Shown here piece by piece: positions 1-64,000 of a stretch of DNA of 64,000 nucleotides. The position numbers and the translations under genes were made by a program. The stretch comes from Puniceicoccales bacterium. Lineage in GTDB: Bacteria; Verrucomicrobiota; Verrucomicrobiia; Opitutales; JAIRLM01. The DNA is taken from positions 890-64,889 of the forward strand of contig JAIRWT010000001.1 of the NCBI GenBank assembly GCA_031268795.1. Reading direction: 5' to 3'. The notes beneath the pieces are model-generated. The model was not told the origin of the DNA. It made no database searches and worked only from the letters and a program-made list of their open reading frames with translations. Within the stretch, counting starts at the first letter, position 1. Each line of letters opens with the position of its first letter.

Positions 1-931
1 TTTCCGGCCAAAATCCGAAGTGCGAATGTTAGCTGATCTTCATTCCGGCAAAGAACATACGCCAACCATGGGTGGAATCGTCTTTGTCTCCGGTACCGTT
101 TTCTTTTCAATTATTTTTGCCGAACATAATCTTTCACTGTGGGTAAGTTTAGGCACATTTTTGAGCTTCGCCATTTTGGGGATTTGTGACGACATGCGTA
201 AAATCGTTTTACGGAATAGCCGAGGACTTTCAAAGCGCACAAAATTTTTATTTCAGGCACTCATTTGCGGTGGCGTGCTTACTTCAATTGCCTGGAATGC
301 GCCGGATTACTTCAGTCGCCTACATGAACTATGGATTCCGCTGATGCGCGCCCCACTTTGGCCAAGTTTGCCTCCGGTGTTACTTTTCGGATTTTTATTT
401 CTCATCATTTCCGGCGCAAGTAATGCAGTTAATCTCACCGACGGATTGGACGGGCTTGCGACGATATGCGGCATCATTGCCAGCTTGACCCTTACGGTAA
501 TTATTGCATCCGGAGCAAACCATCCAACGCATTTGCCCATCGATCCACAGCCATTAGCGGTTATTCTTGCTTCGCTCTCCGGAGCGCTATTGGCGTTTTT
601 GTGGTGCAACACAAATCCGGCGCGAATATTTATGGGCGATACCGGATCTTTGGCCATTGGTGGACTTTTGGGAATCGTTGCTTTTCTTATTTTGCAGCCA
701 TTCATATTGGTCATTGTCGGCGGAGTTTTCGCCCTCGAGGCGGTATCCGTTATTTTGCAAATTTACTTTTTTAAATTTACCCGCGGCCGACGAATCTTTC
801 GCATGGCACCCCTACATCATCACTTTGAAATTAGCGGATGGAAAGAACAGCAGATTGTTATGCGATTTGGAATATTGTCCACCCTGTGTGCCATTGGAGG
901 TATAATCCTATCGCGCAGTTTTCCCCTGTGA
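1..931 (+). CDS. mraY: Phospho-N-acetylmuramoyl-pentapeptide transferase MraY (5' end outside window)
   Basis: Frame is open back to nt 2 with no stop. MraY hallmarks present: KEHTPTMGGIVF, NAVNLTDGLDGLA, MGDTGSLAIGG, APLHHHFE. Multi-pass hydrophobic profile. Confidence 0.9.
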   Translation, partial: FRPKSEVRMLADLHSGKEHTPTMGGIVFVSGTVFFSIIFAEHNLSLWVSLGTFLSFAILGICDDMRKIVLRNSRGLSKRTKFLFQALICGGVLTSIAWNAPDYFSRLHELWIPLMRAPLWPSLPPVLLFGFLFLIISGASNAVNLTDGLDGLATICGIIASLTLTVIIASGANHPTHLPIDPQPLAVILASLSGALLAFLWCNTNPARIFMGDTGSLAIGGLLGIVAFLILQPFILVIVGGVFALEAVSVILQIYFFKFTRGRRIFRMAPLHHHFEISGWKEQQIVMRFGILSTLCAIGGIILSRSFPL

Positions 932-939
932 CATGAAAT

Positions 940-2112
940 TTATCCACGCCGTTTGAATTTTTCATATGGAATTCTTCGGATCCGGGCAACAAATCGGCGG
1001 GATACTTTTACGCCAAAGTTTTTCCAGATGAGGTCAGCCATTTTCTGATCACTGAGTAAAATGTTTCTCCAAGACTTTTCTACAATGCATTTCATAAGAT
1101 GGCCGATATAAAGCCGAGACGTTGACAAATCGCCGGGCAAAAAATCCGCAAGCGGAAAGCTTCCATGCGGCGTGTGGACATACTTGTTTGCCAGCGTCCT
1201 CGAGACCGTTGACGGCGCTAAGGCAAGTTCTTCGGAAATTTTTTTTTGCGTCATGGAACCAATAGCTTGTATGCCATGCAGTAGGAATGGCATTTGATGA
1301 GTAAAAATTTGCTCGCACACTCGCTGCAAGGTCGATTCCCGTAAGGCAATCGCCATCCGCAGGGCGTAAAAATTTTTCCTTTCCGGCGCAAGTACTCCAA
1401 AGGCCAACGAATCGGAAAAATCCCGTGGAACATTCACTTTTAAGGTCCCACCCACAATGGATGCGTAAACATCCGGAAGTGCCGAACATTTAATCGTCTC
1501 ATCGTCCGCCGGCCACGGCGTCATTTTAACCACTCCACTGCGAAGATAATTTAGGCATTCCTCATCAAGCTGCCGATGGACGCGACGTATGACTTGGATA
1601 AAACCCATCGCTTGTCCCGATCGTTGAACCTTGGAAAAAAGTTGAAATATTTTTCTGGGGATTTGGTTTTCGCGCTCTTCAATTATCAACGAAAGTTGAA
1701 ATAGGAGAAATTCCACGAAATGCAAACTTCCGACACCTGAATTTTCGAAATTCCGTAGATCATGGCGCACGCATTGAATTTCATTTTCTGGGATCTGCAA
1801 CCGCGTGGCAATGGTAGCCGGAGAATCCGCTAAAAATCCATATTCATTCAAATTGCCAATAAGTTCGCTCAAAATCGTCTCCTGCTGATGATTATATCCA
1901 TGATTGAAACGCATTTCTTCCAGTAATTTGGCTTCCCTGGATTTTTCCAATGCAACCCACTCGAACGAATTCATCCCTCCGTCGTTGGAATGGATATATT
2001 CCAAGGTGTTGGCCAATAGACGCCATCGAGGCAGGGACAAAATTTCTAAACGCTGCTTTAGTCGTATGGAAGGCCTCTGTTTGAGTGTCGGGCGGTTAAG
2101 CAATTTGGGCAT
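940..2112 (-). CDS. rpoN: RNA polymerase sigma-54 factor (short form, 390 aa)
   Basis: N-terminal Leu/Gln/Arg region-I-like segment. HTH-like MTQKKISEELALAPSTVSRTLANKY. C-terminal RpoN-box-like VSRRFVARIRR. Shorter than typical sigma-54 proteins. Confidence 0.75.
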   Translation of the reverse strand: MPKLLNRPTLKQRPSIRLKQRLEILSLPRWRLLANTLEYIHSNDGGMNSFEWVALEKSREAKLLEEMRFNHGYNHQQETILSELIGNLNEYGFLADSPATIATRLQIPENEIQCVRHDLRNFENSGVGSLHFVEFLLFQLSLIIEERENQIPRKIFQLFSKVQRSGQAMGFIQVIRRVHRQLDEECLNYLRSGVVKMTPWPADDETIKCSALPDVYASIVGGTLKVNVPRDFSDSLAFGVLAPERKNFYALRMAIALRESTLQRVCEQIFTHQMPFLLHGIQAIGSMTQKKISEELALAPSTVSRTLANKYVHTPHGSFPLADFLPGDLSTSRLYIGHLMKCIVEKSWRNILLSDQKMADLIWKNFGVKVSRRFVARIRRIPYEKFKRRG

Positions 2113-2142
2113 TTGCCATCAACGGTGGTCATTTTTCTCGCA

Positions 2143-2787
2143 TTAGAAAAGACTTCCCTGTTGCCGTACCTGAAGGTGATCGCGGGAAAAACTATGGTCC
2201 ATGGCTTGTTGGATAGTAAGGGGAATGGAGATCAATAGGTGTCGCAGAAGCAACGCGCACCCAATGGCATCAAAAAGTGCACAGTGGAAAGTACATCGGC
2301 CGGATGGACACATTTTGTGCGCCAATGCTAGCATTTCATCCCCAAGGGTAAGGGATTCTATCGCATCCCGCAGAGTGTGTGTTTTAAATTGCGGAAAGTA
2401 TCGGCGGCAGAGTACAAATGTGTCAATGCACGGGCCCCAGGAAAGCCCGTGGAACGGAATTATTTCCTTTGAAAAATTTGGAACAAAACCGGGCGATGGC
2501 CAGGTGTTTCGCAGCAGAGAAAGCTCAACTTGCGAATGATGCGCGGCAAAAACTCCCCTCTTCCGCAGAGACTTAAAAAGCTGAAAATATTCCTGGAATG
2601 GTTTGCCGTCGTTAATCGGCTGCATCGATTTTTGAGATCTTTTTAAAAAAAATGATGTCTCGGCTGGAATGGCACAAAATTCCGTCAGAGGGTTCATTAT
2701 TCCTTTTTGCGCGAGCTGAACGAGCCCAAACTCCCAAACGCCATCCCTGGTTGTTCCCTCGAAATCTAGGGCAAAAATTTCTGGCAT
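2143..2787 (-). CDS. DEDDh-type 3'-5' exonuclease (DnaQ/epsilon-like domain protein)
   Basis: Exo I-like FALDFEGT, Exo II-like AAHHSQVELSLL, Exo III-like HCALFDAIGCALLL (H-x4-D). Confidence 0.6.
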   Translation of the reverse strand: MPEIFALDFEGTTRDGVWEFGLVQLAQKGIMNPLTEFCAIPAETSFFLKRSQKSMQPINDGKPFQEYFQLFKSLRKRGVFAAHHSQVELSLLRNTWPSPGFVPNFSKEIIPFHGLSWGPCIDTFVLCRRYFPQFKTHTLRDAIESLTLGDEMLALAHKMCPSGRCTFHCALFDAIGCALLLRHLLISIPLTIQQAMDHSFSRDHLQVRQQGSLF

Positions 2788-2794
2788 GCCAATG

Positions 2795-2870
2795 TGGTGG
2801 AGCTGATCGGGATCGAACCGACGACCTCATCATTGCGAACGATGCGCTCTACCAACTGAGCTACAACCCC
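2795..2870 (-). tRNA. tRNA-Ala (anticodon CGC), CCA encoded
   Basis: Reverse complement is GGGGTTGTAGCTCAGTTGGTAGAGCGCATCGTTCGCAATGATGAGGTCGTCGGTTCGATCCCGATCAGCTCCACCA. It folds by hand into a cloverleaf with a 7-bp acceptor stem carrying the G3:U70 Ala identity pair, anticodon stem CATCG/TGATG, loop TTCGCAA (anticodon CGC) and T-arm GGTTCGATCC. Confidence 0.92.
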
Positions 2871-2988
2871 AAACCTCACCGCGATCTGAATGGCATTGGC
2901 CCCTTCCGTCAAGTGATTTTGGTCGGTTTTGCAGGCATGAGGAGTAATTTCCACTTTCGTTTGTGGCGCATTCATTTACAATAATGTC

Positions 2989-3840
2989 ATGGAAAATGTT
3001 CTCGTGTGCGTCGATGGTTCAACACATGCCATAAGCTGCTGTGCCCATGCACTTGCACTTGCCAAAATAGGCGGTGCCCACGTGGATGTGCTCTATGCCA
3101 GCGACATACGCTCATTTGAGTCGTGCATGGTCAATGAATTTGATTCGGACGGATACACCCCCGAGGCCGTCGGACATTTACGTGCCTTGGAAGAGTTAAA
3201 GGCCAAGCGCATCGAAAAAAATGTTCGGAATATTTTTCGAAGTGGTGATTACGGGGATCACGTGGATTTTCACCACCTACATGGATTTATTTTGGATATT
3301 ATTGGTGAATTCGCCCAAAATACACGAGGCGTTGATCTTCTTGTTGTCGGCCGGCGAGGGGAGCACTCCGGCAGTTTCAAAGAACACATTGGCAGTACAG
3401 CCGAACGCATCATCAAGGCTTCCATGATGCCCTGCCTGGTGGCGGCGGAAAAATATATGCCAATTAATTGCATAATGATTGCCTATGATGGAAGTGAACA
3501 CTCCGAAGCAGCCGTACGCAGCTTGTTAGCCCTCGGAACAATTCCGTACGGCGAAGTTCATTTGGTAACCGTCGAAGCGGAAAACGCCCCATCCCTAGAG
3601 GCGGCACACCTGGAAAAAGTTTGCCAGTCATTAGGAAATACAAACATTGAGATAATTACAGCCAGACTGAGTGGGCGGGTGGATGAGGCCATCGTTCGAT
3701 ACATTGAGGTACATTCCATCGACACGCTTGTCATGGGCGCATATGGCAGATCCGGCATTCGTCATTTTTTTGTTGGGTCTAATACGGCTAAAATTCTTGC
3801 CAGCACAGGCATAACCGCCATCGTGTGCCGCTGTTCTTGA
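2989..3840 (+). CDS. Universal stress protein, tandem Usp domains
   Basis: Two Usp-like halves: VLVCVDGSTHA...LLVVGRRGEHS...GSTAERIIKASMMPCLV and IMIAYDGSEHS...TLVMGAYGRSGIRHFFVGSNTAKIL. Confidence 0.8.
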   Translation: MENVLVCVDGSTHAISCCAHALALAKIGGAHVDVLYASDIRSFESCMVNEFDSDGYTPEAVGHLRALEELKAKRIEKNVRNIFRSGDYGDHVDFHHLHGFILDIIGEFAQNTRGVDLLVVGRRGEHSGSFKEHIGSTAERIIKASMMPCLVAAEKYMPINCIMIAYDGSEHSEAAVRSLLALGTIPYGEVHLVTVEAENAPSLEAAHLEKVCQSLGNTNIEIITARLSGRVDEAIVRYIEVHSIDTLVMGAYGRSGIRHFFVGSNTAKILASTGITAIVCRCS

Positions 3841-3886
3841 GCATTTGAAGTCTAGCAATTTGCGAATAGCGGCAACCGTATTTCAT

Positions 3887-3908
3887 GTGGCGAGGCTTTT
3901 TTCGCCAC
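3887..3908. terminator. Hairpin between the convergent usp gene and the giant ORF (possible bidirectional terminator)
   Basis: GTGGCGA-GGCTTTTT-TCGCCAC: perfect 7-bp inverted repeat with a T/A-rich loop. No clean U-tract follows on either strand. Confidence 0.3.
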
Positions 3909-3918
3909 AACTGGTCGA

Positions 3919-6900
3919 TTATGCACCAGCAGCACTGCCTATATAGCTGGAAACCCATGAACTGTCTTGTGTTTTTGATCCAAGGAATCCTATGAGTGCA
4001 TCACGCTGCGGTTCGTCATGGGTAATACCTAAAAATAATGTTCTGATATTTCCATCAGCATTGAGGGCCTCGACGTTAATGGTTCCATTATAAATTTGCA
4101 TATATAAAGCGAATCGCTTTAAGTCGCCCTCGCTCACATCTGCCATTGGATTATCTTCCGGCGCAAATCTGTCATCGGGCTTACCCCTTGTATCAATAAT
4201 TCGAGCATCTTTCAATGCTCCATCCATGATCATTTCTCCATAGTCATCAACCTCGCTCGGAGTTAATAGCATACCTTTCATTTTCCCGGCGGAATCCTTA
4301 TATACCAACATGCGCTGCGCACTGCGTGAATAGTTGGATGATGGATCATTTTTGCCTTCGAATGCATGCATAAACTGTTCACTTGCACAAAACTCAGACG
4401 GAAAAATATTCACACTCCTCCCGGTAAATCCGGCTGTTTGCCCCGATTGCTCCGTAAGCCATTCGTTGATGGACATAGATCCGGTGGTTGGAGTACAAGT
4501 CTTTTTTTCCACACTTTCATCCTCATCTTCCGGATCTCCAATAGCAGTTGGGCACACAACTAAAGCATCGGCCCTTTGGCCGCCAATTTGGACAAGATAT
4601 TTTTTTACATCTTGTGCCGCAGCAAGAAGCGGATCAAAAAGTGGCCCTTTGGCTATGCGTAAAACAGAAGCTAGGCCATCCACAAGAAACTTATATTCAT
4701 CGGACGCACCAGGAATATCGAACTCGGCCACAGTTTTAATAAAATCAGCAAACCCTCCAACTATGATATCGGCAAATTCCGACGCTTTTTTCATGTCATA
4801 CATTCCCGTTTTGGGGTTCCTACAACTTTCCAAAATAGCTTTTGCCAGCATTTCTTTGGCGGCCTCGCTGGCATCCGGAGGAAGAGTAAGTCTACATGCA
4901 ACCTGAAATACGGTAATCATTGCTTGCGCCTCCTGGGGAACAAAAAAATTCCCCAAAAGTTTAGCCAGATCTTTTTCAATCCACTTTAAAATTTTTTGCT
5001 TTCGCACTGCATCTAGCCGGGTAACATATTTTTTCTCTGTAATACTGCGCAACATTGTCGGGAGAAGCACAACTAGTCCTGCCAGGTCTTGCCCGCCGGA
5101 TAAGAAAGCTTGCGCAGTGCCCCCTATCAAATTGAACACTCCGCCAGCGGCGGAGGTGATACTACTAGCCTCTTGCCCATCCTCGAGATATATATTTAAA
5201 AGACCAATTATTCCATTTAATAACCCGTAGGCGTTGGATTGTACTTTCTCCAAAAGACCCCTACCCACATTTTCTGGATCGGTTTGAAGATCTTTAAATG
5301 AGGTTAATCTTTCATCGCTGGGCGTTTCTTCATCATCCGCCATGTCGGGATGATCAGCTTTCGCACTTTCGATTAATTTATCGATCGCATTTGAGCATTT
5401 TTCGAAACATCCGAAAGTTTTAGTTATCTGTTCCTTGGAATAACCCAATGCGATTGCCGCATTTATCCATGCCATTTGGGCGGATTCATCTTCGCCAAAA
5501 TAGCGGATTTTTTCTTCAGTCGGAATGCCCTGGAACCATTCCAGCACACTTTCCTTTTCCGGATTTTCATTTTCTTCAACCTCATGCTTCGGAGTCTTGA
5601 GGGTGCGGGTCACGGCTTTCGCCAGCGCATCCATTTCATTTATAATCTTTTCCGGAGGAACGCCGAAACCGAGCGCATCCTTGCGCACAGTGTCGAAAAA
5701 TTTACCTGGAACTTTTTCGGCCTCTCCTCCTGTAGTGGGTGAATCCCTTTTCGATAATGGCGTGCAACATCTTTCTCTACAGTCTGAGAAGTCATCACCG
5801 GACATCAAATTTCCCAGAAGTAAAGCCAGTTTACCTACCCTAAATGTCTCACCAACTGTAAGCTCGCCGAGAAAACCAGAAAGCAATTTCTTCATGAAAA
5901 CACCCCCCGATCTGCTTTCCACATGGCCAGCTGCCCGCCGATGTCGATCGACAAGGGAATCACCCAATGACTTTAGTGCACTGGCGGAATCGTTTTGCGA
6001 AGAAACTTCCATCTGCTGCTCGGCTTCAGTCTCGGTTTCCGCTTCCGCCTGAGTTTCCACCTCCGCGCCCACATCGACGGCCGCACCGCCAATAACCATT
6101 TTGACACCTGCTAATTGATGACTGGCGGTTTCCATGATAAATTCCGTCTCTCTCAGGAACTTTCGGGAAAGCCCACATCCCACCAAGGATGCAGCAGTTT
6201 TTTTACGCATTTCCACAATATGGCCATAAGCGTCAGCTTCATTTTTTGTCGCACCATACCAACCGACCGGATCAAAGCGTGCATCCGTGAGACATGCGTC
6301 GGCACATTCTTTTTGCAAAGCCTCGAACCTACGCAGCCAATATGATGGAACAAATGGTGAATTGCCGTGATCAATGGCCCATTTATTTTCTTTATAATAT
6401 TGTTCCTGTCTTAGCTCAAGGAGTATCCGTTTTTTTTCTATTATTTGTGCGGTGACTGCCCCAACTTTGCGAGCGTTCAACAGGCTGTCCTGATTTGCTT
6501 CAACGGACTCAAAGCACTGTAAAAATTGTGCTTCATGCTCCTCGGCACCTTCTAGCTCTGTCATTCCATCGGTCGCTTGTCCAACCTGGCAAACATCAGC
6601 CGATTGACCGTCCCAAAAACCACGTAAGCGCAATACCCCCTGAAGAAAATTGGAAATAAGCGTTTTCCCCGGATCCGCGGTTACAAGCCCGCGGCCACTT
6701 TGTGGCAACTTGAAATCCACACCGGTGGTCTTATTTTGGTCAAAATAAACAAATAACTCCTCCCGCGTTATTCCGGCCTCTTTCAGGACAGTTCCCTCCT
6801 GATTATTTGATAATTTAATCGGCGGTGAGTTTGGATCTCGCGGCATAACCCACCAATCGCTTTTTCCCGTATTTGGGTCCACTTCGAAGAATGCAAATCC

Positions 6901-9900
6901 TTTGAATGGGGAATTGCTCTTACTTGCGCAATAATCACGCGTCTGTCGTGCAACTTCGCGATTGCGAAGATGCTTGAAGGCGCCGGCGACGTCTATCAGT
7001 GCGCAAGTGGCTTGACTATCATTGCCATGGGCCTTGGCCTGCGCATCCAACATTTGCGCGACCGTACTACCATCCCCCTTTCCATTAAACACAACCGAAT
7101 TCCCCGCCTTCATGTCACTTGCCCATTTGCTACAAATTTGCATATTGGTACTTGTATCCAACATGGAGTTACCCGGACGTTGGAATCCAGCACTTAGAAT
7201 GTCAAGATTCCACGGCGTTCCCGAATCGGCGATAACCGTTTTCGTGAGGTGCATTTGATTATATCCTGTCCCCTCCAGCATGCCAGGATAGAACATGAAG
7301 TCGTCCCTAGTAAGTGCGCATACAAGGCTGCTACGGTCGGAAGTTCCTGCTCCCTTGGCAAAAATTGCTACTAACTTACTATAGGCATCTTTGATTAATT
7401 TTTCCCCTAGTTGTGGGGAAGCGGAATTTTTTAATTCCTCGGCCCGCTCGGCAAAAGTCTCCATATATAACTCTAGATATTTCCGTTCCGGCGAATCTGG
7501 CTTTTGGATGGCTTTTTGAATAAAATCTCGGAATTTTATATCCAGTGGTGTTCCATCGCCAAAATTTGGCGTGTGCGATAACATATATGCATGATTCGTA
7601 TAAACCGACAACTCAATCGGATGGGCATAATCTCCAGAAGAAGGTGTATTCGCACTAGAATAGGGCACAACTTTAACCAGTTTTCCCTCAATTATGCGAA
7701 ACCCGTAATTCCCCAAATACGATTTTCGAGAAGCGTAGCGTTCCGTGGTAATCAGTCCTCGCAGCATGCAAAGTCTTTCCAGCAATTCTGGATTTTCACC
7801 AGCAAGCCTAGCCCTCGCCAGGTCCCATTGCACGCGAAACTCTGCATCATCCTTGGCCCGATTTGCGTCAGGCGCATCGTCGCAGCAAATAAATCTCCTA
7901 TATAGCTCTCTGTTCGCATCATCGGCGGGAATTCCAAAGTCATCCAACATGCCCATGGCAATGTGGCTAAGCGAATCTTCGCTGATGCCTGTACCGCTGC
8001 GTATGGCGCTTTTAATTTCGTCATTGCCATCGATGCGTTGGAAAAATCTGCTGTTGCATTCCGCTTGTACCGAAGAAAATGTCTGCCTTTTGCCATTCGG
8101 AATATTTACACTAAAAGTTGGATCCAAATTGGCATGCACCTCATCACAGATCATTACACAATTTTCTTTGATGAAGCCCAGTACCTCTTCAAATTTATTA
8201 AGCCTCTCCTCGAGTTTCCTTATTTTTCCACGTATGCCGATACGATCATCCTTGCTAATGCCCGGTTCGTCACGCGCGATACGTGCGTCCCGCAAGCCAA
8301 TGATCGCGCTACGTCGCTCAAGACTGATTCCTCGTAGTAATGTACTTGGAATAGTAACACATGCGCCAGTTTCTTTGGCGCGTTTGAGTTGACTTAAAAT
8401 ATTATTAGCACCAGCCAATGTGGCCAAGCCACTTAGCGGCATATTAATTTCGATAACCGCTTGGCCAAAACGCACTTCCTGGAGTTTGCGCAAGTCTTTG
8501 GTCATTGTTGCATGCTGTGCTTCGTGGTTGGCGAAAAAGGGAATTTTCCCCGCACCAGCCAATAATCGGGCCAGTTCAGAGAGAACTATCGCCGTTTTCC
8601 CTCCGCCCATCATCAATTGAAATACGAGTTGAACCTCTTCCTGAGTAGCAATCCCGCGCTTAGATTTTTCAAATATATCACTAATTAATTTCACCTGATC
8701 CGGACGCAAGCGAAATTCCGTTTGCGCCTCAAACCACAGGGTGGAGAAATTCCTGCGATCAAAGGCATCATAGGCACGTGCCGCGGCCATGGACTTGATA
8801 AATGCGCCAAAGGATTCCCTGACGGCCAGTATCTTTCCCCGGGTATCGCTCTTTAACCCCTCAATATCCCTGCCAATTGAGGTGGAAAGCGTCTCAATCG
8901 CCGGAAAAAATAATTCCCCATCCGATGCTTCTTGAATGTCGTCAGGATTTAATTCTAAGTCCTGCAATAAACTTGCATTTTGCGTCCTCAATGTAGCAAA
9001 GTGTATCCTATAAGTTTCGATTTCCGAACGAGCATTGCGTATTGTCGCAGCGAATTCATTTGCTTTAGTGTGATAACTTTCAGTGCTCACGTCCATTATC
9101 CTGGTTAATTCGGCTCTTTCCGCTTGTAGAGTTTCAAATTCTTTAATCAATTCGACACTAGCGAGTTTCATAGCATCTAACTCACGCGCAGACTCACGTA
9201 ATTTCGCAAGTTCGAATCTTACCTGCTTGTATGTTATCCTGCCAACACCAAGCATATTAAGAGCGCCCCGAAACATGTTATCTGCAGGCATAATATCGCC
9301 ATCCTCAAGAATGGCGGTGTCCCCGTGGGCCGCTCTCTTCGATACCAATGCGGCTGCAATCTTATCTTCACATGCTTTGATTCCTGATTGCACTTTTTCA
9401 AGGTTTTCACTTTCCACGCATTCAAAAGATTCGGATGGACCTCCCCTGGAAACAATAAATCCTTTGCTCATCATTTCGCGAATGGACTTTTCATTTTTCT
9501 GTAATGTCCTTTCATTTATTTGAAGTTGCGCTTCGATCTCTTGCCGTTCGGCTTGACAGTTTCTTGCAAGGCTATCCTGTTCAGCAACGGCCGTGCGACA
9601 GGCCTTTTCATGGATGCAATAGCTTGTGCTTATGGTTCGCGCCTGTGATATGATGTTCTGCTTTGCCTTAAGTTCGGTAAGTTTAGCAAGTCGACTTTCC
9701 GCGGATTCTGTAGTTGGTGGAGCAATGAGAAGTTGTATTTTCGCTTTGAAATCTTCAAAAGTCCTTAGCCGATTTCTGCATGCACTTAAAGCCGTTTTAC
9801 AGACAAGTTGATCTAGTAAGGCATCAATAAGATCGTCAACTTGTCGCGCGGTAATATATGGATCAAATTCCCTCGCATAGGCCCTCCAAAAAGCATCCCG

Positions 9901-12900
9901 ATCAAAGCAGTTGTCCGTAGAATTATAGCATCTAAACAAAAGCATTTGCAACTTCTCACTTGTCGGCATGGGAAGTGCGCCACTTATTCGCAAAAGTTTC
10001 ACCTGCGGGGTAACACTTAGAAGAATATTTTCTATTATCTCATTTGCTTTGTCAAGTACGCTGGATATGCTTCTTTCATCGGACTTCAAAGATTCTTCCG
10101 CCGCGAATAAATCACTTCGTAATGTTTCCGCTTCTGCGTCGGCAATTGCAAATGTATCCGGGTTTGTAGCATCGATGCCAACAAAGCGCTTGCCAATGGC
10201 ATCCCAGCAAGCATCCGCGTGCGCCGCCGCTGCGGCCGCCTCTCCCCTGCGATATGCACCCAGCCTGCCGGCCAAATCCGTCGAAGCTTCTTCTTCGGCT
10301 GCGGATTCTGCTATACTTGCATCCGCCGGCCTGGTTGCTTCGGTAATTCCCAATCTTTCAAGCGCACTTGCTCCGGCGCTGGCAACGTCAATGGGGTTAT
10401 CCGGATCGCTTGGGTTGCTAAACCGTTCCATACGCACATCCACACCAAGTTGTTTTCGGCTCGAATCTTGCTGCGACGGAATTCTGCCAGCCCTAAGTTG
10501 GCCAGGCGATATCCTTTGCCGTCTGCTTCTTTTGGGCACCTTAGGCAAATGGGCTCTTATATCTTCCGTTGTTTTGGCCGCTTTTTTGGCATTAAGGCGT
10601 TGTTGTTCCTTTTTCCGGAAAAGACTGACTGTAGAGTTGTGTATCCAGCCTGTTGTTTCACTGGTATAATGGGTGCTGGCAATATTCAAAAATTCAATAA
10701 AATCGTTTAAAACTGGCGATTCTGGATTTTCAAATTGCACAGACTTATAAGCATCGATAAAAAGTGTTGCCGCCTGGGAGTGATAAGTGCTAGCATCATC
10801 GGTGAAAAAATCTTTAAACGAGGCATGGTATTGACCTCCACCGGCCGAATTACGCCACATCGGCGCAACTGCACTTGGATACACTAGAGCCATATCAAGA
10901 ATAAGCTCATTTAACAAGCTCCTCGCACCAGGGGCGATATCCATATGTATGGTAGACGCACACCACCCCAGCACAGTATGAACTCGGCCCTTAAGGGCTT
11001 CGCGATCGTCTTGGCCGTAAAGTCTATTCGGGTCTCCGCCTCGTGCCGCTCTGGCATTTCGAAAATATGTTATAAGTGAACGGATGCGATTCTTGCTGTA
11101 TGGGCCAGAAAAAAAATCATCTTTTGAATCGGTTGCATTGGGAGCAATCAAGTCACCGAGCCTAATAACCTCTTGTTCATCGCATGACGCATTTCCTTCC
11201 GAATCCACACGCCCAAAAATGATATCATCGTCTTCTTTTTCCGGTAATGTAATCGTTACGGGCACTTGCTCGCACCGAGGGGAGAATAATGCACTCGGTC
11301 TTCCAGGTAATGTTAATTCTAATGGCTTTTTATCTGAGGCAATGATGAAACCTCCATCACCAGCATTGGCCGCATATCCCGAAAGAATATTTTGAGACAT
11401 CAGGAAGCAATCCGTTTTTTCCCCATCCGAATACAGTTCCAAGCGCCTTTTCCCGGCATCTCCACTTTGTCGAAAGGAAATTCGACATGGGGCCTTTCCT
11501 TTTTCTAGAATGACACGATTAAGCACAACAGCCTCTACGGGTATGCCATCGGCGTTCCGCCCAATTAGGCACTCAGATGGCAAGTCTTTGCATTGTGTGC
11601 CTTGTCCATTTAGTACTAACTCCATTTCCGGATTTTTTGCAGAATAAAACTTCCCGTCTCTCATCAAAAATGCCGGTTCTCTAAAGTTGGCACTAGTATA
11701 GAAGCGGATGACATTATCTTTGTCCAGAAACGCAACAAAGTTACGCTTAAGGTCGTTAAGTGCGGTCGGCTCCCCGACAACGCAAGCGCCTTCGCCAAGA
11801 ATAAACGAATATCTCATAAATTCGCCAGCGTCAGCGTGCGTTGCCTTGCCGGTAACAAGGTCAACGGTTACCTTTCCGTCGATGCATTGAGTTTGCTGAT
11901 TTGGAAATTCCGATCGCCGATTCAATGATAGTGCTATATTTGGTGTTATTTTATCGAGTTGCATCATGAGTGGCGGTAATTGCTTGGATTCAACCGGGAG
12001 TGCACCTTCGCAAAGAAAAACTCCATTGTCGGCGTTAAGTTCTAAACGAAGACCACCGCCAAATGCTGTTTGCATATCGTCCGGCGTAATAAATTCCGCT
12101 GGAGTTTCAATTGCGGAAATAGACTCGATTACACTGATTGGAATAAGCGAATTTTCGCTACCATAGTAACATCGAAAATTGCAATTCTGAATAGGATCGA
12201 ATTTTGCATTAGGAGCCTGCACGCTTCTTGTATTATGGACTTTTTGGCAAAATCCATAACGCGGATTTGCCGTGAGTAAGGCGATGTTTTTGCGCTCTCC
12301 TTCAGAGAGGTGCATACCTTTTCTTTCTTTTAAAGCCGCAATTTGCACCACCATTGCTATTTCGTTGGGATCAATGTTGGCACAGTGGTTCCAACTCCCA
12401 ACAATGGCATCGTTAATCGAACAAAGGCTGTCCGACAAATCCGGTAAATCATCTGCGTCGTTGGCCAGAAGAAGTTCGGTAAGGGCTCGAAGTTGATTTT
12501 TTTTGCTCGCATTCGCTTGGTCTGCTTGCAGATCGTTTGCCAAAGTGTCAGCAAACGCGGCAAGCTTGGCTAGTACAGTTACTTTTGCCTCTGGGGCAAT
12601 TTTAGTAATTACTGCCCGCATATATTGCATGGCTTTTGGGTTGGTGGCATAAGTCGAAAACTCATCTATAATGGCATCGGCAAATAGCGCCATATTTTCA
12701 TTACGCACATACTGCATGAACCTCATGTCCGGACAGTTTTTGATGGCATATTGTTGTTCGCTACCTTTTGGAGATTCTTGTTCATCAAAGAATTTATCAA
12801 TTTCCGCAAAGTCAACATCTGCGCTCGAGCTAACGTCAACGTTGCCAACAGCAAGTTTGCTGAGTTCCTCACGAACACCAGGTTGCTCTGCCGCATTTAT

Positions 12901-13872
12901 GCTCGCGATAAAAATAGAAGATAATCTTTTGAAGAAATCAAAGGTTTCTTTATCCTCAGCAGCTGAACATGATAGGCATACATTCAAAAAGCCAATAAGT
13001 ACTTCCCGATCCTCCGGCGGCACATTTGCATGTTCGCCCGATATATCGTCCACTTCCGTGCCAAACATGTCTTGAATTTTTTCCTGAAGCTCACTAGGAT
13101 TTAACAAATCAGGCGCTTTGCAACCATGCGCCGCGAAAAAGCTGGAAATAATCCCTTTCGTATGGCCGATTGTTTTGCCGGTAATCGGCAGTCTGCCAAT
13201 TGCAGACGGATTTCCTGCATATATGCGAAAAAATTTCATCAATTGTAATTGAGGTGGTGTATCGACAAAGTCTGCAGATAGTAACTCCTTTGGTACGAGA
13301 ATTGGCTTTTCATTGCCTGCCGCAAGAACTCCGGGAGCAGGATGCAGCATTTGGCTCTTCAAATGGGCCGCTAAACTGCGAAGATCCGGATCGCTGGGTA
13401 CGCTTGGTGCACTAATTTGCGTATGCTCAGCAACATTGGTCGTTTTAACCGTTGGCCGCTCTCTTACTATCCTGTCGTGTATGCCTTCAAAGGCATCGGT
13501 TGCTGCTTTCGCAAAAAGTGTCAACTGTCTTATTTCTATTCTTTTGAAGAAAATACTATAAAAAAATGAAAAAATCGGATTTTGCTTCCCTCGTACGGCC
13601 GCAGCGGATGCAGCGATTTCCTGCCGTGCATTTTTTATAAGCTTTCTGCTTGCATCCTCGTACTTGGAGAGCTCACTCTTATCTACCGTTTCTAATGTGC
13701 TGGCAAAATCTTTTACCGAACTTGTCATTTTAGAAACCGCAGCGCGATAGGCGTGAATTAATTTCAATCCCGTCACGCCGCTTTCTGACACATCTCGTAA
13801 TTGTTGGACCTCTTTTTTCACAGCAAACAGTGCAGCTTCATACGATCCTGTACGTGATCCGGTAGCATCCAT
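3919..13872 (-). CDS. Giant 3,317-aa protein with a central P-loop/DEVH NTPase (helicase-like) core; function unknown
   Basis: One uninterrupted 9,954-nt ORF. Walker A QLMMGGGKTAIV (GGGKT = nt 8593-8607). Walker B/DExH-like MICDEVHANLDP (DEVH = nt 8134-8145), about 150 aa downstream. Coiled-coil-looking E/K/R/L/Q-rich region at about nt 8800-10000. Acidic AE/TE tract at about nt 6005-6075. Antisense ORFs are short and low-complexity. Confidence 0.85.
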   Translation of the reverse strand: MDATGSRTGSYEAALFAVKKEVQQLRDVSESGVTGLKLIHAYRAAVSKMTSSVKDFASTLETVDKSELSKYEDASRKLIKNARQEIAASAAAVRGKQNPIFSFFYSIFFKRIEIRQLTLFAKAATDAFEGIHDRIVRERPTVKTTNVAEHTQISAPSVPSDPDLRSLAAHLKSQMLHPAPGVLAAGNEKPILVPKELLSADFVDTPPQLQLMKFFRIYAGNPSAIGRLPITGKTIGHTKGIISSFFAAHGCKAPDLLNPSELQEKIQDMFGTEVDDISGEHANVPPEDREVLIGFLNVCLSCSAAEDKETFDFFKRLSSIFIASINAAEQPGVREELSKLAVGNVDVSSSADVDFAEIDKFFDEQESPKGSEQQYAIKNCPDMRFMQYVRNENMALFADAIIDEFSTYATNPKAMQYMRAVITKIAPEAKVTVLAKLAAFADTLANDLQADQANASKKNQLRALTELLLANDADDLPDLSDSLCSINDAIVGSWNHCANIDPNEIAMVVQIAALKERKGMHLSEGERKNIALLTANPRYGFCQKVHNTRSVQAPNAKFDPIQNCNFRCYYGSENSLIPISVIESISAIETPAEFITPDDMQTAFGGGLRLELNADNGVFLCEGALPVESKQLPPLMMQLDKITPNIALSLNRRSEFPNQQTQCIDGKVTVDLVTGKATHADAGEFMRYSFILGEGACVVGEPTALNDLKRNFVAFLDKDNVIRFYTSANFREPAFLMRDGKFYSAKNPEMELVLNGQGTQCKDLPSECLIGRNADGIPVEAVVLNRVILEKGKAPCRISFRQSGDAGKRRLELYSDGEKTDCFLMSQNILSGYAANAGDGGFIIASDKKPLELTLPGRPSALFSPRCEQVPVTITLPEKEDDDIIFGRVDSEGNASCDEQEVIRLGDLIAPNATDSKDDFFSGPYSKNRIRSLITYFRNARAARGGDPNRLYGQDDREALKGRVHTVLGWCASTIHMDIAPGARSLLNELILDMALVYPSAVAPMWRNSAGGGQYHASFKDFFTDDASTYHSQAATLFIDAYKSVQFENPESPVLNDFIEFLNIASTHYTSETTGWIHNSTVSLFRKKEQQRLNAKKAAKTTEDIRAHLPKVPKRSRRQRISPGQLRAGRIPSQQDSSRKQLGVDVRMERFSNPSDPDNPIDVASAGASALERLGITEATRPADASIAESAAEEEASTDLAGRLGAYRRGEAAAAAAHADACWDAIGKRFVGIDATNPDTFAIADAEAETLRSDLFAAEESLKSDERSISSVLDKANEIIENILLSVTPQVKLLRISGALPMPTSEKLQMLLFRCYNSTDNCFDRDAFWRAYAREFDPYITARQVDDLIDALLDQLVCKTALSACRNRLRTFEDFKAKIQLLIAPPTTESAESRLAKLTELKAKQNIISQARTISTSYCIHEKACRTAVAEQDSLARNCQAERQEIEAQLQINERTLQKNEKSIREMMSKGFIVSRGGPSESFECVESENLEKVQSGIKACEDKIAAALVSKRAAHGDTAILEDGDIMPADNMFRGALNMLGVGRITYKQVRFELAKLRESARELDAMKLASVELIKEFETLQAERAELTRIMDVSTESYHTKANEFAATIRNARSEIETYRIHFATLRTQNASLLQDLELNPDDIQEASDGELFFPAIETLSTSIGRDIEGLKSDTRGKILAVRESFGAFIKSMAAARAYDAFDRRNFSTLWFEAQTEFRLRPDQVKLISDIFEKSKRGIATQEEVQLVFQLMMGGGKTAIVLSELARLLAGAGKIPFFANHEAQHATMTKDLRKLQEVRFGQAVIEINMPLSGLATLAGANNILSQLKRAKETGACVTIPSTLLRGISLERRSAIIGLRDARIARDEPGISKDDRIGIRGKIRKLEERLNKFEEVLGFIKENCVMICDEVHANLDPTFSVNIPNGKRQTFSSVQAECNSRFFQRIDGNDEIKSAIRSGTGISEDSLSHIAMGMLDDFGIPADDANRELYRRFICCDDAPDANRAKDDAEFRVQWDLARARLAGENPELLERLCMLRGLITTERYASRKSYLGNYGFRIIEGKLVKVVPYSSANTPSSGDYAHPIELSVYTNHAYMLSHTPNFGDGTPLDIKFRDFIQKAIQKPDSPERKYLELYMETFAERAEELKNSASPQLGEKLIKDAYSKLVAIFAKGAGTSDRSSLVCALTRDDFMFYPGMLEGTGYNQMHLTKTVIADSGTPWNLDILSAGFQRPGNSMLDTSTNMQICSKWASDMKAGNSVVFNGKGDGSTVAQMLDAQAKAHGNDSQATCALIDVAGAFKHLRNREVARQTRDYCASKSNSPFKGFAFFEVDPNTGKSDWWVMPRDPNSPPIKLSNNQEGTVLKEAGITREELFVYFDQNKTTGVDFKLPQSGRGLVTADPGKTLISNFLQGVLRLRGFWDGQSADVCQVGQATDGMTELEGAEEHEAQFLQCFESVEANQDSLLNARKVGAVTAQIIEKKRILLELRQEQYYKENKWAIDHGNSPFVPSYWLRRFEALQKECADACLTDARFDPVGWYGATKNEADAYGHIVEMRKKTAASLVGCGLSRKFLRETEFIMETASHQLAGVKMVIGGAAVDVGAEVETQAEAETETEAEQQMEVSSQNDSASALKSLGDSLVDRHRRAAGHVESRSGGVFMKKLLSGFLGELTVGETFRVGKLALLLGNLMSGDDFSDCRERCCTPLSKRDSPTTGGEAEKVPGKFFDTVRKDALGFGVPPEKIINEMDALAKAVTRTLKTPKHEVEENENPEKESVLEWFQGIPTEEKIRYFGEDESAQMAWINAAIALGYSKEQITKTFGCFEKCSNAIDKLIESAKADHPDMADDEETPSDERLTSFKDLQTDPENVGRGLLEKVQSNAYGLLNGIIGLLNIYLEDGQEASSITSAAGGVFNLIGGTAQAFLSGGQDLAGLVVLLPTMLRSITEKKYVTRLDAVRKQKILKWIEKDLAKLLGNFFVPQEAQAMITVFQVACRLTLPPDASEAAKEMLAKAILESCRNPKTGMYDMKKASEFADIIVGGFADFIKTVAEFDIPGASDEYKFLVDGLASVLRIAKGPLFDPLLAAAQDVKKYLVQIGGQRADALVVCPTAIGDPEDEDESVEKKTCTPTTGSMSINEWLTEQSGQTAGFTGRSVNIFPSEFCASEQFMHAFEGKNDPSSNYSRSAQRMLVYKDSAGKMKGMLLTPSEVDDYGEMIMDGALKDARIIDTRGKPDDRFAPEDNPMADVSEGDLKRFALYMQIYNGTINVEALNADGNIRTLFLGITHDEPQRDALIGFLGSKTQDSSWVSSYIGSAAGA

Positions 13873-14014
13873 TTGAGAAGTTTACAGGATGGTCATTCTG
13901 CACGCAAGATTTTAGTCAAAGCTTCCCATTTTATCGCAATGACGCCGAACATCGCCATATCATAAAAATCGGTGGAACCATCCATCTGGCCATTGCAAAA
14001 CGACTTGAATATTA

Positions 14015-14563
14015 TCAACCAACATACCAATAACTTGCATTAATTTCAAAGGAATCAATGGAGCCTTCAAGGCCCACGTAGGAAGTTGACAGATAAATTG
14101 GAATTGTCCGCGAAAAAAGGCTAAATAAGGATGTATCGAGAACGATGTGACCGGCGGGTAATTTGAAGGACAGAAGAATTTCACCATTTGGATATGAACC
14201 CTCCTGGAAACTGAGATTGAGAGCGTAGGTATCAACGTCTCGATAAACTTGCGCCGGATTAATTTGAAAAAATGTGCCGATGGATGTGGTCCGGTCAATG
14301 GATTCATAGGCTAACAGTGGATAATTGACTAATCGCTCCACCGGTTTCGTGTCACAGTTGGCCGTATAGGCATTGGCATAGGTACCGAATCCACCAATGG
14401 AGTATGAATAGCTGATGGATAGGGATCGCAGCATCCAAAAAATGGTGGCGATCTCCTGCGGACTCATATCTGGAAGAAGCTCTTCACCGATAGCCGGTTG
14501 CGTGGGAATTGGGTGCGGCAATCCGGATGGATTGACGGCGACGAGGAAAGAATCGGCATTCAT
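14015..14563 (-). CDS. Phage tail-associated hypothetical protein (182 aa)
   Basis: Last ORF of the block. Its ATG overlaps the upstream stop (ATGA at 14560-14563). No motif recognised. Confidence 0.55.
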   Translation of the reverse strand: MNADSFLVAVNPSGLPHPIPTQPAIGEELLPDMSPQEIATIFWMLRSLSISYSYSIGGFGTYANAYTANCDTKPVERLVNYPLLAYESIDRTTSIGTFFQINPAQVYRDVDTYALNLSFQEGSYPNGEILLSFKLPAGHIVLDTSLFSLFSRTIPIYLSTSYVGLEGSIDSFEINASYWYVG

Positions 14564-16320
14564 AATTCATCCCCGCTCAACGCGTAGGGTTGAGAGGCCA
14601 GAATTAGCCGTTTTTTTAAAATTCCATTTTCGCAGACATCCTCTTCGCGCACCCGAAGGACAAGCCCGGTGAGACCGATTTGGCGTGCATCCAAAACAAT
14701 TTGGCGCGTGCCATCCATTACGTCGGCGAGGAGCAAATGGCTGTAGGTCGTTGTCCCGGTGTGCGTGTTTTCTCCGGGCGTCTCCCGCGCCTGTTCAATA
14801 TGCTCATCGGACCCTTCCCCATTTGTACGAATATACGTGGATCTCGGCGCCTCTCGCCGCCGATTAACGCGGCTGAGTTGAATTAAATCTTTCATGCCCA
14901 AATGCTTTGCCGAGCCGAAGCGCAGGCGCACGGTGCCACTGTCCAAATGCTCGATGCACTCCTGAATTTGTGCATCCATGGTTCCCCATAAAATATTTCC
15001 TCCGGTGAGATTTAGCCGCACGCCCATTGGCACGGATGCAATCTCTTCACCTAAAAGTTGCAAAGTTCCCTCAAAGGTTAGATTGCTAAAACTTTCATAA
15101 ATTGCCCGCGCTAAGCCGATTGGGCTCTCCTCCGCGTCGGTAAAGCTGGAAAGTCGTGCATAGGTCTGACTAGTAGCATCGGTGGCTTTAATTTTCACAG
15201 CCACCGTCTGCTGGGCCACGCCGGTTGCGCCATCTTCATATGCCAGTGTTGCTCGTACAACATCCGACTCAACGGCAACACTCATCCAATCGGCAACGCC
15301 GCCGCTGCGCAATTCCCGCGGTAGCGCGGAGTCTCGACCATGGGAAAGAATGGTGATGGCACTCGGATCCAATGTAGCCAGGGCAGGCAAATGCCCTTGC
15401 CACCAGGAGGCATTTCCTGGGTCAACCTCATCTGCCACAATGGATTGGGAAACATACTGACTCCTGGTGCCGGCAAGTTCCACGGTAAGTACGAGGATTT
15501 GTGGTTGCAATTCGGAAATATTCGTCGGATAGCGGTCCGTTTCAAGGGTTCTCCACGTGCGCCCGCTAACGGAATGCACCCGTTCGTATTTTATGGCAAC
15601 GCCACGCAGCATAAGGTCGTAGCGCGGTGAGATGGAAATGGAATTGAGCGAAGAATCCACCGCGTAGACAAGCGACGGCATGTCTCGGCGTCGTGCAATG
15701 TGCAAGGTTGGTGAAGTCGTTCCGTAATCAAACCAAATTATTGCATCCGGGATCCACCGCAGAATGCGTTGAATGGCCTCGGCACAGCTCAAATCCTTGC
15801 ATTCGTCAAAGGGCACCGTTTGTGGGAAATTTATTTCTCCAATGCAAATGGGAACCGCACAGATCAGGGCATAATTAAAAATGTCCATCAATTGATTGCC
15901 GATGCTAAGGACCTCCCCCTCCTCCGACTGCCCAAGAATGATGTGGCTTTTGTATACGCTGGTTATGGGCGAGTTGGGATCATTTGGGTCGGCGGCAATG
16001 GCCCACGGTTGTTGATAAATAGTTGTTTCCAAGTACCACCAAGGTCCGCTTACCTTATAGTACTTGGATTCATCGGAACCATCACCAAAGGACGGAACTT
16101 CCGTTACTACACCATGGAACCACCGCGATCCATCGCAATATACCTGAATTGGGGCGAGTGGTGCAAAAATGGGCCCATCGGTAAGCGCTTCCGGAGCAGT
16201 GTGGCGAAAAGTTAGCACATCACGCCCCTGATTAATCCGATGGCGGCGGGTATCGCCAATTCCCCACCGGGCAAATGTTTGTGTAACTCCATCATAGGTC
16301 AGTGTCCATTCCATGGTCAT
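14560..16320 (-). CDS. Phage tail hub / distal-tail-like protein (586 aa)
   Basis: Assigned by position after the fibre and by size. The N-terminus MEWTLTYDGVTQTF...RDVLTFRH and a central ...CAEAIQRILRWIPDAIIWFDY resemble gpD/hub-type tail proteins. The call is positional and weak. Confidence 0.5.
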   Translation of the reverse strand: MTMEWTLTYDGVTQTFARWGIGDTRRHRINQGRDVLTFRHTAPEALTDGPIFAPLAPIQVYCDGSRWFHGVVTEVPSFGDGSDESKYYKVSGPWWYLETTIYQQPWAIAADPNDPNSPITSVYKSHIILGQSEEGEVLSIGNQLMDIFNYALICAVPICIGEINFPQTVPFDECKDLSCAEAIQRILRWIPDAIIWFDYGTTSPTLHIARRRDMPSLVYAVDSSLNSISISPRYDLMLRGVAIKYERVHSVSGRTWRTLETDRYPTNISELQPQILVLTVELAGTRSQYVSQSIVADEVDPGNASWWQGHLPALATLDPSAITILSHGRDSALPRELRSGGVADWMSVAVESDVVRATLAYEDGATGVAQQTVAVKIKATDATSQTYARLSSFTDAEESPIGLARAIYESFSNLTFEGTLQLLGEEIASVPMGVRLNLTGGNILWGTMDAQIQECIEHLDSGTVRLRFGSAKHLGMKDLIQLSRVNRRREAPRSTYIRTNGEGSDEHIEQARETPGENTHTGTTTYSHLLLADVMDGTRQIVLDARQIGLTGLVLRVREEDVCENGILKKRLILASQPYALSGDEL

Positions 16321-16448
16321 GCCTCACTGCGCAGGGATTGAATCTGTAATTCCAATTCACCGATCTTTGTTTCCAATTCTTCTAGGCGTCGTACAAGTTC
16401 AGATAATAGTTCCGATTGCTCCATCGGGAGGGAAATGATTGCTTCCAT
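16317..16448 (-). CDS. Small coiled-coil ORF (43 aa), absent from the supplied ORF track
   Basis: Hand translation: MEAIISLPMEQSELLSELVRRLEELETKIGELELQIQSLRSEA*. Its TGA overlaps the ATG of the 586-aa ORF (ATGA at 16317-16320). It starts 9 nt after the fibre stop. Confidence 0.4.
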   Translation of the reverse strand: MEAIISLPMEQSELLSELVRRLEELETKIGELELQIQSLRSEA

Positions 16449-16457
16449 AAAATTTCC

Positions 16458-18125
16458 TTACCAGAGTGGGACGGTGAATCCGTAAAATACTCGAAAAAGA
16501 GCCGATGGGGAATCGGCGGTGGCCGTGCGTGTAAGTAGGGCGGAGTGGATGGTTGGGGATGTCACATCCGATTTAGTTGGCGTCGAAGGAAATGCCGTTG
16601 GTGTGGATTCGTTTGCCGCATAAGAGCATGCGGGCGTTGCCAAAAATTGCAGAGGAAAAATAATATCCTGAATCACAATTTGGCCTTGCAAAACCGCACC
16701 TCTGAATGTTGCAAAAATACGTTGGTATCGATCACCAAGTGCCCGTTGATCCTCCGCGAGAGTTGTCATAACAAATGGTTGTTCCGAAGCCCCCGGGCCG
16801 ATGGCCGGCCGATAAATGTAAAATCCATAATCATCGGGAATTGCAGACCCGCTAGCGTAGGGGGTGTGTATGAGGCGTAGACAGATTTGAACCATATTTT
16901 CCGGAACCTGAAAAGTAAAAGAGTAGCGCTGATAAACATCCGCGGGGATGTCGTAAATTGCATCCGCCGTATGGATTATACTGCTTTGTACCACAAAGTT
17001 ACCACCGTTATTAATCTTAGTAAAAACGATGGATTGGCTGGTTCCGGTAACGGAAAATTTGATGCCATTGGGCGCCGGGCCGGGAAATCCTACGCCAGCT
17101 TTTAGATCCAATGAAAATGTAACTTCTTTGCCTCGCAGTGGATAAGTTTCCAATGGCGTAAATGGGCGAAAGATGCGTATTTCCTGCGTGGACGTGTTAC
17201 CGACGGGCCGGGCTACATGCATGCAATTTAGGCCTAATGCATTTTCAACCATTTCAATGGTGCTAATCAGCGGATGGGAGGCATCAGCGATCTGCTGATA
17301 GCCTACCCAACCGTCGGAAAGTGGAATCATGGTGAGGTTTGCGAAAATCGCCAATGTCCCGTTGGTATTCAGACGAAATGCTCCATTACCAAGATGATTC
17401 GAAGATCCTCCACCGATGGGAATGTCGGCGATGGCTGCGTCCACATAGGTTTTCACGCTCCATTGGGTTGGAACATCAACGACGGAGTCCGATGCCATGT
17501 CTCCCTCATTGAGAACACCATAAAGCGAAGCCACTCCAAGCCGCAGATTGTCCCGCGCTACGGCAACATTCGATAGATCCAGCAGGTTTTGATTGCGTTT
17601 TACAAAGAGGGCATCGCATTGATCGCGATTATAGAAATGAGCCTCCGGTTCCGGCGGTATGTTGTCGATGCCACCGGAAGATTCGCGAATTGAAATCCTT
17701 CCTGCGCAGAGGGTTATTATCTTCGCCGTGTTATCCGCGGTTTCCGCCCAAATAACCAGCCAGGCATCCATAGCGGCTATGGACGATTCATCGGCGGTAA
17801 ACGTGACAACCGCCTGCTGTTGTGTTCCATTTTCCCAAGTTTCTTCGCTAACGCTGTCGTCGAAACTGATCGAATCCGCTTCTCCACGCATAAGAGGTAA
17901 AACAGATACATCGGGAGCCGTATCTTCCGGTCCCATTGGTTTGATGTCCAAAATGATACGCGCAATGTTATCCAATGTTTGGAGTTTTCTACGGTTGAAA
18001 ACGGCCAGTTGAAATTGTAAATCATTGCCTTTCCAAAAGATGGGCGTGCGTCCGGTGCGCACGTCCCGCGGTGCGTCAAAATTGCTAACATCGCAGGCAA
18101 TGCGGATGGTTGCGATTGTGGCCAT
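16458..18125 (-). CDS. Phage tail fibre / receptor-binding protein
   Basis: NQNLLDLSNVAVARDNLRLGVAS matches the recurrent tail-fibre motif (NLSDL..A.AR.NLGLG). The C-terminal half is beta-rich. ATG at 18125 is preferred over GTG at 18131. Confidence 0.6.
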   Translation of the reverse strand: MATIATIRIACDVSNFDAPRDVRTGRTPIFWKGNDLQFQLAVFNRRKLQTLDNIARIILDIKPMGPEDTAPDVSVLPLMRGEADSISFDDSVSEETWENGTQQQAVVTFTADESSIAAMDAWLVIWAETADNTAKIITLCAGRISIRESSGGIDNIPPEPEAHFYNRDQCDALFVKRNQNLLDLSNVAVARDNLRLGVASLYGVLNEGDMASDSVVDVPTQWSVKTYVDAAIADIPIGGGSSNHLGNGAFRLNTNGTLAIFANLTMIPLSDGWVGYQQIADASHPLISTIEMVENALGLNCMHVARPVGNTSTQEIRIFRPFTPLETYPLRGKEVTFSLDLKAGVGFPGPAPNGIKFSVTGTSQSIVFTKINNGGNFVVQSSIIHTADAIYDIPADVYQRYSFTFQVPENMVQICLRLIHTPYASGSAIPDDYGFYIYRPAIGPGASEQPFVMTTLAEDQRALGDRYQRIFATFRGAVLQGQIVIQDIIFPLQFLATPACSYAANESTPTAFPSTPTKSDVTSPTIHSALLTRTATADSPSALFRVFYGFTVPLW

Positions 18126-18127
18126 AA

Positions 18128-18538
18128 TCACTGCTCCTCCTGAGGTATAGCAATGAGCGCGCCACCAACAATTTCATAGTGATGTACAGTCGCAATGCCT
18201 TCCTGTGATCCGCGAATGCGGCGCATGGTACTATCGCCCAGGATATAGGACGGAGGCGAATCCCCCTCACCGACGATGCGGAAATTCCCAATCGCACCGG
18301 TAAGAATGGCCGCATGTGTAAGCAGAAATTCGGAACTTCGTTCCACGGATGCATGTTTCCGTCGCAGCGAAAATTGCAAATTCGTGGTTCGATTTTTGCG
18401 ATCAATGGGCTTTGCCACCGCAGCCCGCAGGGCCGTGGCAATTTGAACGATTCCTGCCGTTTCCAAAATGAGGTCAAACGGTTCCTCATCAGCGTCTTGT
18501 CCGCCAGCCAGGCAGTAGTTACCGATGAAAAATTTCAT
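18128..18538 (-). CDS. Phage neck/tail structural protein (136 aa)
   Basis: Assigned by position between the connector genes and the fibre. A 3-nt gap separates it from the upstream ORF. No motif recognised. Confidence 0.45.
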   Translation of the reverse strand: MKFFIGNYCLAGGQDADEEPFDLILETAGIVQIATALRAAVAKPIDRKNRTTNLQFSLRRKHASVERSSEFLLTHAAILTGAIGNFRIVGEGDSPPSYILGDSTMRRIRGSQEGIATVHHYEIVGGALIAIPQEEQ

Positions 18539-18541
18539 AAA

Positions 18542-19018
18542 TTATTTCTCCTTTCCACCGTTCCAGGGGAACGGCATTTCAAATTCGAAGGTGAGTAAAA
18601 TTTCCATTCGCATATCCGTGGTAAAACTTTCATTTATTTTCCACGGTTCCTTAAGTTTCGGCATCAATGCGCCGGCCGTTGGACCACACTGAATCCGCCG
18701 ACCGGTAAGCAGGGAATGAATAAATTCGGCAACGCCCAAGGCGCCGCCCGTCGCTACATCACTAAAAGCATTTTCTACCACGAGAATGCGCACATTTATA
18801 ATAGCATCGCATGGAACCGGCCAATTTTGGCGAAACTCAACTGGTATCGGCGGAAGGACAATCACGCAAAGGTTGGTTTGCTGATGCACGTTAATATCTA
18901 GTACTCCCCGCGTATCACTGTGATGATAAAGAAAGACACTCATTCCCGATAACTCCTGGCGATCGCGTAATATTCCAAAAATAACTTCCTGGAGCTCTTC
19001 TAAGTTGCTGTTAATCAT
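18542..19018 (-). CDS. Phage head-tail adaptor/completion-like protein (158 aa)
   Basis: Assigned by position downstream of the capsid/connector genes. Tightly spaced with its neighbours. Confidence 0.45.
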   Translation of the reverse strand: MINSNLEELQEVIFGILRDRQELSGMSVFLYHHSDTRGVLDINVHQQTNLCVIVLPPIPVEFRQNWPVPCDAIINVRILVVENAFSDVATGGALGVAEFIHSLLTGRRIQCGPTAGALMPKLKEPWKINESFTTDMRMEILLTFEFEMPFPWNGGKEK

Positions 19019-19033
19019 GGCCTTAACTCCATT

Positions 19034-19525
19034 TCACAAGCCGGAAAGGGCCGACGCCGTCACTTGTCGCCGTCGGACATGGAGGTGTATCATGGATGAA
19101 AAATTGCCATACTCACCAACTTCCGCCGGATGTCGGGGAGGGCTGACTCGAAAGTCCCCATTGGCGATGGCGTACAGCTGTTCCCTTGCCACATCCGCCG
19201 CCTTCCGCTGCTCCTGTGATAGTTGCAATAGCGGAATCCGGCCTTGGAGTGCTTCTAAAGCTAGCGCACAGGCGGTGGGTTGTAATTCGGCTGGGATCAA
19301 GCGCTGATCATCACTCATCCGATTTTTCCCATTGCTCCCGATGGCCTGCCGTACCCGGCGGGTCACATCGGCGATCAGCTTTGGAAGCGGATCACTTTCC
19401 CCGGCACCCAACACCACCGTTCGCAATAGGTGAATTTGCCGCGCCATCAGATAAGTTTCCAAATGCGTAGGCGTTAATTGCACCCAGTCGTTTACTTTCA
19501 TGTTCTCAAATTTATTATTTTTCAT
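19034..19525 (-). CDS. Phage head-tail connector-like protein
   Basis: First ORF after the major capsid gene. The start is ambiguous (19597, 19546 or 19525); 19525 (MKNNKF...) avoids overlapping the capsid gene. Confidence 0.45.
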   Translation of the reverse strand: MKNNKFENMKVNDWVQLTPTHLETYLMARQIHLLRTVVLGAGESDPLPKLIADVTRRVRQAIGSNGKNRMSDDQRLIPAELQPTACALALEALQGRIPLLQLSQEQRKAADVAREQLYAIANGDFRVSPPRHPAEVGEYGNFSSMIHLHVRRRQVTASALSGL

Positions 19526-19538
19526 GAAATAAATGATT

Positions 19539-20513
19539 TCATTCATTGGAGCCGGCACTGACGGAGAGCCACTTGATCCCGCTCTCCGATGTGACAATAA
19601 TGTTGCTGTAATGCTCCACGGTTATGTCGGTAAATTTGGAGTGTTCCTCCAGGTAAACGCGGAAATTGCTACCGTCGGTTGGTGTCACGAAACGCTTAAT
19701 ATTAGCCGGCTCATCCTTAATGATATCATTCTGCGTATGGAAAAGGTATACATCATTGCCAACTATTTGCGCTTTGCCGCTGGATGAATTTTGGTAGCGA
19801 GCGCTGAAAACGCGAACTTCATCCACAAAGAGTTTGCGGGCAAAATCACCCATGGAAAGCGTCGCCGCCCGCTGTGCGGCCGCCGTTGATTGCATGTCGT
19901 ATACATCAGAACGCAAATCCCACACGCTTTCACCGAAAATAATCCGATTTGGACGGATGCCGGTAATATCCGCTGCATTGGATAGTTCCGCACGAATATC
20001 CGAATCCGGATTATTGGACCCATCCGTTCCGCCCCAAACCTTTGGAATGGGCGTAGTTGATGAATTGAGCGCGGTAATAGCCCGGCGTAATTCATTACGA
20101 TAAAGCCGTCGAAGTAGTAACTGTACATAACGCTCACGCCAATCATCACCGACCACGTCCTCATGATCCACGCGAATGGTAAGCCCTTTGTTAAACGTCT
20201 TAGCCATCACGGATGTGCCAGTGAAATCCACGGTTTTAAATGCGGACCCGATGGCGCGCACATCGTCATTTTCCGATAGAAATGCTTGCGCATTATCCGC
20301 TTTTTTAAATTCAAAGCGTTTGCCCACATGAATCACCGGAGCGATAAAATTGAGCAAATCCTCAATATTCTCCGGATCTTTCCAGCCAACGGTAAAGGCC
20401 GTAAGTAGCTCCGAAAAATTAGCGCTGATAAATCTAGATTCGTTGGCCGCGCAAACCACACCTTTTTCATTGTTTTTTATGTCCGGCGGTAAAATTTCAA
20501 TTAATTCTCTCAT
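19539..20513 (-). CDS. Phage major capsid protein (lambda gpE / Mu gpT-like by position and size)
   Basis: 324 aa, directly after the protease and decoration genes. The sequence ...FTVGWKDPENIEDLLNFIAPV...KTFNKGLTIRVDHEDV... is consistent with the capsid E-like family. Confidence 0.7.
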   Translation of the reverse strand: MRELIEILPPDIKNNEKGVVCAANESRFISANFSELLTAFTVGWKDPENIEDLLNFIAPVIHVGKRFEFKKADNAQAFLSENDDVRAIGSAFKTVDFTGTSVMAKTFNKGLTIRVDHEDVVGDDWRERYVQLLLRRLYRNELRRAITALNSSTTPIPKVWGGTDGSNNPDSDIRAELSNAADITGIRPNRIIFGESVWDLRSDVYDMQSTAAAQRAATLSMGDFARKLFVDEVRVFSARYQNSSSGKAQIVGNDVYLFHTQNDIIKDEPANIKRFVTPTDGSNFRVYLEEHSKFTDITVEHYSNIIVTSESGIKWLSVSAGSNE

Positions 20514-20578
20514 AGTGTTTTAGCCTTATTTATGTTGCCCTTTGGTGGGCTAGGCGGGCATCACAGTTATCAACCTTT

Positions 20579-21016
20579 TCAATTTGTTGAGCCGGTTGTA
20601 ATAACAATGTTTGAAGGAAGACCCGTGAGCACTTCCACCACCTCTCCCGCCATGGTTGCCGTTGTGAGTGCAATACCAACAACGCGATAGGTTCCAGATT
20701 CAGATGGTAAGGGAATAATTTTCCCATTAGCCGTTCCTACCACAAAGGTTCCGGAGCTGATGGGATCTGCTGCGCTAATTAGGACGGTTGATCCACTTCC
20801 TAATAGTTGCACATTAATCGGATCATCGGCTGCTTCCGCTTCGTCGGTCACAACCCCAATTGGCAATTCACCAGCTGCCGCCGGATGTACCGTGTTACCC
20901 TGTAACGCCACAAGCACATGCGCCATTTCAATGGGCTCGGCCGCCAGGAAGGTGATATTCCCCTCGTGCGTACCCTCGGCCACATTTGCAAAAATGATTT
21001 GTTTTTCCTTTTTCAT
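20579..21016 (-). CDS. Head decoration / DUF2190-like protein
   Basis: 145 aa, Gly/Ala/Val-rich and beta-type, located between the protease and capsid genes as in lambda D/E-type heads. Confidence 0.45.
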   Translation of the reverse strand: MKKEKQIIFANVAEGTHEGNITFLAAEPIEMAHVLVALQGNTVHPAAAGELPIGVVTDEAEAADDPINVQLLGSGSTVLISAADPISSGTFVVGTANGKIIPLPSESGTYRVVGIALTTATMAGEVVEVLTGLPSNIVITTGSTN

Positions 21017-21065
21017 AGTCTTATTCCTTAACTGTAATTAAATTAATTCCCCGTATGGGAGAAAG

Positions 21066-21959
21066 TTAGCCTTCAAACCAAAAGGGGTTGGTCCGCTTCA
21101 CGTTGCACCAGGCGGTGGCAAATGATTCGCATTCCTTTTCCATGCGCTCGCGCACGAGCGTCAACACACGATGTTTTTTCATTTCGGTTGGAAGACAGCA
21201 TCGCCGATCGAGTGATTGGGTGATGCTTTGCCGGCGCATGACGCTTTCCGGCATCCTGGCGCAATTCCCAACGATGGGTCCACCCTGCTCTGGCATTCGT
21301 AGCAGGGCCACGTCTGGCATATTCACGCCGCTGGGCAGCGATGTCCGTTCGCGCGGATTATCGTCCGGAGAAATATCACTAACGATTTTCTCATCCGGCA
21401 TAATTTCCGCCATTTCTTCGAGCATATCTTCTTGATTGGCAATGGCTTCAACGTTCATATTGGGCGTATTGGTAAGCCCAATGGAGAGTAGCTGCCTGGG
21501 CGTAAAACTTCCATTACCCAGCGGAACCATTTCCCAGCGAGGGGAGAGAAATTTGTAATAGGCATTTTCAAGAAGTTCCCCACCCGCCCTGGACCATTTT
21601 GGGTAAATCCAAAGGCCATTATCGCGCGCTTCGATAAACTTCACCCAGCCGTAGGCGCGAGTATCATCATGGCCAACCTGACCGCGAAAGGCCGGATCAT
21701 CCGGATGCCCAATATAAATGGGAACACCGCGAAATCGACGCGCAAGCCGCTGTCGGAGCGATGAAAATCGTCTGGCCATTTGTTTGCACGCGGAAGCATC
21801 TACAATTTGCATCCCTAGCCGGTGCTGATAGTCACCGTAATCCACTAACTTAATCCATCCGCCACAACCATCGTCTCCTACGGCATTCGCGCCAGCTAGG
21901 ATCATTGTTTCGCAAGTTATTTCTTTTTCATTCATAGTACACCTCTCATTTCCGGTCAT
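21066..21959 (-). CDS. Mu gpI-like prohead protease/scaffold
   Basis: ...IYIGHPDDPAFRG...DTRAYGWVKFIEARDNGLWIYPKWSRAGGELLENAYYKFLSPRWE matches my recollection of the Mu-like prophage I protease family. ATG at 21959 overlaps the portal stop (ATGA at 21956-21959). Confidence 0.65.
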   Translation of the reverse strand: MTGNERCTMNEKEITCETMILAGANAVGDDGCGGWIKLVDYGDYQHRLGMQIVDASACKQMARRFSSLRQRLARRFRGVPIYIGHPDDPAFRGQVGHDDTRAYGWVKFIEARDNGLWIYPKWSRAGGELLENAYYKFLSPRWEMVPLGNGSFTPRQLLSIGLTNTPNMNVEAIANQEDMLEEMAEIMPDEKIVSDISPDDNPRERTSLPSGVNMPDVALLRMPEQGGPIVGNCARMPESVMRRQSITQSLDRRCCLPTEMKKHRVLTLVRERMEKECESFATAWCNVKRTNPFWFEG

Positions 21960-23152
21960 GATTTTGTGAAAATGCGCACACCAAAGTGTTCGCACAGATC
22001 ATTCGCAGGAATTTGCACGCCCAGTTTCGCAAGCCTTTCATACAACTCCAAATCCCATAGAAAATTATCACTTTGCGTAGATTGCAGGGATAGGTACGCC
22101 TTCACTGGCGCATCACCAAAAAGGTAATTGAGCACGTAGCGATCAACTTGCTCATTAAGGACTTCAGAAATTATCGCCGCGTCGTCCTGCTCCAAAAGGT
22201 TTTGCCCACCGGCTTGCATGGATGCGCCAACGCCGTTTCCTCGTGACATGGTTGACAGATCGGATCCACACCAAAGTGCTGCCATTGCCCTATCCATGCG
22301 GTCCACCAGTGCCGGATAGGGAAGTACCCCACGGGAAGTGAGGTCAATGGCCTGCAGATCGCTGCCAGTGGACATGAGCGCATTAAATTCTGCCCCAAAG
22401 GCCTCCACCGCTTGTTTAGCCATTTCCCACTGTGGCGTTCCTGGCACAGCATCTGTCACGCCCTTAACGCCTGGCATGCCATTGCGGTCACAGTAAATTA
22501 ACCAATCGCGGAGTGGCAGATGCTTGAATAGATAAGCAATGGAACAGGCTTCCATAAGGCCATCTCCAACGGTTACAAGCCAGGCGCCCTCCTCCAGCGA
22601 AATTCCCTCCCGCGCCATATCACCCGGTAAAAAGCGCAACAATCCCGTATAATTTTCGAAGTACCAAAGGGGAACGAAGCGAAACTCAGCGGAAATTAAT
22701 GCCCTTGCACAGCCATCGGTAAAGCAATTGCCGTGAATCTGATAAACAATTTCATGGACCGCATATTTCTTCCCAACGGCATCCATCATCTGTTTTACCA
22801 GCAACGCAAAGGATCCACGTTCATTGCGATCGATGGCGCCCGTGCAGCGGAGGTTATTGTAAAAAAATCGCAGTGCTTCCTGCTGTTGCCGAGCCTCTGC
22901 AGAATCATCCGTTGTCAGGATGGTCCATGGCAGACGCGCTACGGCCTTTTTGCGTTTGGCCGCCACCCCTTTCAGCAAATCATCCCTCCGTTCAATGGCG
23001 TCCCAAAGCAATGCCGCCGGCCACAGTTCACCCCGATGAAAGGCGTCCAATTGCCGCGTGAGCGTCTCCGCCGTGAGCAACCGGATCGGATTAAAATCCT
23101 GTCGCCGACTCCGGTTCTGGCATAGTGTTTGTATTTCTGATTTTATTTTCAT
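21956..23152 (-). CDS. Phage portal protein (Mu gp29 / DUF935-like)
   Basis: 398 aa immediately after TerL. The N-terminal ...LDAFHRGELWPAALLWDAIERRDDLLKGVAAKRKKAV... is typical of DUF935 portals. Confidence 0.7.
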   Translation of the reverse strand: MKIKSEIQTLCQNRSRRQDFNPIRLLTAETLTRQLDAFHRGELWPAALLWDAIERRDDLLKGVAAKRKKAVARLPWTILTTDDSAEARQQQEALRFFYNNLRCTGAIDRNERGSFALLVKQMMDAVGKKYAVHEIVYQIHGNCFTDGCARALISAEFRFVPLWYFENYTGLLRFLPGDMAREGISLEEGAWLVTVGDGLMEACSIAYLFKHLPLRDWLIYCDRNGMPGVKGVTDAVPGTPQWEMAKQAVEAFGAEFNALMSTGSDLQAIDLTSRGVLPYPALVDRMDRAMAALWCGSDLSTMSRGNGVGASMQAGGQNLLEQDDAAIISEVLNEQVDRYVLNYLFGDAPVKAYLSLQSTQSDNFLWDLELYERLAKLGVQIPANDLCEHFGVRIFTKS

Positions 23153-23198
23153 CGGTTGTGTGCATGGAAATTAATGACGCCAATATTTAATGTGCCAT

Positions 23199-24611
23199 TT
23201 ATAGAAAAAAAGAAGATCGTTGCGGCCGTTGAATTATCTGAAACGCGCCGCCGCCCGCCTTGGGTCGTTTGGCCTCACCACCGTGAAAGGCGTGAATGGC
23301 GAGCGCCAGTGCCCAAAAGCGATCGGCGTGACCATTTCGTCCACGATCCGCAGCGAATCGTAAATTTCCCGTGAGCGTTACTTCCCTACGAACGGCATGC
23401 AAATCGGCACGAATGTTGTCATCATTCGGAATTCGAACCACTCGCCGCTCGAAGAAAGAGCGCAACAGATAAGCCAATGATTCTTTGACTTCCGCCGTAA
23501 ATGTTATGCCTTCCACCCGACCCGCGCCGAATTTGACAACCGCCCGCTCGGCAAACTGCCGGCCCATTCCCGTTTGATCAATGCACACCCTCCGTAGATG
23601 CGGTATGCGCAGTAATTCGTGCAAAACACCCTCCTGGGTTGCAAATGTTTGTTGCGCAAGGCATTCCACCAATCGCGTGTGCATAACATCGCCCACCAGT
23701 TCCAATAACCAGAAGACGGTCAAATCGCGCTCTCGGCCAAGATCCACTCCAAGGTAGTAATCCCCATGCGGTAAAGTTTCACCCTTCGGCAGATAAGGTA
23801 AGGCAATTTGCCATTGGTCATCCGCTAAATACTCGCACGCGCTGATCATTTCCGATGATAAGAATGCCGTGCGATCGTCCAGCGGCTGACACATATATTC
23901 CTGTTGAAAAGTGGCCTCATCCGGGCATGTGGTGCGGATGAAATCGAAATATTGCGCTGCATCCATAAATTGTCGCGGATCATTTGCCGGAAGTTTAGCT
24001 TTTAATTTTGCTAAAAATCCTTGCTCCAAGGCGTCTTGCAACGTTACCCGATGCAGGGAAAATTTTTTGGGATTTCCTTCGTAGCGCGCTTCCTGGATGA
24101 GTTGATTGAAGAAATTAAATGATCCCCGGTGCGTGGAAAGAATCTCCAGTTGTCCTCCCCAGGTAATCCCTGGCAATGCAATGGAATAGAGAAGCTTTGG
24201 GTCTCCGTGGAGGGCAAATTCGTCTAAAACTCGATTTCCTCGCTTCCCAGCTTGAGCATCTGGGTTTGAAGAAAGAGAGTGTACGGTCGTATTGTTAGCG
24301 AAGGTAATGGCCATGGCCGATGTGCGTGCCTTGGAAATTAATACCCGACGCTGTATTTTCGTAGCAGCTCCATCAAATAATGAGGCAAATGTACAACAGT
24401 CGGCTAGGAATAGTTTAGCCTGCATTTCATCCCGCGACGACACCCAACTGTCTCGGCCGTAACACTTGATAACATGTTGGCGTACGAGGTGATATGCCGT
24501 TGCCCAGGACATGCCAACTTGTCGGGATTTTTCCATAATTTTTAGTCGCGCCCCGTCCAGAATCCATCGGCGTTGATAGGGGAGAAAAAAAGGTATAGCT
24601 CTTTGTTTCAT
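23199..24611 (-). CDS. Phage terminase large subunit
   Basis: FFLPYQRRWILDGARLKIMEKSRQVGMSWATAY (Terminase_6-type ATPase N-terminus), with a C-terminal nuclease-like half. ATG at 24611 overlaps the upstream stop (ATGA at 24608-24611). Confidence 0.85.
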   Translation of the reverse strand: MKQRAIPFFLPYQRRWILDGARLKIMEKSRQVGMSWATAYHLVRQHVIKCYGRDSWVSSRDEMQAKLFLADCCTFASLFDGAATKIQRRVLISKARTSAMAITFANNTTVHSLSSNPDAQAGKRGNRVLDEFALHGDPKLLYSIALPGITWGGQLEILSTHRGSFNFFNQLIQEARYEGNPKKFSLHRVTLQDALEQGFLAKLKAKLPANDPRQFMDAAQYFDFIRTTCPDEATFQQEYMCQPLDDRTAFLSSEMISACEYLADDQWQIALPYLPKGETLPHGDYYLGVDLGRERDLTVFWLLELVGDVMHTRLVECLAQQTFATQEGVLHELLRIPHLRRVCIDQTGMGRQFAERAVVKFGAGRVEGITFTAEVKESLAYLLRSFFERRVVRIPNDDNIRADLHAVRREVTLTGNLRFAADRGRNGHADRFWALALAIHAFHGGEAKRPKAGGGAFQIIQRPQRSSFFL

Positions 24612-24982
24612 AGCAATTTCAATTGCTTCTCCAATTGGCGAATGGTTGACATATTCAACCCCTCCCGCGGACAATCTACGCCAACGCCATCTTTCAATTG
24701 CCCACGTAGGGTAAGCACCTGCTGGCTGCTGGCTAAAAGTCTTTGCATAATGGTGGCGATGGTATTTAGCTCGGACAGATCTTGCGTAACAAAAATTTTA
24801 TCCAAAAGGCCACTTAGCATTTGACCGATTGAAGCGTCCGCCAGATCGCTATGAGAAGTGTCCGGAGCTTTTTTCCTTGTGCGTATACTCCTATGCGAAG
24901 ACACCAAAATTTTGCCATCAGTCGTTGCATCCAAAACGTCATCCATGCCAGTTGCAACATCGCTGGGAGTTGAGGATCTCAT
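24608..24982 (-). CDS. Hypothetical protein, small-terminase candidate by position only
   Basis: 124 aa immediately upstream of TerL and translationally coupled to it. No motif recognised. Confidence 0.35.
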   Translation of the reverse strand: MRSSTPSDVATGMDDVLDATTDGKILVSSHRSIRTRKKAPDTSHSDLADASIGQMLSGLLDKIFVTQDLSELNTIATIMQRLLASSQQVLTLRGQLKDGVGVDCPREGLNMSTIRQLEKQLKLL

Positions 24983-25278
24983 CTGCGTATACCACCGGCT
25001 ATTTTTTGTGAATATTCAGAATTTGGAAGAGTGTGCCCATTGGCATTCACGAGTGTGTACAATCCATGAATACGCCTTTGCAGCAGAGTAACTTGTTGCC
25101 GCAAAATGCAAATTTCTAAATTTTGGCGGCAGGCAATTTTTTGGCTTTCACGTAAAAAAGAATTATGCAAGCCCACGGCTGTAAAATAGAACCCCAAAAA
25201 TGTAATTCCAATGAGGGCCGTGCGACAGATAAGATCGAAGAACATCCTCGATCGAAGCCATCTACCAAGGGCTTTCAT
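24979..25278 (-). CDS. Small membrane-anchored coiled-coil protein
   Basis: MKALGRWLRSRMFFDLICRTALIGITFLGFYFTAV (one TM) followed by a Leu/Gln-rich helix. ATGA overlaps at both ends (25275-25278 and 24979-24982). Confidence 0.4.
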   Translation of the reverse strand: MKALGRWLRSRMFFDLICRTALIGITFLGFYFTAVGLHNSFLRESQKIACRQNLEICILRQQVTLLQRRIHGLYTLVNANGHTLPNSEYSQKIAGGIRR

Positions 25279-25517
25279 GCGGCACCTCCAATGGAAGTGC
25301 CTCCCATTGGGTACGACCACGCATTATTGACACTGGAATAAATTCCAGCAATTGCATCGATGATTTTAATAGCATACACACTCACAAGGGAACATTGAAA
25401 TAGTGTAAAAATATTATCACCGTCGATGCTTGACAACGATGGAGGCGGCCAAGTACCATCACCCGGTGTGGGTGTTAATTTGTCGGTAATAGCGTATCTG
25501 GCAGATTGGTTGTTCAT
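25275..25517 (-). CDS. Small hypothetical protein, first ORF of the phage-like operon
   Basis: 80 aa with one hydrophobic segment (IFTLFQCSLVSVYAIKIIDAIAGIY). AAAGGAAC lies about 8 nt upstream of the ATG. Confidence 0.35.
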   Translation of the reverse strand: MNNQSARYAITDKLTPTPGDGTWPPPSLSSIDGDNIFTLFQCSLVSVYAIKIIDAIAGIYSSVNNAWSYPMGGTSIGGAA

Positions 25518-25787
25518 GGGCTAATGTTCCTTTGGGCTCCCCGATTGGAAACCCGCATTTAGTTTATCACGGAACTGCTAAATGCAAAATATACGGTTGG
25601 TTGCATTGGCTTCGTTGTGTTCGTTGGATTTGTTGGGCATAAAATAGGATGAAATTTTATCAAAAAGACACATAATGGCGCGGCCAATAAATTGAACCCA
25701 ATCCGAATCGCGACGTATCCGGCGACCTTTCCGCCACATTACATTTTTCTAATTGCATTTAAAAAATGCGAACCATAAACTCATTTT

Positions 25788-26282
25788 ATGGATTTGAATT
25801 CGCTTATGGAGGGCGTAAGTCGACGCATGAGTCTTCCGCTCAAGCTTGACCCGGAAACTCGGCGGTGCGTATTGCAAGATAAGGAATCCCACCTGGAAAT
25901 TCTCATCGAATTTCCACAGCGTAATACGTCACTGTTCATTTATTCTCCGCTCATGCAACTGCCAAAGGAAATTGACCAGGTGAAATTTTTGGAATCACTC
26001 CTTGAGCTTAACCTCTTTGGGCTACAAACCAACGGGACCACCATCGGCTTCGATCGCAAGCGTGGACACATCGTCTTACACCATTCCGTCCCGGTGGAAT
26101 TTGTCGACGAACAGATTTTCGTAAATGTGCTTACCAATTTTATTGCAACGGCACGAAAAATTTCAACGCGGATAAGTGATCTACAACTGGTTAATCAAAA
26201 GCGCGCCAAGATTGCCAATACACATTATTCTCCGGCGGAAAATGCTAAGCCTCGCCAATCCATGCGAATTGTCCGCATATGA
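25788..26282 (+). CDS. Type III secretion chaperone-like protein (CesT/SycE-like class I architecture)
   Basis: 164 aa. The layout ...LKLDPETRRCVLQDKESHLEILIEFPQRNTSLFIYSPLMQLPKE...LESLLELNLFGLQTNGTTIGFDRKRGHIVLHHSVP...EQIFVNVLTNFIATA follows the class I chaperone pattern, from recollection of SycE/CesT. Confidence 0.5.
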   Translation: MDLNSLMEGVSRRMSLPLKLDPETRRCVLQDKESHLEILIEFPQRNTSLFIYSPLMQLPKEIDQVKFLESLLELNLFGLQTNGTTIGFDRKRGHIVLHHSVPVEFVDEQIFVNVLTNFIATARKISTRISDLQLVNQKRAKIANTHYSPAENAKPRQSMRIVRI

Positions 26283-26331
26283 AGGGATTTTGACCGGAAG
26301 ATGCGGACAAAGCGAAAAAAAGAGGCTGAAA

Positions 26332-27714
26332 ATGACAGAAATTCCGCCGAAAACAAATGACCTCCATCTCTGCCGATTTTATCACATCATTCCAGATGGG
26401 TCCTCGCGCTTTTTGATCTGCGAAGACTGCGATCTTCAATCATTTTCCGAAGAATTGTCCGCATTACTTGGGTTTTGTCCGAAGTTTGAAATTCTTCCAA
26501 AAAAGGATTTTCAAAAACGCTGGCTTCAATTTGAAACCGCGTGCGCACATCAGGCCACCGATAGCGCTGGGGATATGTCGAACAATGATTTGCCCCATCA
26601 AATTCAGCACTGGTTACGTTACGGCGTGGAATTAGGTGCGTCGGACATACACTTTGAAAGCGATGCGAATGAAATTCTTCTGCGCATGCGCATCGATGGC
26701 ACCTTGCGAACGGTACACAATTTTCCAGGTGAATTGCGCCGGGAACTTTCCGCCTGTTTGCGCGCAATGGCAAATTTGGATATTTCAGAACACTTTCGGC
26801 CTCAGGACGGGCGGCTAAAATGCCTTGTGCAAGGGAAAGATGTTGAATGCCGTATTTCCGTCCTCCCAACGAAAACTGGCGAAAGCATTGTTTTACGCAT
26901 TTTGGACAAGAATCGACGTTTTCCACGGTTGGACAATCTTCATATGCCGCCGGAAATTATAGAAGCCACACGTCATATTATGCAGCTAACCAGTGGATTA
27001 TTCCTTGTTATCGGGCCCACCGGTAGTGGAAAAACCACGTCCATCTACGCCGCGCTCCAGGAGATTAATTCCGATGATGTAAAGCTGCTGACCATAGAAG
27101 ATCCCATTGAGTATGAACTAGATGGCATCCTGCAGGTGCCCGTAGATTTGGCAGTTGGGCGCACATTTTCTTCAGTTTTACGGTCCTTTCTGCGGCACGA
27201 TCCGGACAAAATTTTAGTTGGGGAAATACGCGATCGGGATACGGCGCAAACTGCTTTACAGGCTGCACTTACGGGGCATCTTGTTCTCACAACGTTACAT
27301 ACCGCAACGGCGGAAGAGGCCCTCCTCCGGCTACAGGAGATGGGCGCGGATCCGTTTTTGCTGAGCCGTTGCCTGCGCGGCATCCTCTCCCAGCGTCTGT
27401 TGCGATTAAATTGTCCAAACTGTCTGGAAACATATGTGAAGGATGAAATCGATAAATTTTCTGAAATTCTCCTCCAAATTTCACCGAATTGTCTAAAATT
27501 TGGAAGCGGTTGTGCCCAATGTGGCCACACGGGATATCGGGAGCAATGCGCAATTTTTGAACTTTTTTCCATGGATGATTCCACAATTGGAAAAGTGGCC
27601 ACGGGCGATTTTTCGCAGCTGAAGTCCGCAAAATCACTTGCGGACCAGGCGATCACATGGGTAGCCGATGGAGTTTTATGCCCGGCGGAATTTCTGGAGC
27701 AGATACCATGTTGA
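26332..27714 (+). CDS. gspE: Type II secretion / type IV pilus ATPase (GspE/PilB family)
   Basis: Walker A GPTGSGKTT, TIEDPIEY, VGEIRD, and the tetracysteine CPNC...CAQC motif. ATG at 26332 avoids overlap with the preceding ORF. Confidence 0.88.
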   Translation: MTEIPPKTNDLHLCRFYHIIPDGSSRFLICEDCDLQSFSEELSALLGFCPKFEILPKKDFQKRWLQFETACAHQATDSAGDMSNNDLPHQIQHWLRYGVELGASDIHFESDANEILLRMRIDGTLRTVHNFPGELRRELSACLRAMANLDISEHFRPQDGRLKCLVQGKDVECRISVLPTKTGESIVLRILDKNRRFPRLDNLHMPPEIIEATRHIMQLTSGLFLVIGPTGSGKTTSIYAALQEINSDDVKLLTIEDPIEYELDGILQVPVDLAVGRTFSSVLRSFLRHDPDKILVGEIRDRDTAQTALQAALTGHLVLTTLHTATAEEALLRLQEMGADPFLLSRCLRGILSQRLLRLNCPNCLETYVKDEIDKFSEILLQISPNCLKFGSGCAQCGHTGYREQCAIFELFSMDDSTIGKVATGDFSQLKSAKSLADQAITWVADGVLCPAEFLEQIPC

Positions 27715-28781
27715 AAATTTTTCATTTTTCCCATCGGAAGGTGGACGAATCACAACTTTTGGCTTTTACCCGTCAGCTGGCAGTACTCATCGGAAATGGT
27801 GTTGGCCTATTGAACGCCTTACAAATTTTGGAAAACCAAGAAAAAAATTCCATGCTGCAATTAGTCATCACCACCTCCATCCAGGGACTAATTCTCGGAC
27901 ATCCGTTGCATACCATTTTACAATCCTTTCCGCAGATCTTTGATGTAACCTATTGCCAAATGGTGAAGGCCGGTGAATCTTCCGGGGATCTGGCAGCAAC
28001 ACTGGAACACATTTCCAATTTCCGCATGCGCATTTTGCGCACGAAACATCGTACCATTTCCGCCCTTTTTTACCCAGTCACCGTTCTGATCGTTGCTATG
28101 ATCGCCGTACTATTTTTAACCACATATGTGGTTCCGCGCTTTGAAAATCTCCTGCGGGCAAACCACTCATCCACACCATTGCCAACGCTCACCAGAATTC
28201 TGATTGCCTTTGGAACACTTTTACGTGAACACGCACATTCACTTTTGATGATGGCGATGCTGGTAATTCTTGCCATATTCATCTGTGGGCGCACACAATC
28301 CGGACACCTTCTACGTGGCAAAATTGCCCTCCGCTTTCCATTTTTTGGAAAATTATTTCTAATGCAAAATCTTGTCATTTTTTTGCGCACCTTCGGCCTG
28401 CTGTTGGCGCACGCCACTCCATCCACGGTGGCCCTATCACTTGCGGCAAACGCTTTACCAAATGCGGCAATGAAATCCCATCTGCTCCAGCTCGTGGATC
28501 GTGTGCACGCCGGGGAATCATTGATAGATCTGCTTGCCCCGTCTTCGTTTATGTTGCCATTCGTTCACGGCCTTCTGGTTGTCGGTGAAGGAAGTGGGCA
28601 CCTGGCGGATATGCTCCTTCATGCGGGAGAGGCAACCGCTGAGGAATTGGATCGGCATTTGGAACGAGCCTCCGCGGTACTGCAACCGGTTGTCGTTCTC
28701 ATCCTGGCCGGCGTTGTTGCCCTCATCGCCGCCGCCATGTTCCTGCCAATGACACAGATGCTACAGTTGTCCGATATTTAA
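27708..28781 (+). CDS. gspF: Type II secretion system platform protein (GspF/PilC family)
   Basis: Two GspF-type repeats (FTRQLAVLIGNGVGLLNAL... and FLRTFGLLLAHATPSTVAL...) and three TM regions. The ATG overlaps the gspE 3' end. Confidence 0.85.
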   Translation: MLKIFHFSHRKVDESQLLAFTRQLAVLIGNGVGLLNALQILENQEKNSMLQLVITTSIQGLILGHPLHTILQSFPQIFDVTYCQMVKAGESSGDLAATLEHISNFRMRILRTKHRTISALFYPVTVLIVAMIAVLFLTTYVVPRFENLLRANHSSTPLPTLTRILIAFGTLLREHAHSLLMMAMLVILAIFICGRTQSGHLLRGKIALRFPFFGKLFLMQNLVIFLRTFGLLLAHATPSTVALSLAANALPNAAMKSHLLQLVDRVHAGESLIDLLAPSSFMLPFVHGLLVVGEGSGHLADMLLHAGEATAEELDRHLERASAVLQPVVVLILAGVVALIAAAMFLPMTQMLQLSDI

Positions 28782-28911
28782 ATAACAAAGAGCATATCTA
28801 TTATCACGCCTTATAGACATGCATTAATTTCATTAGCCCATATGTCCATTGCCTTGATTTCATTACCAGGTTGCCAAAGACAATGTTTTTTGCAGCGATA
28901 GCCGGGAAATT

Positions 28912-29634
28912 ATGTCATGTCTGTGCGCGGAAAAGCTCCAAAAGTACTATGGGAAAAAACAAGTTGTTTGTGAAATTTCGTTAGTTATCAACTCCGGCGA
29001 GGTGGTAGGCCTTTTGGGCCCAAACGGCGCTGGAAAAACAACCACATTCCATATGATTGTTGGGCTTGTCGCCGTTTCCGGAGGGCGAATTTCACTCGAC
29101 GGCATCGAGCTGTCGCGCATGCCAATACATAAACGTGCACGGATTGGGATCGGCTACCTTCCGCAGGAAGCATCCATTTTTCGCAATCTAACCGTGCGGG
29201 ATAATCTCCGTGCCATTGCCGAGATTTTAAAAGTTTCGCACGTGGAACGGATCCAGCGCATGGATCAAGTTATTGATGAGCTAAAATTAACAAACCTATT
29301 AACACAGCAGGCTACGACACTCAGCGGCGGGGAACGGCGACGATTAGAAATCGCGCGCACACTTCTCTGTGAACCTAAATTTTTGCTCTTCGATGAGCCT
29401 TTCAGCGGAGTGGATCCTATTAATGTGCAGGAAATTCAGCAAATCATCCGCCGCCTCCGGAATCGAAACATTGGAATTCTCATCACTGACCACAATGTGC
29501 GCGAAATGCTCAACATTGTCGATCGAGCCTACCTTATCCACGGCGGAAAAGTCCTCGTGGAAGGCCCCAGCGATTTCCTAGCGGAAAATCAACTCAGTCG
29601 GAAATTCTATTTTGGTGAAAATTTCAAAATTTGA
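28912..29634 (+). CDS. lptB: LPS export ABC transporter ATP-binding protein
   Basis: GLLGPNGAGKTTTFHMIVGLV, RARIGIGYLPQEASIFRNLTVRDN, LSGGERRRLEIAR, LLFDEPFSGVDP. Confidence 0.85.
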   Translation: MSCLCAEKLQKYYGKKQVVCEISLVINSGEVVGLLGPNGAGKTTTFHMIVGLVAVSGGRISLDGIELSRMPIHKRARIGIGYLPQEASIFRNLTVRDNLRAIAEILKVSHVERIQRMDQVIDELKLTNLLTQQATTLSGGERRRLEIARTLLCEPKFLLFDEPFSGVDPINVQEIQQIIRRLRNRNIGILITDHNVREMLNIVDRAYLIHGGKVLVEGPSDFLAENQLSRKFYFGENFKI

Positions 29635-29672
29635 TCTGCCACAATAGTCGTACCGCTAAATCTTTTGAAACA

Positions 29673-30626
29673 TTACGCCTTCGGCTGACCAATACTTCGA
29701 TATCTGGCATAGCGCGCTTCGACGAGATCCTGTGGTGCGGTGGCGAAAAGGCCTTTCAAGTGCTTTGCGATGGCATCCTTAAGCGTATTCGCGGCCGCAT
29801 CATGGTCGAGATGAGCTCCACCTATTGGCTCGGATAAAATCTCATCGGCGATGGAAAAATTGATTAGTTGCTGTGGGCTCAGGCGTAATGCTTTCGCCGC
29901 CTCTGGTGCCTTAGTTCGATCGTTCCATAAAATCGCCGCACAACCTTCCGGGGAAATTACAGAATAGTAAGCATTTTCAAAAATAAGCAACCGATCAACG
30001 ACACCAATGCCCAATGCACCACCGGACCCACCCTCGCCAATAACCACTCCGATGATGGGAACCAATAATGTGCTCATTTCGCGAATGTTAATCGCAATGG
30101 CCTCCCCAATGTGCCGCTCCTCGGAACCTATACCCGGATAGGCACCGGATGTATCGATGAGGCACAGGATTGGCAGGGAAAATTTTTCAGCCAATTTCAT
30201 AGCCCGCAACGCCTTGCGATAACCCTCGGGATGTGGGCATCCGAAATTCCGCCGAATATTTTCCTTTACATTTCGTCCCTTTTGTTGACCGACAACCATC
30301 AGCGGAGTCCCTTGAAACATGGCCGGGCCACAGATCATTGCACCATCATCCCCAAAAAGCCGATCTCCGTGAATTTCTTCAAAATTGCAAAATAATCGCT
30401 CGATATAATCGATGGCGTAGGGTCGCTGCGGATGCCGAGCCAATTGGATGCGCTCCCAGATGCCTAGTTTCTCATAGGCATCCTTCCGCAGAGTCTCAAT
30501 TTTTCGCTCAATGGCCGCAATTTCTTCGGAAAAATCAATGTGCGACTCATGTGCTTGCCGTCGCAAATCTTCCAGTTGCTTTTCGAGCGTTAACAGCAGC
30601 CTTTCGAATGGTAAATGAATTCCCAT
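29673..30626 (-). CDS. accA: Acetyl-CoA carboxylase carboxyltransferase alpha subunit
   Basis: ARHPQRPYAIDYIERLF...HGDRLFGDDGAMICG...QKGRNVKENIRRNFGCPHPEGYRKALRAMKLAEKF..IDTSGAYPG. The start is at 30626 or 30644. Confidence 0.9.
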   Translation of the reverse strand: MGIHLPFERLLLTLEKQLEDLRRQAHESHIDFSEEIAAIERKIETLRKDAYEKLGIWERIQLARHPQRPYAIDYIERLFCNFEEIHGDRLFGDDGAMICGPAMFQGTPLMVVGQQKGRNVKENIRRNFGCPHPEGYRKALRAMKLAEKFSLPILCLIDTSGAYPGIGSEERHIGEAIAINIREMSTLLVPIIGVVIGEGGSGGALGIGVVDRLLIFENAYYSVISPEGCAAILWNDRTKAPEAAKALRLSPQQLINFSIADEILSEPIGGAHLDHDAAANTLKDAIAKHLKGLFATAPQDLVEARYARYRSIGQPKA

Positions 30627-30652
30627 TATCAAAAACCCTATCACTAATATAG

Positions 30653-31816
30653 TTATTTAACACTAAAAAACTGTTTTTTTCCAGCTTGAATAATCATCCC
30701 TGACGATATGATGTATTCCCCATCTAAAATGCGTTTATTGTCCACGCGAATGGCACCCTGCTCCAAGAGACGCCGAATTTCGTTCTTTCCACGAAAAGCC
30801 CCCGATAGCGCAAGTGCCTCGAGCAGGGACGCACCGCCAACCGATAAGACGATTTCCGTCATTTCCGTGGGGAGCTCGTTGCGGGAAAAAACCCGCTCAA
30901 ACTCCTCCCGTTTCCGCTCCGCAATATCATTCCCATAAAATCGCGCAACCAACCGCCATGCCAGATCCTTCTTTGCCTCCATGGGGTGCGTTTGGAATAT
31001 TCGCACGATTGCCTCCTCGGGTTCGCACAATAGAAGCTGATAATAATTCGGCATAATCTTGTCTGGAATGGACATAATTTTACCAAACATATCCTTAGCG
31101 GAATCGTTAAATGCGATATAGTTTCCGTAGCTTTTGGACATTTTGCGGACACCGTCGAGGCCAACTAACAATGGCATGCAAAGCACGGCCTGTTCCTCCA
31201 TGGCCCGATTTTTTTGCAAGGTTCGTGCCACGAGCATGTTAAACAATTGATCGCTTCCGCCCATCTCCAAATCGGCTTGGAGCATAACAGAATCGTAACC
31301 CTGGATCAGTGGATAAAGAAATTCCACGAGACTAATTGGCATTTTCTCGCGATAACGTTTAGCAAAGTCATCTCGCTCCATAAGCTGCGCAACGGTAATT
31401 TCCCGGGCCAATTGAAGCAGGTCCGCCAGTGACATTAGGCGATACCATTCGCTATTGTAGCGCACCTCCGTCAGCTTCGGATCCAAAATCTTAAATGCCT
31501 GATCCAGATATGTTTTTGCATTCTCCGTAATCTCATCGGCGGTCAAGACAGGCCGAGTGTCGGATCGACCCGATGGATCTCCAATGGTTGTGGTAAAATC
31601 TCCAATTAGGAAAATAGCCGTATGACCTAACTCTTGGAATTGCCGCAGTTTATTGAACACCACCAAATGCCCAAAGGTTAAATCCGGTCGAGTTGGGTCT
31701 ACGCCTAATTTAATGCGCAAATGTCGTCCACTGGCCAATTTTCGCTCGAGACCCTCACGATCAATCAATTCCTGCGTACCAGATATAATAACGTCAATTG
31801 GTCCTGGAGGATTCAT
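30653..31816 (-). CDS. tyrS: Tyrosine--tRNA ligase
   Basis: Class I motifs: HIGH-like TFGHL, and KMSKS. C-terminal S4-like domain. Confidence 0.9.
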   Translation of the reverse strand: MNPPGPIDVIISGTQELIDREGLERKLASGRHLRIKLGVDPTRPDLTFGHLVVFNKLRQFQELGHTAIFLIGDFTTTIGDPSGRSDTRPVLTADEITENAKTYLDQAFKILDPKLTEVRYNSEWYRLMSLADLLQLAREITVAQLMERDDFAKRYREKMPISLVEFLYPLIQGYDSVMLQADLEMGGSDQLFNMLVARTLQKNRAMEEQAVLCMPLLVGLDGVRKMSKSYGNYIAFNDSAKDMFGKIMSIPDKIMPNYYQLLLCEPEEAIVRIFQTHPMEAKKDLAWRLVARFYGNDIAERKREEFERVFSRNELPTEMTEIVLSVGGASLLEALALSGAFRGKNEIRRLLEQGAIRVDNKRILDGEYIISSGMIIQAGKKQFFSVK

Positions 31817-31915
31817 TGCCTGTCATCTACTCTTCCAATCGCGGTTTGTGCAAACTTTTTTGCAATACATTCCACTCGGACGAAACCAATTTAACCCCCT
31901 CATAAAAGATTAAAT

Positions 31916-32797
31916 TCAGTCGGCATTGACGGTTAGATCGCATGGAATTTTGTGTCGTAGCCAGGTATGCTGTTTGTGCGCCAACTGTCTCGTATGGATA
32001 AAAATTCGTTCGGCTAATTCTTCTTCGCGGATATCCCCATTCAAATGGGCCAAAATTTCCCGATAGCCAACCGCCCGGCTGAGTGTTGGGTGCTGCTCCA
32101 ATCCATTTTTGCGCAATTGAATAACTTCTTCAATGAAACCATTTTGCAACATATCGTCTATGCGCTTTTTGAGGCCACGCCCCCAATCTTCCTGCGGTCG
32201 CACCACGCGGACGGTAATTTTTGGAATGTGGTCAAATGGCCCAACCAATCGCTCGAAAGCGTTGCGCAATTTTTCCACCGACTGTCCAGACGCCATGCAT
32301 CGCTCCAGGGCGCGCTGCGCGCGAATTGGATTTTGAGTCAATTCCAATGGTAAACATGGATTATATTCTAGCAATTTGGCTATAATGGTCGCCATGCCAC
32401 CCGTCTGCCACAATTTGCGTACGGTTATGCGGACTTGCGGCGTGACATTTACTGCGTCAAAGACAGCCCTATAGAAACTTAGCAGATAAAACCCACTACC
32501 GCCTACGACGAAAACGTCCCTTCCCCGCGCCCAAATTTCGTCCACAATACGTTTGGCATAGATCACAAACCGCTCCACGCTAAAGCACTCATCCAATTCA
32601 GCTAAATCAAGGCCATGGTGCGAGACTCCCCGCCGCTCTTCTTCCGTAATTTTGGCAGTGCCGATGTCGAGGCCTCGGTAAAATTGAGTGGAATCGCAGG
32701 AAAGAATCTCCCCATCAACCCGCTTAGCCAATTCAACGGCAACGGATGATTTGCCCGAACCGGTGACGCCGGTGATAACATGGAGTGATCGCGTCAT
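31916..32797 (-). CDS. miaA: tRNA dimethylallyltransferase
   Basis: VITGVTGSGKSSVAVELA...ILSCDSTQFYRGLDIGTAK. ATG at 32797 overlaps the upstream stop (ATGA at 32794-32797). Confidence 0.9.
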   Translation of the reverse strand: MTRSLHVITGVTGSGKSSVAVELAKRVDGEILSCDSTQFYRGLDIGTAKITEEERRGVSHHGLDLAELDECFSVERFVIYAKRIVDEIWARGRDVFVVGGSGFYLLSFYRAVFDAVNVTPQVRITVRKLWQTGGMATIIAKLLEYNPCLPLELTQNPIRAQRALERCMASGQSVEKLRNAFERLVGPFDHIPKITVRVVRPQEDWGRGLKKRIDDMLQNGFIEEVIQLRKNGLEQHPTLSRAVGYREILAHLNGDIREEELAERIFIHTRQLAHKQHTWLRHKIPCDLTVNAD

Positions 32798-33561
32798 ATG
32801 GAGTCGGATAGGGACGTAACAGCCAATAACGTGATCACAAGAAAAATAGATGGCCAAAGGAGCTGCATCGGGTGCGTGTGCATCACTTGCAGTCCATCAA
32901 CGATCATATTGCCCCAAGAGCTGTATGGCGGCTGAATACCTACCCCAAGGAAACTAAGAAATGCTTCCACGAGAATGGCATTTGCTGCAAGCAACAGCGC
33001 GTAGTGGCGCACGATTGCCGCCATATTCGGTAAAATATGAAACAAAATAACACGCCAATGGGCTTGTCCCATGCGAATGGAGGCATTGACAAAATCCTGT
33101 CCACACAATTCCAAGGTCCTGGCCCGCACAACCCGCGCGAATGAAAACCACTCGGTGGAACCGATCGCCAGACAGAGAATCAGCAGGCCAGAGCCAAAGC
33201 AGGCCATAAGTAACAACGTTAGCATAGTAAGTGGTAGCGCCTGGCATACGTCCACCAATCGCATGAGCCAATAATCGATCCGATTTCCGGAATACCCAGA
33301 CAGCAGCCCAACACCAAGGGCCAAGACTGTGGCAAGCGCCGTTGCCATAAAGCCGACGGTTAAAGAAACACACCCGCCGGTCAATAGGCGCATCAACAAA
33401 TCGCGGCCCAACAAATCCGTGCCCAGCGAATGGCCCATGGAAGGTCCTTGGGAAATAGCGCCCATGTCCTGGCATATGGCGCACGCGCGAAATCCAAACG
33501 ATCCCATGCATGCGGCTATGAGAACAATCAGCCAAATGATTTGCCAACGAAAACGTATCAT
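32794..33561 (-). CDS. ABC transporter permease (DppC/OppC-like), without adjacent partner subunits
   Basis: HSLGTDLLGRDLLMRLLTGG and a six-TM profile typical of peptide/nickel ABC permeases. No ATPase or substrate-binding gene is nearby. Confidence 0.75.
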   Translation of the reverse strand: MIRFRWQIIWLIVLIAACMGSFGFRACAICQDMGAISQGPSMGHSLGTDLLGRDLLMRLLTGGCVSLTVGFMATALATVLALGVGLLSGYSGNRIDYWLMRLVDVCQALPLTMLTLLLMACFGSGLLILCLAIGSTEWFSFARVVRARTLELCGQDFVNASIRMGQAHWRVILFHILPNMAAIVRHYALLLAANAILVEAFLSFLGVGIQPPYSSWGNMIVDGLQVMHTHPMQLLWPSIFLVITLLAVTSLSDSI

Positions 33562-33563
33562 TT

Positions 33564-33878
33564 CTATTGGAGTAAGGACCGCAATTTTTGTGCCAATTCA
33601 TCCTTGGTACGCGCACCTGAAAGACGCTCCACCGGTTGCCCATTTTTGAAAAAAATAAGCGCGGGAATTGATTGAATACCAAATGCCTCCGCAACTTCCG
33701 GCGATTGATCCACATCCACCTTGGCAATTCCGGCAACGCCGAAAAATTCTTCGCGTAGAGCCTCTATTACTGGTGCCATGGCTCTGCATGGCCCACACCA
33801 ACTGGCGTGAAAATCCACAAGCACCACATGATTAGCTGCGATAAATTTTGGAAACGCTTCCTGGCTTATGTCAATCAT
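33564..33878 (-). CDS. trxA: Thioredoxin
   Basis: VLVDFHASWCGPCRAMAPV...QSIPALIFFKNGQPV. ATG at 33878 (105 aa) avoids overlap with the upstream gene. Confidence 0.92.
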   Translation of the reverse strand: MIDISQEAFPKFIAANHVVLVDFHASWCGPCRAMAPVIEALREEFFGVAGIAKVDVDQSPEVAEAFGIQSIPALIFFKNGQPVERLSGARTKDELAQKLRSLLQ

Positions 33879-33928
33879 ACAAATTTCTCCCCAGCAATTC
33901 ATCAACGGTAAAGCATTGCAGGCGTTGG

Positions 33929-35893
33929 TCAATCCCCGTGTTTCAATTGTGGTTGCATGCGTCCGTATTCTGAAAACCCGTAACAAACAGCTTGATTGTC
34001 TGTAAGAGTAGTGGCCACGGCTGACAAATCAGTCTTCCGCGGGAAAGTGGAAACTTCTGAAAATTCAACCGGTAATGCCAGTCCAATTGCCAACATACGA
34101 CTTTTCAGCTCTTCGTAATCTTCTTTCACAATTGTTGGCGGGACGTGCCTTCCTCCAGCCAAAGGACCAGCACATTCCCAGAACGACAACTTGGTAAATG
34201 GATCAAGCAAACGCCTTTGCCAGTCTCGCGCATCTTGCTCGTCCAGAGAACCCAAAATGCGGTCAATCTCAGCCCATAGTAATTTCAAACCATTGCCATG
34301 GAACATACTACTTCTTTTTATTACTTCGCCCTCGTCGTCTACTGCTAGGTCTTGACCGTGGGCTACAAAGAGCGCTTCAGAAAAATTTGTTGAATGGCAT
34401 GCTGCATTTGATGGCTGCGGGCTCTGGCAAAGAAAATTGAGAGCACGCTCCGCCGTTTGTTTTTGCGTCTCACCGCGGCGTGGAGAAAAAATCCAATCCA
34501 AAGATTTTGTTGTTAGATGCTGTATCCAAAATGTGTGGAGGCAAAAAGATCCAGGCACATGAAATCCAATGTAAGGTTCCCACGGCTGCCGTTCCTGGCT
34601 CATGTATTCAGCGGCAATTTGTTTGCCCGAATCTCCTTGCTGGAAAAGAAGGTCATGAACTACTATGGATATGTTCGTAAAATGTTCTCGTTGCTGTCTT
34701 TCGTGTAATTCAGCAAGCATTAAAAAAGGATTATAAACGCAATACTTACAGGCTGAAAGAACATTCCCGATTTTCACATTTTTCAATGATCGAAAATGGT
34801 GTTGATAATCACATTTGACTTTTTGTTGCTTGCTGTATTCGTCGAAATTTTGTTCAGCATGTTTTTCAAACCATTCTACGACAAATGGCTTAATTCCAGC
34901 GAGTTCTTCGGGAAATTCTCCCTTCTTGCCGCCAAAATACCACTCTTCAGCTTTACCCATACACTGCACGAAATAAACTATTAACATTTCATACAGCGGG
35001 CACGGCGCCATAATCGTCTCGCCGGCACGCGGTTCTTTGGTAATTACGCGGCAACGGCTGCGAGCGACGTCCGCAACGACGGCGTCTACGTTTAGAGTTA
35101 ATCTGGTTTTAGCTTCGGCCGCATCACTAGTTTCGTTTGTATCGCAATTTCCATTACCCAATGCGCAAACGATTAATTGCGATATTTCCTCGTCATTATT
35201 CAGCACATTGCGCAACTTAAGTATATCCAACACCTTAGGCATGCGCAGAAGTTGTAGTGCAACAACTGGATCTTCCTCATCCCTGGCTTTGACGACAACA
35301 GCTTGTATTTCCTCGAGATCGCAACACGCAATGACCTCTGACACAAATCGTTCAACTTTTTTACGATCGACGCATATCATATTCTTGTGCATTCCTACGG
35401 AAATTGGTGGCCTAATTAACGTCGGTTCCGGAATTGCTTCCGGCTTTTCAATTTCTACGGGAATTTCTACGGAAATTGGCGGTATGATCGAAATCGGCTC
35501 CGGAATTACCTTCGGCTCTTTATCTTCACCCAAAGTATCCGATGGCGAAATCTCACCCTGCGGATCTTTATTCATTGGATCGGCCGGTAAACCAGAAGTT
35601 TCGGATGGCGATTGGATTCCGGCCCGTGTAGGCCTATCCTTCCTTTGAAAAATACAAAATGCGAGAATTCTGAAATGCATTGCATCAATCACATTGTTTT
35701 CCAGATCATGCCATCCGGTGAATTTGCATAAGACTACCAAAAGCACTAAAAATGGATAGCTAAGCGCATTCACGGCAACGGTTAAAGTTTTCATGGCTAT
35801 GGATTGCGATCCCGGGCGTCTCGCCGCTGAGGCAGCACGTGTTCTAATAAAAGATTTCGACGCCCGGCTGGGGCGACTTACATCATTATTCAT
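33929..35893 (-). CDS. Unknown-family protein, paralogue of 49261-51303; N-terminal TM plus Pro/Ile-rich repeat
   Basis: 654 aa. Shares ...LQLL.(M/I)P..L..LK....L...AEEWYFG...GEFPEELAGI...WF...AE.NF...Y..HFR... and the C-terminal ~450 aa with the 680-aa ORF. Confidence 0.7.
   Translation of the reverse strand: MNNDVSRPSRASKSFIRTRAASAARRPGSQSIAMKTLTVAVNALSYPFLVLLVVLCKFTGWHDLENNVIDAMHFRILAFCIFQRKDRPTRAGIQSPSETSGLPADPMNKDPQGEISPSDTLGEDKEPKVIPEPISIIPPISVEIPVEIEKPEAIPEPTLIRPPISVGMHKNMICVDRKKVERFVSEVIACCDLEEIQAVVVKARDEEDPVVALQLLRMPKVLDILKLRNVLNNDEEISQLIVCALGNGNCDTNETSDAAEAKTRLTLNVDAVVADVARSRCRVITKEPRAGETIMAPCPLYEMLIVYFVQCMGKAEEWYFGGKKGEFPEELAGIKPFVVEWFEKHAEQNFDEYSKQQKVKCDYQHHFRSLKNVKIGNVLSACKYCVYNPFLMLAELHERQQREHFTNISIVVHDLLFQQGDSGKQIAAEYMSQERQPWEPYIGFHVPGSFCLHTFWIQHLTTKSLDWIFSPRRGETQKQTAERALNFLCQSPQPSNAACHSTNFSEALFVAHGQDLAVDDEGEVIKRSSMFHGNGLKLLWAEIDRILGSLDEQDARDWQRRLLDPFTKLSFWECAGPLAGGRHVPPTIVKEDYEELKSRMLAIGLALPVEFSEVSTFPRKTDLSAVATTLTDNQAVCYGFSEYGRMQPQLKHGD
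35395..35516 (-). repeat. In-frame tandem duplication (72-bp period, two copies) in the 654-aa gene
   Basis: ctacggaaattggtggcctaattaacgtcggttccggaattgcttccggc (35395-35444) against ctacggaaattggcggtatgatcgaaatcggctccggaattaccttcggc (35467-35516). It encodes IPEP..I.PPISV twice. Confidence 0.8.
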
Positions 35894-35977
35894 AATAATG
35901 CAATTATTATCGGTGATTACATCGCTTTCAACAAGTAAATTTTAACGCCAGTGCGCATGCATGCGGCAAAATGACAT

Positions 35978-38104
35978 TTGATTTTGCAAAATACGCCGGG
36001 ATACTTAGATGGATCATGGAGGAATCGGGTGACTAAGATTAGATATCCAATTGAATGGACAATATTTACGGCAGATTATCTGAAGGTAGCTATTCCGGAA
36101 GCGATTGCCCGGGCACAAGAAAACCTTGATGCCGTTACAGCCATACCAGTTGATCTTTGCACCTTTGCTAATGTCGTTGAAGCACTTGAGTCCGCTACGG
36201 AGCCACTCGATTATACGTGGGCCTGCGCGTCGCATCTTGATACGGTAACCAATGGCGATGAGCTTCGCGCCATATATAATGAATACTTATCGGAGGTGAC
36301 ACAATTTTATGGGAACATCGTGCTCAATGAAGAGCTTTGGGAACGAGTCCGCGCCGTTTACTTATGTGGATTTGATGGCTTAACACAAATTCAAAGGCGC
36401 CTCATTGAGGAAATTCATTTAGATTTTTTGGAAAACGGCGCAAACCTTCCGCCAGAGAAAAAAGTGCGCCTGCGTGAAATTAAGCGGGATTTGGCGCGGA
36501 AAACACAAAAATATTCGGAAAATGTACTAGATGCCATGGACAAATGGGAAAAAATTATTCCCGAAGAGAATGAATCAATTTTGTCCGGCCTGCCGACGAC
36601 GATTTTGAAAATTCTCCGCACAAACGCTGAGCAAAAGGGGCATGCCAATGCCTATAGACTTACCCTACAGGAGGTGGTTTATAGCCCGGCAATGCGTTAT
36701 CTGGAATCGGATGATCTGCGTCGCGAATTGTGGTCCGCATACAACACCCTCGGTGATGGGGGGCCATACAACAATGGTCCGCTCATTGGGGAAATTTTGT
36801 CGCTGCGTAGAGAAAAGGCACAATTGCTCGGCAAGAATAACTTTCCAGACTTCATTCTCTCCCGGCGGATGGCCAAAACCGGGGCGGCGGCACTAAGTTT
36901 CACCGAAGATTTACATCGCAAGGTCCTGCCGCATTTTCTCCGAGAAATCGCACGCCTTGAGTCATTCAAACGTGAACTAGACCATAATGCGTCGGGTGAT
37001 CGACTGGAACCTTGGCAATTGGCGTATTTATCCGAAAAGCTTTGTCGTAAATTGCACAATTTTGACCGGGAAGAGCTGCGGCCATTTTTCCCTATGGACG
37101 CCGTCTTGTCGGGACTATTTCAAACATTACAGCGACTATATGGTATTACTTTTCAATCATTGCCAATAACAACGGAGCCACACGGAAATTCCAATGAAAT
37201 TCCCGTGTGGCATGGGGATGTGCGGTATTATGACGTGCGAGAAAGTGATGGAAAGTTATTGGGGTCATTCTACTTGGATCTCTTTCCTCGGGAAGGTAAA
37301 CGTTCCGGGGCATGGATGGAGGATTCTCTGCGCCAGGGGCATCTGAAAAATGGTGAATGGATACCGCCGATTGGCTTTGTTGCAGCCAATTTAACTCCTC
37401 CGACTGGAGATCAACCGTCATTACTGACTCACTACGAGGTGGAAACACTTTTCCATGAATTTGGCCATCTTATGCATCATTTGATGGGAAAGGTGAACTA
37501 CGCCTCACTCAACGGGTGTAATGTTGCATTGGATTTCGTTGAGCTACCATCTCAAATTTTAGAAAATTGGGTTTGGGAGCTTGAAGCACTCAACCTATTT
37601 GCACACCATTACGAAAGCCAGAACCCCATGCCCCTGGAGCTTTTCCAAAAAATGCTGTCGGCGCGAAATCATCTCATTGCCATTGTAATTATGCGCCAAT
37701 TGGCACTCCAAAAAATGGATTTGGAATTGCATATTTCCTATGTCGATGGCGATTTGGATGAATTCATCGATGGCGCCACTGCTTTGTATGCGGTTCCCTA
37801 TGCGACCAAACCACTCTCGATCGTGCGGCATTTTAATCATCTCTTTAGCGGGCCCACGGGATATGCAGCCGCCTATTACTCCTATAAATGGGCGGAAGTG
37901 TTGGATGCCGATGCCTTCACCCGCTTTCGGAATGAGGGCATTTTTAATGAAGCGGTAGCCAGAAATTTTCGCCAAGAAATTTTAGCGCGCGGAAATTCCG
38001 AATTTCCTGATGTTTTCTACCATGGGTTCATGGGCCGGGAACCAAGTCTGGATGCATTTCTGCATCGCTATGGCCTAGATGCTAACCCGGTAGAATCTTG
38101 TTGA
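35978..38104 (+). CDS. M3-family zinc oligopeptidase (oligopeptidase A / dipeptidyl carboxypeptidase-like)
   Basis: HEFGHLMHH zinc motif, 708 aa, M3-type length and layout. TTG start. Confidence 0.85.
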   Translation: MILQNTPGYLDGSWRNRVTKIRYPIEWTIFTADYLKVAIPEAIARAQENLDAVTAIPVDLCTFANVVEALESATEPLDYTWACASHLDTVTNGDELRAIYNEYLSEVTQFYGNIVLNEELWERVRAVYLCGFDGLTQIQRRLIEEIHLDFLENGANLPPEKKVRLREIKRDLARKTQKYSENVLDAMDKWEKIIPEENESILSGLPTTILKILRTNAEQKGHANAYRLTLQEVVYSPAMRYLESDDLRRELWSAYNTLGDGGPYNNGPLIGEILSLRREKAQLLGKNNFPDFILSRRMAKTGAAALSFTEDLHRKVLPHFLREIARLESFKRELDHNASGDRLEPWQLAYLSEKLCRKLHNFDREELRPFFPMDAVLSGLFQTLQRLYGITFQSLPITTEPHGNSNEIPVWHGDVRYYDVRESDGKLLGSFYLDLFPREGKRSGAWMEDSLRQGHLKNGEWIPPIGFVAANLTPPTGDQPSLLTHYEVETLFHEFGHLMHHLMGKVNYASLNGCNVALDFVELPSQILENWVWELEALNLFAHHYESQNPMPLELFQKMLSARNHLIAIVIMRQLALQKMDLELHISYVDGDLDEFIDGATALYAVPYATKPLSIVRHFNHLFSGPTGYAAAYYSYKWAEVLDADAFTRFRNEGIFNEAVARNFRQEILARGNSEFPDVFYHGFMGREPSLDAFLHRYGLDANPVESC

Positions 38105-38135
38105 GAACACACGAAGGACAAGTTAGTTCTCACAT

Positions 38136-38564
38136 ATGCGCGATTGGCAGGATTTATATCAGGAGGTTATTTTGGAACATAACCGAAATCCGCAAAACTT
38201 TGGCGTACTTTCAACCCCCGATCGCGTTGCCAGAGGATATAATGCCAATTGCGGGGATGACATCTGCTTATTTCTTAAATTGTCCGGCGATGATATTGAG
38301 GAAATCAAATTTTCCGGGGAAGGTTGTGCCATTGCACGGGCCTCGGCTTCACTGCTTACCTTGGCCGTGGAAAAAATGTCAAAATCTCAGGCCCAGCAAA
38401 AGGCGGAGGAGATGCTTGCACTTTTAACGGGGAAAAAAGCGGAATCGGATTCCGCTCCATGCCTGCGATCCCAACTTCCCCTTCTCGGCGTGCGCAAATT
38501 CCCCATGCGCATAAAATGTGCAACCTTACCATGGCATGCGCTCTTGGAAGCGCTGGCCGGCTAG
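38136..38564 (+). CDS. Fe-S cluster assembly scaffold, SufU/IscU-like
   Basis: [17 protein letters not shown]...NANCGDDI...[14 protein letters not shown]...[11 protein letters not shown] (three conserved Cys). Confidence 0.8.
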
Positions 38565-38830
38565 CGACGACGAGGACCGAAACTGCGCATGGGAGCTTTA
38601 TGTGGCGTAAATGCAATGCGTAATCGATGGGTAATTCGCGCTTTTTCAACATCCTGGGGACTAATTTCCATGCGCACCATGTCGCCAACGGTAAATTTGA
38701 TAAAATTTTTACGAAGCTTCCCCGAAATATGTGCAAGGACTCGGTGTCCGTTCTTCAACTCCACGCGAAACATCGTTCCCGGGAGTACCGCCACCACTTT
38801 ACCTTCTACTTCCACATATTCCAACGCCAT
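38561..38830 (-). CDS. infA: Translation initiation factor IF-1 with a ~15-aa basic C-terminal extension
   Basis: [62 protein letters not shown]. Confidence 0.9.
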
Positions 38831-38907
38831 ATAAAAACTATCCTGTTTCTATTTTTTTATCAAATTTGTCAAGTTTCCATTCGTAAAAAACTTCTCCGCG
38901 AAAAGTC

Positions 38908-40302
38908 TCATAGGAGCAGCCAGCACCCCAGCAGGAGGAAAATGTACATTCCAACCGTATCCGTAACCATCGTTAGAAAAATGTAGGCACTTTGGGCTGG
39001 ATCGACCCTCAGTTTTTGAAGAATTCGCGGAATAAGCGCACCGGAAATACCGCACAACGCCATGTTGAGTGTCATTGCCAGAAAAATTGTAGCCCCAATG
39101 GGAACACTGCGGGTTATAAGCGCACACACACTTCCTGCGACGAGCCCAGTAATACTCCCATTGAATAGACCTTTGAACATCTCGCGGAAGAAAATGCCGA
39201 CGGTATCACCATTCTTCCAGTCGCCCAGCGCTAGGCTGCGAATGGAAACGGCAAGAGTTTGCCCACCGGCATTTCCGCCAAGGCTTGTGATCATGGTCAT
39301 GAAAACGGCCAGCAGGGACAATTGTTCAATTTGCGACTGGAACAAGGATACCACGAAAGCGCCCATCGCCGCGGTAATCAAATTAAATTGGAGCCATGGG
39401 GCTCGTTTTGCAACGCTGTAGGTTACTGGATCGTGGATGTTTTCATCGGCACCGGCGCCGTGTAAAATTTGGATATCCTTCGTGGCACTTTCCTGCAAAA
39501 TATCGATCACGTCATCATGGGTGACCATGCCAATCAGGCGGCCTAAATTATCCAAAACCGGTAAATTTTGCAGATCAAACTCCGCCATGATCTGAGCCAC
39601 CTGCGTGCTAGCGGCATCGGCATGACATGCGCCTTGAATATCGGAGTCGAAGATTTCTTCAATTTTTTGTGCACCCGCGGAACGAATGATGCGATGCAGG
39701 GAAACCGTTCCTTTGAGCTTGCCCTCGTCATTGATTACATAGATTACATCCAAATTTTCGTTGTTATCACCGGTGGTGTGCAACGTTTGAATAGCCCGAT
39801 CCACGGTCCACGAGAGCTGTATTTTATTCACGTGCGGGGTCATTACGCCGCCGGCGGTGTTGGCCTCGTAGTGAAGCAGATCGGCGATTGTATGCGCTGC
39901 TTCGCCCTGAAGTTTACCCAAGATTCGCCCTCGGTCATTCGCGTCCAGCTGGCGTACGATGTAAGCGGCGTCATCCGGCTCTAGATTTTCCAGAATACGA
40001 AGCGCCCGCCGATCTTTCATCTGCATGAGCACTTCCGCGGAATCGGACATTTCAGCAATAACCTCTCCCGCCGCACGATCGGACAATTTGCGCAGAAATT
40101 CGGTCTGTTCACTTGCGTTCAGTCGGGCGAGGAATTGCCCAAGTTCATGGGGGGAAGTGCGAGATAATTTAAGCCGATCAAGACCGTCAAAATCGTTTTC
40201 ATAAAGGCCCATCAATTCATCGAAGCCATAATCCTCCCGCACGGCTTCACTTGAAGTTTCCTCGGGCCCATTGGCATCCAAATTTTGTCCCTCTTCCCCC
40301 AT
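38908..40302 (-). CDS. mgtE: Magnesium transporter MgtE
   Basis: N-domain, tandem CBS region (VMTPHV...VINDEGKLKGTVSL; LPVLDNLGRLIGMVTHDDVIDIL) and a C-terminal five-TM domain. Confidence 0.9.
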   Translation of the reverse strand: MGEEGQNLDANGPEETSSEAVREDYGFDELMGLYENDFDGLDRLKLSRTSPHELGQFLARLNASEQTEFLRKLSDRAAGEVIAEMSDSAEVLMQMKDRRALRILENLEPDDAAYIVRQLDANDRGRILGKLQGEAAHTIADLLHYEANTAGGVMTPHVNKIQLSWTVDRAIQTLHTTGDNNENLDVIYVINDEGKLKGTVSLHRIIRSAGAQKIEEIFDSDIQGACHADAASTQVAQIMAEFDLQNLPVLDNLGRLIGMVTHDDVIDILQESATKDIQILHGAGADENIHDPVTYSVAKRAPWLQFNLITAAMGAFVVSLFQSQIEQLSLLAVFMTMITSLGGNAGGQTLAVSIRSLALGDWKNGDTVGIFFREMFKGLFNGSITGLVAGSVCALITRSVPIGATIFLAMTLNMALCGISGALIPRILQKLRVDPAQSAYIFLTMVTDTVGMYIFLLLGCWLLL

Positions 40303-40400
40303 CGTCCTTCGACAAAAGAAATTAGTATTACCACATTAGATTTCAATACAAAAATTTGATAATTGACATTCTTTCAAAATATGTGAGCTTGCGCCACAAA

Positions 40401-40712
40401 ATGCCTACATCCACCAAAATCGAAAAACCAACTAATCCGCCCGATGTGATTATACCTGAAAAAATGGCAATCCCAAAGATGCTGATTAAATGGAGGGCCT
40501 CTTCCATCCTGTTGTGCGCTATTGTTTGCACGTCGACCATCGGATTATTAGCGTGCATAATAGCCATTGCAGCCGGCGCGGCAGCTCCCTTGCAATTTCC
40601 ATTCATGTCAGTATACTCGTATACATTTTACCGAATGGCCATGGCCTGTTTGCTGACGGCACTATTCACCGCATTTATTTTTATTTTTTCCATTGATTGG
40701 GTCAACATCTGA
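40401..40712 (+). CDS. Small hydrophobic membrane protein (hypothetical)
   Basis: ASSILLCAIVCTSTIGLLACIIAIAAGAAAP plus MAMACLLTALFTAFIFIFSI. An antisense ORF also exists here, so coding status is uncertain. Confidence 0.3.
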   Translation: MPTSTKIEKPTNPPDVIIPEKMAIPKMLIKWRASSILLCAIVCTSTIGLLACIIAIAAGAAAPLQFPFMSVYSYTFYRMAMACLLTALFTAFIFIFSIDWVNI

Positions 40713-40733
40713 TGGATTTAAATCAACCATTGC

Positions 40734-42644
40734 ATGAAAATGGCAGATTGGCCTACGATCGAGGTTGGCAAAATGGGCCATTGGAAGTTTTCTAACGTCT
40801 ATGATGTTATTGTATGCGGTGCCGGGCATGCCGGATGCGAGGCTGCTGCGGCTGGATCCCGCTGCGGCGTCCGCACACTCCTGCTCACAGGAAATTTGGA
40901 CACCATTGGACACATGAGTTGCAACCCGGCGATCGGCGGTCTGGCCAAGGGGCATATGGTCTGTGAAATTGATGCTTTGGGTGGCCTGATGGGCGAGAAT
41001 GCCGATGCCACGGCCATACAGGTGCGGATGCTAAATCGATCTCGCGGTGCCGCCGTTCAGGGGTTGCGCGTACAGTGCGATAAACGCCTCTATGCGATGC
41101 GGCTCAAGCATCGGTTGGAAAATTTACCCAATCTGTTCATTGGACAGGGCATCGGTGAGGATCTTTTGGTTGAAGGCGGCCAAATCAAGGGTATTCGCAC
41201 GAATACGGGTGAAGAATTTTACGCCCAGGCGATTATTTTAACCACGGGAACCTTTCTTCGGGGGAAAATGCACATTGGTCCTCAAAAATTATCCGGGGGT
41301 CGGCTGGGGGATTTTTCCGCGGAGGGACTTACTGGTTCGCTCAATTGCCATGGCATTGAGACTGCACGAATGAAAACCGGGACATCACCGCGAGTTTTGG
41401 GAACCTCCATGGATTTTTCAAAAATGGAAGAGCAGGCGGGGGACCGGGAATTGGCCACCTTTACCTTCCGTGATACCCGCCAAGATGGTGTGCCGGAGAA
41501 TTTTCCATTTTTTCCACTCCTCCGCGCACCGGATGACCAGCGTTCATGTTTCATTGCACACACGTCGACAGACACGCGAACGCTGATTCTGGAAAATTTG
41601 CATCTTTCCCCGCTTTACTCCGGGGAAATTGTCGGCCAAGGGCCTCGCTATTGCCCAAGCATCGAGGATAAATATAAAAAATTTCCCGACAACGAAACCC
41701 ATCGCCTATTTTTGGAGCCGGAAGCCATGTGGGGTGACGAGTGGTATATTAACGGCCTCTCCACCAGTTTCCCAATGGACATGCAGCGACATATACTGGC
41801 GACAATTCCAGGACTGGAAAATGCGCATGTATTACGTCCGGCGTATGCGGTTGAATACGACTATGCACCACCGACACAATTACTAGCGTCGTTGGAGTCG
41901 AAAATTGTAGCTGGTCTGTTTTTCGCCGGACAGATTAATGGCACATCCGGCTACGAGGAGGCGGCAGCCCAGGGCATCATTGCCGGAATTAACGCAGCGG
42001 CGAAAATTCTTGGCAAGGAATCTCTTGTCCTTCAGCGGCACGAGGCCTACATAGGAGTGCTTATCGATGATTTGGTGACGAAAGGCACGGCGGAGCCATA
42101 TCGGATGTTCACCAGCCGTGCGGAGTTTCGACTGCTGCTGAACATGGGCAGCGCAGAGGTGCGACTCATTGGCGCAGCAAAGCGTCACGGTGTGCTTCCT
42201 GTGGCGCGGGAGCGAACCATTGAGGCGAAGCGAGATGCCATTAGTCGCGGCGTGGAATTGGGAGAATCGCTTATTCTGCGGGAAAATCAAACCGTCGCGG
42301 ATGCCATTCGCGCAGGCGAGGACGCGAGCCATATACTTTGGAAAAATTTTCCATCCGCCGGCGATGAAATTCAACGCGAAATTCTTTACCGCATATCATA
42401 CGCCGGCTATTTATCCCGAGAGTCCCGACAAATCGAAAAATTGCGGGAAATGGAAAATGTGCCTATCCCGGAAAGGTTTGACTATGATGCGGTTAAAAGC
42501 TTGCGAAATGAGAGCCGGCAAAAGTTAAAGGCCATTCGTCCCGCAAATCTCGGTCAAGCGAGCCGCATCAGTGGCATTAGCGGCGTCGACGTACAGCTGA
42601 TTCGAATTGCCATGGTCGCAAACCGTCACCAATCCGATCAGTAG
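40734..42644 (+). CDS. mnmG: tRNA uridine 5-carboxymethylaminomethyl modification enzyme
   Basis: [69 protein letters not shown]. Confidence 0.95.
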
Positions 42645-42736
42645 ATCTAATTTTTGTACAAAATGGAACTTGCAAAAAAACGCTCTTGCATTTTTATAAA
42701 ATCATTCGCTAAATAGTGTCTTAAGTAGGATAAACA

Positions 42737-44380
42737 ATGGCAAATACACCAAGTAGTACATTAACCTCTGAACCTGTGCAGCCGTCCCCAGGGCCAACTC
42801 CTCCTCCGGAGAAAAGGAAAGCTGGAGTGCGGATGTCGCCGACTACTACTGGCATTTTAGCCTTCGCCGTTACGTGCGCCATTCCGGGACTTGCGATTGC
42901 GTTTATTCCCGGTGCGCTTCCAATGTTTCTAAGCATTGGTGGGCCCGGAGTGTGTGCGTGTTGTGCTTTGATTCTTGGAGCCGGCGGAACGGTCGGGTTT
43001 TTTGCCAGACGTTTTGGAAGTGATGACACGACGCATAATCCACATGATGCACTTCCTCGATCCGATCTTCCGCCGCCTCCTCCGCCACCACCGCCGCCTC
43101 CTCCGCCACCACCGCCGCCACCAAAGCCGCCAACTTCGGGTATAACGCCGCCGGCGTCACCTAGTACTGATCACATAGCGTTTATTAACGCGCGCAGCGA
43201 GGAGCTCAATAAAACTGGACTTACCCTTTCTGTTGGCAAGGATGGCAAACTGCTTTTCCCAGTGGGAGGTGGCTTTCTTGCGCCAAAATCAATTCAAATC
43301 ATCACCGAATTCACCAACGAAGGGGAAATAAGGCGCTTTTTGACATGCAACGATTTGACGGCAGCTGGCTACCTCTCGCATGCTATTTTTAACGATACAT
43401 TAGCCTTGTTTCCTAAGGAAACAGATATTGATAAGAGCAAATTTGCTCCGCGTTCGATAAGCGCTCTGGAGCTTCAAACGAGTACCATATATCAATTTTT
43501 GGGTACAGACGAAACCGCTCCGGCGGCCGGCAATCCATCAACAAGACCTGCGGCTTCCTTTCCAAATGTTGGCAAAGCGCCACCCCCGCTCATCCCGATT
43601 TCCAAATCGACATCCCAAACTACACAAACAGCTACACCCTCAGCTCCAAATGGTGTCGCACAACCGGCACCAGGTACCACGCCGCCGCCGCAACCCGTTG
43701 CGCCCGCAGCCCCAGGGGGTATCACAAATCCGACACCTCCTGCTACCCCGCCAACTCCAAGCGAGCCGAAAAAAAGTCCTGCCGAATTGCTGGGGCTGCA
43801 GTGTAATACTAATGGCAATCTTTGTTATAACGGAGTTGAACTAAACGATACAGCCGGAAACCCAATTCCGGAATCTGCCATTGCCAACTGGACCGGCTCC
43901 TCTGGCAAGATACCAGCTGGTAAAATGTTTTTGGATGATATAATCGCTGCACAATTGCCCGCAACCGCACTAGGTGATATAAAAAAGTACAAATACAGAT
44001 TATATGGAGAGGCAAAAAGTGGCCTTTTAACAGATGCGCAAAAAAGGAAAATCGTAGATAACGGTATAACTGCGCTTACAAAGGGAAAACAACCGACAAT
44101 TTACAGCATGGAAATCGACAATAGTGGCGCAATTCTGCTTTCGGAAAAGATGGTCGGCACTATTCCAAGCACAAACAGAATACCCCTCAAAGACAAAAAC
44201 GGCGATCGGATTAAGTGTAGTATTGCTAATGATGAAGGTAAGTTTTCTCCGCAAAATTTCGCAAAGAATCAGCTTGCTATTATATGTGAAATGGCCCCCG
44301 ACCTATTGGTCGGCGGTGCTGAGGCTGCGCGAAAGCTGATAGATGATCCTAATTACATGAAGCCTTACGTTCCGGCGTAA
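42737..44380 (+). CDS. Inc-like membrane protein with an 18-proline tract and a Pro/Thr/Ala-rich linker
   Basis: Bilobed hydrophobic segment GILAFAVTCAIPGLAIAFIPGALPMFLSIGGPGVCACCALILGAGGTVGFFA (about nt 42845-43007). P18-K-PP follows at 43071-43133. No Sec-type signal peptide. Confidence 0.7.
   Translation: MANTPSSTLTSEPVQPSPGPTPPPEKRKAGVRMSPTTTGILAFAVTCAIPGLAIAFIPGALPMFLSIGGPGVCACCALILGAGGTVGFFARRFGSDDTTHNPHDALPRSDLPPPPPPPPPPPPPPPPPPKPPTSGITPPASPSTDHIAFINARSEELNKTGLTLSVGKDGKLLFPVGGGFLAPKSIQIITEFTNEGEIRRFLTCNDLTAAGYLSHAIFNDTLALFPKETDIDKSKFAPRSISALELQTSTIYQFLGTDETAPAAGNPSTRPAASFPNVGKAPPPLIPISKSTSQTTQTATPSAPNGVAQPAPGTTPPPQPVAPAAPGGITNPTPPATPPTPSEPKKSPAELLGLQCNTNGNLCYNGVELNDTAGNPIPESAIANWTGSSGKIPAGKMFLDDIIAAQLPATALGDIKKYKYRLYGEAKSGLLTDAQKRKIVDNGITALTKGKQPTIYSMEIDNSGAILLSEKMVGTIPSTNRIPLKDKNGDRIKCSIANDEGKFSPQNFAKNQLAIICEMAPDLLVGGAEAARKLIDDPNYMKPYVPA
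43071..43124 (+). repeat. Proline-codon tandem repeat (21-bp unit, two perfect copies plus a partial copy)
   Basis: CCGCCGCCTCCTCCGCCACCA occurs at 43071-43091 and 43092-43112, followed by CCGCCGCCACCA. Confidence 0.9.
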
Positions 44381-44676
44381 CCGATTGAGCAGTGCACAGA
44401 ACTTTGGAAAAATTTTGTAGTACCTGTAGCCATGCACGACGCGAGCCGTACCGGGTAGCACTGCGAAATTTCACAATACGAAACTCAAAAATTACTTGAA
44501 ATTAAACCTACAAATGTGTTGGCAGAACGCATCAACCGGCAAACAGTCCTCTGGAAAAGCAAAGCTAGCTTCCTCCAGTTTGTTAAGCGGCTGATTATAT
44601 TTTTCAAAAACTGAACCGCGAAGTTTAAGGAATTGCCCGATTTTATTGCCCGCGTTGCACGGTTTGTAATCGTTGG

Positions 44677-44928
44677 TCAGGACCCAATTGCGATGATTGA
44701 CACGCGACGGTGCTCACCGTCCCACTTCACATGCCCATTAACAAGAGCGAACAGCGTAAAATCGCGTCCCATTCCAACGTTGCTGCCCGCATGTACTTTT
44801 GTCCCATGCTGTCGCATAAGGATATTCCCTGCCAAGACAGACTCCCCATCATATTTTTTCACGCCAAGACGCTGCCCGCGACTGTCCCGACCATTTCGCG
44901 ACGTTCCCTGTCCCTTTTTATGTGCCAT
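44677..44928 (-). CDS. rpmA: 50S ribosomal protein L27
   Basis: [51 protein letters not shown]. Confidence 0.95.
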
Positions 44929-44934
44929 AATCAA

Positions 44935-45249
44935 TTATCCTTGAATATCTTGAATTTCGATTACTGAAATTTCCTGCCGATGCCCCCGCTTCTTATGAAA
45001 TCCCTTGCGTCGCAAGCGCTTAATTACCAATTTCTTTTTCCCGCGCTTATTTTCCAAAATTTTAATGCCAACTGACGCGCCCTCGATGGTTGGCGTTCCA
45101 ATGCGGGCTGTTTCTCCATCGCCGAGAAGAAAAACATCATTTAGTCGAATAATATCTCCAGCAATTCGGCCCTTGAAACGGTTAACCTCGAAAATTGCAC
45201 CCTCGGTTGCACAAATTTGAATTCCCTGCACGCGCACAAACGCCTTCAT
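44935..45249 (-). CDS. rplU: 50S ribosomal protein L21
   Basis: 104 aa immediately upstream of rpmA. L21-like ...KRGKKKLVIKRLRRKGFHKKRGHRQ. Confidence 0.93.
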   Translation of the reverse strand: MKAFVRVQGIQICATEGAIFEVNRFKGRIAGDIIRLNDVFLLGDGETARIGTPTIEGASVGIKILENKRGKKKLVIKRLRRKGFHKKRGHRQEISVIEIQDIQG

Positions 45250-45373
45250 ATGTAGAAAAGTGAAAGTTTCACCCTGGTCTGCGCAAGAGTTTTTTCACTG
45301 AAAATGGTAGGGTTTTCGATTACTTGCACTACAATTCCTACAAGGCGCAAAAAAATAAAAGCCACTTGACCAT

Positions 45374-45401
45374 ACGCTATAGCAGATGGGAATTTTGTCA
45401 A
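45374..45401 (-). promoter_or_regulatory. Candidate sigma-70 promoter for rplU-rpmA
   Basis: On the minus strand: TTGACA (45401-45396), a 16-nt spacer, then TAGCGT (45379-74), about 120 nt upstream of the rplU ATG. Based on sequence match only. Confidence 0.25.
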
Positions 45402-45410
45402 TATGGTGAA

Positions 45411-47726
45411 TTAGCCGGCCCTGGCATAGGACAGCATCGTCGCATGGAATCCGCCCGTCCCATCAAATAATTTTTTCATATCATCCCATGACACCTTACG
45501 GACGCGACTATCGTTGCATTCGTACCATTGGTCGCCGCGTTTTACAAATGATATATAATGGCCGCCGTTGGCAGTCCCGCTATGGGCAACGACGGCATTT
45601 AATTCAAGCACGCAAGGTAACCCACTGGAATTTGTTGTATGTTGACGCATTTCGATGCGCTCGGGAAACGAAAAATAACTTTCATCCTTGTGCACACGGC
45701 CATCCTTGAAGTGCACTCGCCCAATATGTACTGTAAAGCGCGGCGGCGGCTCCCCGCCAATTTTAGTAATAGACACGCATGCAACCCCGGGATCTATTTG
45801 ATATCTGGACTGCTCTTCCTGGCTCAAGTCGTGCACACCGAATTGTTTTTCAAACGCCGCCTCCAAACATCCATCATCCGGCGAAACCTTAATATCATCG
45901 AACCGTTCCACCTCCCCAAATCGGAAGTTGGAGTATACGTGTTTCGGCTGGGTAAGTGATTCCACACTTTTATATCGCTGGTACGACGGAAAAGTTGCAG
46001 CAATCAAAGATGAAATTTCAGGCACTTGCGTGCGACGCGATAGCTTATCCAAATTTGCCACAATATCACGAAGCAAAAGTGTTGGGTCGTCCTGCTGAAA
46101 AGCCTGAGCAAATCCGAGGGTTTCCTCAAGTTGTAAAAAATTGTGCATTATCGATTTCGGGCAGGCGCCGTCCCCGCTTTGCAAGTGTTTGAAAATATCA
46201 TTTATGGCACGCGCAAGCTTTTCAAGTTCGGTACCCGCGGGAATTATTTCGCATATTCCAGCAATTGCTTCACGAAATTGCCTATTTTGAAATAATAATT
46301 GCATCAGCGAAGCCGCATAGCAGCTAGCACTTAAATTTTTGATTCCAACCGGAACTGCTCTCACGACGGTTGCCGGGCGAATATCTTTTGCAGCTGGTGC
46401 AACTACCCGCGGCGGAGCTTTTGGAATTCGCACGCCAATGCTTGCCTGGGGCCGAGGAAGCCCTTTGACACTTTTGCAATATTCCCTCAGTGTCTGCATC
46501 TCATTTAGGGCGCCTTGTCGAAATTCACACGCTTCAAACTCCATTTCCACCGTACTGGTGGTTCGCACTCTATTTGGCGCGAATACATATAAGTCCTTGC
46601 AATTTTTAACATATAGTAGCGCAAAAGTTTCACTGTCCGGAATTGATATGCGAATTTCGCCAACATCATCAATCACAACAGAGCAAATATCGACACATGA
46701 AGAAAAATCAAGACTACCACTAAGGTTTTTGCATCCGACGATAACAACTTCCTCAAGCGCACTGTTGTTACTTGGCAATTTTACGCCTCTAACACTCATG
46801 CAATGCTGAATTTCTAATGACCTTAAATTCGGGCACTCGCTAAGGTCCAACGCCCCATCCGGGCAAGAAACTTTTAGCATTTTATCATTATGGTCTTTGA
46901 AAGTGATGACCCCCTCAACCTCATCGCATTCACAGAATTCCAAAGATGTGGCAGCAACCAAATCCCCCAAATCCATTGGCGAATGTGGATCGGTGGGTGC
47001 AAGAGGAGATATTTCCGTTTCGAACGGCGTTGATTCTGGCGTTACCGGCTCCTGGACGAGACTTCCATCGACTTGCGGCAACATTTGTTCTGAAGGTTGA
47101 ATATCTGCCGTGGATGATACCGGTGAAGGTTGTTCCTGCGGTGGTTGTTCCTGGACAAGACTTTTATCGGGCTGCGGCAACGTTTGCTCTGGAGCTGGAG
47201 TACCTGCCGGAGCTGATACCGGTGAAGATTGTTCCTGCAGTGATTGCTCCGGGATTGCCGTTGATGGTGGTGCCGCATCCGGGGTCGGTGTATGGATGGA
47301 CGGTTGCCGATCTTTCAGTTGTTCCGCCGGGACGGGGGCCATTTTTTGATCAATTTTCGCAAGTAAATTTTTTATTCGCTGTGGTTGTTTTCGTGCAAAT
47401 CTCGCTAATTCATATCCGTCAGGCACGCTGCAATCGACCACAAAGCCTGCCGCACTCAAGATATGCGTGTAAACATCTAATCTCCTACTTCCGCTACAGG
47501 AAAAAAATTCGCCAACGAAGGCGAAAAATAGATTCGCGTAAACACCGACTTCCACTAAAATTTTTATATGCGTAAAAAATCCAGTCCATGATAATCTGCC
47601 AAGAACCTGATGCACATTGACTGGATCGCTCCTGACGGATGCCATCGGAGATTTGTTTGGCGAAGCTTTCACCTGATCAACAACGGAAGAAAGATATGGA
47701 TATGTTTGAACGGCTGGAATGGTCAT
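45411..47726 (-). CDS. Ubiquitin-specific protease (peptidase C19/USP-like) with Cys-containing LRRs and an N-terminal hydrophobic region
   Basis: Cys box GIKNLSASCYAASLMQLLFQN (Cys codon 46320-46322). His box HSGTANGGHYISFVKRGDQWYECNDSRV (His codon 45558-45560). LRR-like LDLSECPNLRSLEIQHC...VVIVGCKNLSG...LYVKNCKDL. Start uncertain (47921, 47813 or 47726); the shortest avoids overlap with divergent murF. Confidence 0.8.
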   Translation of the reverse strand: MTIPAVQTYPYLSSVVDQVKASPNKSPMASVRSDPVNVHQVLGRLSWTGFFTHIKILVEVGVYANLFFAFVGEFFSCSGSRRLDVYTHILSAAGFVVDCSVPDGYELARFARKQPQRIKNLLAKIDQKMAPVPAEQLKDRQPSIHTPTPDAAPPSTAIPEQSLQEQSSPVSAPAGTPAPEQTLPQPDKSLVQEQPPQEQPSPVSSTADIQPSEQMLPQVDGSLVQEPVTPESTPFETEISPLAPTDPHSPMDLGDLVAATSLEFCECDEVEGVITFKDHNDKMLKVSCPDGALDLSECPNLRSLEIQHCMSVRGVKLPSNNSALEEVVIVGCKNLSGSLDFSSCVDICSVVIDDVGEIRISIPDSETFALLYVKNCKDLYVFAPNRVRTTSTVEMEFEACEFRQGALNEMQTLREYCKSVKGLPRPQASIGVRIPKAPPRVVAPAAKDIRPATVVRAVPVGIKNLSASCYAASLMQLLFQNRQFREAIAGICEIIPAGTELEKLARAINDIFKHLQSGDGACPKSIMHNFLQLEETLGFAQAFQQDDPTLLLRDIVANLDKLSRRTQVPEISSLIAATFPSYQRYKSVESLTQPKHVYSNFRFGEVERFDDIKVSPDDGCLEAAFEKQFGVHDLSQEEQSRYQIDPGVACVSITKIGGEPPPRFTVHIGRVHFKDGRVHKDESYFSFPERIEMRQHTTNSSGLPCVLELNAVVAHSGTANGGHYISFVKRGDQWYECNDSRVRKVSWDDMKKLFDGTGGFHATMLSYARAG
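47050..47247 (-). repeat. In-frame tandem repeat, two 99-bp copies (33 aa, Pro/Gln/Ser/Glu-rich linker)
   Basis: The unit starts with tcctggac at 47050 and again at 47149. It encodes ..SLVQE(Q)P...SPVS...PSEQ.LPQ.D.. twice, with scattered substitutions. Confidence 0.85.
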
Positions 47727-47875
47727 CTTACTTTGTGGAAGCTTATGTGGTTGGCATTCTCGTGTAAAGATAAAATTAATATGCAAGAATAATATCGCCT
47801 TTTCAAGGATCATATTTTTATGACGGCGACATTTTGAGGCTTCCTCCGCCGAGGTTTTAAAACTTATGTACCGAC

Positions 47876-64000: not shown

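Follow-up and report, generated by a model that had tools for sequence, protein, structure and literature searches.

A giant gene of a Puniceicoccales bacterium very probably encodes an SF2-like ATPase of the DUF3638/DUF3645 family

The stretch of DNA analysed here (64 kb, in the following referred to as the window) carries on its minus strand, at 3919..13872, a single ORF which, according to the ORF listing and its translation, extends from an ATG to a stop codon and encodes a protein of 3,317 amino acids (designated P0001 in all alignments and searches). This agrees with the initial annotation, which had reported one ORF of this length without stating the strand. The calculated chance of 3,317 consecutive stop-free codons amounts to (61/64)^3317, i.e. 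about e^-159, so that a chance origin is impossible. Full-length orthologues are present in three Puniceicoccales (Verrucomicrobiota) MAGs and show 36-42% identity. The orthologue P0002 aligns with 99% of the query, at 42% identity in BLAST (46% in the MAFFT alignment), P0003 matches query residues 97-3308 in phmmer, and the orthologue at locus L005 matches residues 12-3307. Since these three proteins are collinear with the query over their full length, they argue against an assembly chimera or a frameshift artefact, a concern which had been raised initially. The housekeeping genes of the window are 60-83% identical to those at Puniceicoccales MAG loci. The ORF is, with near certainty, a real and intact chromosomal gene of a Puniceicoccales bacterium. 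No TM helix was detected in the full-length giant protein, as no stretch of 19 residues reaches a Kyte-Doolittle mean of 1.6 or above (maximum 1.39); by the same measure a classical signal peptide is absent, in accordance with the earlier reading. The giant protein is soluble and multidomain.

The domain organisation of the protein is compiled in Table 1. For the N-terminal region, searches of Pfam, NCBIfam, PHROGs and PDB returned no match, which is in line with the initial statement that the first ~1,250 residues contain no recognisable motif. The conserved blocks of the N-domain within this region include NPRYGF and IDGKVTVDLVTGKA. The basic low-complexity linker looks, by eye only, like an NLS; its basic cluster near IRAHLP is retained in P0002 according to the alignment, the comparison with P0003 having been made by eye only. 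The pre-core helical domain aligns with the chlamydial group from residue 1253 onwards (hhalign probability 85%, E 6e-6), and query residues 1157-1377 match several paralogues in phmmer. The adjoining insert is poor in Pro and Gly, with Ala, Glu, Leu, Lys, Gln and Arg making up 50% of its residues. It is rich in indels between P0001 and P0002 and is missing in P0004-P0006, where query residue 1377 directly joins residue 1673 (phmmer). The coiled-coil-looking sequence that had been noticed ahead of the motor fits long, helix-prone stretches free of Pro and Gly at residues 1239-1470 and 1545-1642, as judged from composition only. Downstream of the core, the acidic tract which had been assigned to the C-terminal region is indeed present, and the consensus sequences of A3, A4 and A5 exhibit tracts of the type ExxxExxxxxxxE directly after the core. 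From residue ~2948 on, the variable C-terminal linker region is common only to P0004-P0006 and P0009 (phmmer). The C-terminal domain (CTD) is matched by an iterated HMM in 149/172 family proteins examined and aligns with the chlamydial group at an hhalign probability of 96.9% (E 1.4e-10). These profile matches indicate that a C-terminal domain of ~180 residues is common to the bacterial family.

Table 1. Domains and motifs of the giant protein and the adjacent phage-like module, with window coordinates.
Feature	Residues	Window coordinates	Strand	Basis or remark
N-terminal region	1-1250	10123..13872	-	parts common to Puniceicoccales relatives only
Subfamily-conserved N-domain	367-830	11383..12774	-	phmmer to P0004-P0006 and P0014; alignments A3, A8
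Basic low-complexity linker (KKAAK...KVPKRSRRQR)	1087-1140	10453..10614	-	sequence
Pre-core helical domain	1251-1380	9733..10122	-	hhalign and phmmer; conserved outside the subfamily too
Variable coiled-coil-like insert	1381-1690	8803..9732	-	composition and indels
SF2-like ATPase core	1691-2599	6076..8802	-	AF2 model, profile search, Foldseek, hhalign
RecA-like lobe 1 (DUF3638 region)	~1705-1935	8068..8760	-	PF12340 match; model strands at core positions 92-271
Walker A / motif I, QLMMGGGKTAIV	1752-1763 (K1759)	8584..8619	-	translation, alignments
Walker B / motif II, MICDEVHANLDP	1907-1918 (D1910/E1911)	8119..8154	-	translation, alignments
DUF3645-equivalent motif, VVPYSSANTPSSGDYAHPIEL		7609..7671	-	aligned with fungal DUF3645 stretch LAVPYRYKDGPSARAEFSHPDVL
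RecA-like lobe 2	~2195-2430	6583..7290	-	model strands at core positions 542-774
Motif III-like DSGTPWN (lobe 2)	SGT at 2217-2219	7207-7230	-	
Motif V-like TTGVDFK (lobe 2)	TGVD at 2383-2386	6709-6729	-	
Motif VI-like LQGVLRLRGF (lobe 2)	QGVLRLR at 2411-2417	6616-6645	-	
Acidic alternating E-x tract, AEVETQAEAETETEAEQQ	2603-2620	6013..6066	-	position kept family-wide
Variable C-terminal linker region	2631-3128	4489..5982	-	without database match (Pfam, PDB)
Conserved C-terminal domain (CTD)	3129-3308	3949..4488	-	motifs NDPSS...LVY...YMQIYNG
Phage-like module		14-25 kb	-	TerL, portal, protease, cement protein, MCP, six unknown ORFs

The initial annotation had recognised a helicase- or translocase-like P-loop module in the centre of the protein, an assignment which is confirmed by the motifs and by two RecA-like lobes. 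The three motifs it had quoted, QLMMGGGKTAIV, MICDEVHANLDP and AEVETQAEAETETEAEQQ, are all contained in the translation, and the spacing of ~150 residues proposed between Walker A and Walker B corresponds to the 151 residues from K1759 to D1910. Alignments of 14 to 71 sequences show no variation at G1758, K1759, D1910 and E1911, while T1760 is invariant in the 14-sequence subfamily alignment and near-invariant in larger ones. The protein hence displays both the GxGK[ST] Walker A and the DExD/H Walker B of DUF3638/DUF3645 proteins. The histidine of DEVH is no family feature, as orthologues contain DEVD and DExD constitutes the family consensus. The motif VVPYSSANTPSSGDYAHPIEL starts in a beta-hairpin between the lobes, the strands of which are located at core positions 401-418 of the model. 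Its fungal counterpart, LAVPYRYKDGPSARAEFSHPDVL, spans the Pfam DUF3645 domain of the fungal protein (fungal residues 2386-2420). P2070 and P2077 do not vary within the 14-sequence subfamily and hardly vary across the family; Pfam PF12359 (DUF3645) itself gives no direct match in P0001. Within lobe 2, G2218, T2219, D2294, D2386, Q2411, R2415, R2417 and Q2423 are invariant or near-invariant, and Q1726 represents the Q-motif-like glutamine of the core. Thus, SF2 motifs Q, I, II, III, V and VI, whose canonical numbers are here putatively assigned by position, are all invariant or near-invariant in the core alignments, the catalytic residues being invariant across 35-71 diverse sequences.

The AF2 model of residues 1656-2599, built on a 35-sequence alignment, reaches a pLDDT of 88.9 and a pTM of 0.86. 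It contains the two tandem RecA-like lobes that characterise SF2 and is arranged in the order RecA1, helical/hairpin insert, RecA2, long helix and helical bundle. Foldseek assigns probabilities of 0.9-1.0 to the comparisons with SecA, DinG/XPD, RIG-I and ISWI, and SecA, DdmD, DinG/XPD, RIG-I/LGP2 and ISWI match the core at E-values from 5e-5 to 1e-2. With these solved SF2-type motors (SecA, DinG/XPD, DdmD, RIG-I/LGP2, ISWI/SNF2) the window protein shares the two RecA-like lobes and equivalents of motifs I-III, V and VI; a likeness to SecA is seen in the large insert and the long helix following lobe 2. Sequence identity to the core, however, amounts to just 8-12%, and TM-scores to the solved SF2 structures are 0.36 or less, too low for the fold to reveal the class of substrate. 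Curated helicase models (Pfam DEAD, Helicase_C, SNF2, ResIII and SecA) give no match in P0001, and sequence searches of the PDB yielded no entry, whether queried by the protein itself or by profiles of its core or its full length. The window protein is a distinct branch outside the SecA, DinG/XPD, DdmD, RIG-I/LGP2 and ISWI/SNF2 families.

PF12340 (DUF3638) matches residues 1710-1810 of P0001 with 23 bits (E 5.6e-5), i.e. below the gathering cut-off of 31 bits; two paralogues, P0004 and P0017, exceed this cut-off with 40.8 and 60.9 bits, respectively. DUF3638 is matched by 14/14 closest relatives, each at E <=0.01 and the best at 4e-15, and ResIII is matched weakly by 6/14 close relatives (best 2e-4). 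Several paralogues are named “DUF3638 domain-containing protein” by NCBI. An exhaustive search with the core profile retrieved 860 representatives at E<1e-3, almost all of which are 2-5.6 kaa in length. Comparison of A3 with P0168, a DUF6606-DUF3638-DUF3645 protein of about 3,100 residues from the fungus Plenodomus lindquistii, gave an hhalign probability of 98.9% (E 1.7e-17, 631 columns), residues 1698-2428 of P0001 aligning with residues 2044-2718 of P0168 and thereby covering both DUF3638 and DUF3645. A Foldseek search of BFVD returned seven giant-virus proteins (E 3e-22 to 7e-16, TM 0.47-0.55) named either DUF3638 or “ubiquitinyl hydrolase 1”. The latter name is an automatic UniProt label which we regard as unsubstantiated. 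A tie of DUF3638 to the VTD deubiquitinase family was considered and dropped, as PMC9741609 makes no mention of it. The initial annotation had suggested, as part of its second proposal, that the protein is of the DUF3638/DUF3645 type; the Pfam match, the 14/14 relatives, the hhalign result, the folds of the giant-virus proteins and the distribution among intracellular lineages described below all speak for it. We consider it highly probable that the window protein belongs to the DUF3638/DUF3645 family of SF2-like ATPases.

Fungal DUF6606-DUF3638-DUF3645 proteins are of comparable overall size and have their motor about two thirds along the chain; their Walker A, their Walker B, the hairpin motif PY..P..(D/E)(F/Y)(A/S)HP and the second lobe all align with the window protein. 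In contrast, PF20255 (DUF6606) is absent from P0001 according to Pfam, and the protein lacks a detectable mid-N region, which both fungal and chlamydial proteins possess: an iterated mid-N HMM matched 121/172 family proteins, including the fungal one, and 0 of P0001-P0014. Conversely, the CTD went undetected by its iterated HMM in the eukaryote-type family proteins examined. DUF3638 proteins of giant viruses (Klosneuvirinae: Hokovirus, Fadolivirus, Harvfovirus and Hyperionvirus) have the same core fold with TM-scores of 0.5-0.55. DUF3638 proteins of Chlamydiota, Legionellales and Berkiella have the pre-core helical domain, the acidic tract and the CTD in common with the window protein, whereas its N-terminal 1,250 residues are, at a detectable level, unrelated to chlamydial and other DUF3638 proteins. 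Comparing the Puniceicoccales N-terminus with the chlamydial or the fungal one by hhalign revealed no significant similarity, apart from a hint, below the threshold, of a match at the IDGKVTVDLVTGKA motif (E 0.04 and E 18). The alignments thus indicate that the N-terminal ~1,250 residues are specific to the Puniceicoccales subfamily. Several chlamydial members furthermore contain C-terminal hydrophobic segments and, by eye, long C-terminal repeats, neither of which is present in the window protein.

In a pattern-seeded scan together with a list of the best 150, whose taxon distribution is possibly biased, bacterial loci were found in Puniceicoccales, Chlamydiota (Simkania, Parachlamydiaceae, Waddliaceae), Legionellales, Ca. 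Berkiella and Francisellaceae, several of these genomes carrying 2-4 paralogues. The family is also found in fungi and giant viruses. Within the limits of this possibly biased scan, it is confined to bacteria dwelling inside eukaryotic hosts, to giant viruses infecting protists, and to eukaryotes. Protists harbour verrucomicrobial relatives of the “Nucleococcus cluster” as endosymbionts in their nucleus or cytoplasm (PMC8204192). Two further proteins encoded in the window are a eukaryote-type USP/UCH deubiquitinase and an LRR protein. The host-associated distribution and the expansion of paralogues therefore make action on or in a host protist cell most likely, and we would give a host-directed function about even odds. 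The second proposal of the initial annotation, as far as it envisaged a eukaryote-directed effector, is plausible in this light. Secretion-related genes of the window comprise a T2SS as well as TolC-like and HlyD-like genes at 60297-62915. The T2SS is an unlikely export route because the giant protein has no signal peptide, and neither a T3SS nor a T4SS was seen in the 64-kb window. As late as 2025, DUF3638 was described as having no defined function (PMC12615304). The literature searched yielded no functional study of DUF3638, DUF3645 or DUF6606, and neither a structure nor a mechanism for DUF3638/DUF3645 proteins.

An alternative to which we assign a rather low probability assumes that the motor acts inside the bacterium, with the symbiont's DNA or RNA, or DNA entering from outside, as its substrate, as a helicase or defence protein like DdmD, DinG or Druantia DruE, the distribution then reflecting gene exchange in a shared niche. 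DdmD and DinG/CasDinG rank high among the matches to solved structures, the giant protein has no recognisable secretion signal, and its gene adjoins phage-derived DNA. Yet PADLOC recognises neither the giant protein nor its upstream neighbours, and Pfam detects no nuclease or other defence domain in the protein or its 14 relatives. The gene neighbourhoods differ across all four orthologous loci without any partner gene being kept, the orthologues having as neighbours either MutS/enolase, or LRR and Mur ligase genes, or an M3 peptidase gene. Among the 24 window neighbours queried, none recurs near related loci except for the LRR gene at L001/L003; for the remaining window ORFs there are only isolated housekeeping matches near Puniceicoccales relatives, one of them being the M3 oligopeptidase ~7.5 kb downstream of the L005 orthologue. 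A purely internal role also fits poorly with the presence of the family in fungi and giant viruses and with bacterial carriers which, in the scan, are intracellular lineages.

The phage-derived DNA consists of a Mu-like head module situated directly upstream of the giant gene on the same strand and separated from it by 142 nt. The first proposal of the initial annotation had been a polyvalent, DarB-like or N4-style protein of a phage or conjugative element. Translated to this locus, the giant gene, following the TerL-to-MCP module and the six unknown ORFs, would encode a virion or ejection protein of a Mu-like, tail-poor phage or GTA-like element, comparable to N4 vRNAP, DarB and polyvalent proteins. 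Giant internal proteins are known in podoviruses, and no tape-measure or tail genes are recognisable in the phage-like element. Polyvalent and DarB-like proteins and the N4 virion RNA polymerase share the giant size with the window protein, and DarB the SF2 module in addition. The window protein, however, differs from them in having no methyltransferase, MuF, peptidase, ART or RNAP domain; according to Pfam and NCBIfam, this holds for its full length and for 14 relatives. PHROGs and NCBIfam gave no match for the giant protein, and a tblastn search with the core through 50,697 phage records and 72,556 plasmids found no homologue. In Foldseek, structures from tailed phages resemble the core only as generic SF2 proteins, at E 1e-4 or weaker. 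Homologues of the phage-module proteins are found within 10 kb at 0 of 81 related loci, the genes beside the orthologues are of a non-phage kind, and no att-like direct repeat tying the phage-like region to the tRNA-Ala was found. A promoter-like site inside the last ~30 nt of the ORF upstream of the giant gene may, as weak evidence, indicate transcription of the latter apart from the phage module. The first proposal is not supported by these results and a virion protein is very improbable; the adjacency looks coincidental, and the phage module would be an unrelated neighbour. Equally improbable is a toxin or surface adhesin leaving the cell by type I secretion, a category to which many giant bacterial ORFs belong. 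The protein size, the TolC-like and HlyD-like genes and a conserved C-terminal end (-AA) common to paralogues would fit, but there are no RTX, Ig-like or other tandem repeats and no signal peptide or TM segment, and a cytosolic-type ATPase whose catalytic residues are intact forms the conserved centre.

The explanation we favour, with a probability of roughly 0.6, is that of an intact DUF3638/DUF3645 SF2-like motor which most likely serves as a delivered eukaryote-like factor in a host protist. ATP would be bound and hydrolysed at the interface of the two RecA-like lobes, and the resulting lobe movement would drive translocation along, or remodelling of, a macromolecular substrate, either nucleic acid or polypeptide. 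Targeting or partner binding would be supplied by the N-terminal ~1,250 residues and the ~180-residue CTD, and the protein would be delivered to act on or in the host protist cell. A more far-reaching version, which we put forward only tentatively and hold to be doubtful, sees bacterial DUF3638/DUF3645 proteins as an undescribed class of giant ATP-driven effector motors shared or exchanged among intracellular bacteria (Puniceicoccales protist symbionts, Chlamydiota, Legionellales), giant viruses and eukaryotic hosts. The Puniceicoccales version, distinguished by an N-terminus of its own of 1,250 residues and by the NLS-like basic stretch, would then be delivered into the protist, possibly into its nucleus, a compartment inhabited by relatives of these symbionts, and remodel a host nucleoprotein or protein complex by means of its SecA/SNF2-like motor.

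The ORF represents a divergent form of a family already catalogued; it is not a new type of element, nor does it belong to the neighbouring prophage. Among the proteins of chlamydiae, Legionella-like bacteria, giant viruses and fungi, those of the DUF3638/DUF3645 family rank with the largest. The alignments and the AF2 model show the family as a predicted SF2-like motor with intact catalytic residues. They further show, at the level of profile similarity, a pre-core domain, an acidic tract and a CTD which are common to the bacterial members, and a clade carried by verrucomicrobial symbionts in which the N-terminus has been replaced. Taken together, these results supply defined constructs and point mutants for experiments. 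Should the proteins indeed act in host cells, an ATP-driven remodeller would be added to the effector repertoire, and the family would be an instance of genes shared between protists and the bacteria and viruses associated with them.

The giant protein (P0001) is encoded by a single ORF starting with ATG, as its listing and translation reveal, and a stop-free run of 3,317 codons cannot be due to chance. This intact gene aligns collinearly, from one end to the other, with orthologues from three further genomes; the orthologue P0002 shows 99% coverage and 42-46% identity, the alignment with P0003 spans q97-3308 (residues of the giant protein), and the orthologue at locus L005 spans q12-3307 at 36% identity. 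Judged from these alignments, the assembly chimera or frameshift artefact against which the initial annotation had cautioned is very unlikely. Translation places the Walker A-type motif QLMMGGGKTAIV at aa 1752-1763, MICDEVHANLDP at aa 1907-1918 (151 residues from K1759 to D1910) and the acidic tract AEVETQAEAETETEAEQQ at aa 2603-2620, all where they had been read by eye. The sequence described as "coiled-coil-looking" fits, by composition, the Pro/Gly-free, helix-prone stretches aa 1239-1470 and 1545-1642. A hydrophobicity scan over the full length returned no segment qualifying as transmembrane helix or signal peptide, in line with the annotated lack of the latter.

The AlphaFold2 model of the core (aa 1656-2599), computed from a 35-sequence alignment, is confident (pLDDT 88.9, pTM 0.86) and displays a two-lobe, SF2-like fold. 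Invariant or nearly so in 35-71 diverse sequences are Q1726, G1757/G1758/K1759/T1760, D1910/E1911, G2057, P2070, P2077, G2218/T2219, D2294, D2386, Q2411, R2415, R2417 and Q2423, which by their positions would correspond to the SF2 motifs Q, I, II, III, V and VI. Of the DEVH signature proposed initially, the DE is conserved while the H is not. In Foldseek searches, SecA (5e-5), DdmD, DinG/XPD, RIG-I/LGP2 and ISWI match the core model with TM scores of at most 0.36, and sequence profiles of the giant protein found no PDB entry, which together indicate that the core is a separate branch of SF2-like motors without a solved relative: it would work like an SF2 motor, yet stands outside every solved SF2 family. 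Closer likeness is found among viral structure predictions, where giant-virus proteins named DUF3638 or "ubiquitinyl hydrolase 1" reach E 3e-22 to 7e-16 and TM 0.47-0.55. The substrate may be nucleic acid or protein, between which the modelled fold does not discriminate.

The only Pfam match of the giant protein is DUF3638 (aa 1710-1810, E 5.6e-5), whose 23 bits do not reach the cut-off of 31. All 14 nearest relatives match DUF3638 (best 4e-15), six of them with a weak ResIII match and none with any other recurring Pfam family. When a two-sequence profile of aa 1656-2599 was searched exhaustively with HMMER, 860 cluster representatives emerged at E<1e-3 (281 at E<1e-10); nearly all are 2,000-5,650 aa long and have the matched module near residues 1,800-2,800. 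More distant members harbour PF12340 and PF12359, the fungal member P0168 additionally DUF6606. Profile-profile alignment pairs aa 1698-2428 with aa 2044-2718 of this fungal protein (98.9%, E 1.7e-17) and VVPYSSANTPSSGDYAHPIEL with the stretch that Pfam assigns to DUF3645. These matches bear out the suggested kinship with DUF3638/DUF3645 proteins, and the giant protein is a divergent member of this Pfam-catalogued, uncharacterised family. NCBI names several paralogues "DUF3638 domain-containing protein" and the window's own orthologue group "hypothetical protein". Our literature search found no functional study of the family, and a 2025 paper describes the mechanism of the DUF3638 domain as still undefined (PMC12615304).

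Outside the core, some 2,400 residues were compared by profile with 172 family proteins. Of these, 149 possess a C-terminal domain roughly 180 aa in length (aa 3129-3308), which aligns with its chlamydial version at 96.9% probability; a helical domain preceding the core (aa ~1253-1413) is shared with the chlamydial group at 85% probability, and the alternating acidic tract following the core is family-wide. A "mid-N" domain occurs in 121/172 proteins, among them chlamydial, other bacterial and fungal members (fungal E 6e-23), and is undetectable in P0001-P0014. The first ~1,250 aa are common to the Puniceicoccales clade only and have no match in Pfam, NCBIfam, PHROGs or PDB. The giant protein belongs to a Puniceicoccales clade having its own N-terminus and lacking two domains of the eukaryotic architecture, DUF6606 and a detectable mid-N. 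The coiled-coil-like stretch aa 1381-1690 is a variable insert missing from P0004-P0006. Several chlamydial relatives (P0016-P0031) differ from the window protein in a C-terminal hydrophobic segment and, by eye, in an N-terminal His/Cys-protease-like GHAMYYQF … QRSGxC and long C-terminal repeats. The segment aa 1087-1140 (window 10453-10614), KKAAK…KVPKRSRRQR, is basic and of low complexity and by eye looks like a bipartite nuclear localisation signal; the orthologues retain a basic cluster around IRAHLP. All eight of P0002-P0006, P0009, P0011 and P0013 end in Ala-Ala (…PAMAA, …VSIAA, …FAPAA, …KDAAA, …PQVAA, …LGEAA, …PLRAA, …FLRAA), the window protein in …SAAGA (3922-3936), and no other window ORF examined in -AA; such an ending might serve as a tag, either degron-like or connected with export.

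Features of the window and of the giant protein (nt, window positions; aa, residues of the giant protein)
Feature	Position	Strand	Remark
Giant gene	nt 3919-13872	minus	3,317 aa
RecA-like lobe 1	aa ~1705-1930		AlphaFold2 model
Helical insert	after lobe 1		AlphaFold2 model
Beta-hairpin, start of DUF3645-like motif	after helical insert		AlphaFold2 model
Second helical region	after beta-hairpin		AlphaFold2 model
RecA-like lobe 2	aa ~2197-2429		AlphaFold2 model
53-residue helix, then helical bundle	after lobe 2		AlphaFold2 model
Phage-like head module	nt 14015-24674	minus	
Six ORFs without family match	nt 14015-19597	minus	187, 158, 136, 557, 586, 182 aa
Major head protein	nt 19539-20513	minus	
Cement protein	nt 20579-21016	minus	
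Head protease	nt 21066-21995	minus	
Mu-type portal	nt 21956-23152	minus	
TerL	nt 23199-24674	minus	
T2SS-type GspE and GspF	nt 26176-28781		
Eukaryote-type USP/UCH deubiquitinase	nt 45411-47921	minus	836 aa; C-terminal Pfam UCH, 2.5e-26
Pseudopilin	nt 53380-54111		N-terminal methylation motif
LRR ORF	nt 55446-58586	plus	1,046 aa
ORF overlapping LRR ORF	nt 58415-59695	plus	426 aa
TolC-like and HlyD-like pair	nt 60297-62915		
MraY, sigma-54, tRNA-Ala(CGC), tandem Usp protein	3' side of giant gene		
GspE/GspF (T2SS), AccA, TyrRS, MiaA, M3 oligopeptidase, MgtE, MnmG, Mur ligase, SHMT, TolC/HlyD-like	further out, 5' side		

A pattern-seeded scan of GTDB (one genome per species) found 79 loci, counts that reflect, and are biased by, the seed patterns: about 21 in Puniceicoccales MAGs, to which full-length orthologues are confined, about 33 in Chlamydiota (Simkania negevensis, Parachlamydiaceae, Waddliaceae) and about 20 in Legionellales, Ca. 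Berkiella, Francisellaceae and other Gammaproteobacteria MAGs, with 2-4 copies per genome in several genomes. The family is also found in microsporidia and Tetrahymena (PMC5423893, PMC12615304). Non-bacterial members in our searches are fungi and, by structure match, Klosneuvirinae giant viruses. Such a spread over fungi, protists, giant viruses and these bacteria is, in our judgement, typical of genes exchanged among protists, intracellular bacteria and viruses. Two contigs filed as viral, L082 and L083 (IMG/VR 3300044510_000141 and 3300044954_000225), hold a core relative (26% identity) in an ORF no shorter than 2,756 aa; they may stem from giant viruses or be bacterial contigs filed wrongly.

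The giant gene is flanked by ordinary chromosomal genes. Window proteins share 60-83% identity with genes on contigs of Puniceicoccales MAGs, whose isolate names resemble what we take to be termite-gut sample codes, and the giant protein's close relatives all carry the NCBI label "Puniceicoccales bacterium". The USP/UCH protein is, by its domain match, likely a host-directed deubiquitinase; together with the LRR protein it marks a host-associated bacterium. Protists, termite-gut flagellates among them, harbour Verrucomicrobia of the "Nucleococcus cluster" as endosymbionts in the nucleus or cytoplasm (PMC8204192). The LRR ORF and the ORF overlapping it jointly match one 1,356-aa LRR/phosphatase-like gene (L001 56-4126, 54-56% identity), which in L001/L003 adjoins the giant orthologue. 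Its window counterpart is divided between two frames, owing to a frameshift, a pseudogene or a sequencing error, and is 41 kb distant from the giant gene. Three ORFs without Pfam match, 33929-35893 (654 aa), 42737-44380 (547 aa) and 49261-51303 (680 aa), are possibly further lineage-specific or host-directed proteins. Beside the tRNA-Ala, a 214-aa ORF (2143-2787, minus) weakly matches a PHROG DNA polymerase exonuclease subunit (6.7e-4).

We propose that ATP hydrolysis at the lobe interface would drive the protein to translocate along a macromolecule or to remodel it, and that targeting or partner binding would fall to the lineage-specific N-terminus together with the C-terminal domain that the family conserves. 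The distribution, the paralogue expansion and the co-occurrence with eukaryote-like proteins point to the host cell as the site of action, to which we assign a probability of about one half. GspE/GspF, the pseudopilin and the TolC-like/HlyD-like pair are the only secretion-related genes within the 64 kb, no delivery system besides the T2SS was seen there, and the T2SS is an unlikely route because the giant protein has no Sec signal. The main rival, a helicase or defence role inside the bacterium, is weakened by the lack of a PADLOC match and of a partner gene conserved at orthologous loci, and we consider it improbable, at rather less than half the weight given to action in the host.

The phage, conjugative-element or virion protein envisaged initially draws its strongest point from the head module, which lies on the same strand directly upstream of the giant gene across a 142-nt gap and may represent what remains of a prophage, or else a tail-poor phage or GTA-like element; no integrase, tape-measure gene or att repeat was found for it. 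The giant protein, however, has no match in PHROGs, tblastn with the core gave none among 50,697 phage records or 72,556 plasmids, and tailed-phage proteins of the viral structure library match the core in Foldseek merely as generic SF2. Homologues of the phage-module proteins occur within 10 kb at none of 81 related loci. Of the three orthologues, one is located between MutS and enolase, one between an LRR/phosphatase-like gene and a Mur ligase and one in the vicinity of an M3 peptidase, and no att-like repeat joins the module region to the tRNA. We therefore regard the proximity as coincidence or, at most, as the outcome of a rearrangement. A virion protein is accordingly a most improbable reading, and an adhesin equally so. 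Neither part of the neighbouring prophage nor an unexpected kind of element, the giant protein is a worthwhile target for biochemistry.

Follow-up and report, generated by a model that had tools for sequence, protein, structure and literature searches.

The portal, protease and capsid of RcGTA, the gene transfer agent (GTA) of Alphaproteobacteria such as Rhodobacter capsulatus and Caulobacter crescentus (Rhodogtaviriformidae), are of the HK97 type. Its structural genes form a 10–15-kb chromosomal operon that runs from head to tail, has no genes for replication, integration or lysogeny, is conserved over a large host clade under purifying selection, leaves some structural or accessory genes to separate loci, and encodes a tail that is shortened relative to phage ancestors (for RcGTA see also PMC11841831 and PMC10883770). 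In a 64,000-nucleotide stretch of DNA from a Puniceicoccales bacterium (hereafter the window), an 11.5-kb block of 15 co-oriented and tightly coupled minus-strand ORFs (14015-25517) lies amid ordinary chromosomal genes and, as read from its genes, shares these features of the operon with RcGTA. The block differs from RcGTA in the phylum of its host and in having a portal of Mu type (PF06074) and a protease of Mu gpI type (PF10123), which points to an independent origin. RcGTA moreover keeps tube, chaperones and tape measure, whereas the block has none of these. Neither the profile of the major capsid protein (MCP) nor the portal matched any RcGTA chain in the PDB by sequence, and the likeness to the solved RcGTA virion is confined to a fold-level tube similarity of g11. 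Given the different portal and protease families, the missing sequence match and the missing tape measure, we do not count the block among the RcGTA-like elements.

The head module of the block is of Mu type, as recognised by PF06074, PF10123, PF07030 (via the g9 family) and the gp44-like hub; Portal_Mu, gpI-type protease, gp36-type adaptor and hub follow one another as they do in Mu-like phages. In contrast to Mu, the block and its flanks lack transposase A/B, the Mu F-like protein, the sheath, the tube-chaperone-tape-measure set, and lysis and immunity genes; as no DDE transposase A/B, immunity, lysis or full long-tail genes are seen in block, flanks or window, it is not a Mu-like phage or prophage. 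Capsid-forming PICIs (cf-PICIs) borrow the tails of helpers and have integrase, regulatory and replication genes of their own. They share with the block a compact gene set for terminase, portal, protease, capsid and connectors, but the block has no integrase, regulatory or replication genes and no flanking repeats, its site is fixed within clades, and it encodes a hub and fibre of its own, so that it does not belong with the cf-PICIs. The presence of capsid, portal and terminase, with no sheath detected, likewise sets aside tailocins and extracellular contractile injection systems.

PBSX of Bacillus, which works as a bacteriocin, has a complete contractile tail as well as lysis genes and regulators. 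Like the particle that we infer for the block, it is a phage-like particle that is encoded in the chromosome, does not propagate and encloses host DNA (PBSX-like packaging of host DNA is mentioned in 10.1101/2024.11.15.623857), but the block lacks sheath, tube and lysin. A candidate GTA operon of 10.5 kb, nearly ubiquitous in the gut genus Faecalibacterium and with read-length evidence of host-DNA packaging, has been described (10.1101/2024.11.15.623857). Both this operon and the block are structural operons of about 10 kb for which a GTA is proposed; the block belongs to a different phylum. Verrucomicrobia and Opitutales are not mentioned in that study, and we found no description of a GTA-like particle for Verrucomicrobiota in the literature. 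We favour, with moderate confidence, the reading that the block is a chromosomal, vertically inherited locus, domesticated long ago and of independent Mu-like origin, which encodes a GTA-like, DNA-containing particle; the domestication of the block is well supported, and we infer that the particle transfers DNA.

Layout and gene content of the block

The 15 minus-strand ORFs noted in an earlier sequence-only reading of this DNA are all present and uninterrupted (Table 1), and the six ATGA start/stop overlaps that it listed are all found in the sequence; with a further GTGA overlap at g11/g12 the block has seven 4-nt overlaps, and its other intergenic gaps are of 3–65 nt. The flanks are also as previously described, with mraY, rpoN, tRNA-Ala, usp and a 3317-aa ORF to the left and a CesT chaperone, gspE, gspF, ABC, accA and tyrS to the right. 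Pfam and PHROG scans of the block and of the flank ORFs (over about 14 kb on the left and 7 kb on the right) agree with the claimed absence of non-structural phage modules: they gave no match for integrase, repressor, replication or lysogeny functions, nor for endolysin, sheath or tape measure, and no informative match for a 214-aa flank ORF and the 3317-aa ORF. No non-structural phage module was found in the rest of the window either, and no complete prophage sharing block genes lies beside the block or elsewhere in the window. No endolysin or regulator was identified for the block, and no att-like direct repeats bracketing it were found. Its composition is host-like (GC3 0.479 versus 0.483) and fully ameliorated to the host. 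The sole sizeable non-coding stretch upstream of the operon is presumed to be regulatory by position only, because a promoter consensus scan of it did no better than chance.

Table 1. Features of the block and the region upstream of it, in order of transcription, with the basis of each assignment.
Feature	Coordinates	Strand	Basis or description
Presumed promoter/regulatory region	25518..25787	.	intergenic, between s1 and the divergently transcribed CesT gene
s1, 80 aa	25275..25517	-	one hydrophobic segment, residues 39-57
s2, 99 aa	24979..25278	-	N-terminal TM helix (residues 12-30), then coiled coil
s3, small terminase subunit (TerS) candidate	24608..24982	-	family alignment, HMM, phrog_426
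TerL, large terminase (packaging ATPase and nuclease)	23199..24611	-	Terminase_6N, Terminase_6C, phrog_5909 (1e-39)
Portal, Mu gp29 type	21956..23152	-	PF06074 Portal_Mu 2.5e-57 over full model; phrog_113
Head maturation protease	21066..21959	-	PF10123 Mu-like_Pro 1e-11; phrog_328 2.6e-15
Capsid cement/decoration protein	20579..21016	-	PF09956 Phage_cement_2 1.3e-5; phrog_673 9.5e-14
Major capsid protein (MCP)	19539..20513	-	phrog_1005 'major head protein' 3.6e-11
g9, head-tail adaptor, Mu gp36 (DUF1320) type	19034..19546	-	family matches PF07030
g10, neck protein by position only	18542..19018	-	slot between g9 and g11, conserved in 45 loci
g11, ring protein, Hcp/tail-tube-superfamily fold	18128..18538	-	AF2 and Foldseek
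g12, tail fibre or receptor-binding protein	16458..18131	-	profile match to solved fibre
g13, 43-aa coiled-coil peptide	16317..16448	-	translationally coupled to hub gene
g14, baseplate hub / central spike, gp27/VgrG/Mu gp44 type	14560..16320	-	AF2 and Foldseek
g15, 182 aa	14015..14563	-	always 3' of hub gene g14, coupled

Profile and fold searches give a phage structural identity to 12 of the 15 products. Of the three small proteins at the head of the operon, s1 has no match in Pfam or PHROG and is conserved only in the closest relatives (loci L003 and L004; 42–51% identity, approximate dN/dS 0.5–0.6), and a holin-like role for it is speculative. The position of s2 is taken in marine relatives by small ORFs of the same TM-plus-coil design (family f22), a likeness of architecture. 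The third, s3, which the sequence-only reading had left as a small protein like the other two, can be assigned to the TerS family: it aligns with a family of about 120 aa encoded directly upstream of TerL clade-wide, the C-terminal motif IEEQLKLL being common to both, it matches the HMM of that family at E=1.7e-8 with s3 left out of the build, and 6 of 20 members of the s3 family match phrog_426, 'terminase small subunit'.

The TerL, DUF935-like portal, Mu-I-like protease, decoration protein and major capsid protein that had been called from the sequence are each borne out by the profiles in Table 1. Forty-seven TerL orthologues conserve K28-S-R-Q-x-G33, D130-E131, S159-T160, D290, D345 and D430, which we take to be ATPase and nuclease motifs. 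In the protease the N-terminal half alone is conserved across the clade while the C-terminal part is variable, and we read the gene as a putative protease/scaffold fusion by analogy with Mu gpI. The MCP profile has a weak match to the phage-related protein 3bjq.

What had been described as three connector-size proteins can be refined for the first and the third, which belong to the Mu gp36 adaptor family (g9) and have an Hcp/tube-superfamily fold (g11), respectively. PF07030 (Phage_Mu_Gp36) is matched by 10 of 27 members of the g9 family (best 2.4e-9), and the g9 profile matches the solved DUF1320 protein 8rka_B weakly (E=0.22); the true start of g9 may be the ATG at 19501. Searches of Pfam, PHROG and the PDB give no assignment for g10. 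The AF2 model of g11 (pLDDT 76.5) has Foldseek matches in the PDB that are nearly all of tube or Hcp type, if marginal (E about 1e-3, TM about 0.4), and g11 is probably a neck or terminator ring and not a polymerising tube. The fibre guess for g12 is confirmed by a profile match at 1e-12 to the solved 'short tail fiber gp92' (9zd7). This protein consists of a conserved first part of about 175 aa, an ARxNLGLG-type motif and a hypervariable C-terminus; depending on the locus it is about 450 to 1009 aa long, with the N-terminal part alone conserved, and the blocks of gut Opitutales have no g12 fibre.

A coiled-coil ORF of 27–61 aa, like g13, abuts or overlaps the start of the hub gene in about 27 of 37 loci and is also present in independent gene calls for L099, L102 and L105; these peptides have an [IL]xxL[RK][SN]-like motif at the C-terminus. 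The 586-aa protein g14, previously taken to be hub-like, indeed gives hub matches of the gp27/VgrG/Mu gp44 kind: its AF2 model (pLDDT 87.3, pTM 0.74) retrieves from the PDB the AlgoCIS and Anabaena CIS spikes at 1e-12, and further the PVC spike, Mu gp44, the MuSo2 43-kDa tail protein and T6SS VgrG, while its BFVD matches are tail and gpP-like proteins. No match to g15 was found in Pfam, PHROG or the PDB; its position is filled in 18 loci, and in gut lineages it is held by a family (f18) that aligns with g15.

A phage-like relative, on a contig of 32.9 kb (L104), carries extra genes beyond the block set. Here, a 913-aa PF10145 tape measure lies immediately upstream of the hub homologue (1.4e-115), the g11 homologue is several genes upstream of the tape-measure gene, and g13 of the block sits in the slot that the tape measure holds in L104. 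The tail proteins of the block are of long-tailed-phage type, namely a tube-superfamily ring and a gp27/VgrG-like hub. The minimal podovirus-type cassette that the sequence-only reading had kept as an alternative finds no support in the g11 fold, the g14 hub and the L104 tape measure; a podovirus-type short tail would have neither a tube-fold ring nor a gp27-like hub, and the block has both.

Distribution, synteny and selection in relatives

Relatives of the block, most of them in MAGs, were found in at least 145 GTDB species genomes; the 80 best matches, one locus in each assembly, all belong to Opitutia or Verrucomicrobiota. Among 1127 MCP homologues the best 120 are 56–90% identical, and the named ones among these 120 are without exception Puniceicoccales, Opitutales, Cerasicoccus or Verrucomicrobia. 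A tblastn search with the MCP gave no match in 50,697 phage records (INPHARED), only 16 IMG/VR contigs carry an MCP relative, and at 50% clustering the whole MCP clade makes up about one representative among 428 clusters.

A synteny comparison, which had been proposed as a check on domestication, finds about 80 orthologous loci syntenic and intact. The order TerL, portal, protease, cement, MCP, g9, g10, g11, g12, g13, g14, g15 is recurrent, and full-length single HSPs were obtained for MCP (81/81), TerL (41/41), portal (66/68), g14 (38/39) and g11 (41/42). The chromosomal context differs between clades, and the clades of the MCP and portal tree match six distinct host-flank synteny groups, one arrangement (galK-galE-UDPGP / block / LysM-purH) being found in at least 10 gut species. 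In some lineages the locus has no TerL, or TerL is inverted and lies behind carbohydrate-enzyme genes, and elsewhere it is 9 kb off, with a DNA methylase and a CLC channel in between; in Cerasicoccus the head genes are kept and host genes follow immediately downstream, and some lineages have tail genes separated from head genes. This dispersal is incompatible with a packaged viral genome. In one IS-rich genome the cement and MCP genes alone are left at the locus, and in a few loci the portal or protease ORF is split, for which decay and assembly error are both possible. No integrase, replicase or regulator is among the annotated flank genes of the relatives' loci examined.

The dN/dS values, another proposed check, are well below 1: from TerL to g15, 12 structural genes in all, they are 0.03–0.19 (TerL 0.03–0.07, portal 0.045, MCP 0.04, g10 0.08–0.12, g15 0.14–0.17) and for s2 0.19–0.31, figures that are approximate because dS is near saturation. 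The dS of block genes (0.7–1.6; 3.4 for the 43-codon g13) matches that of the adjacent host genes (CesT 1.21, gspE 1.49). The MCP is as conserved as PurH in gut species, and between the window and group A genomes conservation is 67–68% for MCP versus 36–38% for MiaA, a difference that could be read either way, as vertical or as horizontal inheritance; the block may have undergone ancient horizontal spread within Opitutia.

The block as a probable domesticated, GTA-like particle

That the block is domesticated and GTA-like, and not a decaying prophage, was the preference of the sequence-only reading, and it is sustained by the syntenic intact loci, the low dN/dS and the lack of a complete prophage in the window. 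As in a GTA, we find a structural cluster without replication, integration or propagation genes and without att repeats, and purifying selection together with, within the flank groups, vertical inheritance (capsid-tree clades against host-flank groups; intact core genes in 38–81 loci).

All of the evidence for domestication would fit equally well with a domesticated particle whose role is not gene transfer, such as a PBSX-like killer bacteriocin that packages host DNA or a particle used with a eukaryotic host. At the tip there is a membrane-puncturing spike of VgrG-like type, the C-terminus of the fibre is as hypervariable as receptor arms races would make it, and the window organism, like its relatives, seems to be host-associated (CesT chaperone, UCH-domain protein, LRR protein, TLC translocase). 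We nevertheless regard such a role as unlikely, as TerL, portal and capsid are most strongly conserved (dN/dS 0.03–0.07), which points to selection on DNA encapsidation and not on the tail tip, while puncture would lack a sheath or long tube to power it and the gut lineages are entirely without the fibre.

It appears to us quite improbable that the block is the structural module of a selfish element, i.e. a capsid-forming satellite of PICI type or a split phage spreading horizontally in Opitutia with the aid of a helper. The window locus has no integrase, primase/replicase, regulator or att repeats, nor do the annotated flanks of the relatives' loci examined contain such genes; the size and content of the block (terminase, portal, protease, capsid, connectors) are nonetheless like those of capsid-forming satellites. 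Its context varies among clades, but within a clade the flanks are conserved host genes, and the capsid tree tracks the flank groups. Recent horizontal spread could explain why, between distant genomes, at least one housekeeping protein is less well conserved than the block proteins, yet the dS of the block equals that of adjacent host genes, host genes split the cluster in several lineages, and hub and fibre are its own, unlike in tail-stealing satellites. A functionless defective prophage remnant, intact by chance, would account for the loss of every non-structural module, the IS-disrupted copy in one relative and the split ORFs in a few loci, but it is highly improbable and already contradicted by the comparative data, since neutral sequence would lose its reading frames at a dS of about 1 or more, whereas here each of the 15 ORFs is intact and seven 4-nt overlaps are present, 38–81 independent species loci have full-length core genes, dN/dS is 0.03–0.2 at such dS, and the composition is fully host-ameliorated.

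For the domesticated, GTA-like particle we propose that a phage structural operon was domesticated in the ancestor of Opitutia and that the host locus would now build a DNA-containing particle, a GTA-like element or viriform. By homology, the head would be assembled from portal, protease/scaffold, capsid and cement proteins, TerS and TerL would drive DNA into it, the Mu gp36-type adaptor would close it, and the tip would be a trimeric gp27/VgrG-like hub-spike with variable fibres. We suggest that g10 and the tube-fold ring g11 complete the neck, and that the tail has been cut down to neck plus tip because no tape measure, major tail protein or sheath is present. The packaged DNA would most likely be that of the host, taken by headful packaging, because the cluster is not mobile and has no genes for replication, integration or immunity. 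Related cells, recognised through the fibres, could then receive this DNA, and release would be achieved via lysis functions encoded elsewhere or perhaps by the membrane proteins s1 and s2. An intact set of packaging, head and stub-tail genes, kept under selection across the whole class, is the genomic signature of a GTA-like particle.

Gene content and setting of the block

The block comprises 15 co-oriented ORFs, all on the minus strand, and on inspection the six ATGA start/stop overlaps pointed out in the sequence-only reading are all present. A seventh 4-nt overlap (GTGA) joins g11 to g12, and the other junctions are gaps of 3–65 nt. Ordinary chromosomal genes flank it on both sides, namely mraY, rpoN, tRNA-Ala, usp and a 3317-aa ORF on the left, and genes for a CesT-family chaperone, gspE, gspF, an ABC ATPase, accA and tyrS on the right. 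Ten further large ORFs of the window include no phage-like genes, being host genes or encoding effector-like proteins. No direct repeats bracketing the block were found, Rfam returned tRNA only, and promoter and terminator consensus scans did no better than on shuffled sequence. GC3 is equal in the block (0.479) and in host genes (0.483).

The 3317-aa ORF, also on the minus strand, begins 142 nt past the downstream end of the block, has a sub-threshold DUF3638 match only, and may encode a large effector or surface protein. It was considered as a block member and rejected, because it adjoins the block neither in L003 and L004, the loci closest to the window, nor in any other locus. On the opposite side, the longest gspE ORF uses a GTG start and shares ~100 nt with the 3′ part of the CesT gene; translation probably begins at an ATG inside this ORF, near 26329. 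Two extra ORFs (602 and 499 aa; no Pfam match) separate the CesT gene from the block in L004, where the window has only 270 nt.

Coordinates of the block, its surroundings and features of related loci
Locus	Feature	Coordinates	Strand
Window	3317-aa ORF	3919-13872	-
Window	Block of 15 ORFs	14015-25517	-
Window	Intergenic region, putative start of transcription unit	25518-25787	
Window	CesT-family type III chaperone gene	25788-26282	+
Window	gspE, longest ORF (GTG start at 26176)	26176-27714	+
Window	836-aa protein with ubiquitin C-terminal hydrolase (UCH) domain	45411-47921	-
Window	1046-aa leucine-rich-repeat protein	55446-58586	+
L001	Conserved small ORFs upstream of TerS	3490-4601	
L002	f38, ComM-like Mg-chelatase family	3448-4971	
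L002	TLC ATP/ADP translocase beside block	18522-20084	
L004	Two extra ORFs between CesT gene and block	1379-4703	
L085	Two tandem MCP paralogues (322 and 321 aa)	10001-12019	
L085	f20	16775-17722	
L087	f20	2010-2855	
L088	f20		
L091	f20	13226-14158	
L092	f20	13511-14458	
L104	f20	9044-9976	
L100/L101 (= L031)	Remnant: protease fragment, cement gene, intact MCP	~8600-11000	

Direct Pfam and PHROG matches identify TerL (Terminase_6N/6C; phrog_5909 at 1e-39), a Mu-type portal (PF06074 at 2.5e-57), a Mu gpI-type protease (PF10123), a cement protein (PF09956) and the major capsid protein, MCP (phrog_1005 at 3.6e-11), and gave nothing useful for the remaining ten ORFs. The TerL residues K28-S-R-Q-x-G33, D130-E131, S159-T160, D290, D345 and D430 are conserved in 47 orthologues, and we read them as putative ATPase and nuclease motifs. 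The TerS candidate s3 aligns to a ~120-aa family that lies immediately upstream of TerL throughout the clade and has a common C-terminal IEEQLKLL motif; s3 matches an HMM of this family built without it at E=1.7e-8, and six of 20 family members match the small terminase PHROG 426. Similarly, 10 of the 27 members of the g9 family match the Mu gp36 adaptor (PF07030), and the g9 profile found only a weak match in PDB (DUF1320, E=0.22). The AF2 model of g14 is confident (pLDDT 87.3); its matches, with E down to 1e-12, are hub-spikes of the gp27/VgrG type from contractile injection systems, Mu gp44, the MuSo2 43-kDa tail protein and T6SS VgrG, and there are also matches to viral tail and gpP proteins. 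For g11 the model is moderate (pLDDT 76.5); nearly all its matches are of the Hcp/tail-tube type and marginal (E ~1e-3, TM ~0.4), and its profile gave only a weak match to PDB sequences. The fibre g12 has a conserved N-terminal domain of ~175 aa, an ARxNLGLG-type motif and then a hypervariable remainder, and its profile matched a solved short tail fibre at 1e-12. Profile searches against PDB sequences gave nothing for g14, the neck-position protein g10, g15 or the family f20.

The small proteins s1 and s2 each have one hydrophobic segment, which in s2 is an N-terminal transmembrane (TM) helix followed by a coiled coil. Many loci (among them L001, L043, L055, L081-L083 and L088) have conserved small ORFs upstream of TerS, in the positions of s1 and s2: f29 proteins with 2-3 TM segments, f22 proteins with a single TM segment and a coiled coil, and ~90-aa proteins resembling a winged helix (f15/f56). 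These may serve the element in lysis or regulation. One termite-gut clade (L002, L036, L038) has a ComM-like gene (f38) just upstream of the small upstream ORFs and TerL. ComM is among the competence proteins needed for DNA uptake from the Rhodobacter capsulatus-type gene transfer agent (RcGTA); the adjacency may be coincidence.

Distribution, fixed sites and selection

An exact-sequence lookup of the window MCP returned no record, and tblastn against the 50,697 deposited phage genomes of INPHARED gave no match. A large protein collection holds 1127 homologues, the best 120 of which are 56-90% identical, and all named ones among these come from Puniceicoccales, Opitutales, Cerasicoccus or Verrucomicrobia. 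When one genome per GTDB species was scanned, 145 had a relative, and the best 80 were all Opitutia or Verrucomicrobiota, from two orders (NCBI taxonomy) and with one locus per assembly. The carriers include termite-gut MAGs, four cultured Cerasicoccus species, Ruficoccus, and human and chicken gut Opitutales, among them a cultured Puniceicoccaceae isolate. In the cultured Puniceicoccaceae bacterium Marseille-Q1082 (L072) the block runs from portal to hub. Related contigs number only 16 in IMG/VR, and clustering at 50% collapses the whole clade to about one representative (56% identity) among 428 related clusters of 1.84 billion.

Synteny was assessed by tblastn and independent gene calls, since a simple ORF caller gave antisense artefacts (families f4 and f13) in loci of GC-rich genomes. 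With the 15 window proteins as queries against 98 loci, gene order is kept in most termite-gut and environmental loci, and in L099 and L102 independent gene calls give an identical architecture, down to the ~45-aa ORF. Counting single HSPs at loci not cut by contig ends, the genes are full-length almost throughout (MCP 81/81, TerL 41/41, portal 66/68, g14 38/39, g11 41/42). Families of flanking genes define six synteny groups, each a clade, or nearly so, in a neighbour-joining tree of MCP and portal. In at least 10 gut species the block has a symporter-galK-galE-UDPGP run on one side and LysM/TPR-purH on the other, and in marine Puniceicoccales a CorA gene is upstream of it.

At the locus of the gut lineages, TerS and TerL are missing, as is the fibre. 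Three gut species have TerL inverted and several kb upstream, behind genes for a 3-keto-disaccharide hydrolase and a beta-helix protein, and one has it 9 kb downstream, on the far side of genes for a DNA methylase and a CLC channel; in Cerasicoccus, host genes follow directly after the head genes. A gene set that is conserved yet non-contiguous cannot be a packaged viral genome, and this pattern is known from gene transfer agents (GTAs). An IS-rich Opitutales genome (L100/L101) retains only the remnant listed in the table, with copies of a DDE_3 transposase on its flanks and IS21 and Mu-transposase-like genes nearby, and illustrates how insertion sequences break up the cluster.

Between the window and its two closest relatives, at ~76-78% nucleotide identity over the block, dN/dS is below 1 in all 15 genes, although the ratios are approximate because dS is near saturation. 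It is lowest in TerL (0.03-0.07), MCP (0.04) and portal (0.045), higher in the hub (0.10-0.12) and fibre (0.12-0.15), and 0.19-0.59 in s1, s2 and s3. Block dS is 0.7-1.6 (3.4 in the 43-codon g13), on a par with the neighbouring host genes that L004 also has (CesT 1.21, gspE 1.49). Among gut species MCP (74-89%) and PurH (78-92%) are equally conserved, and rank correlations between block and PurH identity are positive, but weak because the identity range is narrow. Against the 'group A' termite MAGs, the window MCP is 67-68% identical, MiaA only 36-38%.

Phage-like relatives and the missing tail genes

In the capsid tree, the branches that split off deepest belong to IMG/VR contigs of 30-42 kb, whose terminase and portal genes are larger and which carry numerous additional genes. 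The 32.9-kb contig L104 encodes, in order, a gp36 adaptor, a g10 homologue, a 310-aa f20 protein, homologues of g11 and of the g12 N-terminal domain, and a 792-aa Laminin_G protein, followed by four more genes, a 913-aa tape measure (PF10145) and a 626-aa hub homologue (1.4e-115 against the hub profile). Genes of 294 and 204 aa adjoin the tape measure and, by position, are read as candidates for major tail protein and chaperone. Two other contigs encode long Ala/Leu/Glu/Lys-rich proteins resembling tape measures. Nothing informative came from scanning the tail region of L092, which is also phage-like, against PHROG. From this gene order and these tape-measure-like proteins, the Opitutia block looks like a long-tailed Mu-like phage that has lost f20 as well as the tape measure and its two neighbouring genes. 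The f20 family (281-315 aa, between g10 and g11) occurs in phage-like contigs and in one environmental subclade with an otherwise reduced block; searches of Pfam, PHROG and PDB sequences gave no match to this family, which could be a sheath-like or collar protein lost from the window lineage. The phage-like contig L085 carries two tandem MCP paralogues.

A g13-like coiled-coil ORF of 27-61 aa, which ends at or overlaps the hub start and has a C-terminal [IL]xxL[RK][SN]-like motif, is present in ~27 of 37 loci and is also called by independent pipelines; g13 is a real gene. It occupies the slot of the tape measure, and it is from gene position only that g13 might be a vestigial tape measure, as an HMM of 22 such peptides did not match the C-terminus of the L104 tape measure. 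We had at first read g11 as a tail tube and have softened this, since in L104 several genes separate its homologue from the tape measure downstream, and the tube fold is also found in tail terminators and head-tail joining proteins; g11 is better read as a neck or terminator ring than as a polymerising tube.

A probable domesticated particle and its possible functions

The main interpretation of the sequence-only reading was a domesticated, GTA-like particle, next to a minimal podovirus-type cassette as its alternative, and intact loci, dN/dS, fixed sites and split clusters support the former. That the block is domesticated we regard as very probable, and we lean, with less assurance, towards a full GTA. 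More tentatively, and with the odds somewhat against it, it could be an ancient Opitutia-wide GTA of independent Mu-like origin, its tail cut to neck and hub by loss of major tail protein, chaperone and tape measure, with g13 as a vestige or replacement of the latter. Its carriers would then range from free-living marine species to human and chicken gut commensals and host-associated-looking termite-gut bacteria.

Homology shows that the block encodes capsid and cement proteins, portal, protease/scaffold and adaptor, TerS/TerL whose catalytic-type motifs are conserved, and also hub-spike and fibres. The genes would form one transcription unit starting from the intergenic region upstream, with translational coupling. 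DNA packaging would be headful, most likely of the host chromosome, because the cluster cannot replicate, excise or mark its own DNA. The tail would be neck and tip only, and fibres would choose the recipients. Release would require lysis functions, which were not found; s1 and s2 are the sole candidates within the block.

A domesticated particle with another function, PBSX-like or in host interaction, we consider unlikely. A selfish satellite or split phage is less probable still, as the sites are fixed, no integrase is present, dS is on a par with host genes and clusters are split. ORF intactness and dN/dS make a neutral remnant very improbable.

Returning to the GTA reading, the block would work like an RcGTA-type agent without belonging to the RcGTA family: its portal and protease are of other families, and MCP and portal gave no sequence match to the solved RcGTA virion. 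With Mu-like phages it has the head and neck module in common, whereas Mu transposase, lysis, immunity and long-tail genes are absent. Few independent GTA lineages are known, namely those of Alphaproteobacteria, Bartonella, Brachyspira, Desulfovibrio and Methanococcus. In full-text searches that covered a minority of subscription journals, no title or abstract on GTAs with Verrucomicrobia, Opitut* or Verrucomicrobiota describes such an element, and Puniceicoccales with prophage returned nothing relevant. A report of candidate gut GTAs concerns Firmicutes and does not mention Verrucomicrobia or Opitutales (10.1101/2024.11.15.623857).

The UCH-domain, leucine-rich-repeat and CesT-family proteins of the window and the TLC translocase of the related MAG L002 together suggest that these bacteria live in association with hosts, possibly inside cells. 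Should the carriers in termite guts be host-restricted, retention of the block in them would suggest that selection favours recombination where populations are small and isolated. The complete block, the loci with TerL detached, those without fibre and those with head genes only would form a natural series that could show how hosts dismantle and absorb a virus genome. The particle would be structurally unusual, with the tip of a long-tailed phage directly on the neck. If the GTA reading is true, a GTA is fixed across a whole class of Verrucomicrobiota, which would extend gene transfer by domesticated viruses to the PVC superphylum, with members of the human gut microbiota within its reach.
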